DNA of 33,528 nt from a virus. Its lineage: Duplodnaviria > Caudoviricetes. How positions within the stretch are numbered: the stretch's first letter is position 1; the number at the start of each line of letters is the position of its first letter. The stretch lies in the IMG/VR virus record IMGVR_UViG_3300049141_000026, positions 1 to 33,528 of that record. One strand, 5' to 3'. A program made the position numbers and the translations under genes. Positions 1 to 33,528 of the stretch are shown in pieces. Below the pieces are notes generated by a model that was given only the letters and a program-made list of their open reading frames with translations, made no database searches and was not told where the DNA came from.

Positions 1-38
1 TCGCTGTGGCGTGGCTGATCTTCATGTGGCTGGTGTAG
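1..38 (+). CDS. 3' end of a small hydrophobic (membrane) protein, truncated by the window edge
   Basis: The frame from base 3 reads AVAWLIFMWLV*, with TAG at 36-38 abutting the helicase ATG at 39. Confidence 0.45.
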   Translation, partial: AVAWLIFMWLV

Positions 39-872
39 ATGCAGACGCTCTCCCGCTCCGTGACGCGGGGGGCAGTGGGCAAGGAGCCCCTGCCCCCCGC
101 TTTTGCGTCCTGGGAGGCACAGGGGATCAGGTTCCGGCGAGCGTCGGTCTCGATGCTCGCCGGGGTCCCCGGCTCCCACAAGACCCGCATCATGCTGAAC
201 GGCGTGGTGAACATGAGGGTCCCCACCTTGGCGTTCTCCACGGACAGCGACCAGGACACCATCGCCAGCCGGCTGCTGGCCATCAACACGCGCACCCCCA
301 CCTCCGAGACGGAGGACTGGCTGCGTACCGACCCGGACAAGTGCCGGCGCATCCTGTCGGGCTACGACTTCATGCGCTGGGAGTTCATGCCGAACCCGTC
401 CCTGGACGACGTCTGGCTGAGCGCGTACGCGTACCACGAGACCGAAGGCATCTGGCCTCACCAGATCGTGGTGGACATCGCCTCGGACATCGGTCACGAC
501 ACCGGAGACGAGTGGGGGTCCCTGCGAGACCTCATGCGCCAGTCAAAGGTGCTGGCCCGCGAGACGGAGGCGCACGTGCTGCTGGTGCACCACTGCGCCG
601 ACTCCGAGCGCACCAAGCGGCCGTGTCCACGGCGCTCCGACATTCACGGCAAGGTCGCCGCCATCCCGGAAGTGATCGTCACCTGCGGTGTCGATGGCAC
701 GGGCGGCCTGCACGCGGCGTGCGTGAAGAACCGGCACGCCAAGGCGAGCGCGGACGCCGACATCCGCATCCCCATGACGCTGGACGCTGCGACGTCCTTC
801 GTCGGGGACTACGTACCGAACGCACCCCAGCACTCGTACGCGAGCTGGGGTGGAGAGGATGGCTGGGCATGA
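39..872 (+). CDS. DnaB-like (RecA-fold, SF4) replicative helicase/ATPase
   Basis: Walker A GVPGSHKT, Walker B-like IVVD, motif VLLVHH and C-terminal CVKNRH (DnaB KxR arginine-finger motif). It lacks the DnaB N-terminal domain and lies upstream of the primase. Confidence 0.8.
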   Translation: MQTLSRSVTRGAVGKEPLPPAFASWEAQGIRFRRASVSMLAGVPGSHKTRIMLNGVVNMRVPTLAFSTDSDQDTIASRLLAINTRTPTSETEDWLRTDPDKCRRILSGYDFMRWEFMPNPSLDDVWLSAYAYHETEGIWPHQIVVDIASDIGHDTGDEWGSLRDLMRQSKVLARETEAHVLLVHHCADSERTKRPCPRRSDIHGKVAAIPEVIVTCGVDGTGGLHAACVKNRHAKASADADIRIPMTLDAATSFVGDYVPNAPQHSYASWGGEDGWA

Positions 873-1105
873 CCGGTCCCGAGCATTACCGCGAGGCGGA
901 GCGCCTGTTGGCGCTCGGCGAGACCATCAGCGAGCACGGCGGGGATCTGGGACAACTCCTGCCCGCCGCCCAGGTACACGCGACACTGGCCCTGGCTGCC
1001 GCGACCGCGATGAACGACGCGGGAAACGGCATGGCTCAGGTGGACTTCCTGGCGTGGGACAAGGTGGCGGGTGTGCCCCCGAAGGGTGTGACCGTCGATG
1101 ACTGA
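869..1105 (+). CDS. hypothetical phage protein (MTGPEHYREAERLL...AQVHATLALAAATA)
   Basis: ATGA overlap with the helicase stop and upstream GGAGAGG. It resembles a small-protein type common in actinophages. Confidence 0.75.
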   Translation: MTGPEHYREAERLLALGETISEHGGDLGQLLPAAQVHATLALAAATAMNDAGNGMAQVDFLAWDKVAGVPPKGVTVDD

Positions 1106-1295
1106 CCTCATCCTGAAGAAGCTCCGCATGGAGCACGCGGCGCTGGAGTACCGCGCCGAGCACCTGCGCACGCAGCAGCGCGCCGCCATCGCCACCAGCC
1201 CCCGGGCCGCCGCTTTGGGGCGGCAGATCAGGGAGACGCAGGCCCACGCGGACAGCTACGCCGCGCTCATCGAGAAGGCGGAGGAGATGCGGTGA
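1098..1295 (+). CDS. hypothetical coiled-coil protein
   Basis: 65-aa ORF overlapping its neighbours, with high-GC3 codons. Confidence 0.7.
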   Translation: MTDLILKKLRMEHAALEYRAEHLRTQQRAAIATSPRAAALGRQIRETQAHADSYAALIEKAEEMR

Positions 1296-1450
1296 AGGAG
1301 ATGCTGGACTTGATCCGGGACTTCATCGACCCGAACGGGTGCGAGTACGACCACCACGGGAGTTGCCAGACGCACGGCTGGACCACCACCGAGCCCGCAT
1401 GCCCCCACGCCAGGGCCAAGGCCCTCCTGAAGCGCCTGGAGGGCGAGTGA
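1292..1450 (+). CDS. small His/Cys protein (CEYDHHGSCQTHG...CPH), not in the ORF track
   Basis: GTGA overlap with the upstream stop, RBS GGAGGAG, 52 aa; it fills the gap exactly. Confidence 0.7.
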   Translation: MKEMLDLIRDFIDPNGCEYDHHGSCQTHGWTTTEPACPHARAKALLKRLEGE

Positions 1451-1620
1451 GGCGCCGCAGACCCCTGCTGGGGTGCCGCATCAGGCATCGCTGGTCGCGC
1501 TGGGCGTACGTGAAGGTGGACTACGCCGACGGCTACGAGCCCGAGCTGCGCGAGGACATGCAGTTCCGCATGTGCCGCCAGTGCGGCCACCAGGAGCTGC
1601 GAGAGCGGGTCGAGGCGTGA
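1447..1620 (+). CDS. small Zn-ribbon-like protein (C-x3-H...CRQCG)
   Basis: GTGA overlaps at both ends. Confidence 0.65.
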   Translation: MRRRRPLLGCRIRHRWSRWAYVKVDYADGYEPELREDMQFRMCRQCGHQELRERVEA

Positions 1621-2030
1621 GGGTCATCGTCACCGGTTCCCGTCGCTGGAGCGACAAGGCGGCCGTCTGGGACGCGCTGAACGACGTCTACCGGGAGTTC
1701 GGGCCCTTCGTGCTCGTCCATGGCGCCTGCTCCACGGGGGCGGACGCTATGGCACACGAGTGGTTCGAGGTAGCTGCTCGGCTCGTGCGGGTTGACGAAG
1801 ACCCGTTCAAGGTCACCAAGGCCGCCTGGGAGGCACGCGGCCTTAAGGCGGGACCCGAGCGCAATGAACGCATGGTCAAGGCCGGAGCGCAGCTCGTGCT
1901 GGCCTTCCTGGAGCCGTGCTCCAAGCCCCACTGCATCAAGCCCAAGCCGCATGACAGCCACGGCACCGCCGGTTGTGTGGACCTGGCCCGGAATGCGGGT
2001 ATCGAGATTCGGGAGATTCGTCATGGATGA
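1617..2030 (+). CDS. SLOG/YspA-like (DUF2493) nucleotide-binding protein
   Basis: Motifs RVIVTGSRRW, VLVHGAC-x-GAD, AGPERNERM and SHGT are typical of the YspA/DUF2493 SLOG family. GTG start at 1617 is coupled to the upstream stop. Confidence 0.8.
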   Translation: MRVIVTGSRRWSDKAAVWDALNDVYREFGPFVLVHGACSTGADAMAHEWFEVAARLVRVDEDPFKVTKAAWEARGLKAGPERNERMVKAGAQLVLAFLEPCSKPHCIKPKPHDSHGTAGCVDLARNAGIEIREIRHG

Positions 2031-2289
2031 ACCCCACTCCGGTCTGTCGCACGACCTGCCGGCGTACTACCCCAACGACCCGCCCCAGATTCCCTGGAGG
2101 CGGGTCAAGGTCTACAAGGGCATCCTCACTAACCGCTGGCGCTGGGCGCATGACTGCGCCACACACGAGACCGCATGCGGGCAAAGCTACGACTCCCACC
2201 TTCTCGCCCTGGTGGGCGGGCTGGAGCACGCCCGGCTCTGCCTGCGGGCAAGCGTCGTCATGAAGCTCCGGGAAAGGGGCGTGCTGTGA
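2023..2289 (+). CDS. hypothetical protein (MDEPHSGL...)
   Basis: ATG 2023 with GGGAG upstream; overlaps both neighbours. Confidence 0.6.
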   Translation: MDEPHSGLSHDLPAYYPNDPPQIPWRRVKVYKGILTNRWRWAHDCATHETACGQSYDSHLLALVGGLEHARLCLRASVVMKLRERGVL

Positions 2290-2693
2290 GCACCAAGTCC
2301 AAGGCCAAGGGCACGGCCGCAGAGCGGGAGGTGGTGCGCTACCTCCAAAACTGGTGGCCCGCCGCCGAGCGGCGCGCGCTGTCCGGCAACAAGGACAAGG
2401 GCGATGTCGCCGGCATTGCCGACCTGGTCGTGGAGGTCAAGGCGGCTGCCACGCAGCAGCTCGCGGCCTGGTGCCGCGAGACCTGGAACGAGATGGAGAA
2501 CGCGGGCGCGCACACCTGCGTGCTCGTGGTCAAGCGCCCGCACAAGAACGTGGCTCGGTGGGACGCATACGTACCCTACGTCCTGCTTCCTTGGGATTCC
2601 GGGGACAACGAAGGCGAGAAGGGGGCCGAACTGTGGGCTCGTATGGATCTCCGTCTCGCGGTGCTGCTCCTCTCCGAGGAGATGGGTTTCTAG
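2286..2693 (+). CDS. Holliday junction resolvase, Hjc-like PD-(D/E)xK nuclease
   Basis: KAKGTAAEREV...DKGDV...VVEVK signature; GTG start at 2286. Confidence 0.8.
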   Translation: MSTKSKAKGTAAEREVVRYLQNWWPAAERRALSGNKDKGDVAGIADLVVEVKAAATQQLAAWCRETWNEMENAGAHTCVLVVKRPHKNVARWDAYVPYVLLPWDSGDNEGEKGAELWARMDLRLAVLLLSEEMGF

Positions 2694-3049
2694 TCCCCAT
2701 CGCTCCCGTGCTCCAGCACTACGACGTGGAGCTGAACAACGTCCGCTGGGGCGAGGAGCAAGTCTGCTGCCCCGTCCACGGGGACCGACGCCCCTCGATG
2801 CGTGTCAACGCCGAGAAGGGCGTCTTCTTCTGCCACTCGTGCGGTGCCAAGGGCTCCGCCATCAACCTCATCATGCTCATGGAGGGCTGCGACCGTGCAG
2901 ACGCTCACGAACGCGCAGCGGCAATTCTTCGAGAGCGCGGCATCGACCTACCAGAGCGATCTCGCGGCCGATACCAGCGCCCAGGCGTATCTGGCGAAGC
3001 GGGGCTTCAGCCCACAGGACGCCGCTACGTTCCGCCTGGGCGTCGTTAA
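2633..3049 (+). CDS. DNA primase zinc-binding (CHC2) subunit
   Basis: CPVHGDRRPS...FFCHSCGAKG is a CHC2 zinc finger. The start is uncertain (GTG 2633 with AAGGGGG, or GTG 2708). Confidence 0.8.
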   Translation: MGSYGSPSRGAAPLRGDGFLVPIAPVLQHYDVELNNVRWGEEQVCCPVHGDRRPSMRVNAEKGVFFCHSCGAKGSAINLIMLMEGCDRADAHERAAAILRERGIDLPERSRGRYQRPGVSGEAGLQPTGRRYVPPGRR

Positions 3050-3578
3050 CCGCCCCCTGGTGGGCCACGAGGGCTACCGCGGGCGTCTGGTCATCCCGTA
3101 CCTGACGCCCGCCGGCGTGGTCAACATGCGATTCCGGTGCCTCAAGGATCACGTCTGCTCGAAGACGGTGATCTTCACCGACGAGAAGGGGAAGCCCGTC
3201 TACTGCCCCAAGTACCTGTCCATGGACGGGTACGAGTCCAATCTGTACAACGTCCTGGACCTGAAGAAGGACTCGCGCTTCATCGGCATCACCGAGGGCG
3301 AGCTGGACGCCATCGCGCTATCGGTCAGCGGCGTCCCCGCCGTGGGGGTGCCGGGGGTGGAGAACTGGCAAGACCACTTCTCCCGCTGCCTGGCGGACTT
3401 CGATGTGATCTACAGCTTCGCCGACGGCGACACCGCCGGGCGGAAGTTCTCCAAGTTCCTGGCCAGAGAGGCCAAGGCCAGGAAGGCCCCGATCCCGAAG
3501 GGCAAGGACGTCAACTCGATCTACCAGGAGGGAGGAGCCAGTGCAGTCAGGGCGCTCATCGATGCAGAAGTTTCGTGA
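2895..3578 (+). CDS. DNA primase catalytic TOPRIM subunit (DnaG-like)
   Basis: YLAKRG, RLVIPY, PKYL, ITEGELDA, FADGDTAG and KDVN motifs; GGAGG at 2881-2885 before GTG 2895. Confidence 0.85.
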   Translation: MQTLTNAQRQFFESAASTYQSDLAADTSAQAYLAKRGFSPQDAATFRLGVVNRPLVGHEGYRGRLVIPYLTPAGVVNMRFRCLKDHVCSKTVIFTDEKGKPVYCPKYLSMDGYESNLYNVLDLKKDSRFIGITEGELDAIALSVSGVPAVGVPGVENWQDHFSRCLADFDVIYSFADGDTAGRKFSKFLAREAKARKAPIPKGKDVNSIYQEGGASAVRALIDAEVS

Positions 3579-4026
3579 CCCTGTCCGCTCGTTCTTCAAC
3601 AAGATCTCCATGGGCGCCGGCTGCTGGGAGTGGCAGGCACAAAGGGACCGGAAGGGCTACGGCCGACTCAGCGTCGGCGGCAGGAAGGTCTTCGCTCACC
3701 GGTTCGCCTACGAGCTGTTCGTGGGACCGGCAGGCAATCTTCTCGTTTGTCACCGATGCGACAACCCTCGCTGCGTTCGCCCTGACCACCTCTTCGTCGG
3801 TACACACGCCGAGAACATGGCGGACATGAGGGCGAAGGGCCGCCCGGGGCCCAGGCGGCCATCCCCGACTCTCTGTCGGGCTGGCCATGACGACTGGGTG
3901 ATACGTCACCCGAAGAACCGCAAGTTCTCCCGGGAGTGCCGCACGTGCGCCCGCGAACGAAAGAGGAGGAGCTATGCCAAGCTCCACGGGAAATCGGATG
4001 CCGTCCGAGCCCTCATCGAGCAGTAA
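3541..4026 (+). CDS. HNH homing endonuclease (HNH_3-type with C-terminal Cys/His Zn motif)
   Basis: CWEW...GYG...AHRFAY...CHRCDNPRCVRPDHL...N motif, plus CRAGH...CRTC. Start is GTG 3541 (RBS GGAGG) or ATG 3562. Confidence 0.9.
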   Translation: MQSGRSSMQKFRDPVRSFFNKISMGAGCWEWQAQRDRKGYGRLSVGGRKVFAHRFAYELFVGPAGNLLVCHRCDNPRCVRPDHLFVGTHAENMADMRAKGRPGPRRPSPTLCRAGHDDWVIRHPKNRKFSRECRTCARERKRRSYAKLHGKSDAVRALIEQ

Positions 4027-4735
4027 CTGCGCTTGCAGTCACAGCCGCTTCCGGCACCAGGGGCCGGAGACGACCGACGGCAACTGCACGCACCCGGCGT
4101 GCGGCTGCATGGAGTACCGCGCCCGGGTCGTGGACGTGCCCCTGCCAGCGCCGCACTCGTGCCGCAACTGTGAGGACATCGACCCCGAGAGCTGCCTGTT
4201 CAACAGGCCCTGCGAGCACCCCAACGCCGAGTACCTGGGCAGCATCAGCGGCGCCGGCCAGCCGAAGACCAAGCGCTTCCACTGCCCGGAGTGCGACGAG
4301 CGCTACCAGGTGCAGGAGGAGCCGCCGAAGTGCCGCTGGCCGTCCTGCTTGACCAAGGAACAGCAGGGCGAGCTGGCGAAGGAAGTGACTCGCCAGATGC
4401 TGGGCGAGGAGCCCTCGCCCCCGCCTCCAGACCAACGCCTGGTCTGTGGCTGCGTCGAGCCGGAGACCGCCTGCGCCCACTGCGGAGGCGCGCACCCCTG
4501 GGACGCCTGTGCGGCGTACGAGGAGGCGGTGAAGGCCGACGTCCCGCCCCAGCCCGAGCGCCGTCCCCCGTACGCCGTGGCGTACAGCGCCGGGGGCCAC
4601 GCCTACGAGGTGCTGCTGCCCGGCGACGCCAGGGCGGAGGCCGTGGACGGCCGCCTCATCATCGAGCACCCCGGGCTCCAGGTGCTCGGCATCACGCGCG
4701 TCCAGCCCGTACGAACGGAGAACAGCGATGGCTGA
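3974..4735 (+). CDS. Cys-rich multi-zinc-motif hypothetical protein
   Basis: RBS GAGGAGG before ATG 3974; several CxC, CxxC and CxxCxxxH clusters. Confidence 0.7.
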   Translation: MPSSTGNRMPSEPSSSSNCACSHSRFRHQGPETTDGNCTHPACGCMEYRARVVDVPLPAPHSCRNCEDIDPESCLFNRPCEHPNAEYLGSISGAGQPKTKRFHCPECDERYQVQEEPPKCRWPSCLTKEQQGELAKEVTRQMLGEEPSPPPPDQRLVCGCVEPETACAHCGGAHPWDACAAYEEAVKADVPPQPERRPPYAVAYSAGGHAYEVLLPGDARAEAVDGRLIIEHPGLQVLGITRVQPVRTENSDG

Positions 4736-4880
4736 CACCGAGAACGAGACCAACGCCCGCCAGCACATCCGCATCGCGCTGGCGGAGCTGATCGAGGACC
4801 GCGAGCACGAGCACAGCCGCAAGGACATCAAGGCGTTCCTGGACTCCGAGCTGGAGCACGCCATGGGGGATGCGGCATGA
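4728..4880 (+). CDS. hypothetical protein (MADTENETNARQHIRIALAELIEDR...), not in the ORF track
   Basis: RBS GGAG, 50 aa, overlaps both neighbours. Confidence 0.65.
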   Translation: MADTENETNARQHIRIALAELIEDREHEHSRKDIKAFLDSELEHAMGDAA

Positions 4881-5089
4881 GCGCCTGGGCGCGGCTGGTG
4901 AGCTGGGACGGCTCGGACGAGTTCCTGGAGCTGTGCAGCGCCGCCCTGGTCGAGGTGAAGACGGAGCATGCCCGGCGGCTGGCAAAGCAGATCCGATCGG
5001 CAGTGCCGCCCGGCATCACGACGGGCAGCCCGTACACCAGTGGGCAGATGTTCGCAGCCGACCTCATCGACCCGGAGGTGTCGGCATGA
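4877..5089 (+). CDS. hypothetical protein
   Basis: ATGA coupling at both ends; ends AADLIDPEVSA. Confidence 0.7.
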   Translation: MSAWARLVSWDGSDEFLELCSAALVEVKTEHARRLAKQIRSAVPPGITTGSPYTSGQMFAADLIDPEVSA

Positions 5090-5418
5090 CGCTGTCCATG
5101 AAGATGTTCAAGGACAAGGTCCGTTTCGAGTGGACCGACGGCGAGGTTGAGTCCGTCGTGTCCCTCACGGCGGAGGACTCCGAGGAGTCCGCGCTGCGCA
5201 AGCTCAAGCGGGTCATCGCCCTGGTAGAGGGCGGCAGTGAGACGGGGCGGGCTGTGCAGAAGTACCTGGAGGCACTGCCGCGCCCCGCCGGGGCGACGCT
5301 GAACGTCGCTGCTGCCCCGCAGCCCACGAATGGCTGGGCGGCCGTCTACGGCCCTCCTAAGCCGCCGGAGCACTGGGAGGGTCAGGTGGAGATCGTGAAG
5401 CCCGGGGAGGACGCGTGA
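5086..5418 (+). CDS. hypothetical protein (MTLSMKMFKDKVRFEW...)
   Basis: GGAGG RBS and ATGA coupling at 5086. Confidence 0.7.
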   Translation: MTLSMKMFKDKVRFEWTDGEVESVVSLTAEDSEESALRKLKRVIALVEGGSETGRAVQKYLEALPRPAGATLNVAAAPQPTNGWAAVYGPPKPPEHWEGQVEIVKPGEDA

Positions 5419-5663
5419 CGGAGAACCCCGCCCGCAGCGCTGCGTACAGTGCCCTCATGTGGCCCAAGCGCAATTGCAACGGCGACCACAACATGAACGC
5501 CGACGCGGCCAATGCCCTGCTTGACGCCTTCGCCCACGAGCTGGCGGAGAAGCAGCGGCGATGGGCGCGAGGCCAGCACTGGGTGACCTCGCTGGAGCTT
5601 GCGGCAGCGGATCATGTCGCCGATCTGATCGACCCGGAGAAGGAGGGCAGCGATGGCCGCTGA
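5415..5663 (+). CDS. hypothetical protein
   Basis: GGAGG RBS and GTGA coupling; contains AHELAEK...ADLIDPE. Confidence 0.7.
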   Translation: MTENPARSAAYSALMWPKRNCNGDHNMNADAANALLDAFAHELAEKQRRWARGQHWVTSLELAAADHVADLIDPEKEGSDGR

Positions 5664-5877
5664 CCGCGAGTGGTTCACGATCGAGAAGCCGAACGGCGCC
5701 TGGGTCGACAGCAAGGAGTACCCGAACAAGGAGGCTGCCGCGCAGGCAGCCAGGCTCCTTGCTCCGGAGTGCAACGAGCGCCTGACCGTCGTGAAGTACA
5801 CCCGCAAGGAGGTGCGCACCTTCACGCCGACGATCTCCATTACCGAGGCGGACGTAGGCACGGTCACCCCGGCATGA
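5653..5877 (+). CDS. hypothetical protein, last gene of the + operon
   Basis: AAGGAGG RBS, 74 aa. Confidence 0.7.
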   Translation: MAADREWFTIEKPNGAWVDSKEYPNKEAAAQAARLLAPECNERLTVVKYTRKEVRTFTPTISITEADVGTVTPA

Positions 5878-5990
5878 GAGAATGGCAGCTCCCTCTCCAT
5901 AGGGAAGCTGCTCCGTCCGGGCCGGCTGATCCCCGGCCCACCTCTCTCGGAGCACGCAGAAGCCCCCGGCCTTCGGGCCGGGGGCTTTTC
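5878..5990 (+). ncRNA. candidate 3'-UTR-derived antisense sRNA (two-loop)
   Basis: Hairpin 5885-5911 has loop CTCCAT and hairpin 5919-5939 has loop CTGATCC, followed by the terminator. The loops are complementary to those of the repeated early leaders. Confidence 0.45.
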
Positions 5991-5992
5991 TT
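5960..5992. terminator. rho-independent terminator between convergent operons (probably bidirectional)
   Basis: AAGCCCCCGGCC-TTCG-GGCCGGGGGCTT followed by TTCTT, with a C(UUCG)G tetraloop. Confidence 0.9.
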
Positions 5993-6037
5993 GCGTTTGC
6001 CCACCTTTCGGCGTGCTGCCTCGAACAGAGTAGCGAA

Positions 6038-6283
6038 TTACTGCATGAGCTGGAAGACCCCGGCACTGCCGGCCGTGCCGACGGCCGCAGCGGCCATACT
6101 CAGCTTCCAGACCTGGGCCTGCAAGGCGGTGAACTTCACCTTCAGCTCGCCCAGCTCGCGCTCGACCGTGGCAGTGCGCTGGAGCGAGGTGTCCAGCCTG
6201 CCGTTCAGCTTGGCGAAACCCTCATTCACGGCGCCTCTGAGGTCCGCCAGGGCTACCGCCACCGCTCCTGTCTCGTCGTTCAC
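6038..6283 (-). CDS. coiled-coil protein with hydrophobic C-terminus (lysis-cassette membrane protein)
   Basis: GTG 6283 is coupled to the holin stop; heptad-like central part and an apolar tail. Confidence 0.65.
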   Translation of the reverse strand: MNDETGAVAVALADLRGAVNEGFAKLNGRLDTSLQRTATVERELGELKVKFTALQAQVWKLSMAAAAVGTAGSAGVFQLMQ

Positions 6284-6459
6284 GCAGCCGCCTTGCGCTT
6301 GTTGACCACCCAGGACTTCAGGGCGGCCAGGACCAGCGCCAGGGGCGCTGCCCACCAGACGGGCACCTCGGCGAGCGAGGTCACGGCGACGGCCAGGGCT
6401 GTCTCGGCGCCGGTCCAGCCGGAGCGCTCCGCGATGTCCAGGTACTGCTTCAGTTCCAT
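6280..6459 (-). CDS. holin-like membrane protein (MELKQYLDIAERSGWT...WWAAPLALVLAALKSW), not in the ORF track
   Basis: 59 aa with two hydrophobic segments, an ER..WT N-terminal motif like actinophage r1t-type holins, a basic tail and RBS GAGGGAG. Confidence 0.7.
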   Translation of the reverse strand: MELKQYLDIAERSGWTGAETALAVAVTSLAEVPVWWAAPLALVLAALKSWVVNKRKAAA

Positions 6460-6461
6460 GT

Positions 6462-6695
6462 CTACTCCCTCAGTGATGGGGGCCGGAGGCGGTCCAGCGC
6501 CTCGGCTGTGGCCCGGTCCAGGACGCCTGTCACCGGGAGCTTTGAGTACTGCTGCAAGGCCCGCAGATGGGCCTTGGTGGCGTCATCCATCTCGCCCGTC
6601 TCGTCCAGCAGGAGCGCCCGCTGCACGACGCGGATGGACTCGCGCTCGGAGTCGTTGGCGGGGGCGATGATGACGCGCTCGGGGGGCCAGGTCAT
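6462..6695 (-). CDS. stand-alone peptidoglycan-binding (PG_binding_1-like) protein
   Basis: IRVVQRAL...TGEMDDATKAHLRALQ...LPVTGVLDRATAEAL matches the three-helix PGBD pattern. ATG 6695 overlaps the nozzle stop. Confidence 0.7.
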   Translation of the reverse strand: MTWPPERVIIAPANDSERESIRVVQRALLLDETGEMDDATKAHLRALQQYSKLPVTGVLDRATAEALDRLRPPSLRE

Positions 6696-8611
6696 GACGT
6701 GATCACATCCGCGATGGTCCGCAGCTCCACCCACAGGACTCCGCCTGTGGAGCTGTCGTTGGCGTTCGGTGAGGTCTTCTGCTCGAAGCGGTAGTCATCG
6801 ATGACCACCAGATATGACGTGCCGCTGCGCAGGTTCTGGAGGGTGACCGCGTCACCCCGGGCGAAGTGCTGCTCGAACGCCTCCAGGCGGGCCAGGGAGC
6901 GCCCTTCCCGGCCGACCGTCTGGCCGGAGCGGTCCTTCTCCCGGTCGAAGCAGAGCAGCGGCAGCGTGAAGATCCGCTGACGGATGGCGCCCGGCATGGC
7001 CTTGAGCTGCCAGCCGTTGACCTCACCGCCCTGGGTGGTGTCGGTGCTGGAGCGGGTGAGCGAGATCTTGAGCTGTACCCACTCGACCGCGGTCGTGGGC
7101 GCGGTCATGACCACGTCCTCGATGGCCAGGGACGAGCCCTGGGAGACGGTGATGATGGAGGTGTCGGCCCCTCCGGGGTCGATGGCGGAGACGGCCACGG
7201 AGCCCATGAGGCTCCCGGGTGTCTTCACGCTGATGAACTTGTAGATCTTCTTCTCCAGGGTGTTGTAGCGCACCCTGCCCGTCTTCAGGTAGCCGCTCGA
7301 CTCCTTGACCGTGGCGGACTCCAGATAGGAGCCCTGGCCCACCACCGCCAGGACCATGCGGTTCGAGGTGCCGAAGTTCGTCACCGCGCAGACCTCGCCA
7401 GTGACGTGTGCCTGGAGGTCCGTGGCGTACGCGTACCGCACCGACGGGGTCACCCCGTTGTCCTGGATCGGCTGGCCCAGGTCCACCCGGTACAGGCCGC
7501 TGGAGCCGTCGATGGCGTTCGTCGCCCCGACGAAGAAGAACCGGTCATAGGCGGCCACGGCCTTGACGCCGTTGCTGTTCTCGATGAGCAGCGGGCCGTA
7601 CCTGAGGTCGCCGTTGTCATCGATCTCGCCGACGCGGAAGCCGCGGGAGGTGCCGATGCCGACGAAGGCGCCGAGATAGGTCGTCATCGAGTAGACGACC
7701 TCTCCGCGGGGGAGCTGGGCGGCGAGGACGCCGCCGCTCGCCAGGGTGGGCACGTTGCCGCTCGTGTCCAGCACGAACTTGTAGATGTCCGACTGGCTGC
7801 CGGCGTAGCCGGATGCGTAGATGGCGTTGGTGCCCTCGGCGATGTCCGTCCAGACCCACGCCGAGTTGAGGTGCGTGAACTTGGCGACCGGCAGGGCCGG
7901 GCCGCCTACGGCCAGCTCGTACACCGACGCACCGATGCCCGCCATCAGGCGGCCCTTGGCCCAGCGCACCACGGTGTTGGCAGAGCCGGTGTTCCACAGC
8001 AGCGCTCCGGCGCCGTTGCCGGCGCCGCGGTAGATGCCGACGTTGTCGGCGGCGTAGTAGTTCGTGCCGTCGCTCGTCAGGCTCCTGATGGTGTTGGCGC
8101 CGCCCCACGTGATGGTGGTGGTGGCGCTGCCTGTGTCGGACTTGAGCACGTTGCCGACCGCGGACCAGTAGCGGTCCGTGCCGTCGTTCCAGCCCACCAG
8201 GTGGTGCTTGTCCGCGGTGCCGTCGGCGATGCGCTGGGAGGTCTCGCGGAGCAGGGTGAGCTGGCCGTTCACCCACGGGTTCACGCCCACGGACTCGCCG
8301 AAGCGGATGGCGTACTGGTTGTCGGAGGCCGGGTCCTGGTAGAGGAGCCCGGCCCCGCCGATGAAGGACTGCTGCGAGCGTAGCCACCATCCGGCCAGCG
8401 ACTGCTCGCCGGGGATCTGCTGCTGGTCGATCTGCTCCTTGCGGACCGGGGCTCCGCCCCGGGTCATCACGTGCTCGTTGTCAACCTTCAGCAGCCACGG
8501 CATGCCCGCCAGGGCAACGTCGTACTGCACGCCATCCAGGGCGTAGCTGGAGGACGTGGTGGCCGTGCGCCCCGACAGGGCGAAGGGCAGGCGGGAGACG
8601 ATGCCAGCCAC
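6692..8611 (-). CDS. tail nozzle / tail tubular protein B-like (beta-propeller)
   Basis: 639 aa, beta-rich repeats; sits after the adaptor and fibre in podovirus gene order. Confidence 0.6.
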   Translation of the reverse strand: MAGIVSRLPFALSGRTATTSSSYALDGVQYDVALAGMPWLLKVDNEHVMTRGGAPVRKEQIDQQQIPGEQSLAGWWLRSQQSFIGGAGLLYQDPASDNQYAIRFGESVGVNPWVNGQLTLLRETSQRIADGTADKHHLVGWNDGTDRYWSAVGNVLKSDTGSATTTITWGGANTIRSLTSDGTNYYAADNVGIYRGAGNGAGALLWNTGSANTVVRWAKGRLMAGIGASVYELAVGGPALPVAKFTHLNSAWVWTDIAEGTNAIYASGYAGSQSDIYKFVLDTSGNVPTLASGGVLAAQLPRGEVVYSMTTYLGAFVGIGTSRGFRVGEIDDNGDLRYGPLLIENSNGVKAVAAYDRFFFVGATNAIDGSSGLYRVDLGQPIQDNGVTPSVRYAYATDLQAHVTGEVCAVTNFGTSNRMVLAVVGQGSYLESATVKESSGYLKTGRVRYNTLEKKIYKFISVKTPGSLMGSVAVSAIDPGGADTSIITVSQGSSLAIEDVVMTAPTTAVEWVQLKISLTRSSTDTTQGGEVNGWQLKAMPGAIRQRIFTLPLLCFDREKDRSGQTVGREGRSLARLEAFEQHFARGDAVTLQNLRSGTSYLVVIDDYRFEQKTSPNANDSSTGGVLWVELRTIADVITS

Positions 8612-8615
8612 AGGC

Positions 8616-9812
8616 TTACTCCTCTACCGCGACCCAGTCGCACGTGATGGCCAGGGTGCGGCTGGCGCCGCCCGTGTCGTTGCAGCGCAGCGTCATGCCG
8701 CTGGCCGTCACCGCGCTGGCGCGGACGATGAGCGCCGACGAGCCGGCCGGCAGGCTCGTGAGCGTGGCCACGACCTTGGGTGCGGCGGAGAAGCGGCTGG
8801 CGGGGAAGGAGACGGCGACGTCCACCTGGGACGTGGCGCTGAAGTTGAAGGTGGTCGAGCCGGTGGCGAAGGCCGGGACGTTGGCGGCCGTTAGATCGCC
8901 CGTGACCACGAGATTCTGCGCCACGTGCAGGTTGTCGTCCGTCTTGAGCGTGTTCGCCGCACTGCGGTACAGGTTGGTGTCCAGGGTGAACGACGAGCCG
9001 TCGCCCCAGGCTATGGTGCCGTTGGCTTCCAGCAGGTACCTGATGCCGGCGTCGCCGGAAACGCGGGTCTGGAGCACGTCGTCCCCGGCCGCGGACCGGG
9101 TGAAGCGCAGGGCGTCCTCCGTGCCCAGGACGCTGGCCGCCTCGCGGTACAGGATCGTGTCGGCCGCGGCATTGCCCGGCCCCCACTGGAGCTGGCCATC
9201 GGCGCGCACCTGGAGGCGCGGCGTGGAGTCGCCGGAAATTCGGTGGCTGGAGGCCACCGTGGCGGCAGCAGCGCCCTGGAAGACGGGGTTGCCGGTGAAG
9301 ACCGGCGCCCCGGTGAAGTTCCAGGCGCCGGAGGTGGTGCCCGCGCCGCTGAAGGTCGGCGTGCCGGAGAAGGTGCCCGCCATGCTGCCGCCGTTGGCGT
9401 ACGCGGCGTTGTTGATCGTCGGGCTGGTGAGCGTCTTGTTCGTGAGCGTCTGCGTCATGGTGGCGCCCACCAGGTCGCCCGTGACGCCGTGCACACCCGA
9501 GGCGGCAGCCTCATGCGTGCGAAAGTCCGTCGCGTCGCCAGCGTGGTACACGTGGCGCACCACGGCGCCCAGGCTGTGGCTCTGGGCGCTGGTGCCGCTG
9601 TGCCCTCGCGTGACGGTGAGCGTGGTACCCGCCGCCGCGGTGACCACGACCAGCTCCTCTGTGGCGCCGCCGTAGTCGAGCGCCAGCACGTACGGGAAGG
9701 ACCCGGGAAACCCGGTGGTGGCGCCCACGCCGATGGAGGTAGCGCCGGCAGAGACGGACCCCGACAGGGTCGTCTGCTGGGCCAGGTTCGAGTAGAAGTA
9801 TGCGTTCGCCAC
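8616..9812 (-). CDS. tail fibre/spike protein
   Basis: Gly/Ala/Thr-rich, with TQTLTNKTLTSP, two repeats of WG.G....DT.LYR and a C-terminal lectin-like beta domain. Confidence 0.7.
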   Translation of the reverse strand: MANAYFYSNLAQQTTLSGSVSAGATSIGVGATTGFPGSFPYVLALDYGGATEELVVVTAAAGTTLTVTRGHSGTSAQSHSLGAVVRHVYHAGDATDFRTHEAAASGVHGVTGDLVGATMTQTLTNKTLTSPTINNAAYANGGSMAGTFSGTPTFSGAGTTSGAWNFTGAPVFTGNPVFQGAAAATVASSHRISGDSTPRLQVRADGQLQWGPGNAAADTILYREAASVLGTEDALRFTRSAAGDDVLQTRVSGDAGIRYLLEANGTIAWGDGSSFTLDTNLYRSAANTLKTDDNLHVAQNLVVTGDLTAANVPAFATGSTTFNFSATSQVDVAVSFPASRFSAAPKVVATLTSLPAGSSALIVRASAVTASGMTLRCNDTGGASRTLAITCDWVAVEE

Positions 9813-9814
9813 GG

Positions 9815-10723
9815 TCAGCTCCCCTGGAAGGTGGCGTAGTTCGGCGTCTCGGCGAACTGCCTGTCACGCTCGCGCTGGAGCCCTTCGGCGTACAGCGCCG
9901 CGTAGGTCTGCACGGCCTGCTGGACGTCCCGCGTGGACACGAGCTGGGCCCGCTCCGTGGACTCCACGGAGGACTGCTGGAGGCGTGCGGAGAGCACGCC
10001 GGGCAGGAGTCGCTTGCAGGCGTCCCAGACGACCAGATCGGCCACCCGCTCGGGGTAGCCGGTGACCGTCTCGAAGTCGTCGCTGCCGGCGGACAGGGTG
10101 GCCGGCGGCTTGGTGTAGACGACCCTGATGTTCTGTCCGGGCGTGACGCCGTCGAAAAGCTGGATGGACTTACCCGTGGGGAAGTCGGAGGTGTACGCCT
10201 GCGGGTTGTACCGCCAGTTGGGCATGGGTGCGGAGACCTTCTCCGGGCCGACCCAGCGGCCCACCACGTACCAGACGCCCCGCGCCGCCGCGGGCAGCGG
10301 GTACTCGACCTGGGCGGCGTTGTACGCGAAGTCCGTCGTGGCGAAGATCTCCAGCGACGGGTACAGGCCCGTGATGGCGTCGTTGATGCGGTCCTTGATG
10401 GTCTGCCGTGGGAAGGCCGGCGCGCTCGTGACGAGAGCGTTCGCAGCGTGACTCGTGGCCGTGGTGCCCTCGCGGCCACGTCCGTTGGTCAGGCCCAGGA
10501 CAGCCACCTGCCCGCTGGTCATGTCCACCGACTTGACCAGGATCAGCTCGTCATCGATCTCGCACAGACCCCGGGAGACCCGCTCCGCCGTGGCGGTGTC
10601 CACGGTGAAAGACGTGTCATCCGCGTCCATGGGAGCTGCCAGCTCGGACATGGACTCCTGGTCCAGCGTGAAGCCGCGCAGCTCCTGCCGGACCCGCGTA
10701 ACGAGCTGATCGAAGGTCGGCAT
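9815..10723 (-). CDS. head-tail adaptor / tail tubular protein A-like
   Basis: 302 aa downstream of the capsid, with INDAI...LYP and VVYTKPP patterns. The call rests on synteny. Confidence 0.55.
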   Translation of the reverse strand: MPTFDQLVTRVRQELRGFTLDQESMSELAAPMDADDTSFTVDTATAERVSRGLCEIDDELILVKSVDMTSGQVAVLGLTNGRGREGTTATSHAANALVTSAPAFPRQTIKDRINDAITGLYPSLEIFATTDFAYNAAQVEYPLPAAARGVWYVVGRWVGPEKVSAPMPNWRYNPQAYTSDFPTGKSIQLFDGVTPGQNIRVVYTKPPATLSAGSDDFETVTGYPERVADLVVWDACKRLLPGVLSARLQQSSVESTERAQLVSTRDVQQAVQTYAALYAEGLQRERDRQFAETPNYATFQGS

Positions 10724-10724
10724 G

Positions 10725-11009
10725 TCAGGACGCCTCGGGCATGGGTGCGGCGGCGGAGAAGTCGTGCCCGTAGGCGGCCCCGGCCTGCTCGCTGGCCTTC
10801 AGAGCCGCCATGACCTTGGGCCGGGTGGTCCCGTCGGGCTGAATGCCCTGCGCCCGTGCGGAGCGGTACAGGGCCAGGTCGCTGTCCCAGCGCTTCTGCT
10901 CGGTGGCGTCACCGCCGCCGATGCCGCAGTAGGCGACGCGCATGTTGGCCGCGCGGGCGCACTCGCCCCACGTGGCGTGGTCCTGCGTCGGGCAGCCGGT
11001 GCGGCACAT
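10725..11009 (-). CDS. conserved-looking hypothetical virion-region protein (CRTGCPTQDHATWGEC)
   Basis: 94-aa ORF tightly packed in the operon. Confidence 0.7.
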   Translation of the reverse strand: MCRTGCPTQDHATWGECARAANMRVAYCGIGGGDATEQKRWDSDLALYRSARAQGIQPDGTTRPKVMAALKASEQAGAAYGHDFSAAAPMPEAS

Positions 11010-11140
11010 CAGTGCAGCTCCCCATCCTGCGCACCCTCGGTGCGCACCGGGATCTGCACGCAGTGGTCCAGGCAGTCCTGCTCGTTGCCGTTGGTAATGG
11101 TGCTGTTGCCGCCCTGGGTGGTCGGCTGGCAGTTGTCCAT
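11009..11140 (-). CDS. small hypothetical protein (MDNCQPTTQGGNSTITNGNEQ...), not in the ORF track
   Basis: 43 aa, GAGGG RBS, TGATG coupling to the next gene. Confidence 0.55.
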   Translation of the reverse strand: MDNCQPTTQGGNSTITNGNEQDCLDHCVQIPVRTEGAQDGELH

Positions 11141-11147
11141 GTCGCCC

Positions 11148-11420
11148 TCACAAGGCGGTGAAGTTGGCTTCCGTGACGCTGACGCCGCCCGCTATCAGGG
11201 CGGCCTTGGTGTCGTCGTCCACGACGTACTCATGGCCGCCGATGTACGCGACCGTTGCCGCTGCGATCTCGTCCTCAGTCGGGTAGCGCACCGCGACATA
11301 CGTGCCGCTGCGGTTGAAGATGGTGATCCCGCGAGCGAGCTTGTAGAACCGCATGAGCCTGCTGCCCGGGACGGCCGGACCCTCATCAACCGATGGGGTC
11401 CGGAACGTCCACTCAGCCAT
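11148..11420 (-). CDS. hypothetical virion-associated protein
   Basis: 90 aa immediately after the major capsid gene. Confidence 0.7.
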   Translation of the reverse strand: MAEWTFRTPSVDEGPAVPGSRLMRFYKLARGITIFNRSGTYVAVRYPTEDEIAAATVAYIGGHEYVVDDDTKAALIAGGVSVTEANFTAL

Positions 11421-11421
11421 C

Positions 11422-12396
11422 TCAGCTGGAGTTAATCGAGGACGACGTCTCGGCGCGGATCAGCGCCTCGTTGCGGTAGATCTTCCAGCCGCCCATGCCG
11501 TACCAGCCGAGCGGACGGAAGCGCCCGAGCTTGTCCACGATGGGACCCGCGACGACGTGGAACTCCTCGGCGATGGCCTCCGCCAGCGCCTCCTGGCCCG
11601 CGTAGTACGTGCGGAACCGGCGGACGGTGTTGTCACCGGTACCGGCGTCCACCGCGTTGTAGCAGCGGGGGCTCTCGACGTAAAAGGCGCCCTCGTACTG
11701 GCCGATCTCGCCGGCCCAGATGTTGCCGGCTGCCGAGTAGTTGTGCGGGTCGCGCCAGGCGGCAGCGCCGGTCTCGGCGCGGAGGTCGTGGGAGACCTCC
11801 GGGTGGATCGCAGCCCAGAACAGGTTGCCCCGGATCGGCACCGCCTTGTTGGCGCGGAGCTTGGCCACGGCCAGGCGAGCGATGGCAGAGGTGTACGTGT
11901 CGGTGGCCGTCATGGTCGTGCCCACCGGGGAGGAGACGGTGCCGCTGGTGACGTACGAGACGTTGCCGGCCTTGCGCTGGATGACGTGGGTGCCGGAGCG
12001 CATCTCCGTCTGCACGACGACGTCCATCGAGTCGGCCGCGTTGTACGCGATCATGTTCGCGATGGCCGGGTCCACGTCGGTCAGCGAGACCAGGTGGAGC
12101 TTCCTGGTCCGCAGGACCACGTTGCCGTACTCGTTGATCGTCAGCGTGACCGTGTTCGGGTTGCCCAGGGCCACCGAGTCGGGGTCGGTGGTCTCCGTGA
12201 GCGCCGTGGTAGCGGTCGCCAGGTCGGAGTACTTCTCCAGGACGATCGACTGACCGGGAGCGGTCAGGTTGTGCGGTCGCTTGGTGGCGACGGCGCGGAA
12301 CATCGGCTGCGATCGCAGCGCGAAGCCGAAGGTCTTGTCATACGCGGTCTGTACCGCGTTGGACATTGCACTGGTGTCGGTGTACGCGTTGGCCAT
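11422..12396 (-). CDS. major capsid protein (HK97 fold, N4-gp56-like)
   Basis: 324 aa with TINEYGN, AAIHPEVSHDL, GEIGQYEG and DKLGRFRPLGWYG motifs; follows the scaffold gene. Confidence 0.85.
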   Translation of the reverse strand: MANAYTDTSAMSNAVQTAYDKTFGFALRSQPMFRAVATKRPHNLTAPGQSIVLEKYSDLATATTALTETTDPDSVALGNPNTVTLTINEYGNVVLRTRKLHLVSLTDVDPAIANMIAYNAADSMDVVVQTEMRSGTHVIQRKAGNVSYVTSGTVSSPVGTTMTATDTYTSAIARLAVAKLRANKAVPIRGNLFWAAIHPEVSHDLRAETGAAAWRDPHNYSAAGNIWAGEIGQYEGAFYVESPRCYNAVDAGTGDNTVRRFRTYYAGQEALAEAIAEEFHVVAGPIVDKLGRFRPLGWYGMGGWKIYRNEALIRAETSSSINSS

Positions 12397-12453
12397 GGCC
12401 TCTCACCCCCCGCTGATGCGGGCGTTGAAGTGACGGGGAGAGGTCAGGAGGTC

Positions 12454-12981
12454 TTAGCCCCAGGTGAACTGGGAGCCGTGCGCACGCATGATCTGGGCGA
12501 ACTCCTCGGGAGTCTTCGCGGCGTCCAGCGCCGCAGCAATCTCCTTGTCCGAGCCCTGGGGCGGGGCGACGTTCTGCGTGCCCTGCTCCATCATTCGCTG
12601 CATCTGCTCCTGACCTTCAGCCGGAACGGTGGAGGCCGGCGGCCCGGAAGGGGCCAGCTCGCCCTGCTGCTCGCCCTCGGGGGCGAGACGGGCCAGAGCG
12701 CCGCCATTGGCGGTCAGCCAGTCGTCCAGCTTGTCGGGCGTGCCCGTGTACAGCCCTGCGGCTGCCGGGGCGTAGCCCTTGGCCTTGAGCGCGTTCGCAA
12801 CCTCGTCCTTGACCTGCTGGGCCTTCAGGCGCTCGTTCTCCGCCTTCAGCTCCTGTACCTGGCTGGAGAGCTTGTCCAGTCCCTCGCGGAACCACTTGGG
12901 TCCCTGACTGGCGCCTGCCTCACCCAGGTCCGACTCGAAGTCGGGGGTGTCATTGCCGAAGCTGTACTCGCTCATTGCCAT
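12454..12981 (-). CDS. capsid scaffolding protein
   Basis: Acidic N-terminus, a coiled coil (LSSQVQELKAENERLKA) and position directly upstream of the capsid gene. Confidence 0.7.
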   Translation of the reverse strand: MAMSEYSFGNDTPDFESDLGEAGASQGPKWFREGLDKLSSQVQELKAENERLKAQQVKDEVANALKAKGYAPAAAGLYTGTPDKLDDWLTANGGALARLAPEGEQQGELAPSGPPASTVPAEGQEQMQRMMEQGTQNVAPPQGSDKEIAAALDAAKTPEEFAQIMRAHGSQFTWG

Positions 12982-13079
12982 CTCCCATTCGCTTCGCGGC
13001 CTGCTCCTCCCCCGGGGCGGGGATTCGCGCTCCGCTACCGGCCTTATCCGAGGACGGGGCCGGTCGGTCCGTCGGCGCG

Positions 13080-13108
13080 GGAATGTACATGCGCTAGCAG
13101 AAAAGTGC
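13080..13108 (-). promoter_or_regulatory. putative late promoter, scaffold/capsid copy
   Basis: The minus strand reads GCACTTTT-N10-ATGTACATTCC, the same layout as the copy upstream of the portal. Confidence 0.6.
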
Positions 13109-13130
13109 TATCACTATTGCTAGCGGGCAG

Positions 13131-13159
13131 CACAAAGCCCCCGGCGAGAACCAGGGGCT
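13131..13159 (-). terminator. rho-independent terminator after the ejection-protein genes and tRNA-like element
   Basis: The minus strand reads AGCCCCTGG-TTCTCG-CCGGGGGCT-TTGTG. Confidence 0.6.
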
Positions 13160-13171
13160 AGGGCGATCAAA

Positions 13172-13293
13172 GCAAGGGCGGTCCGGATTCGAACCGGTCT
13201 AGTCGCGCCGAAGACAGCGCGCCCAGCGTGTTGGCGACTGCGCACCTCACCCGGTCACGCCTGGATACTGATACCGGGACTCCGCGCCCTTGC
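13172..13293 (-). ncRNA. tRNA-like structured RNA (non-canonical)
   Basis: Terminal stem GCAAGGGCG/CGCCCTTGC, T-arm CCGG-TTCGAAT-CCGG adjacent to the 3' strand, and an oversized interior. Confidence 0.5.
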
Positions 13294-13295
13294 CG

Positions 13296-14453
13296 CTACG
13301 TCTGACGATACCCCGCAGAAAGACCCTGCGTGGAGCTGCCGCGACCTCCGGCGAAGGCCGCCCGCTCCTGGGACTTGAGGCGCTTGGACTTCTCGAAGGC
13401 GTTCTCCGAGCCCCAGACCTTGCTGTCTGCGCCGGGCTTGAAAACTTCCGCCTCCGCCTCGCGCTGCGTCCAGGTCGTGCCATAGCGCTTCGCCAGGCCC
13501 AGCATGCCCTCGAAGCTGTCAGCGATGCGGCCGTACGCCGCCTCGGCCTCCTGCGAGGTGATGCCCAGGGAGGCGTACGACTCAAAGTCCAGGACGGACA
13601 TGCCGAAGCCGCGCCGCAGTGCCGCGGCGCCGATGGCCGCCGCTGCGGCCTGCTTGCGCAGCACCGGCTCCGCGCGCTTGCGGTCCAGGAAGTACGCGGT
13701 CATCTCGTGCTCGCCGATGCCATACATCTGGAACAGGGCGCCGCGATAGCTCGGGTCGACCTTGTTCACGGCCTCGGCGGCCATGTCCACGCGGCTCTTG
13801 ATCTCAGCCGGGGAGACGTCCCCGGCGATCCACCGCTGGAAGTCCGCAGGGTTGTCGTAGAACCCCTTGGGCATTCCCGCGCTGTCCAAGATCTGGCGGT
13901 ACGACGCCTCGGCGGACAGGTACTCCGCCGGGCTCAGCACCGGCAGGCCGGCCTTCTTGCGCATCTCGTTGGCGGCGAAGCGCTCCTTGTACTCCTTGGT
14001 GTCCTGGAGCAGCATGCCGATCGTCTCGGCGCCGTAGCCCTGCTTCACGTACTCGAAGATCTTGCCGGCCAGGGAGTCGAGCCCGTACTGGCCGAAAATC
14101 CCCTTCAGGGCCAAGAAGGCGTCCCGGTTGTCGCCGGCAAGGAGCTTGTCGTACTCGCCCTTGGCCTCATAGGCCAGGTTCTGAGCACGGCCAACGTCGA
14201 CCTTCGCCGTCTCCAGCGTCTTGCGGGTGACGTTCAGCCGGCGCTGGATCTCCAAGCGTCGCTTCGGCGAAAGCGTGCCCTGCTTGAGCTGCGCCTCGAA
14301 GTTGCGTATGGCGATTTCAGCGTTGGCGATCTTGCGCTGGTGGCGTGCCACGTCGGACTCACGCCGGTTGATCTCAGCCTGGTTGAGCTGCCCCGGCATG
14401 GGCAGGTCCAGCTCGTCCTGGAACTCCTCGGGGATGTACTGCGGTGTCGTCAT
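13296..14453 (-). CDS. internal virion (ejection) protein, hypothetical
   Basis: 385 aa, helical, last gene of the block between portal and scaffold. Confidence 0.6.
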   Translation of the reverse strand: MTTPQYIPEEFQDELDLPMPGQLNQAEINRRESDVARHQRKIANAEIAIRNFEAQLKQGTLSPKRRLEIQRRLNVTRKTLETAKVDVGRAQNLAYEAKGEYDKLLAGDNRDAFLALKGIFGQYGLDSLAGKIFEYVKQGYGAETIGMLLQDTKEYKERFAANEMRKKAGLPVLSPAEYLSAEASYRQILDSAGMPKGFYDNPADFQRWIAGDVSPAEIKSRVDMAAEAVNKVDPSYRGALFQMYGIGEHEMTAYFLDRKRAEPVLRKQAAAAAIGAAALRRGFGMSVLDFESYASLGITSQEAEAAYGRIADSFEGMLGLAKRYGTTWTQREAEAEVFKPGADSKVWGSENAFEKSKRLKSQERAAFAGGRGSSTQGLSAGYRQT

Positions 14454-15793
14454 CAGTAGGCCAATCCGAAGTCACGGGCGACCTGACGAGCGACGCTCAT
14501 CATGCTCTCCCGGGCGTTGTTGGTCTTCCGCCACAGCGGGTCATTCCGCAGCTCGTTCTCGAACTGCCACAGCGGCATCTGGGCGCCGCTGCCCTTGGGC
14601 TGGTCCAGCCCCGGCTTCGCCGTCATCGCCTTGGCGACGTGCGGATTGAACAGGTCCACGTCGCTCTGCGGCAACTCCAGGATGGTGGCCGCCGACTGGA
14701 TGTAGGGGGCGGCCAGGTCGAGCACGTTCATGCCCGCCTTGATCTGCTCCGCGTACGCGCTGTACTGCGCGGCAGCGGTCTTGCGGATGTACGCCTCCAG
14801 CGTCTCTACGGTCGACTTGCCCGCGATGACGGAGCGCGTGTTGTTCTTCATCCAGGTCGTGGAGAACTTCATGCCGTTGAGGTACGTCAGCTCGTGGAGC
14901 TTGTCCCAGACCTCGCCGGCCTCGCCGCCGACGAAGTCGCCGTTGAGATCAACGCGGGCGCCGAACCAGTCCTTGATGCGCTGGTCGCTCCAGCCCATCG
15001 CCAGCGAGTAGTAGATGGCGCTGTCCAGCAGCTTCGTGGGGAAACTGCCCGGCTTAAGCTGGTTGCCCAGGCCGATCTGGACAGCGATGGCGTTGAGCTT
15101 GTGGGCCGCTTCTTTGCGGTTCTGCGTCCACGTCGCCGGGTCGGTGAACTTGAGCGTGATGTACTTGCGGAGCGTCGCGCTCTGCGTCGACCACCACTTG
15201 GTGTTCTTCAGCTTGGACTGGAACTTGGCGGCGCTCCAGGAGCCCGATACGGCTTGCTTGAACAGGCTCTTCAGCTCCGCCGAGCTGTTGATGAGCGCGG
15301 CCGACAGGCCGTACTGCTCCGCCAGCTCGTCATTGTCCAGCCGCGGCGTCACCGAGCCCCCGCCCGCGTAAGCGGCGCCCGTACCTCCGCCACCCGTGAC
15401 GCTGCCCGTGCCGGTGTACGTGCCGGCCCGGCTCATCACCGAGTCCACGTAGCCCTTGATGGAGGGCCCGCCCGGCTGCGCCCGGGTCGAGTTGTGCAGG
15501 TTCGGGTTGCCGCTGTACCAGGCGCTCGCGGCGCCGCGGTAGCCGTACTTCTTGACGTAGCCGCCCAGCACACCCCGCACGACGGCATCCTGCGCCGCGT
15601 TGTTCCGCAGGAACTCCTGGGGCGTCAGTCGCCTGCCGTAGTACTTGGCGGTCCACGGGCCCACGTTGGCGCCCATGACCTGATAGCGCCCGTAGGCGCG
15701 GTCTCCGCCCACCCAGACGCCGACGGCACGATAGTTGCCGCCGGACTCCTGCTGTGTCAGCGCCCACAGGAACGCCTCGAAGGTGATCGCCAT
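14453..15793 (-). CDS. virion protein with N-terminal lysozyme-like/lytic transglycosylase domain
   Basis: QQESGGNY...AYGRYQVM...AWYSG SLT-like motifs, a Gly/Thr linker and a C-terminal domain paralogous to 15795-17084. Confidence 0.75.
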   Translation of the reverse strand: MAITFEAFLWALTQQESGGNYRAVGVWVGGDRAYGRYQVMGANVGPWTAKYYGRRLTPQEFLRNNAAQDAVVRGVLGGYVKKYGYRGAASAWYSGNPNLHNSTRAQPGGPSIKGYVDSVMSRAGTYTGTGSVTGGGGTGAAYAGGGSVTPRLDNDELAEQYGLSAALINSSAELKSLFKQAVSGSWSAAKFQSKLKNTKWWSTQSATLRKYITLKFTDPATWTQNRKEAAHKLNAIAVQIGLGNQLKPGSFPTKLLDSAIYYSLAMGWSDQRIKDWFGARVDLNGDFVGGEAGEVWDKLHELTYLNGMKFSTTWMKNNTRSVIAGKSTVETLEAYIRKTAAAQYSAYAEQIKAGMNVLDLAAPYIQSAATILELPQSDVDLFNPHVAKAMTAKPGLDQPKGSGAQMPLWQFENELRNDPLWRKTNNARESMMSVARQVARDFGLAY

Positions 15794-15794
15794 G

Positions 15795-17084
15795 TCAGGC
15801 CAGTCCCATCTGTGCGAGCACCTGGCGGCCGATGCCGACCGCCTTGTCTGCCGCCGACGTAGTGCGGCGCCACTGCGGGTCGCTGCGGACCGCGTCCGTG
15901 AACTCTTGGAGCGACATCGGACTGGGCTTGCCGTCCGAGCCCATCCGATTCAGGGCCTGCTTGATCTTCGGCGAGAACACGTCGATGTCCGTGTCAGGCA
16001 GTTGCAGCTCCTGCGCCATCACCTGGCGGTACGGCTCCGCCAGCTCCTGGACGCTGGCTCCCGCGTTGATCTGGTCCGCGAAGGCCGGGTAGAGCCCGGC
16101 CGCCTGCTCGCGCAGACTCGCCTGGATCTTCTCCATGGTCGTCACGCCGCGCACCAGGTACTGCGCGTTGTTCAGCAGGCTCTGCTCCGAGACCTGCACG
16201 CCCAGGGTGTACGCCTCGCGTTTGATCTCGCGGGCCGCCTGGCCGGCCATACCGCCAAGGACGTTATCCTTGCCGAACTTGATGTACTGACCCACGTAGG
16301 CCAGTACCTGCTCCTTGCCCCAGTTGTAGTAGACCATGTTGCGAGCAAGGTTCTGGATGTTCTTCTCGCTCATCAGGGCACCTGCCTTGACGGCGAGCTG
16401 CCGGGCCTGGACCCGAGCGGCCTCCATGGTCGCCTGGTAGGTGGCGGGGTCGGTCTTCTCCAGCACCTGGGCCTGACGGACAGTGGCGCTGTTCTTCTTC
16501 CACCACGTGGAGTTCTTGACCTCCGCCTGGAACTTCTCGGGCGTCCACTGCTCGGCGACGGCGCCGTTGAGCATCGTCCACAGCTCGGGCTGGCTCTTGA
16601 AGAACGCGTACGACATGCCGTAGGTCTCCGCCAGCTCGCTGGCATCGAGCCGCAGTGCGGCCTGCGGAACCTCGCTGCCACCCGAGGACGCATCGGCGGC
16701 GACGCCCGGCACACGCCGGCCGCCCATCCAGCGGTCCATGTAGTAGCCCTCAGACAGAGAGCTGATCTTCACCGGTGAGCCGGGGCGCGGGGCATGGATG
16801 AACTTGCCCCCGCCCATGTAGATCCCCACGTGGTCGGGGCCCGACCGCTTGCGGTCGGTGTCAAAGAACACGAGATCGCCGGGGCGCAGCTTGTCGGGCT
16901 GCACGCTGTGCCCGATGTTGATCTGGTCGTAGGTCACGCGGGGCAGCTCGATCCCGTACCGCCGGTACACCTGCTGCACCAGGCCCGAGCAGTCGATGCC
17001 GTTCTGGAGGTCGTTGCCGCCCCAGACGTACTGGACGCCCAGGCTCTTGCGAGCCAGCTCGACTATGTCTTCACCGCGTGCCAT
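15795..17084 (-). CDS. virion protein with N-terminal NlpC/P60 peptidase domain
   Basis: YVWGG...DCSGL...PGDLVFF...HVGIY...IHA, the NlpC/P60 Cys-His-His catalytic set. Confidence 0.85.
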   Translation of the reverse strand: MARGEDIVELARKSLGVQYVWGGNDLQNGIDCSGLVQQVYRRYGIELPRVTYDQINIGHSVQPDKLRPGDLVFFDTDRKRSGPDHVGIYMGGGKFIHAPRPGSPVKISSLSEGYYMDRWMGGRRVPGVAADASSGGSEVPQAALRLDASELAETYGMSYAFFKSQPELWTMLNGAVAEQWTPEKFQAEVKNSTWWKKNSATVRQAQVLEKTDPATYQATMEAARVQARQLAVKAGALMSEKNIQNLARNMVYYNWGKEQVLAYVGQYIKFGKDNVLGGMAGQAAREIKREAYTLGVQVSEQSLLNNAQYLVRGVTTMEKIQASLREQAAGLYPAFADQINAGASVQELAEPYRQVMAQELQLPDTDIDVFSPKIKQALNRMGSDGKPSPMSLQEFTDAVRSDPQWRRTTSAADKAVGIGRQVLAQMGLA

Positions 17085-17087
17085 GGC

Positions 17088-17957
17088 TTACCCCGGGCTT
17101 CCGAAGACCAGGTTCTCCAGCGCGCCCTGGTAGGTGGTGACAGCCTGGTTGACCCCGTACTCCTTCTTGCCCTTGATCTGCTGCTCGCCGATCTGGGCAC
17201 GCCCCTCCGCGGTCATGCCGCCGGAGGACTGGGTGTCCTGGCTGACCTGCTGGCCGGTCTCCAGGTTGTACTGGGTGGTCGTGGTCTGCGTGACCGGGTT
17301 CGCTTCCTCGGCGGTGTGCAGCGCCGTGGCGAAGGCGGACAGCTCGCCCGCTCCCGGGTCGCGGCCCATCATGTCCTGGAAGAGCTTGGTGGCGATGGCG
17401 CGAGCCGTGGCCGGGTCGGTCAGGTCCGTGCGCGTGTCGGTCTGCTGGGCCATGCCGTTGCCCAGGTACACGCCGGGGCCGGCGTACCGCCGCTCGCCGG
17501 TCACCATGTTGACCTCAAAGGCGCCCTGCTGGCGCCAGGCATCCTTGCCGGCTCCGCCGGCCGCCTTGACGTAGCCGCTGAGCAGATCGAACGGGGTCAC
17601 CTTCTGGCCGACGGCGCCGAACTTACCGGCGGCCTCCACCAGCTTGCGCCAGCCCTCCTGGGCCTCGATGACGCCCGAGCCGACGGGCAGGAGCCCGCCC
17701 ACGATGAACTGCGCCAGGAGGTCCCGGCGCTTCTTGTCGTCCCAGCGGTAGAACTCCGCCATGGCTTCGTCGCTGGACAGCCACCTGTCCGACGTCGTGC
17801 GGACGTAGGCGTCCGCCGGACCGCTCTTCCGCTTCACCTTCTGCTGGCTGCCCATGTAGACGCGCCCCTCGGCGCCCGCTGACGAGCCGCCAGCGGACAG
17901 CAGGCCCTCCAGGGCCTTCACCATGCCGGGGTCCGGCCCCGCCGCACTGATGGCCAT
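17088..17957 (-). CDS. hypothetical internal virion protein
   Basis: 289 aa, translationally coupled within the structural operon. Confidence 0.65.
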   Translation of the reverse strand: MAISAAGPDPGMVKALEGLLSAGGSSAGAEGRVYMGSQQKVKRKSGPADAYVRTTSDRWLSSDEAMAEFYRWDDKKRRDLLAQFIVGGLLPVGSGVIEAQEGWRKLVEAAGKFGAVGQKVTPFDLLSGYVKAAGGAGKDAWRQQGAFEVNMVTGERRYAGPGVYLGNGMAQQTDTRTDLTDPATARAIATKLFQDMMGRDPGAGELSAFATALHTAEEANPVTQTTTTQYNLETGQQVSQDTQSSGGMTAEGRAQIGEQQIKGKKEYGVNQAVTTYQGALENLVFGSPG

Positions 17958-20900
17958 CAGGCCGCCTCCTCATCCAGAGCGTCGCCCAGCAGGTCGGCAA
18001 GCTCGTCCACGTCCACACTCAGGTCCCGGTGCAGGTACCGGCTGTGGAGGTCGCCGAAGCGGGTGTCCCGCTCGGTGAGGTCGTCCACGAACCTGACCCA
18101 ATTGTCCCGTAGATCCCGGTTCTTCTTGGCCGTGAGACTCTTTGCCGCGACGCCCTTGAGGCCGCGAGCCTTCAGGGCGGCGGAGCGCTCCTTGTAGCGG
18201 CGCTCAAGCTCCTTGACGACCACCTGTCGCCCGGCCAGGTAGAGCTGAAGTGTCCGGAGATCGGACCGATTGGGGTCCTTCGCCATGTCCGAGTGCGCCA
18301 CCTCGGTAAGAGCGGGGATCAGCCTCTCGTACTTCTTCGGGTCGAAGGAGTAGAAGTCCTTGGCCCATTCCTCGTTGTAGTACTCATTCTCTACATCGCC
18401 CGGCAACACGGGGGTGCTCATCAGCTCGGCAACGGCGTCCTTCATCCTCTTGAACTGCTCTGCACCGGGGTCGTCAAAGTGCTGGTACCCAGCGCTCTCC
18501 AGCTTGGACTTAATGAAATTCTGCATCTGCGTGTACTTCGCCCACCCGAGCCTCCGCTGGTTCTCCAGCATCGCCTCCTCGGCGGACAGCTTCGTCCGCT
18601 GCATCTCGCTGCCACCCGGCACGAGCGGGTGCGTGAGCTGGTACGTGTACGCCTCCGGCGAGAAGGGGCCATTGCCCTCCGGGCCGATGATGAGCGCGCC
18701 CAGCTCGGGGTTCTTCGCCAGCAGCTCCTCGTACCGCTTGGACAGCTCCACGGCCTGCTTCGTCGCCTCGGCGCCGATCTTGTTCTTGCTGGTGGCCTGG
18801 GCGAAGATGAAGTACGACTCCCCAAAGCGGTCCAGGAACTCCTGGTCAGCCGTCATGGGGTCCTTGCGGCGCAGGTTGTTGTACTGGTCCCGGTAGAAGG
18901 CGTACTTGTCGCTGCGCTGCGTCGCCGCCGGCTGGACGAACGCCCACGCCGCGCTCTGGAGCCAGTACTGCTTGGTCATGTCCGCGATCTCGCGGGCATC
19001 GGGCATCGGCTTGCCCAGGTTGGCGTGCTCGTAGGCGGCACGCTGCATGATCTGGAGCTTCGTGCGCTGGTAGCGCTCGTCGCTGGTGTCGTACGCGGTC
19101 AGGAAGTTCTTGATGGTCTGCGGCATCGACAAGTCGGCCGCGCGTCCCAGCGGCGTGTTGCCGAACAGGGGGCTCCCGGCCGTCGGGCCGTGGGGCAGGA
19201 CACCCAGGTGGCGAGCCAGCTCACCCATGCTCGGCTTGTCCTTGACGAACTCATTGACCGGGATACTGACAATCGGACCCGTGCCAGGGTTGAACCAGGG
19301 ATCGCCCTGCGTGATCATGTTCAGGCTGTCCTGGCTGACGAGCCAGCGGCCCGAGCCGTCCATGTTGAACGCCTTGCCCACCGGGCCGTCCACGACGAAC
19401 CGCGGCACGCGCGCCATGATCAGGCGCTTGCTCTTGGGTACGAAGGTCTTCTTGCCGGTGATGGGGTCGATCACCGTGCCGTCCCGCAGCACCTTGTTGC
19501 CGTCTTGGTCCTGCATCCAGCCCGCGGAGATCGGCGCGTTGAAAATGACGCCCGCGTACCCGACCGTCTGTGGCCGGTCGGCGATGATCCGGGCCCACCT
19601 CTGCCACGCCTCGGTAGTGGCGGCGAAGAACGGCGAGATGAAGCGGAGCGCATGCGCAGCGTCTGACCTGTGCGCGATGTCGAACACGAGCTTGCGCGTG
19701 TCCTTCAGCGCCAGGCGCCGGGCCGTCTCGGCGATCCGGTCCGCTTCCGCCTGGGTGACCTTGGCGCCCTGCTTGATCTCCTGAGACGCCAGGATCTTGG
19801 CGTGCCCCTCGTAGAGCTGGTTGAACAGCGGGTGCCTGGACATCCGGTCCGCCGGGATGGAGGCGGCCGTCCTGTACCACCAGTCGATGACGCGGTCCAC
19901 GCCCTGAGTCAAAGGGCCGCCCAGGCCCTCGGCGAGCTGGGTGGTGTGCACGTTCAGCGGGTGATGCCCGAGCTTGGCTGCCTCCGCAAGGAAGGTCTCA
20001 TCGGCCTTGCCTTCCAGCGCCGCCATGCGGATCTCCGGCGTGGGCAGGTACTCGTCCACCTCGTGCCACACGGAGGCGGCGATCCGCTCGGCAGGTGAGT
20101 GCTTGATACCCAGGCGCTTCCGGTACGCCCGGCCCGCGGGCGTCTTGGTGAGCCAGTCGCTCATCTCGCCGATGGACTTGCCCTGTACCGCCAGGCGACC
20201 CAGCTCGTCCTGCATGATCTGAAGGTTGATCGCCTGGTCCCAGGAGCTGACGAACTTCTTCGGGTCCTGGGGGTAGGAGATCGCCACGCCCTGCTTGCCG
20301 TAGGCGCGCTGGAGGTTGCCGTGGACGATCTGCTTGTTGCGTGACAGGAGCGTGCGCAGCGAGTCGTCGCTGCTGATCATCTTCTGGTAGTACTCGCCGC
20401 GGTTGCCGGCGAACGCGGCGGGCACCACCGTGCCCGGCGCCACCTCGATCTCCTTGTAGACCTGCGAATTCTGCCGATGGCCCCGCTTGAGCGCGGTCTT
20501 CAGCCCGGCGATCTCGGCAACGGCGCCAGCCCGCTGGCCGGCGAGGTTCGCCAGCTGGTCGTCCATGTCCGCCAGGCGGGCCTGCGGACGGGCCATGCGG
20601 GTCTGCATCCGCTGCTCTGCGCGGGCGACCTCGCCCGCGTGCTTCTCCACGAGCTGCTGGTGAGCGCGGATCTGCGCAGGGGTGGCCGCGGGGGGCAGGG
20701 CATTGAGCCGGTTCGTCGCCCGGCGGTGCCGGTCACGAGCGCGCCGCACGGCGTCCTTGTGGATCATCTCCCGCGTCTCCACCTTGACACGGAAAAGGTC
20801 GGCCTTGGGCTGAAGAACCTTCAGCTCGTCATCGATGTACTTCAGGCCCTCCTTGGCTGCGGCCTCCTGGGCCTCATAGAAGGAGGCCGGCTTCCACCGG

Positions 20901-22918
20901 GCCAGGTTGGTAGCGAGGTTCTTAACGCCATAGTTGGCGCGCAGCACCATGGTTGCCGCCCCAAGCCGAGCGACCTGGCCGGCGAGGTCATCGCCCAGCA
21001 CTCGGGGGATGTAGCCCAGGCGAAAGAGCGTGCCGAACTTCCACAGGTGGTTGAGGTAGTCGGCGGAGTTGACCAGCCAGTCCTTGTTGCCGATGCTCGC
21101 CGTGCGCAGCGCCTTGAGGGCGCTGCCGTGGCGGGCGAGCGTGGTGTCCAGCGCCTTCAGGTCCACCATGACGTGGTCGTTGACCAGGCGAGTCACCAGG
21201 TTGGGGTGCACCGACAGGTTGCCGTGCCCGTCAACGAACTCGTCCAGGTGGATCTTCTCGCCGTGCGGGCCGCGGGCGTCCGGGTGCACGCCAGCTGAGT
21301 ACCGGCGCAGCTTGTCCTGGCCGCCCAGGATCTGCGCCTGGTACTCGCGGTACAGGGCCATGCCCTCGTCGTAGGTGAGGCCGTGTTTCTCCGCGACCTT
21401 GCCCACGCCCATGCCTTGGACCTTCTCCAGCATCACCAGGCGCTCCGCCTCGGTGGTGGTCTTGAGGTAGTCGTTCAGCATGCTCTGGCGGATGTCCGGG
21501 CCGATGCCCGGGATGCGGGCGATCTGCGCCCGCAGCTCGTCCACCGCCTCCTGGTGGATGTCGTCCACCGCGATCAGGCCGTTGGGGTGCGCCTCCTTGA
21601 AGGAGCGCACAACCACCAGGTTGTTGCCGAAGAAGTCGTTGCCGTAGATCCGCGCCTTGCCCAGGCGCGACTGCGGGGAGCCGGAGGTCCCGAGGGCCGG
21701 GCCAGTGCGGTGCTGCGCCTGCGCGTCCGTACGCCGCTGCGCGCGGTCGAATGACCATCGCGTGAGGTTGACCGCGTCCAGCTCCTGATAGTGGGCAAGC
21801 ATCCCGTCGTACTGCGCCACCAGGTTTTCATCGGCGTTGATCTGCTGGTTGAGCTGCTTGATGCGGTCGCGCACCAGCGCCTCGGCTCGCGTGTTGCCCT
21901 GCGCGACCACGCGCGGCAGCGCCAGCTCCGCCTTCGAAAGGCGCGAGGTGTCCTGCTGAAGACGCTGGGCGGCAAGCGCATTGCGCTGCTCCAGGAGCAC
22001 GCGGGCCTCCACGTCCCCGAGCCCGACACGGAGGAAAAGGTCCACTTCCTCGCGGCTCTTGAGCGTGGAGACGATGCCCCCGGCCCGGGGGCCCAGGGCT
22101 GACTTGCGGAACATCGACAGGTTGTTGATCAGGGCCGGGTTGTCCTTGTTGGCCCAGATGAAGTCCTGGGCCTTGCCCATGGTCGAGTCCGCCATGATGG
22201 ACTCGATGTCGTCCTTGCCCCAGCCGCCCTTGGGGCGCTCCTTGACGATGAACTTGTTGCGGGCGGCGCCCACGCCCTTGCCCCCGAGTACGAACGGGTC
22301 GAGGTACCACCGGAAGACGAAGTCCCCGGCGCCGCTGGCGAAGGTGAACCAGGCGTGATCCTGCCGCATCTGCTCCACGGCGCGGTTGCCGACGGCCGGC
22401 ATGCCCTTGGACTTCAGCCACTCCTGCTGCTCGTCCGGCGCCATGTCCTTCCACTCGGGCGGCAGGTAGGAGGCGGCGGGCTGGGCGTACACCAGCTCGT
22501 TCTCCAGGATCTCGTCCGCCTCCTTGCCCGTGGCAAACATCGCCTGGCCCGGAGAGACGTGCTCGGCGGTACGCCACGCCTGGGCCCAGGTGCTGCCCTT
22601 GAACACGTCGCTCCACGCCTCGCCCGCATCGTCGTCGTTCCGCGGTGACACCAGGAAGAACGTGCTGATCGGCTGACTGATGGCGTTGTCATAGATCCAG
22701 TTCATGCCGTGCATGACCTGCTCAAGCGAGTTGGTCACCGGCTTCATGGCCGGAGCCAGCAGGCCGTCCTTGCTGGCGTCGTGGACCGGCTTCCAGTTGC
22801 CGTCCTTGTCCTTCTCGTGCCTGATGTCCTCGTAGAAGGGATTGATCACCCGCTCCACCGAGCGCATGGCGTTGCCCGCGGAGTAGACCGCGTCCTCCAG
22901 CCAGTCGCCGATGCCCAC
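17957..22918 (-). CDS. very large internal virion/ejectosome-type protein
   Basis: 1653-aa helical ORF in the portal-to-scaffold block. Size and position resemble podovirus ejection proteins; no catalytic motif was recognised. Confidence 0.6.
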   Translation of the reverse strand: MGIGDWLEDAVYSAGNAMRSVERVINPFYEDIRHEKDKDGNWKPVHDASKDGLLAPAMKPVTNSLEQVMHGMNWIYDNAISQPISTFFLVSPRNDDDAGEAWSDVFKGSTWAQAWRTAEHVSPGQAMFATGKEADEILENELVYAQPAASYLPPEWKDMAPDEQQEWLKSKGMPAVGNRAVEQMRQDHAWFTFASGAGDFVFRWYLDPFVLGGKGVGAARNKFIVKERPKGGWGKDDIESIMADSTMGKAQDFIWANKDNPALINNLSMFRKSALGPRAGGIVSTLKSREEVDLFLRVGLGDVEARVLLEQRNALAAQRLQQDTSRLSKAELALPRVVAQGNTRAEALVRDRIKQLNQQINADENLVAQYDGMLAHYQELDAVNLTRWSFDRAQRRTDAQAQHRTGPALGTSGSPQSRLGKARIYGNDFFGNNLVVVRSFKEAHPNGLIAVDDIHQEAVDELRAQIARIPGIGPDIRQSMLNDYLKTTTEAERLVMLEKVQGMGVGKVAEKHGLTYDEGMALYREYQAQILGGQDKLRRYSAGVHPDARGPHGEKIHLDEFVDGHGNLSVHPNLVTRLVNDHVMVDLKALDTTLARHGSALKALRTASIGNKDWLVNSADYLNHLWKFGTLFRLGYIPRVLGDDLAGQVARLGAATMVLRANYGVKNLATNLARWKPASFYEAQEAAAKEGLKYIDDELKVLQPKADLFRVKVETREMIHKDAVRRARDRHRRATNRLNALPPAATPAQIRAHQQLVEKHAGEVARAEQRMQTRMARPQARLADMDDQLANLAGQRAGAVAEIAGLKTALKRGHRQNSQVYKEIEVAPGTVVPAAFAGNRGEYYQKMISSDDSLRTLLSRNKQIVHGNLQRAYGKQGVAISYPQDPKKFVSSWDQAINLQIMQDELGRLAVQGKSIGEMSDWLTKTPAGRAYRKRLGIKHSPAERIAASVWHEVDEYLPTPEIRMAALEGKADETFLAEAAKLGHHPLNVHTTQLAEGLGGPLTQGVDRVIDWWYRTAASIPADRMSRHPLFNQLYEGHAKILASQEIKQGAKVTQAEADRIAETARRLALKDTRKLVFDIAHRSDAAHALRFISPFFAATTEAWQRWARIIADRPQTVGYAGVIFNAPISAGWMQDQDGNKVLRDGTVIDPITGKKTFVPKSKRLIMARVPRFVVDGPVGKAFNMDGSGRWLVSQDSLNMITQGDPWFNPGTGPIVSIPVNEFVKDKPSMGELARHLGVLPHGPTAGSPLFGNTPLGRAADLSMPQTIKNFLTAYDTSDERYQRTKLQIMQRAAYEHANLGKPMPDAREIADMTKQYWLQSAAWAFVQPAATQRSDKYAFYRDQYNNLRRKDPMTADQEFLDRFGESYFIFAQATSKNKIGAEATKQAVELSKRYEELLAKNPELGALIIGPEGNGPFSPEAYTYQLTHPLVPGGSEMQRTKLSAEEAMLENQRRLGWAKYTQMQNFIKSKLESAGYQHFDDPGAEQFKRMKDAVAELMSTPVLPGDVENEYYNEEWAKDFYSFDPKKYERLIPALTEVAHSDMAKDPNRSDLRTLQLYLAGRQVVVKELERRYKERSAALKARGLKGVAAKSLTAKKNRDLRDNWVRFVDDLTERDTRFGDLHSRYLHRDLSVDVDELADLLGDALDEEAA

Positions 22919-23106
22919 TAGACCCCCAGTCCGGCAGTGGGCTCCGGCGGGTAGACGTCGATGGACGTCGGCATGGCCTGGAGCGCGTACGCGAGGCCGT
23001 ACCCGGTCAGATCCGGGTCGGCGCCGTTCAGGGCGAAGTCGAAAGCGAGGCCGGGAGCGTCAGGGAAGAACCTCGCCATGTTGCCCAGCGCGTTGAACCA
23101 GTCCAT
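22918..23106 (-). CDS. hypothetical protein
   Basis: 62 aa with one-base stop/start overlaps on both sides. Confidence 0.6.
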   Translation of the reverse strand: MDWFNALGNMARFFPDAPGLAFDFALNGADPDLTGYGLAYALQAMPTSIDVYPPEPTAGLGV

Positions 23107-23555
23107 CAGGCCATCCCCTTGAGCTGGCGTACCAAGTTCCGGGCCGCCTTCGAGGCGCCCGGCTGGTTGGCCATGTGCTCCAGCACCGGCAGGTACTGAA
23201 GCAGGCGCTTCGCGTCCTCGGCCGGCTGGTTGGGCAGGCCCAGGGCCTCCAGGCCGGGCCCCTCACCAAGGGCGGCGCCGGCCGTGACCGGCTCCTCCGG
23301 CATCTGCGTGGGAGCGTCCAGCCCGATGAGACCTTCGGTCAGGTCCGTGGGCATCCCGGCGCCGGCATCCCCACCCGGCGACGCCGAGAGGGGGGCTGAC
23401 TGCTGGAGCTGTTCCAGCTCCTGACGCTCGCCGTACGCGCCACCCGAGGGCGCGCGCACGGGCTGGCCCGGACCTCCGTCCGTGCGCTTACTCAGCGCCC
23501 CCGGCCCGGAGACCGGGGCGGGGGAACCGGGCTGGCGGTAACCACCGCTGGCCAT
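23106..23555 (-). CDS. Gly/Pro-rich hypothetical virion protein (GGYRQP..PAPVSGPGALSKRTDGGP)
   Basis: GGAGGAG RBS, 149 aa, located after the portal as in related actinophage podoviruses. Confidence 0.7.
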   Translation of the reverse strand: MASGGYRQPGSPAPVSGPGALSKRTDGGPGQPVRAPSGGAYGERQELEQLQQSAPLSASPGGDAGAGMPTDLTEGLIGLDAPTQMPEEPVTAGAALGEGPGLEALGLPNQPAEDAKRLLQYLPVLEHMANQPGASKAARNLVRQLKGMA

Positions 23556-23605
23556 GACTCCTCCAAGTTGTTCGGCCTACGACTGTGAAACCGTTCCGAA
23601 CAGAT

Positions 23606-23833
23606 TCAGTGGGCCTTGTTCTTGTCGTTGCTGCCGGTAGTCCCGGCGGACGGCGCCAGGGACGTGTTCGCCCATCCGGCGATGTCCGGCGTGGTGGTGT
23701 TGCCCCCGGTCTCGCCGGAGTTCTCGCCGCTCATGGGCTGCTGGGTGTGGATCTCGCCCAGGGTGCCCTGGAGGTGCAGCAGCGGCTTTGAGCTTCCCTC
23801 GTGGAACGGGTCGCCGGTCAGTCCCTCGCTCAT
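23606..23833 (-). CDS. hypothetical protein (MSEGLTGDPFHEG...)
   Basis: ATG 23833 with GGGAG RBS and ATGA coupling. Confidence 0.6.
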   Translation of the reverse strand: MSEGLTGDPFHEGSSKPLLHLQGTLGEIHTQQPMSGENSGETGGNTTTPDIAGWANTSLAPSAGTTGSNDKNKAH

Positions 23834-24036
23834 TTCTTGCTCCCTGTCTTGTGCTCGTCGCAGTACTTCGCGGGCCGGGGCCCCTTGCTGGCTGCTCGGG
23901 GCTCCCGACAGCCGTCCTTGGCGCACTGGCTGGCAAGAGACAAGCCCCGTGCCGCCTGTCGCAGTACCTCGCACCCGAGCCAGTGGGTCTCGGTGCCGTT
24001 CTCGGGCTCGCGCCCGCAGCTCTTGCAGGCGGTCAC
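23830..24036 (-). CDS. small Zn-finger-like protein (CKSC...H..GC...C...C...YCDEH)
   Basis: GAGGAG RBS and GTGA overlap with the portal stop. Confidence 0.6.
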   Translation of the reverse strand: MTACKSCGREPENGTETHWLGCEVLRQAARGLSLASQCAKDGCREPRAASKGPRPAKYCDEHKTGSKK

Positions 24037-25850
24037 GCCGGCACGCTCCTCTTGACGCTGGTGGACATGGTGGGACGGCCGCCGGCCGTAAGGCCGGCGA
24101 GCATCGACATGAGGTCCGGCTTACCGCCGGGTCCCATCTCGGCCTGACCGGGGGCGATGCCGCCCGGGGCGCCGGTCGTCGGATTCATCCCGAAGGGCAC
24201 CCCGGCGCCGCCCTCTTCGGCGCCGGGGGCCCCGGGCGGAGCCGCTGCGGACGTGGGCGCGGGCTCCGGCTGGAACGCCTTCAGTACGGCCTCGTGCATC
24301 GGGATGCCCTTCTCGCGCATCTCGATGATGGAAGCCGCCTGGGCGAGCACCATGGTCGGGTCCATGCCCTGCTGGGCCATGATCCCGGCGGAGGAGAGCA
24401 TGGCGAAGATGCCCTGCTTGAGAGCGTCGGTCACCTGCTCCTTGTCGACCTCCGCCTGCATCTGCGTGACGTCGATCTCCTGCGGAAGCTGGCGCTGGAC
24501 GAAGTCCCGGCTAACCAGCTGGTCACCGCGGAGCTGGAGCAGGAAGACGAGAGCCTGGTTCGGGTTCATCCCCGAGGCGAAGCCGTACGAGACGCTGACG
24601 CTGTAGTTGCCCCGGATGTCCTTCGCCGGGGTGTACGTCTCCTCGAACGGCGTGCCCTGGATGGTGCCGGAGATCGTCTTCTTCGTGTCCGGCCAGAACT
24701 TCTCGTCCATCTCGAAGGCCAGCTCCAGCGCGCGCTCCAGCGCGTCGCCGATCATGAGCTGACCCGTGGCGATCTGGATGTCATAACCGCCGTTCAGGGC
24801 ATCCACGCCGCGGCCGGTGATGATGCTGGCGTCCACGTCGCCCGTGGCGGAGGCCGGGGTGCGCGTGCCGCGCATGACCTCCTGGGCCAGCATGGCCTCC
24901 TGCTGCCAGGCCACCTGGGGAATGTCGGTGCCCACGCGCCGGATCTTCTCCGGCGAGTTGGTGCGGATGACCGCGTCATCACCCATCGAGATCTTCTGCA
25001 CGTCCGTCGGGATCGCCAGCGGCGCCCGAACGGTCTGCTGGGTGGCCTGGAGCCCGAGCATCGCCATGCGGTTGCGGGCGAGCATCGGCCAGATGATGTC
25101 ATCGAACTGGCCGCGCTGCTGGTCGTCCCACTTAGGTTTCTCGGCGACCGCGACCGGCACCTTGCCGAAGCGGTTCGGCGTGACCATCAAGACCAGGTTC
25201 GAACGCTCCGGCATGTAGAGGACGTAGGAGCTGGCGTCACAGAACTTCACCAGCTCCAGCTCGGTGTCCCCGGACACCTGCCGCCCATACGGCTGATCGC
25301 CGCCCGTGATGGCGGCGGCGTGCTCGGGGAACTTGGCGGCGAGCTGGCGGGCCTTCTCGCGCCAGACCTTGGTGTACGAGCGGACATTGCCCGCCAAGTC
25401 GTACTCCACGTAACTCTTCATCGGGTTGTCGAGCCGGATGCGGGGCTTGCCGGCCTCGAAGTCCGGCTCCACCACGAACGGCAGCGCGCCGTACGTCAGG
25501 TACCAGTCGGCACCGGTCGGCATGTGCCGGCGGAGCTTCGAGTCCGCCACGTACGCATAGGCAATCTTCGTTTTCTTGGCAACGAAGCGCTTGGAGCGCT
25601 CCGAGGTCATCACGCCCGTGGCGCAGTTGATGGACGGCAGCGGCGCCAGGTTCTCGGCGAGCTGCCGCGCTGCGGTGTCCAGCGCGTTGGCCACGATGGG
25701 CCGGGGCCACGCGTCCGGCAGCGAGCCGGGCGCGATGTTGTTCATCTTCTGCGCTCGCGCGTCGTACACCGTCTGATGACGGGCGTCCCGCTCCTGGGCG
25801 TCACGGCGCAGCGCCTCAACGCGGCGCGCTATCTGCTGGATATCGGCCAT
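24033..25850 (-). CDS. portal protein
   Basis: About 605 aa after terminase and lysin, with a P22/T7-like portal layout and a Pro/Gly-rich tail. ATG 25850 has a GGAGG RBS. Confidence 0.8.
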   Translation of the reverse strand: MADIQQIARRVEALRRDAQERDARHQTVYDARAQKMNNIAPGSLPDAWPRPIVANALDTAARQLAENLAPLPSINCATGVMTSERSKRFVAKKTKIAYAYVADSKLRRHMPTGADWYLTYGALPFVVEPDFEAGKPRIRLDNPMKSYVEYDLAGNVRSYTKVWREKARQLAAKFPEHAAAITGGDQPYGRQVSGDTELELVKFCDASSYVLYMPERSNLVLMVTPNRFGKVPVAVAEKPKWDDQQRGQFDDIIWPMLARNRMAMLGLQATQQTVRAPLAIPTDVQKISMGDDAVIRTNSPEKIRRVGTDIPQVAWQQEAMLAQEVMRGTRTPASATGDVDASIITGRGVDALNGGYDIQIATGQLMIGDALERALELAFEMDEKFWPDTKKTISGTIQGTPFEETYTPAKDIRGNYSVSVSYGFASGMNPNQALVFLLQLRGDQLVSRDFVQRQLPQEIDVTQMQAEVDKEQVTDALKQGIFAMLSSAGIMAQQGMDPTMVLAQAASIIEMREKGIPMHEAVLKAFQPEPAPTSAAAPPGAPGAEEGGAGVPFGMNPTTGAPGGIAPGQAEMGPGGKPDLMSMLAGLTAGGRPTMSTSVKRSVPA

Positions 25851-25867
25851 GACCACCTCCCGGGCGC

Positions 25868-25896
25868 GGAATGTACATCCTGTACAGGAAAAGTGC
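25868..25896 (-). promoter_or_regulatory. putative late promoter, portal copy
   Basis: The minus strand reads GCACTTTT-N10-ATGTACATTCC in the lysin-portal gap. Confidence 0.6.
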
Positions 25897-25898
25897 GG

Positions 25899-26846
25899 CT
25901 ACAGCGCCCAGTACGGCCCCTCGGCCAGGCGGTGCAGCAGCTTCACGGGCGAGCCGTCGGGCGAGGTGGCGCACACCTCGAAGCGGAGCGCCCGGCCGGC
26001 GGGGACGTCGCCGGAGCAGGTGAAGGTGTGGCCGCCGCCGCCCTTGAAGTTGTCCGTCAGGAAGTTGCTCGGGTTGCTGATCCCGTCGGAGTCGACCAGG
26101 AAGAAGTGGCCGGCGATGCGGGTGTCCGGGTGCGCGGCGAGGTCGAAGTACACCTTGACCTTCGTGTCGTGCCGGACGCCGGGCCCGTGGATAGGGGCCG
26201 TCCCCTCGAAGGCCAGTGAGACCCACTGGCCGGACTGGAGAAGGACGTCCGTCGCGTTGGGCTTGTTCAGCATCTGGGGCATGTCGGCGTCCTCCTCGGA
26301 CGGAGCGGGGGCGGGGGTCTGGCTGGAGGCCCGAGCGACGATGCCCGGGAAGACGATTTCGTGGAACTGGCGAACGCGAGCGTCCCCGGGGCAGCCGGTG
26401 CCGCTCACGGCCCAGTCCGCGTACATCCGGTGGTAGCCGTACCCGGGGTCGGAAGCGCTGCGGCAGATCCGGAGCGGGATGCCGTGCCGCTGGTGGAGCC
26501 ACACCCCCAGCTCGATCAACCGCTCCATCTGGACCGCGGTCCAGGGGTCGGTGTGCTGGAGGTTGGACGCGGTCTCGATGGAAACGGCGCCGGTACCGTC
26601 GGGTCGGAGGTTGGCCCGGTAGTTGGCGTCAGCCTTCGTCTCGGTACCGATGTACTGCGCCAGGTCGCCCTCGTAGCCGAGACCAAAATGGCTGTCCAGG
26701 TTGGTGCTGTCTCGCCAGTACTCGTACATCCGCCGCGCGGTCCACGGCGCGGCGATGCTGTGCGTGATGAACTGCGTCGGCCGGATGGCCGCCTGGGTGC
26801 TGGCCTCGGGCAGCTCCATGCGCTGCGCCTCGGGGTACCAAGCCAC
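25899..26846 (-). CDS. endolysin, N-acetylmuramoyl-L-alanine amidase (Amidase_2)
   Basis: ITHS, SHFG, SIET, GYH and CPG Zn-amidase motifs, a Pro/Ala linker and a C-terminal beta domain. GTG 26846 has an AGGAG RBS. Confidence 0.8.
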   Translation of the reverse strand: MAWYPEAQRMELPEASTQAAIRPTQFITHSIAAPWTARRMYEYWRDSTNLDSHFGLGYEGDLAQYIGTETKADANYRANLRPDGTGAVSIETASNLQHTDPWTAVQMERLIELGVWLHQRHGIPLRICRSASDPGYGYHRMYADWAVSGTGCPGDARVRQFHEIVFPGIVARASSQTPAPAPSEEDADMPQMLNKPNATDVLLQSGQWVSLAFEGTAPIHGPGVRHDTKVKVYFDLAAHPDTRIAGHFFLVDSDGISNPSNFLTDNFKGGGGHTFTCSGDVPAGRALRFEVCATSPDGSPVKLLHRLAEGPYWAL

Positions 26847-26854
26847 GTCTGCTC

Positions 26855-28795
26855 CTACCAGTTCGTGGAGCCGTCCCAGGCTCCCGCCCCGCCTGCTTGC
26901 AGGGCGAAGTCGATGTCCACGACCATCTGGCCCGCCTGGTCGCGCTCGGAGGTGAACTCCGAGTTGTTCGTGTGCCAGCCGCCGAAGTCGGAGACCATCA
27001 GCTCCCGGCAGCGGATCTCGGCGAACCACAGGGCCATGACGATGTCCGTCAGCCCCTTCGTCTCGGGGAACCATGAGCACAACTGCTCGATGAGCTGCCT
27101 CACGGCCTCCGACTGCGTCGGCGACGGCAGGCGGATCAGGTTGCGCTTCTCGCGCCAGCCGTCAAAGAGCATGGCCATGCTCGCCACGCCGAAGTCGGGG
27201 TCCCACTTGTTGGTGTTCGTGTGGTGCGGGCTGATCAGGCAGCCGCGCGCGTTCAGGTAGCTCTTGATGTCCTGGTCCTGCGGGATGCTGGCCTGATACG
27301 CGTTTTTCTCGATCCGCCACTCCGTGATGCCGTACCGCTCGGTGAGACGCTTGATCTCGCTGCGCATCTTGTGCGGCGGCATGCCGCGCTCGTTGACCAC
27401 GTCCAGCACCCAGCGCTGGCCGGTACGGCGATCCAGGCCCAGCACCACCATGGCCGTGCAGCCGGCGGCGGCCGGGTCGAGCCCGGCGATGACCAGCAGG
27501 CCGTCCATGCCGAACTTGCGGTGATCGCTCTGGCCGTCCATCAGGCGGCCCGGGTAGCGGGCCCGGTCGATGCAGCCCTGCACGTCCTCCTGCTTGAAGA
27601 TGGCGTCATCGGCCACCTGATCCTGCATGTAGACCATCGACCAGTTCCGCGGGGCCATGCGGGAGCGCTTGCGCGCCAGGGCCTTGCCTGGCCAGGCGGG
27701 CCACATGCCCTCCCGGGGCCAGCCCTCCGCCATCGCCTGGTTCCGGGCCGCCTTCGAGACCGGCGGCCGGTTCGTCTCCGGCCAGAGCGTGACCCAGTCC
27801 TTCGGGTCGTCAGCGAACTGCAAGACGGCCGGCTGGGTGAGGTACGTCCACGGCGACGCGCCGTCGGAGTAGTACTGGGGCTTCAGGATCTCGGAGTACA
27901 GGTCCACCGTCGCCATGCGGGTGCCGACCAGCAGCATGCGCCCACCCATGTCGGCGACGCGGGAGCCGACGATGTTCTGAATCCAGTCGATCTGGGCTTC
28001 GAACTGCTGGTGGTTGGTGTTGTCCACGCAGTCATCCATGATGACCAGGTCCGTACGCGTGCCGTAGATCTGGCCGCCCAAGCCGACGGCTTCGACCGTG
28101 TAGTCCTTCTCGCCGGAGTCCACGCCGGCCACGCGTATCTGCGTGGACGTCCAAGTGGACGCCCCCTCGCTCCAGCCGCCCGGCGGGCCGAAGTCCCGCT
28201 GAAGCTCGGCGTACGCCTTGGACTCGGCAAGGCGCTGCTTGATCGAGAACAAGAACTTGGCGGCGAGGGACTGCGTCTTGGAGATGAGCAGGATGCGGAT
28301 GGAGGGGTCCTGGACGATCCTCCAAGTCACGTAGTTCACCGTGATGGTGGTGGACTTCGCGTGCTCCGGCGGAGTGTTGATCAGGATCGTGTCAGGGTCA
28401 CCCTTCACGTACCGCTGCGCCGGATGCAGGTCCCGCGGATCGCGCCCCTCCAGCAGGTCGTACCACTGGAGGTGGTGCGCGAAGAGCTTGGTGTCCAGGT
28501 ACTGCTCGCAGAACTCCGGGAAGTCGGGGACTTCCTTGCGGGCGGCCTCGGCGCCCTCCACCTTCGCCAGCAGCGCACGGTCCATCATGTCCCGGTAGTC
28601 CGGGTCACTCTTGCGGTAGTACTCGTGCGTCTTGCGGCTCACGCCGGCCTGTCGGCAGCCCTCCTCGATGGTCTGCCCCATGCGGACCGCGGCGAGGATG
28701 CGCTGCTTCTTCTCCGCGGAGGAGAGCGTGGACCTGCGCCGGTCCCGCGGCTTGAGGCCCGGGAGCTGGTCAGGATCGGCGACGATGCGGGCCAT
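26855..28795 (-). CDS. terminase large subunit with N-terminal HTH extension
   Basis: Walker A-like PPEHAKST, Walker B VIMDD, coupling motif VGTR, nuclease motifs GLDPA and DIVMALW. ATG 28795 is coupled (TAATG) to the upstream small ORF. Confidence 0.9.
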   Translation of the reverse strand: MARIVADPDQLPGLKPRDRRRSTLSSAEKKQRILAAVRMGQTIEEGCRQAGVSRKTHEYYRKSDPDYRDMMDRALLAKVEGAEAARKEVPDFPEFCEQYLDTKLFAHHLQWYDLLEGRDPRDLHPAQRYVKGDPDTILINTPPEHAKSTTITVNYVTWRIVQDPSIRILLISKTQSLAAKFLFSIKQRLAESKAYAELQRDFGPPGGWSEGASTWTSTQIRVAGVDSGEKDYTVEAVGLGGQIYGTRTDLVIMDDCVDNTNHQQFEAQIDWIQNIVGSRVADMGGRMLLVGTRMATVDLYSEILKPQYYSDGASPWTYLTQPAVLQFADDPKDWVTLWPETNRPPVSKAARNQAMAEGWPREGMWPAWPGKALARKRSRMAPRNWSMVYMQDQVADDAIFKQEDVQGCIDRARYPGRLMDGQSDHRKFGMDGLLVIAGLDPAAAGCTAMVVLGLDRRTGQRWVLDVVNERGMPPHKMRSEIKRLTERYGITEWRIEKNAYQASIPQDQDIKSYLNARGCLISPHHTNTNKWDPDFGVASMAMLFDGWREKRNLIRLPSPTQSEAVRQLIEQLCSWFPETKGLTDIVMALWFAEIRCRELMVSDFGGWHTNNSEFTSERDQAGQMVVDIDFALQAGGAGAWDGSTNW

Positions 28796-28971
28796 TAACG
28801 GCCCCAGTGGTCGGTGCAGTACCCCAGGTTCCACGCCGGCTTGCCGCACGGCGTGCCCTGCTCGTCCACGCGGATGCACTGCTTCTCGTCCAGGAGCCCG
28901 GCCGCCAGGACGGCCGCCTGGGGCTCGGCGGGAGCTGACGGCCTCGACCTGCGCCACTTCCTGCCCGCCAT
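28795..28971 (-). CDS. small Cys/His protein (C....C.....GYCTDH), first late gene, not in the ORF track
   Basis: 58 aa, GGGAG RBS, stop overlaps the terminase ATG. Confidence 0.6.
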   Translation of the reverse strand: MAGRKWRRSRPSAPAEPQAAVLAAGLLDEKQCIRVDEQGTPCGKPAWNLGYCTDHWGR

Positions 28972-29019
28972 ACCCGTCTCCCGCGTCCCTGGGGGCCCTT
29001 CTGGGGGCCCGGCAGGGGC

Positions 29020-29048
29020 GGAAGGTACATCCGTGGGAATGCTTGTCC
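29020..29048 (-). promoter_or_regulatory. putative late promoter, degenerate copy at the head of the late operon
   Basis: The minus strand reads GGAC-N14-ATGTACCTTCC, with the same spacing as the other two copies. Confidence 0.45.
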
Positions 29049-29149
29049 TAGCAGGCCCTCAAATGCCCTGGTTTGAGCGGCGCATGAAAGTGTGTAGGAA
29101 CACACAAAAGCGACACGCCGGGAAAATTTGACTTTGGGGTATTTTCATC

Positions 29150-30030
29150 AGCTAAGCTCGACCCAGCGAAGCTCGACCGGAGGGAAAAAGCCCCTCCGCT
29201 CTCGCCAGCAGCGGACGAAGTCCGCAGCAACGCTCCAGCTCAGCGCAGGCCCGGCCCCCAAGCCGGGCCTTCTGCATGCTCGGGCCCATAAAGGGCCCAG
29301 GGAGAGCCGGCTGAGACCGGCTCAGCATGCTGGGGGGTTTAGCTGAGATCGATGGTTGGACACCATCGATCGAGCGAGGCCCCCGGGTTTAACACCCGGG
29401 GGTCAAAGCAGGCACAAGCAGGGCAAAGCATCAGCAGAGGCAGCAAAGCAGCGGCCTCCGGCCGCAGCAGGGGGCCTCGCTCGATCGAGCGAGGCGGACA
29501 GTCCCACCCCAGGCATGGGGTGCTCCTGTCCCAGCACAGCCGCACCTTCGGTGCATAGAGCAAGCACGAGCTGTGCGCCTTCGGCGCACTGCTGCGGGGA
29601 GCAGAGCACGCGTGCCCATGGGGCACGCAGCAGGGCGTGTGCTGCGTGGCTGTACGCCACGCTGCTGGGTGCAGCAGGCTCGTGCCGGACCGGGAGTCCG
29701 GGCACTCACCGGCCGCCCCTGTACGGGCCGTCAGGCGTCGTACGTGCCCCGGCCGATGGCCGGGAGCAGAGCACGCCCACGCATGCACGTGCCCGCGCAT
29801 ACGCGCGCGCGCGAGGCCGGCGAGCCCATGCTCGCCCCGGCAACCCCTTCCGCCCAGGACGTCCCTTGGGGACGTCACATGCGCACCAGGTGTCACAACG
29901 TGCCCAGTGCACGTTGTTAGCGACCGTCAGGCATATGCCTGGTGCCATGGTCCGGACCTGCGGTTACCCCGGGTACGGCGCAGTTGTGGTCATGGCGTGA
30001 CGACGAGTGGTCCACACCACGTGCACGAGT
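29150..30030. repeat. dense array of short inverted repeats and GCA-rich short repeats (non-coding; possible genome-end/origin region)
   Basis: Many hairpins, e.g. GCGGAC-GAA-GTCCGC, the 22-bp palindrome at 29474-29495, GTGCGCC-TTC-GGCGCAC and GACGTCCC-TTG-GGGACGTC. No credible ORF. Confidence 0.65.
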
Positions 30031-30166
30031 GGAAGGATCTTTCATCACAACCACGATCTTGGTCGCTTCAACCCTCAACAGACAATCGTTCGAGCTAAGG
30101 CAACCCTCATCAGTGCAGGTCAAGCCGGGTACGAAAAAAAACTTCGAGAATGTTTCCCTGAACCCC

Positions 30167-30196
30167 TTGACCACGATCGTGGTCAGAGCGCAGTCT
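30167..30196 (+). promoter_or_regulatory. host sigma70/HrdB-type early promoter overlapped by an 18-bp palindrome
   Basis: TTGACC-N18-CAGTCT, an upstream A-tract, and TGACCACGATCGTGGTCA at 30168-30185. Confidence 0.55.
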
Positions 30197-30609
30197 TGGA
30201 CCACGCCGCAAGGGAGCACCGGAAACGGGAGCAACCGGGCGGAGTCGAGGAATCTGAACGTGCCCGCCTTCACGGGTTGTTCACAGACCTCACAACCGCA
30301 GAGCATGGCCCCGTTGGACCAGCAGCCGCTGACAAGTCACGGGCAGGGCGCCAGGACATGGCGCGGAGCATCAGGCGCGGCTTTCAGTCGCAGACAAGCT
30401 CCGTGGGCACAGGTGGCGTTCCGTAGGGACTCAGAGCCCTACGGACGATGACGGGCAGTCTGTTGCCCGTCACTCGTCATGCGGGCAGGGGTGCAACCCC
30501 ATTCGCTCGGGATGAGCTGGACGCATGCTCGGTATCCCTGCCCGCTTGATGAGTAACCATCATGATCATTGCCGGTTGTGCCGGCACACCAGGAGAGGGG
30601 TATTTGATC

Positions 30610-30819
30610 ATGGACGTACAGCAGCACACCGAGGATGGCACCACGTACACCGTGGGACAGCGCGTCCAGCGCGTGGACTGGGAGAACGACGGCACGCCCG
30701 CCTATCAGGGCACGCTGGAGCGCATCGAGTTGGACGCGGGGGAGGCGTACTACTGGATTCGCTGGGACGGCACGCCCGCCGCAGACCATCACGGGCCGTA
30801 CGCGTTCCGGATCATCTGA
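30610..30819 (+). CDS. small beta-barrel (SH3-like) hypothetical protein
   Basis: RBS GGAGAGG; YTVGQRV...GTL...YYWIRWD pattern. Confidence 0.7.
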   Translation: MDVQQHTEDGTTYTVGQRVQRVDWENDGTPAYQGTLERIELDAGEAYYWIRWDGTPAADHHGPYAFRII

Positions 30820-30937
30820 GCCTGTAAGAGCCATCGAGCACCCGGACATGTGCCGGGTGCTCCCTTGGTTCCGCAGTCCAGCGGGACACGCCCGACCGAT
30901 CATCGGGCGTCCGATCGGCCTTGGAGAGGGACTGATC
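30820..30937 (+). promoter_or_regulatory. repeated structured intergenic leader, copy A
   Basis: Long stem with hairpin GAGCACCCGG/CCGGGTGCTC, hairpin CGCCCGA-CCGATCA-TCGGGCG, and an SD hairpin containing TTGGAGAGGG. Confidence 0.7.
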
Positions 30938-31420
30938 ATGATGCAGTTCGAGAGTGATGACACGGCAATTCTGCGTGTGCTGAACGCGCTAAGCGAGGGC
31001 GAGATCATCGACCACGGTACGGCGCGTGCCATTGCGTCGCAGTACAACGAGCCGGGCGTCTGCGAGTCGTTCGTGTCGACCGGCGCCATCCCGTCCGGCG
31101 AGGAGGGGGACAGCTCCACCCTGATCTACGCCCTCTTTGAGGGCACGGCGGAACACCCGGACTACGGGCTTCGCGCGGCGCGCGCCCTGGAAGAGTACAT
31201 CGAAGATCGCTTCGAGGCCGGCGACTGCGCACCCGTGCCCGGGTGGTCGGGCATGTGGGTCACGAAGCACGTGGACTACCCGCACGAGCCGGGGCGCCTG
31301 TATGACTGCTTGGCATGCGAAGCGGAGTGCTTCTGCAACCCGGGCGTCGGCTGGTCGCCGGATCTCAATGTCACGCCGTGCGTGTACTGCGCTGAGCAGA
31401 TGGACGCATTCGAATCCTGA
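30938..31420 (+). CDS. hypothetical acidic protein with C-terminal H-x-DYPH...C-xx-C...C-x-C...C-xx-C motif
   Basis: ATG 30938 follows leader A. Confidence 0.7.
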   Translation: MMQFESDDTAILRVLNALSEGEIIDHGTARAIASQYNEPGVCESFVSTGAIPSGEEGDSSTLIYALFEGTAEHPDYGLRAARALEEYIEDRFEAGDCAPVPGWSGMWVTKHVDYPHEPGRLYDCLACEAECFCNPGVGWSPDLNVTPCVYCAEQMDAFES

Positions 31421-31529
31421 TTTATCCGCCAGAGCATCGGGCGCATCCCCAACGGGGTGCGCCCCCTTGCTCTTACGGATGAGAGCACCGGCACTGATCA
31501 TGCCGGCAGATCTCTTGGAGAGGGAGATC
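31421..31529 (+). promoter_or_regulatory. repeated structured intergenic leader, copy B
   Basis: ATCCG..AGAGCA/TGCTCT..CGGAT stem, CCGGCA-CTGATCA-TGCCGG, and GATCTCTT-GGAGA-GGGAGATC-ATG. Confidence 0.75.
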
Positions 31530-32042
31530 ATGAACAGCAGCGACAACGAGCGCACGGGCGTCACGCGCGGATTCACCACGGACGCCAATGGCAACCACGA
31601 CCGCACTCCGGTGCTCGTGATTGACGGCACGGGCGAGCGCTACCGGCTGGTGCCGTTCGCGGGCCCCGTGATCGATTCGGGCTACGTGCTCGCCCAGAAC
31701 GCCCACACGGGCGTCAAGGTTCGTGAGCGGTACCAGACGGGCACCGACAACGGCGAGCACATCGCGTGGCGTGTGGATGGCTACGAGTGGCGGGGGTTCA
31801 AGGGGTACATGGTCCGTACCGAGGACCGGGGGCACGGCATCGTTGCCGTTTATGTCAAGGGCCCGGCCAGTGACATCAAGGGCATCGAGCGGGCCAGCCG
31901 CGCTTACGCCAAGACCCTGACGTTCGCGCCGGGCATGAAGCCCGGTGCGGTGGGTGGAGGCGGCGAGTTCACCGACGCGGGCGCCACGTACATCAGCCAG
32001 GACGTCCACCTGACGAAGCCGCTGCCCAAGCGCGAGGACTGA
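31530..32042 (+). CDS. hypothetical protein (MNSSDNERTG...)
   Basis: ATG 31530 follows leader B; 170 aa. Confidence 0.7.
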   Translation: MNSSDNERTGVTRGFTTDANGNHDRTPVLVIDGTGERYRLVPFAGPVIDSGYVLAQNAHTGVKVRERYQTGTDNGEHIAWRVDGYEWRGFKGYMVRTEDRGHGIVAVYVKGPASDIKGIERASRAYAKTLTFAPGMKPGAVGGGGEFTDAGATYISQDVHLTKPLPKRED

Positions 32043-32159
32043 CGCATCCGCCGGAGTGCCGGGCCGACTCACCGCGGTGAGTCGTGCCCGTGCTCTTACG
32101 GATGAGAGCACCCCGGGATTGATCCCCCGGGGCCTGATCTTCATGGAGAGGGAAGATCA
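32043..32159 (+). promoter_or_regulatory. repeated structured intergenic leader, copy C
   Basis: Shares TGCTCTTACGGATGAGAGCACC with copy B; CCCCGGG-ATTGATCC-CCCGGGG; TGATCTTC-ATGGAGAGG-GAAGATCA. Confidence 0.75.
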
Positions 32160-32423
32160 ATGAGCATCGAGACCACCAGCACCGCCGTAGCCGGTACGGA
32201 ATGGACGGTACGCAACCGGTACGAGACCACGGACGGCGACCGCGTTGCCCTGCTGTATCTGTACGGCCCGGAGGTGGACCGCTTCGCCGTGTCCTACTCC
32301 TACGCATGGCCGCACTCGCCCCAGTTCATCGAGTACGCGGAGCGCGTGGACGCGATCACCGCCTTCGTCCGGAGCCTCAACTACGCCGACCGTCGCGGCG
32401 TCGTGGCACACCGGGAGGGCTGA
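32160..32423 (+). CDS. hypothetical protein
   Basis: 87 aa after leader C. Confidence 0.7.
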   Translation: MSIETTSTAVAGTEWTVRNRYETTDGDRVALLYLYGPEVDRFAVSYSYAWPHSPQFIEYAERVDAITAFVRSLNYADRRGVVAHREG

Positions 32424-32426
32424 ACC

Positions 32427-32591
32427 ATGGGCTTCCTGATCACGCTCCTGGTGCTCCTGGCCGGCGCCGCACCGCAGTGCGTCGAGGAGGACGGCTCCAC
32501 GCAGAGCGTGTGCGTGTGGAGCGACGGCACGGGCGACACCGTGCTGAACATCGACAACGGCGCCTACTGGTTCACGCTGGGAGGTGAGTGA
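32427..32591 (+). CDS. small secreted/membrane protein (MGFLITLLVLLAGAAPQCVEEDGS...CVW), not in the ORF track
   Basis: GGAGG RBS, hydrophobic N-terminus, PxCxxED...CxW motif, 54 aa. Confidence 0.65.
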   Translation: MGFLITLLVLLAGAAPQCVEEDGSTQSVCVWSDGTGDTVLNIDNGAYWFTLGGE

Positions 32592-32824
32592 GCATGGCAT
32601 ACCGAGTTGTTCGTACCTTGCCTGACGGCACGGTCAAGACCAGCCCGACCACGGTGAAGACTAAGCGGCTCGCCGCGATCTTCGCGGGCGTTTCCCTGCA
32701 TGACAACACCGGGGCATCCAAGGTGGAAGCGCAGCGCTTCTCCATCGAGCTGGCAGCTCTACCGCTTGGAACCGACCTTACCCACGCGAGCGGGTACCGC
32801 TTCCGCGTGGAGAGCATCGACTGA
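32588..32824 (+). CDS. hypothetical protein
   Basis: GGAGG RBS; start is GTG 32588 or ATG 32594. Confidence 0.65.
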   Translation: MSMAYRVVRTLPDGTVKTSPTTVKTKRLAAIFAGVSLHDNTGASKVEAQRFSIELAALPLGTDLTHASGYRFRVESID

Positions 32825-32953
32825 CCCTGTCGGCCCAAGCCGAGCGCATCCCGTCCACCCCCGGGGTGCGCTCCCTTGGTCTTGCAGATCAGGACCACAC
32901 CGCCGACTGATCATCGGCGGCGCAGCAACTGCCTTTGGAGAGGGGCAGCAGTC
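32825..32953 (+). promoter_or_regulatory. repeated structured intergenic leader, copy D
   Basis: GAGCGCATCCCG/CGGGGTGCGCTC hairpin, CCGCCGA-CTGATCA-TCGGCGG, and CTGCCTT-TGGAGA-GGGGCAG. Confidence 0.75.
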
Positions 32954-33409
32954 ATGCAGCACATCATCGGACGTGTCTGGTACGGCACGGGACAGTACGC
33001 ACAGCGCACCCTGAGCCCGGGTGAGTGGGCCACGGAGATGCTGATCAGCCGGCAGGGCGGTGAGACGTCGTACCGGTGGACCGGAGAGGACCGGAACGGC
33101 GCGCGCCTGCACGTCGTGTGGATCACCGACCCCAAGGACATTGCGACGCTCATCGCGTTCGAGTTGTCGCTGGAGCCGACCGCCACCAACACCCAAGAGC
33201 GCCTGGAGCGCGAGTTGCTTCGACTCGACAGGGAGTACGAGCGTGCCATGGGGCACAACGCGTTCCTGTACGCCGACCGCGGCAAGGACATGGGCCCCGG
33301 CGCGTACCACTTCACGGAGGGCCGCGTCATGGTCGGCGTGCGCAACGCCCTGGTGCACATGAAGACCCTCATGCACGACCTGGCCACCGAGCTGGAAGGG
33401 AGCAAGTGA
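32954..33409 (+). CDS. hypothetical protein (MQHIIGRVWYG...)
   Basis: ATG 32954 follows leader D; 151 aa. Confidence 0.7.
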   Translation: MQHIIGRVWYGTGQYAQRTLSPGEWATEMLISRQGGETSYRWTGEDRNGARLHVVWITDPKDIATLIAFELSLEPTATNTQERLERELLRLDREYERAMGHNAFLYADRGKDMGPGAYHFTEGRVMVGVRNALVHMKTLMHDLATELEGSK

Positions 33410-33522
33410 CCATGTGCAAGTGCGGAGCGCAGACGTACGAGGCACACCTGAAGCGGTGCGCCGACGGCTACCCGGCTCACGTATACCGGGGGACCATCTG
33501 GCTGCCCCCGAGCAAGAGTTAA
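33406..33522 (+). CDS. small Cys/His protein (MTMCKCGAQTYEAHLKRC...)
   Basis: GTGA coupling, GGAAGGGAG RBS, 38 aa. Confidence 0.5.
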   Translation: MTMCKCGAQTYEAHLKRCADGYPAHVYRGTIWLPPSKS

Positions 33523-33528
33523 CCCAAG

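Follow-up and report, generated by a model that had tools for sequence, protein, structure and literature searches.

A candidate double-loop small RNA in a Streptomyces podovirus genome, complementary to its repeated early-gene leaders

To our knowledge, two-loop antisense repressors of phages are known from only a small number of enterobacterial phages, in each of which a single operon is the target. The C4 RNA of P1 and P7 is described as placing one loop on a ribosome-binding site and using another for specificity, with a few base changes in the RNA and its target defining immunity groups (PMC5320573; PMC12197685), and the CI RNA of P4 as a small RNA that pairs with two sites in the early transcript and keeps lytic genes off (PMC4825925). 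In Staphylococcus aureus, C-rich loops of RNAIII are reported to contact the 5′ UTR and the ribosome-binding site of rot mRNA, both contacts being needed for repression (PMC2837412), and the 6C sRNA of high-GC Gram-positive bacteria is reported to bind mRNA in an actinobacterium through C-rich loops without a chaperone (PMC6486639). A review of phage sRNAs contains no occurrence of the word Streptomyces, and our literature search, mostly without subscription papers or supplements, found no description of the element presented here.

This element lies in a viral sequence of 33,528 nucleotides (IMG/VR record IMGVR_UViG_3300049141_000026; "the window" denotes this whole stretch), between the last gene of the middle operon and a terminator. 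It is real, conserved and partly co-evolving. We consider it reasonably probable that it encodes an accessory trans-acting sRNA that kisses and masks the Shine-Dalgarno (SD) loops of early genes, blocking their translation. An initial annotation had proposed a plus-strand RNA pairing in trans with repeated early leaders; the loops kept in relatives, the co-variation and the target ranks support this part of the proposal, and not the part by which the RNA would originate from read-through only.

The genome and the element at the end of its middle operon

The window is the whole of a linear virus record that is 73% complete, and its sequence is that of an incomplete Streptomyces podovirus genome, related to cluster BF; the portal protein is 50–52% identical to portals of cluster BF Streptomyces podoviruses (29 of 31 matches are Streptomyces phage records). 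The terminase, portal, head and tail genes all lie on the minus strand. The plus strand carries the early region (30.5–33.5 kb), then, after a gap of about 12 kb in the record, the last part of the middle operon, with a SLOG protein, a RusA-like resolvase and a primase (2802–3578; 63% identity with a Toprim protein of G001, a near-complete relative). ORF 3137–3829 was considered as the primase frame and rejected. The 25 kb said to separate the element from the leaders proved to be an artefact of contig permutation; the leaders lie upstream on the same strand, 17.6–19.3 kb off in G001. No tRNA genes occur in the whole record; phage Manuel has a cluster of 19 in its structural arm.

A nucleotide search of positions 1–12000 against GenBank phages gave no match, and closer kin were drawn from viral contigs, genomes and metagenomes. 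Serine recombinase domains were found in 8 of 20 records and in 7 of 15 near-complete ones, and tyrosine integrases in none of the 20 records searched. G001 encodes a large serine integrase. This protein (L116 8512–10572, minus strand; 686 aa) has a C-terminal match to the DUF4096 (IS4/5-type) domain. Another relative, G025, is a prophage that interrupts a host amino-acid permease gene (L196 4965–5387 / L197 13508–14668), its attachment site sitting between the early and middle regions. Because relatives carry serine recombinases and G025 is integrated in a host gene, we regard the clade as temperate, unlike cluster BF, for which two accounts report no lysogeny genes and no repressor or integrase (PMC11536984; PMC13097060).

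The features at the end of the middle operon are as follows.

5653..5877, plus strand: final gene in the middle (replication) operon; product of 74 aa, without a family match
5875..5883, plus strand: predicted −10 element with TG extension (TG-n-GAGAAT) that overlaps the last middle gene's stop codon; transcription predicted to start at ~5890
5890..5992, plus strand: predicted small RNA, ~103 nt (start 5885 if read through from upstream); homologues aligned
5890..5905, plus strand: hairpin 1 with anti-SD loop CTCCAT, extending to 5885–5911 in the read-through form; CCTCTCC(A) loop kept in relatives
5919..5939, plus strand: hairpin 2 with specificity loop CTGATCC, which co-varies with leader loops
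5940..5947, plus strand: second anti-SD strand ACCTCTCT, a single-stranded bulge closed by 5910–5915 / 5948–5953
5958..5992, plus strand: intrinsic terminator with UUCG loop (stem-loop 5958–5989), at the convergence with the late operon

The product of the last gene has a homologue in G001 (31% identity, E 5e-5), where it also precedes the element. Both hairpins of the initial annotation are present as it described them, hairpin 1 with arms 5885–5894 and 5901–5911 around loop CTCCAT (5895–5900) and hairpin 2 with arms 5919–5925 and 5933–5939 around loop CTGATCC (5926–5932). It had overlooked the anti-SD strand at 5940–5947, which offers the best single sites on SD sequences, as well as a fifth leader (SD 30592, ATG 30610) and a −10-like hexamer at 5878–5883. 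The fold of 5885–5992 has a z score of −4.8, or −2.6 without the terminator (3 of 200 shuffles were as good). No Rfam family reached its gathering score in the window or in the loci of four relatives. An ATG is conserved downstream of the hexamer; the small peptide that it would begin was discounted on inspection by eye, since reading frame and length vary (6 codons in the window).

The hexamer lies six bases before the first helix. Among 21 such hexamers, hand-picked by eye, all have A at position 2 and T at position 6, and the first helix begins at +5 to +9, mostly at +7. TG extension is found in 10 of 11 hexamers beginning with C or G and in none of the 10 that begin with T. TANNNT is reported as the Streptomyces −10 motif, present at 80% of start sites (PMC4895711). 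The predicted early promoter of this phage family uses CANNNT as its −10. A fixed hexamer rule, derived from these same elements in related sequences, holds at 18 of the 20 junctions that carry the element and at 5 of 17 scored as lacking it, one of the five (L029) in fact carrying the element. Most hexamers overlap the stop codon, the exceptions being those of G019, G023 and L191. No −35 consensus was found upstream of the hexamers, and a consensus promoter scanner found no promoter for the element.

The conserved −10-like hexamer suggests a discrete sRNA of about 5890–5992 rather than only read-through. The annotation had held that the RNA arises only from transcription that reaches the far end of the replication operon, and here the fixed distance of the hexamer suggests instead that it has its own promoter. 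Alternatively, the RNA could be a lytic timer, existing solely at the 3′ end of the replication-operon transcript, or as a 3′ fragment processed from it, and turning early genes off after middle transcription. The same complementarity would serve this purpose equally, the extended hairpin 1 (5885–5911) can form only in a read-through RNA, there is no −35, and the element occurs in G010, which has no integrase match, and is absent from four integrase-bearing genomes. However, the −10-like hexamer stands at a fixed distance (18/20 versus 5/17) and the minimum free energy structure of 5885–5992 leaves 5885–5889 unpaired, and we consider such a timer unlikely. Because the clade is temperate, expression in a lysogen is as plausible as a lytic timer. 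Since the predicted promoter needs no upstream transcript, we lean towards a site of action in the lysogen or on superinfecting kin rather than in late lytic growth, and view the read-through timer as the weaker of the two timing models.

Strand assignment draws on several measures. The first helix has 21 G·U against 9 A·C when read on the plus strand, and the U tract and UUCG loop of the terminator face the same way. Neither of two tests over the whole element favours the plus strand: the minus strand folds to lower energy in 14 of 20 cases, and a symmetric stem count gives 19 G·T versus 28 A·C, with a positive control that was non-significant. It is worth asking if the element is an inverted leader copy working, or once working, on the minus strand, which reads a GATC loop and then a GGAG loop and folds as well or better. 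We judge this very unlikely, because the stems are common to other 3′ elements and not to leaders, the leaders' long 5′ hairpin has no counterpart, and an ATG at a leader-like distance from the minus-strand SD opens three codons only; moreover, the first helix favours G·U on the plus strand, to which the hexamer and the U-tract terminator both point.

Repeated early leaders and predicted targets

The repeated early leaders of the initial annotation exist, their count being five rather than four once leader Z is added.

30167..30196, plus strand: predicted early promoter TTGACC, 18 nt, CAGTCT, which would feed the leader array
30470..30612, plus strand: leader Z (fifth), with long conserved hairpin, GATCA stretch, SD GGAGAGG at 30592, ATG 30610
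30820..30940, plus strand: leader A, loop CCGATCA 30896–30902, SD loop 30922, ATG 30938
31421..31532, plus strand: leader B, loop CTGATCA 31494–31500, SD loop 31516, ATG 31530
32044..32162, plus strand: leader C, loop ATTGATCC 32118–32125, SD loop 32144, ATG 32160
32825..32956, plus strand: leader D, loop CTGATCA 32907–32913, SD loop 32936, ATG 32954

The form of the early promoter is common to G001, G002, G003 and G026 (4 of 9 relatives scanned), and palindromes differ between relatives. In the window, a 14-bp palindrome lies within the promoter spacer (30170–30183), with a near copy 120 nt upstream (30050–30063); both are probably repressor operators.

Leaders are laid out as a long bulged hairpin, then a barcode hairpin, then an SD hairpin. 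The long bulged hairpins make up the 5′ halves of leaders A to D (30820–30885, 31421–31487, 32044–32110 and 32825–32898), and in A, B and D the 3′ arm was seen to be able to refold into a short terminal hairpin. These long hairpins may resemble RNase III sites, and they could be processing sites at which the early transcript is cut into protected single-gene mRNAs. Leaders B and D include terminator-like stems, which leaves room for a termination effect. None of the five early proteins fell into a PHROG family, and four scanned in Pfam gave no match (two of them scanned as longer open frames).

The SD sequence TGGAGAGG occurs on the plus strand at 851, 30922, 31516, 32144 and 32936 and on the minus strand at 5899 only. 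The copy at 851–858 (plus strand) is likely the SD of a gene inside the long open frame 2–1105, and is a good single site for the bulge. The 11-nt complements that the annotation had noted to leaders B and C are exact, although 4–5 of the bases belong to the stem of hairpin 1 and not to its loop. The loop-loop complementarity with the leaders is also real, but the first loop of leader C (ATTGATCC) forms only 4 bp with loop 2. Because GATC is palindromic, loop 2 could, in the window genome alone, represent identity and not complementarity; a 5-bp GATC match arises for 4% of random loops. With a palindromic loop 2, and an anti-SD strand that pairs with many start regions, the case from the window genome alone is thin.

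All five leaders rank near the top of two target scans, as had been expected of them, although the energies are modest and unrelated sites score alike. A two-site accessibility scan of both strands with loops 1 and 2 places leaders A–D at ranks 8, 9, 1 and 12 of 650 windows; the same type of scan with the bulge and loop 2 (start 5890) places A–D and Z at 10, 4, 2, 7 and 1 of 643. Several competitors in the two-site scan lie on the untranscribed strand of the late region, and for leaders A and C the best second site is other than the first (L1) loop itself. In co-folding from 5890 with 36 start regions, the five leaders rank 1, 2, 4, 6 and 11. From 5885 they rank 2, 4, 9, 14 and 18, a mean of 9.4 versus 22.8 for dinucleotide shuffles, none of 60 of which did as well. 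The co-folding window for leader D was one base off, and scan energies leave kissing geometry aside. The predicted duplexes cover 11 bp over the SD and extend further, at modest energies of −7.5 to −11.6 kcal/mol. The middle gene starting at 5415 comes 1st or 3rd in co-folding, on a par with the leaders.

Conservation and co-variation among relatives

Of 41 junction regions, 23, the window included, have an anti-SD element in the same place, scored as an unpaired CCTCTCC that follows the last middle gene and precedes the terminator; four of the 41 came without an automatic terminator, and two of these were read separately. Junctions that lack it have nothing or one unrelated hairpin, the latter in G005, L004, L019, L020, L022, L023 and L033. 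Between the nearly identical phages L022 and L023, the loop of this single junction hairpin is reverse-complemented. G007 has, between tail-end +863 and +1293, an inserted extra gene with a second terminator, which separates the element from the late operon.

Across relatives the stems of the element vary and the loops stay, and the first helix has two-sided changes at 4 of 10 predicted consensus pairs (10 sequences). In the core that these elements share, a hairpin precedes an unpaired (A)ACCTCTCY strand, around which an outer stem closes; in the window this core is 5910–5953, and the module CCGG-(A)ACCTCTCY is kept in G002, G003, G007, G013, G019, G020, G025 and G026. The fixed double-kiss geometry originally proposed is not universal, some relatives being without loop 2 or having other loops; the anti-SD strand is what forms the conserved core. 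One pattern scan of viral contigs returned 14 loci, one of them G001, and a second returned 6, all on contigs already in the set. The convergence element was not located in G006, G008, G014 and G018.

A second anti-SD hairpin, on a long stem, stands at the end of the early region in G001, G002, G003, G004, G007, G009, G011, G015 and G025; the window ends before this site. Its loop follows the local SD, being CCTCTCC where leaders read GGAGAGG. In the lytic BF phages Manuel, Immanuel3, FlowerPower and WRightOn, the leader SD is GGGAGAGAG and the internal loop CTCTCTCC(C), in 4 of 4 genomes. The stems of the internal hairpin are compensated in these lytic phages. Sites of the internal hairpin include G001 33546, G003 30856, G004 935, G025 ~84580, L001 38100, L202 2446, L203 2084 and L204 2388, and it often stands just before a gene's own SD hairpin, after several hairpins with C-rich loops. 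Judged by sequence, anti-leader pairing looks like a family trait and the 3′ element like an accessory one, the latter because the integrase-bearing G005, G009, G011 and G016 lack it and G010, without an integrase match, has it.

Ten genomes have both a second loop and early leaders, and in seven of them loop 2 fits the genome's own leader loops. The comparison uses core loops; automatic extraction of leader loops gave no result for 4 of 42 leaders and took the wrong hairpin once (G004). In G000, G001, G023 and G027, both sides have GATC-type loops that form 4.8–5 bp. In G003 and G007, the element has TTCATCAC against GTGATGAG or TGATGAA in the leaders, unpaired in 3 of 3 leaders each; the cognate duplexes are of 8 bp (G003) and 7.7 bp (G007) versus about 4 bp across types, with a chance of 0.0016 for a random loop. 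In G002 an additional TTAATCAC loop stands against TGATT, unpaired in 2 of 2 leaders. One helix position reads G-C, C-G or A-U across genomes. The G003/G007 and G002 loops are non-palindromic and include U·G wobble, which fits RNA pairing and not DNA identity. In a quick tail-protein tree, from which G018 was left out, the GATC genomes form one clade (support 99) and G003/G007 fall within another; hence the co-variation amounts to about two independent events.

These loops could also be protein-binding or DNA-level sites, the 3′ element then being a decoy or second site and not an antisense partner. Protein sites are often near-palindromic and so are the GATC and GTGNCAC loop cores, and within the window's clade loop 2 and the leader loops have nearly the same sequence. 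We nevertheless regard this as quite unlikely, since the elements of G003, G007 and G002 are the complement, with wobble, and not a copy of non-palindromic leader loops, and the anti-SD strands are complements in every genome.

The match between loop and leader fails in three instances. G026 and G013 have a CATC-type loop that forms only 3 bp with their own leader loops, GTGCCA or CGGCAT, and leaders complementary to the G010 loop TGAACTAC, predicted blind, were not found in that genome; the expectation of co-conservation is thus borne out in seven of ten genomes and contradicted in G013, G026 and G010. An extra ACTGCCTC loop in G026 and G013 fits GAGGCAG after their SDs (a post hoc match). 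G004, G025 and G019 have no loop 2. The G010 leaders share another motif, CTACTCCGAA before the SD, and the third-hairpin loops of G010 and L191 carry GTAG, complementary to it (G010 9503–11341 and 27847; again post hoc). Barcode loops read GTGCCAC in G004, G005, G025 and G026 versus GTGGCAC in G011 and G014, all copies having changed together. A search of 11 genomes for hairpin loops complementary to TGCCA/TGGCA leader loops gave one clear intergenic case, in G014 (38236).

The CATC-type loops of G013 and G026 do fit the leaders of G003 and G007, at 8 and 7.3 bp, far better than the 3 bp formed with their own. The RNA might accordingly be aimed mainly at other phages of the family, as a heterotypic superinfection block that matches its own leaders only in some, and its patchy presence is like that of an accessory gene. 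However, 7 of 10 genomes match their own leaders, and the mismatches could equally stem from mosaic exchange of the early region; a primary role of this kind seems highly improbable. We give still less credence to the view that the element is a structured 3′ filler, stabilising or insulating the transcript end, with complementarity due to chance. Other relatives do have a single unrelated hairpin at the junction, and the 5-bp GATC match has a chance of 0.04, but the anti-SD strand is kept while stems change, G003 and G007 have an 8-bp match, and 0 of 60 shuffles beat the leader ranks.

Proposed mode of action and comparison with known systems

From the structure, conservation, complementarity and co-variation of the element, we infer a promoter, expression, binding and repression that would operate as follows. 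A host-type −10 promoter of its own would drive a discrete sRNA of about 5890–5992 in the direction of the early strand, with the intrinsic terminator as its end. Two C-rich single strands, loop 1 and the bulge 5940–5947, would dock on the exposed GGAGAGG loop of each leader, and loop 2 would check specificity by docking on the GATC-type loop upstream; the pairing could lengthen into a duplex of 11–16 bp over the SD sequence. Translation of up to five early genes might in this way be blocked at once, with the sRNA as an accessory to a protein repressor acting at the early promoter. Any such pairing in G025 must be in trans, because the prophage is integrated between its early and middle regions.

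A broader proposal, which we offer only tentatively, is that the family uses an RNA-only silencing code, in which each early gene stands behind a standard processed leader with a barcode loop and an SD loop peculiar to the phage, and the barcode is read by modular anti-leader RNAs. These RNAs would be the promoter-driven sRNA at the convergence and the anti-SD hairpin at the end of the early region, the latter kept even in lytic BF phages. If this were true, an exchange of loop alleles would set up immunity groups defined by RNA, and prophages would be able, through mismatched loops, to silence related phages.

Should the sRNA reading hold, a single RNA controls an array of repeated leaders for which natural loop-swap alleles exist. 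The anti-SD hairpin in 4 of 4 BF genomes offers a direct hypothesis for early-gene shut-off without a known repressor, and orthogonal sRNA-leader pairs are potential switches for Streptomyces engineering.

Like C4, the element is predicted to be a phage trans-acting RNA with a loop for the ribosome-binding site and a variable specificity loop (predicted pairing in 7 of 10 genomes). Unlike C4, it has no Rfam match and no C4 fold, C4 being absent even from the weak Rfam matches. C4 is cut from a precursor by RNase P, whereas the window RNA has a predicted promoter of its own (start ~5890) and a terminator; and C4 controls an antirepressor operon, whereas the window RNA would act on five repeated structured leaders in an actinobacterial host. 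With P4 CI it shares small size, a phage origin and, by prediction, pairing with two sites on an early transcript. However, CI is processed from the transcript that it controls, between seqA and seqC, and acts by premature termination, whereas elements of the window type lie far from the leaders (17.6–19.3 kb downstream in G001; across the attachment site in G025) and would mask SD loops.

The closest geometric match is RNAIII on rot mRNA, with two loop-loop contacts made by C-rich loops, although RNAIII is chromosomal and large and has many unrelated targets, without a co-evolving array of repeated leaders. The binding of mRNA by 6C without a chaperone makes chaperone-free kissing plausible for a phage sRNA. 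Unlike the phage element, 6C is a host RNA whose loops carry C runs; the phage loops read CCUCUCC, fitted to their own GGAGAGG, and have no Rfam match. On present sequence comparison, the phage element is not a member of the C4, CI, RNAIII or 6C families. What it has in common with sRNAs of the RNAIII/6C type is a mechanism and not a family, namely unpaired C-rich strands complementary to the SD of the target.

What the first reader, a model, noticed from the sequence alone, without database searches (positions are those of the whole stretch)
30820..32953. Four covarying ~110-130 nt structured intergenic elements punctuate the early genes
Seen: copies at 30820-30937, 31421-31529, 32043-32159 and 32825-32953 each fill the gap from a TGA to the next ATG. 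They share one architecture: a long interrupted stem capped by a GC hairpin, a hairpin with a (C/T)GATC(A/C) loop, and a hairpin containing TGGAGAGGG that ends at or near the ATG. Stem sequences differ but pairing is kept (CGCCCGA/TCGGGCG, CCGGCA/TGCCGG, CCCCGGG/CCCGGGG, CCGCCGA/TCGGCGG), and G-U pairs in the long stem and SD hairpin point to function as + strand RNA. Copies B and C share 22 identical nt. Inference: this is an unannotated cis-regulatory RNA family, possibly processing sites like the T7 early RNase III sites combined with translational control.
Basis: partly seen in the sequence, partly recalled or inferred. Interest (0 to 1): 0.85.

Follow-up and report, generated by a model that had tools for sequence, protein, structure and literature searches.

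The report
Switchable RNA cassettes between phage genes
Between the small early genes of this soil Streptomyces phage and at least 18 relatives sits a conserved RNA cassette, absent from Rfam, that likely marks where the host's RNase III cuts the long early message and is predicted to refold into a protective cap, and it carries a hairpin loop whose letters are shared within each phage but differ between phages.

Summary
The four elements are real, at the stated coordinates. They belong to a family: 57 strong copies in 19 phage loci, clustered in the early arm of BF-related Streptomyces phages, with no Rfam match. Each copy runs: stop codon, long stem P1 (10–12-bp cap, 2×3 internal loop, 12-nt lower arm), P3 hairpin, a hairpin with the SD core GGAG in its loop, AUG. 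Covariation is strong.

(1) A covarying alternative hairpin, P2, excludes the lower P1 stem and is predicted to form once P1's 5' strand is cut off or covered. (2) The P3 loop is a genome-specific signature (36 of 42 within-genome pairs agree; 7.3 expected), whereas P1 subtypes do not follow the genome. (3) Genes are swapped between the cassettes.

Best reading (0.55): T7/SP82-like RNase III cut-and-protect sites. P1 geometry fits, and its core weakly resembles the host 23S rRNA processing stem. No cleavage is shown and no RNA data were found. Rivals: weak terminator, ribosome-coupled switch, site for a phage factor. This scan noted analogous hairpin families in other Streptomyces phages, with no sequence look-alike.

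The parts
30167..30196 (+). Predicted host-type early promoter (TTGACC, 18 nt, CAGTCT) with a palindromic operator-like spacer; likely start of the early transcript
   Evidence: TTGAC invariant in 9 aligned loci; located; the E. coli-consensus scan finds 0 promoters here. Inferred.
30472..30612 (+). Related leader element E0: 8-bp lower stem, 1x1 mismatch, upper stem of 10 bp or more in most copies; followed by an SD-in-loop hairpin before the first gene
   Evidence: z -5.2; stem found in 14 of 20 loci examined
30610..30819 (+). Early ORF 1, 69 aa, no PHROG or Pfam family
30817..30940 (+). Cassette A: P1 30821-30877 (cap 30836-30862; internal loop 30834-35/30863-65), alternative P2 30868-30887, P3 30888-30910, SD hairpin 30913-30937
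   Evidence: (77 bits)
30938..31420 (+). Early ORF 2, 160 aa, no family
31418..31532 (+). Cassette B: P1 31425-31479 (cap 31439-31464; internal loop 31437-38/31465-67), alternative P2 31468-31487, P3 31488-31506, SD hairpin 31509-31529
   Evidence: (96.5 bits)
31530..32042 (+). Early ORF 3, 170 aa, no family; replaced by unrelated DNA in two related soil contigs
32040..32162 (+). Cassette C: P1 32047-32102 (cap 32061-32087), alternative P2 32091-32110, P3 32111-32132, SD hairpin 32135-32159
   Evidence: (74 bits)
32160..32824 (+). Three tightly packed early ORFs (87, 54, 76 aa) with no cassette between them
32822..32956 (+). Cassette D: P1 32826-32888 (cap 32842-32873; weak lower stem), P2 32877-32897 (favoured here), P3 about 32900-32920, SD hairpin about 32930-32949
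   Evidence: (72 bits); compensatory A32906G/T32914C in a related contig
32954..33409 (+). Early ORF, 151 aa, no family

Best explanation
The elements are a covarying family of intercistronic RNA cassettes that likely act as cut-and-protect signals on one long early transcript: host RNase III would cut the long stem P1 at its 2x3 internal loop, and the downstream piece is predicted to refold at once into hairpin P2 at its new 5' end. Steps: (1) a single host-type promoter near 30167 likely drives the early operon (inferred from conservation); (2) behind each stop codon P1 forms, with about 11 nt of helix on each side of the internal loop (pairing shown by covariation; fold in vivo predicted); (3) RNase III would cut at the loop on one or both sides (untested; the conserved A-U pair four steps below the loop fits a cut on the 5' side by E. 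coli rules); (4) P2, and in a single 3'-side cut the P1 cap, would shield the new ends from RNase J and PNPase, giving stable gene-sized messages (inferred); (5) ribosomes would load on the GGAG loop of the last hairpin; (6) P3 likely presents a phage-specific loop to a factor that I could not identify. As a by-product the repeated cassettes are the boundaries at which early genes are exchanged (seen in related contigs).
For: Covariation of P1 on a plain MAFFT alignment of 36 copies: 91.5% of 720 cells paired vs 75.3+-1.0 shuffled and 35-51% slid; 15 of 20 pairs with double changes. Held-out copies: 382 of 420 cells paired; among 28 disjoint sister pairs, 56 of 61 double changes keep pairing (alignment fitted to the model). 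Geometry: cap 10-12 bp in 52 of 57 copies, internal loop 2x3 in 48 of 57, U-U at the top of the lower stem in 43 of 57, whereas P3 stems span 6-26 bp. Lower arm: C-G and G-C pairs in 57 of 57, A-U at the fourth step in 39 of 57. RNase III needs about 11 bp from the cut to the distal box (22 bp in all), and loops restrict it to one strand and leave protective 3' hairpins (PMC3867540, PMC1540722, passages). S. coelicolor RNase III prefers G-C duplexes and cuts either side of a 4/4 internal loop in rpsO-pnp; RNase J is present (PMC10126417, section and passages). The host 23S rRNA processing stem holds GAGCA/UGCUC plus a U-U mismatch like the phage core (5' strand pattern in 39 of 61 Streptomyces genomes; PWM p 0.013-0.018, post hoc). 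P2 covaries with its own partner: mean -8.3 kcal/mol vs -5.4+-0.3 with partners swapped; it dominates in 51 of 57 copies after a cut at the loop. Copies precede 36 protein families (55 ORFs), so they are not gene-specific sensors.
Against: No cleavage or transcript data: no RNA run is listed. Mapped double cuts in B. subtilis are over 90% paired next to the cut (PMC11780869, passages), unlike a 2x3 loop. The upper stem is G-C at the position that would be proximal-box 2 for a 3'-side cut, an antideterminant for the E. coli enzyme. The host resemblance is modest: exact GAGCAUC in only 7 of 57 copies, the rpsO-pnp hairpin does not match the phage PWM (-2.4 bits), and I found no mapped cut site for the Streptomyces 23S stem. 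In copy D and 4 other copies P2 wins even in the uncut RNA; P1b dominates in 46 of 57. The model was built with 10 cap pairs, so copies with short caps could have been missed. 27 of 57 caps are followed by 5 or more T in 8 nt, as in weak terminators. The cut-and-protect model does not explain the genome-specific P3 loop.
Confidence: 0.55

Rival explanations
1. Weak intrinsic terminators or attenuators: the G-C-rich P1 cap followed by a pyrimidine run stops part of the polymerases at each gap and grades early expression; P2, P3 and the SD hairpin serve the read-through message.
For: The terminator scan flags the caps of B and D; 27 of 57 caps have 5 or more T in an 8-nt window behind them; the lower 5' arm pairs with that run as upstream tracts do in many terminators (own knowledge). 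T4-type PeSL cassettes are terminators that also mediate gene shuffling (PMC2839356, PMC4122927, abstracts).
Against: Two terminator-like hits equal the chance level (1.9+-1.6). The bases right behind the cap are CCU or UGU, not U's. No copy holds the phage's early-promoter pattern (0 of 57), so up to five efficient terminators in series would starve downstream genes. A terminator does not need an invariant 3-bp helix 10-12 nt below the loop or a fixed 2x3 loop.
Confidence: 0.17
2. A ribosome-coupled switch without, or gating, cleavage: a ribosome ending at the upstream stop codon covers the 5' arm of P1, P2 forms instead, and this decides whether the RNA is cut, degraded or handed on for translation.
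For: The upstream stop codon lies 0-5 nt before P1 in 53 of 57 copies. Masking that arm flips the predicted fold from P1b (46 of 57) to P2 (48 of 57). The outer P1b pair is G-U in 31 of 57 copies while the same U meets an A in P2, as if tuned to flip.
Against: Compact genomes also put elements next to stop codons. The flip does not change predicted SD access, so no output is evident other than hiding the P1 stem. Compatible with the best explanation as an added layer.
Confidence: 0.13
3. Binding platforms for a phage-encoded RNA-binding protein (antiterminator, translational activator or repressor, or stabiliser) that reads the P3 loop, in the way lambdoid N proteins read phage-specific boxB loops (recalled); P1 is secondary.
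For: P3 loop class agrees in 36 of 42 within-genome pairs (7.3 expected; maximum 19 in 10,000 permutations), while three P1 features do not cluster by genome (p 0.46, 0.13, 0.91). Classes are scattered on the terminase tree, and the sister phages L012 and L013 differ. The same motif appears in the P1 or E0 loop of some copies, including two that lack P3.
Against: No protein family tracks loop class across distant genomes (20 partial or whole genomes, low power). Loop classes were defined after seeing the data. About 9 of 57 copies lack P3. Gene conversion limited to P3 could also homogenise loops. No CsrA homologue in 5 records.
Confidence: 0.1
4. DNA-level elements: repressor operators, or repeats kept mainly as recombination sites for gene shuffling.
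For: Relatives carry a serine recombinase, so repressors are expected. Genes are replaced between conserved cassettes in close relatives, and 27 of 29 cross-genome pairs that share a downstream gene family differ in the upstream one.
Against: G-U pairs outnumber A-C by 95 to 26; stems vary while pairing is kept. UGGCA and UGCCA are reverse complements yet each genome keeps mostly one of them on the sense strand. The palindrome in the early promoter does not follow the P3 class.
Confidence: 0.05

Closest known systems
RNase III processing sites of phage T7 early mRNA (R0.3-R1.3; R1.1 as model substrate) and of Bacillus phage SP82 early mRNA
   Same: Long intercistronic stems with an asymmetric internal loop about one helical turn from the apex, punctuating a host-transcribed early operon at the genome end. 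T7 transcripts mostly carry RNase III sites (PMC3867540, passages); SP82 early sites are cited in PMC4838370 (passage and reference title). The names of the five T7 early sites are recalled.
   Different: No sequence link shown; G-C-rich; a covarying alternative hairpin P2 overlaps the lower stem; a third hairpin has a genome-specific loop; the SD core sits in a hairpin loop; no cleavage shown.
Streptomyces host RNase III substrates: rpsO-pnp intergenic hairpin and the 23S rRNA leader-trailer stem
   Same: pnp hairpin: internal loop between arms of similar length, cut on both sides of the loop (PMC10126417). 23S stem: same GAGCA/UGCUC plus U-U core.
   Different: The pnp loop is 4/4 and its sequence does not match the phage PWM; cleavage there destabilises the message. 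The 23S stem is a long-range, nearly perfect duplex, and its cut site in Streptomyces was not found in the papers I read.
PeSL cassettes of T4-type phages (RB49, phi1)
   Same: Repeated intergenic regulatory cassettes in a variable early region that are the points of gene exchange (abstracts of PMC2839356, PMC4122927).
   Different: PeSLs are a terminator plus a sigma70-like promoter; no promoter pattern lies in these cassettes (0 of 57).
Intergenic hairpins of cluster BF isolates (WRightOn, Immanuel3)
   Same: Related phage group (terminase about 70% nt); early gaps also hold interrupted stems, many with caps of about 10-12 bp.
   Different: Different motif and an unstructured SD; the model finds 0 matches in both genomes. 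Not described as RNA elements in the one BF announcement I searched (PMC9753666, passages).
Lambdoid nut sites (boxA-boxB) next to the RNase III site of the N leader (recalled)
   Same: A phage-specific hairpin loop beside an RNase III-type stem, upstream of a ribosome-binding site.
   Different: Many copies per genome between genes; no N-like protein found; the pyrimidine strand covaries with its pairing partners rather than holding a fixed boxA sequence.

Membership tests
Phage early-mRNA RNase III processing sites (T7/SP82 type) | Intercistronic position on the sense strand of an early polycistronic region | tested here: met
   Stop codon 0-5 nt before P1 in 53 of 57 copies; strong copies cluster in one early stretch in the records scanned whole; sense-strand G-U bias
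Phage early-mRNA RNase III processing sites (T7/SP82 type) | [quoted passage not shown] | tested here: met
   Cap 10-12 bp in 52 of 57; lower arm 12-13 nt with a 2x2 mismatch; criterion from PMC3867540
Phage early-mRNA RNase III processing sites (T7/SP82 type) | A-U or U-A at proximal-box position 2 | tested here: inconclusive
   A-U/U-A in 39 of 57 for a 5'-side cut; mostly G-C for a 3'-side cut; the cut site is unknown and the rule comes from E. coli and Aquifex enzymes
Phage early-mRNA RNase III processing sites (T7/SP82 type) | RNase III-dependent cleavage in vivo or in vitro | not testable with these tools
   No RNA holder listed
Intrinsic terminators | G-C-rich hairpin directly followed by a U-run | tested here: inconclusive
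   27 of 57 have 5 or more T in 8 nt, but the run is interrupted and starts with CCU or UGU; window hits at chance level
PeSL cassettes | Promoter within the cassette | tested here: not met
   0 of 57 hold the phage early-promoter pattern; 0 sigma70-type hits in 29000-33528. A promoter of another type is not excluded.
PeSL cassettes | Gene exchange between repeated cassettes | tested here: met
Any Rfam family (riboswitches, ribozymes, leaders) | Covariance-model match | tested here: not met
   0 gathering hits in the window and in 9 related loci; no E<=5 hit on the four elements
nut-type antitermination sites | Cognate phage protein that reads the loop | tested here: inconclusive
   No covarying protein found in 20 partial or whole genomes
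CsrA/RsmA target sites | GGA loops plus a CsrA protein | tested here: inconclusive
   GGA sits in the P2 and SD loops, but 0 of 5 phage records encode CsrA; host genomes were not searched for it

The most novel reading that the evidence does not exclude
Each cassette is a two-input RNA switch. Translation of the upstream gene flips P1 to P2 and so gates RNase III processing, while the P3 loop is a phage-specific barcode read by a phage-encoded RNA factor. This would give these temperate phages an RNA-level self/non-self code that changes in all copies at once between sister phages, and lets any gene dropped between two cassettes be licensed for expression.
Probability: 0.2. Interest if true: 0.85.

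Novelty: new variant of a known kind. Interest (0 to 1): 0.62.

Why it matters
Nothing in the searches I ran describes processing signals in Streptomyces phage early mRNA. This family supplies dozens of natural variants of one likely Streptomyces RNase III substrate, an enzyme that controls antibiotic production but has few mapped sites, so its rules become testable. The built-in P1/P2 alternative would be a compact way to cap a freshly cut message against RNase J and could serve as a part for gene-by-gene expression control. The genome-specific P3 loop points to an unidentified recognition factor. The cassettes also mark where the phage swaps accessory genes.

Tried and rejected
Exact 22-nt B/C pattern in IMG/VR: 0 hits. 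A pattern joining the P3 loop to the SD: 4 hits, none scoring with the model. Element pattern in GTDB genomes: 35 stretches, of which only 2 (Streptomyces sp. t39 contigs with phage genes) score with the model. Isolated phages in GenBank: no copy of element B; the model finds none in WRightOn or Immanuel3. Model search of 101 Streptomyces genomes: 6 with a match; 2 are unrelated perfect palindromes, 4 are true copies, and the 3 contexts checked hold homologues of this phage group's proteins, so no host-chromosome family was found in those searched. No RNA holder listed. Search for a protein that tracks the P3 loop class: none found. P3 as the repressor operator of the early promoter: rejected, the promoter palindrome does not follow loop class. 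A complementary loop in the leader as a trans partner: not seen by eye in the 7 leaders recovered of 20 loci. rpsO-pnp hairpin: same relative placement of a CCG triplet and a U-A pair by eye but no PWM match. A 16S-leader PWM hit (8.2 bits) could not be placed in the processing stem. The measure 'at least 4 nt of P1b paired in P2' barely beat controls (51 of 57 vs 72-76%); only the energy test separates them. P2 covariation on the MAFFT alignment is weaker than P1's (score 0.221 vs 0.170; 2 of 500). Attempt to locate the crossover by asking whether P1 travels with the upstream gene and the SD hairpin with the downstream gene: no clear signal. Ribozyme: no Rfam match and no conserved single-stranded core. 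Literature: searches gave no paper on this family; the phiC31 early-region terminator papers (recalled) were not found. In Fremin et al. 2023 (PMC10690425) I saw passages and four supplementary files with no hit; two zip files and three larger files could not be read, so the family may be among their 8,495 unnamed IMG/VR candidates.
Full report
Setting. The window is the whole 33.5-kb record (73% complete). Its terminase matches cluster BF/Beephvirinae Streptomyces phages at about 70% nucleotide identity; capsid, portal, terminase and tail families lie on the - strand. After a non-coding stretch come small + strand ORFs with no family. A promoter-like site at 30167-30196 is conserved in 9 aligned loci, so this is likely the early arm. 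Relatives carry a serine recombinase and several are proviruses, so the group is probably temperate.

Observation. All four gaps, stems, loops and the 22-nt B/C identity are as described. They fold far better than shuffles (z -3.4 to -5.6) and match nothing in Rfam.

The family. Eighty terminase-linked IMG/VR loci were fetched. A profile of the four copies gave further copies, and 36 were aligned. A covariance model built from them was run on 56 of the sources then held: 112 matches at E<=0.1, of which I analysed the 57 sense-strand matches of 40 bits or more, in 19 loci; 36 of the 57 built the model. Fifteen of 15 records scanned whole have a match, and the strong ones sit in one early stretch of each. 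Two BF isolates have none, although their early gaps hold other interrupted stems. Copies also occur in Streptomyces assemblies next to homologues of this group's proteins. Nine related loci have no Rfam hit.

Anatomy. Each copy begins at a stop codon (0-5 nt before the stem in 53 of 57). On the unfitted alignment 91.5% of cells pair, against 75.3% shuffled and 35-51% slid, with double changes at 15 of 20 pairs. Among 28 disjoint sister pairs, 56 of 61 double changes keep pairing, whereas 30 of 56 single changes break it. G-U outnumbers A-C 95 to 26, which fixes the + strand RNA. These controls do not fully remove relatedness, but the copies come from paralogous positions in many genomes.

The alternative fold. 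The 3' strand of the lower stem has a second partner just downstream, forming P2. P2 is -8.3 kcal/mol on average with its own partner and -5.4+-0.3 with partners swapped among copies; column-wise support is weaker. In partition-function folds at 30 C, the lower P1 stem dominates in 46 of 57 whole copies; P2 dominates in 48 of 57 when the 5' arm is masked and in 51 of 57 after a cut at the loop. In the window, P2 would start 0-2 nt from the 3' edge of the loop. Copy D prefers P2 even uncut.

The SD hairpin. The GGAG core is unpaired in the loop in 54 of 57 copies, before and after a cut, mostly 9-11 nt from the AUG; the region pairs with the host anti-SD at about -9 kcal/mol. The stem (about -10 kcal/mol) holds the spacer. 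This argues against simple on/off SD sequestration.

The P3 loop. P3 was called in 46 of 57 copies (two more were missed by the parser; about nine lack it). Stems vary (6-26 bp), but the loop falls into classes (YGAUY, UGAUG, UGGCA, UGCCA, CGGCA; defined after seeing the data) that agree in 36 of 42 within-genome pairs against 7.3 expected. P1 subtypes do not cluster by genome (p 0.13-0.91), so this is not whole-element homogenisation. On the terminase tree the classes are scattered, and sister phages L012 and L013 differ (the L012 class rests on 3 hairpin-loop UGCCA against 1 UGGCA). The motif also appears in P1 or E0 loops of some copies. A recognition factor is the simplest cause, but I found no protein that tracks the class, and the window lacks part of the early/middle arm.

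Why RNase III. The enzyme needs about 11 bp from the cut to the distal box, and internal loops limit it to one strand and leave protective hairpins (PMC3867540, PMC1540722; passages). The Streptomyces enzyme prefers G-C duplexes and cuts beside an internal loop in rpsO-pnp, and the host has RNase J (PMC10126417; section 7 part 1 and passages). The host 23S rRNA processing stem carries GAGCA/UGCUC with a U-U mismatch in the three genomes where I paired both strands; its 5' strand pattern is in 39 of 61 Streptomyces genomes. The PWM match has p about 0.015, is post hoc and is one of three host comparisons, so it is weak support. Against: well-mapped double cuts in B. subtilis are mostly paired at the cut (PMC11780869, passages), the cap is G-C where E. 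coli rules want A-U for a 3'-side cut, and there are no RNA data.

Gene exchange. In two related soil contigs the cassettes are kept while the DNA between them is replaced (joints 31516/32038, 31531/32038, 32159/32420, 32600/32821), and D's P3 shows a compensatory double change. Across the family 55 downstream ORFs fall into 36 families, and 27 of 29 cross-genome pairs sharing a downstream family differ upstream. This parallels T4-type PeSLs (abstracts), but no promoter pattern lies in the cassettes.

Verdict. A real, uncatalogued RNA family that most likely works like T7/SP82 early RNase III sites (0.55); membership is not proven because cleavage is untested. It differs from them in the covarying alternative cap, the genome-specific loop and the SD-in-loop hairpin. 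The scan has noted analogous intercistronic hairpin families in other Streptomyces phages (unchecked notes), with no sequence look-alike of this one. Absence from print rests and on an incomplete view of the supplements of PMC10690425.

Noticed in passing
window 30204-30610: A 400-nt non-coding early leader packed with hairpins (z about -4.5 to -5.2). Relatives have 400-600+ nt leaders built from shared modules in different combinations; a 170-nt module is replaced in a close relative. Possibly several small RNAs.
   Followed up: partly
window 30049-30062 and 30170-30183: Two copies of a near-palindromic 14-mer, one in the spacer of the predicted early promoter; similar palindromes in relatives. 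Likely repressor operators.
   Followed up: partly
window 30472-30554: E0 stem with a fixed 8-bp base and an insert of up to about 180 nt in its apex in some relatives; found in 14 of 20 loci. Possibly a second type of processing site.
   Followed up: partly
window 29150-29500: Strongly folding, conserved non-coding stretch between the terminase start and the early promoter (tile z down to -8.5; blastn hits in many loci); may include the genome-end or packaging region.
   Followed up: no
window 5870-6000: Convergent gap between the + strand middle genes and the - strand late genes with several hairpins, one holding TGGAGAGGG on the - strand; weak model hit of 20 bits. Probably terminators.
   Followed up: no
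L001 and L178 (WRightOn, Immanuel3 early gaps): A different family of interrupted stems with caps of about 10-12 bp, often flanked by GGUU/UUCC, before an unstructured SD. These are cultured phages, so the processing idea can be tested there.
   Followed up: partly
L001 13471-15222, - strand: The WRightOn early leader holds two copies of CTTGAGAACTC, which also occurs in the Streptomyces 16S rRNA leader; possible mimicry of an rrn antitermination or processing signal.
   Followed up: no
L136 10513-12573 and relatives: Large serine recombinase, WhiB-like factor and small HTH proteins in the arm missing from the window: a probably temperate sister group of cluster BF.
   Followed up: partly
window 17957-22918, - strand: 1653-aa virion-region protein with no Pfam family and only an unknown-function PHROG.
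   Followed up: no
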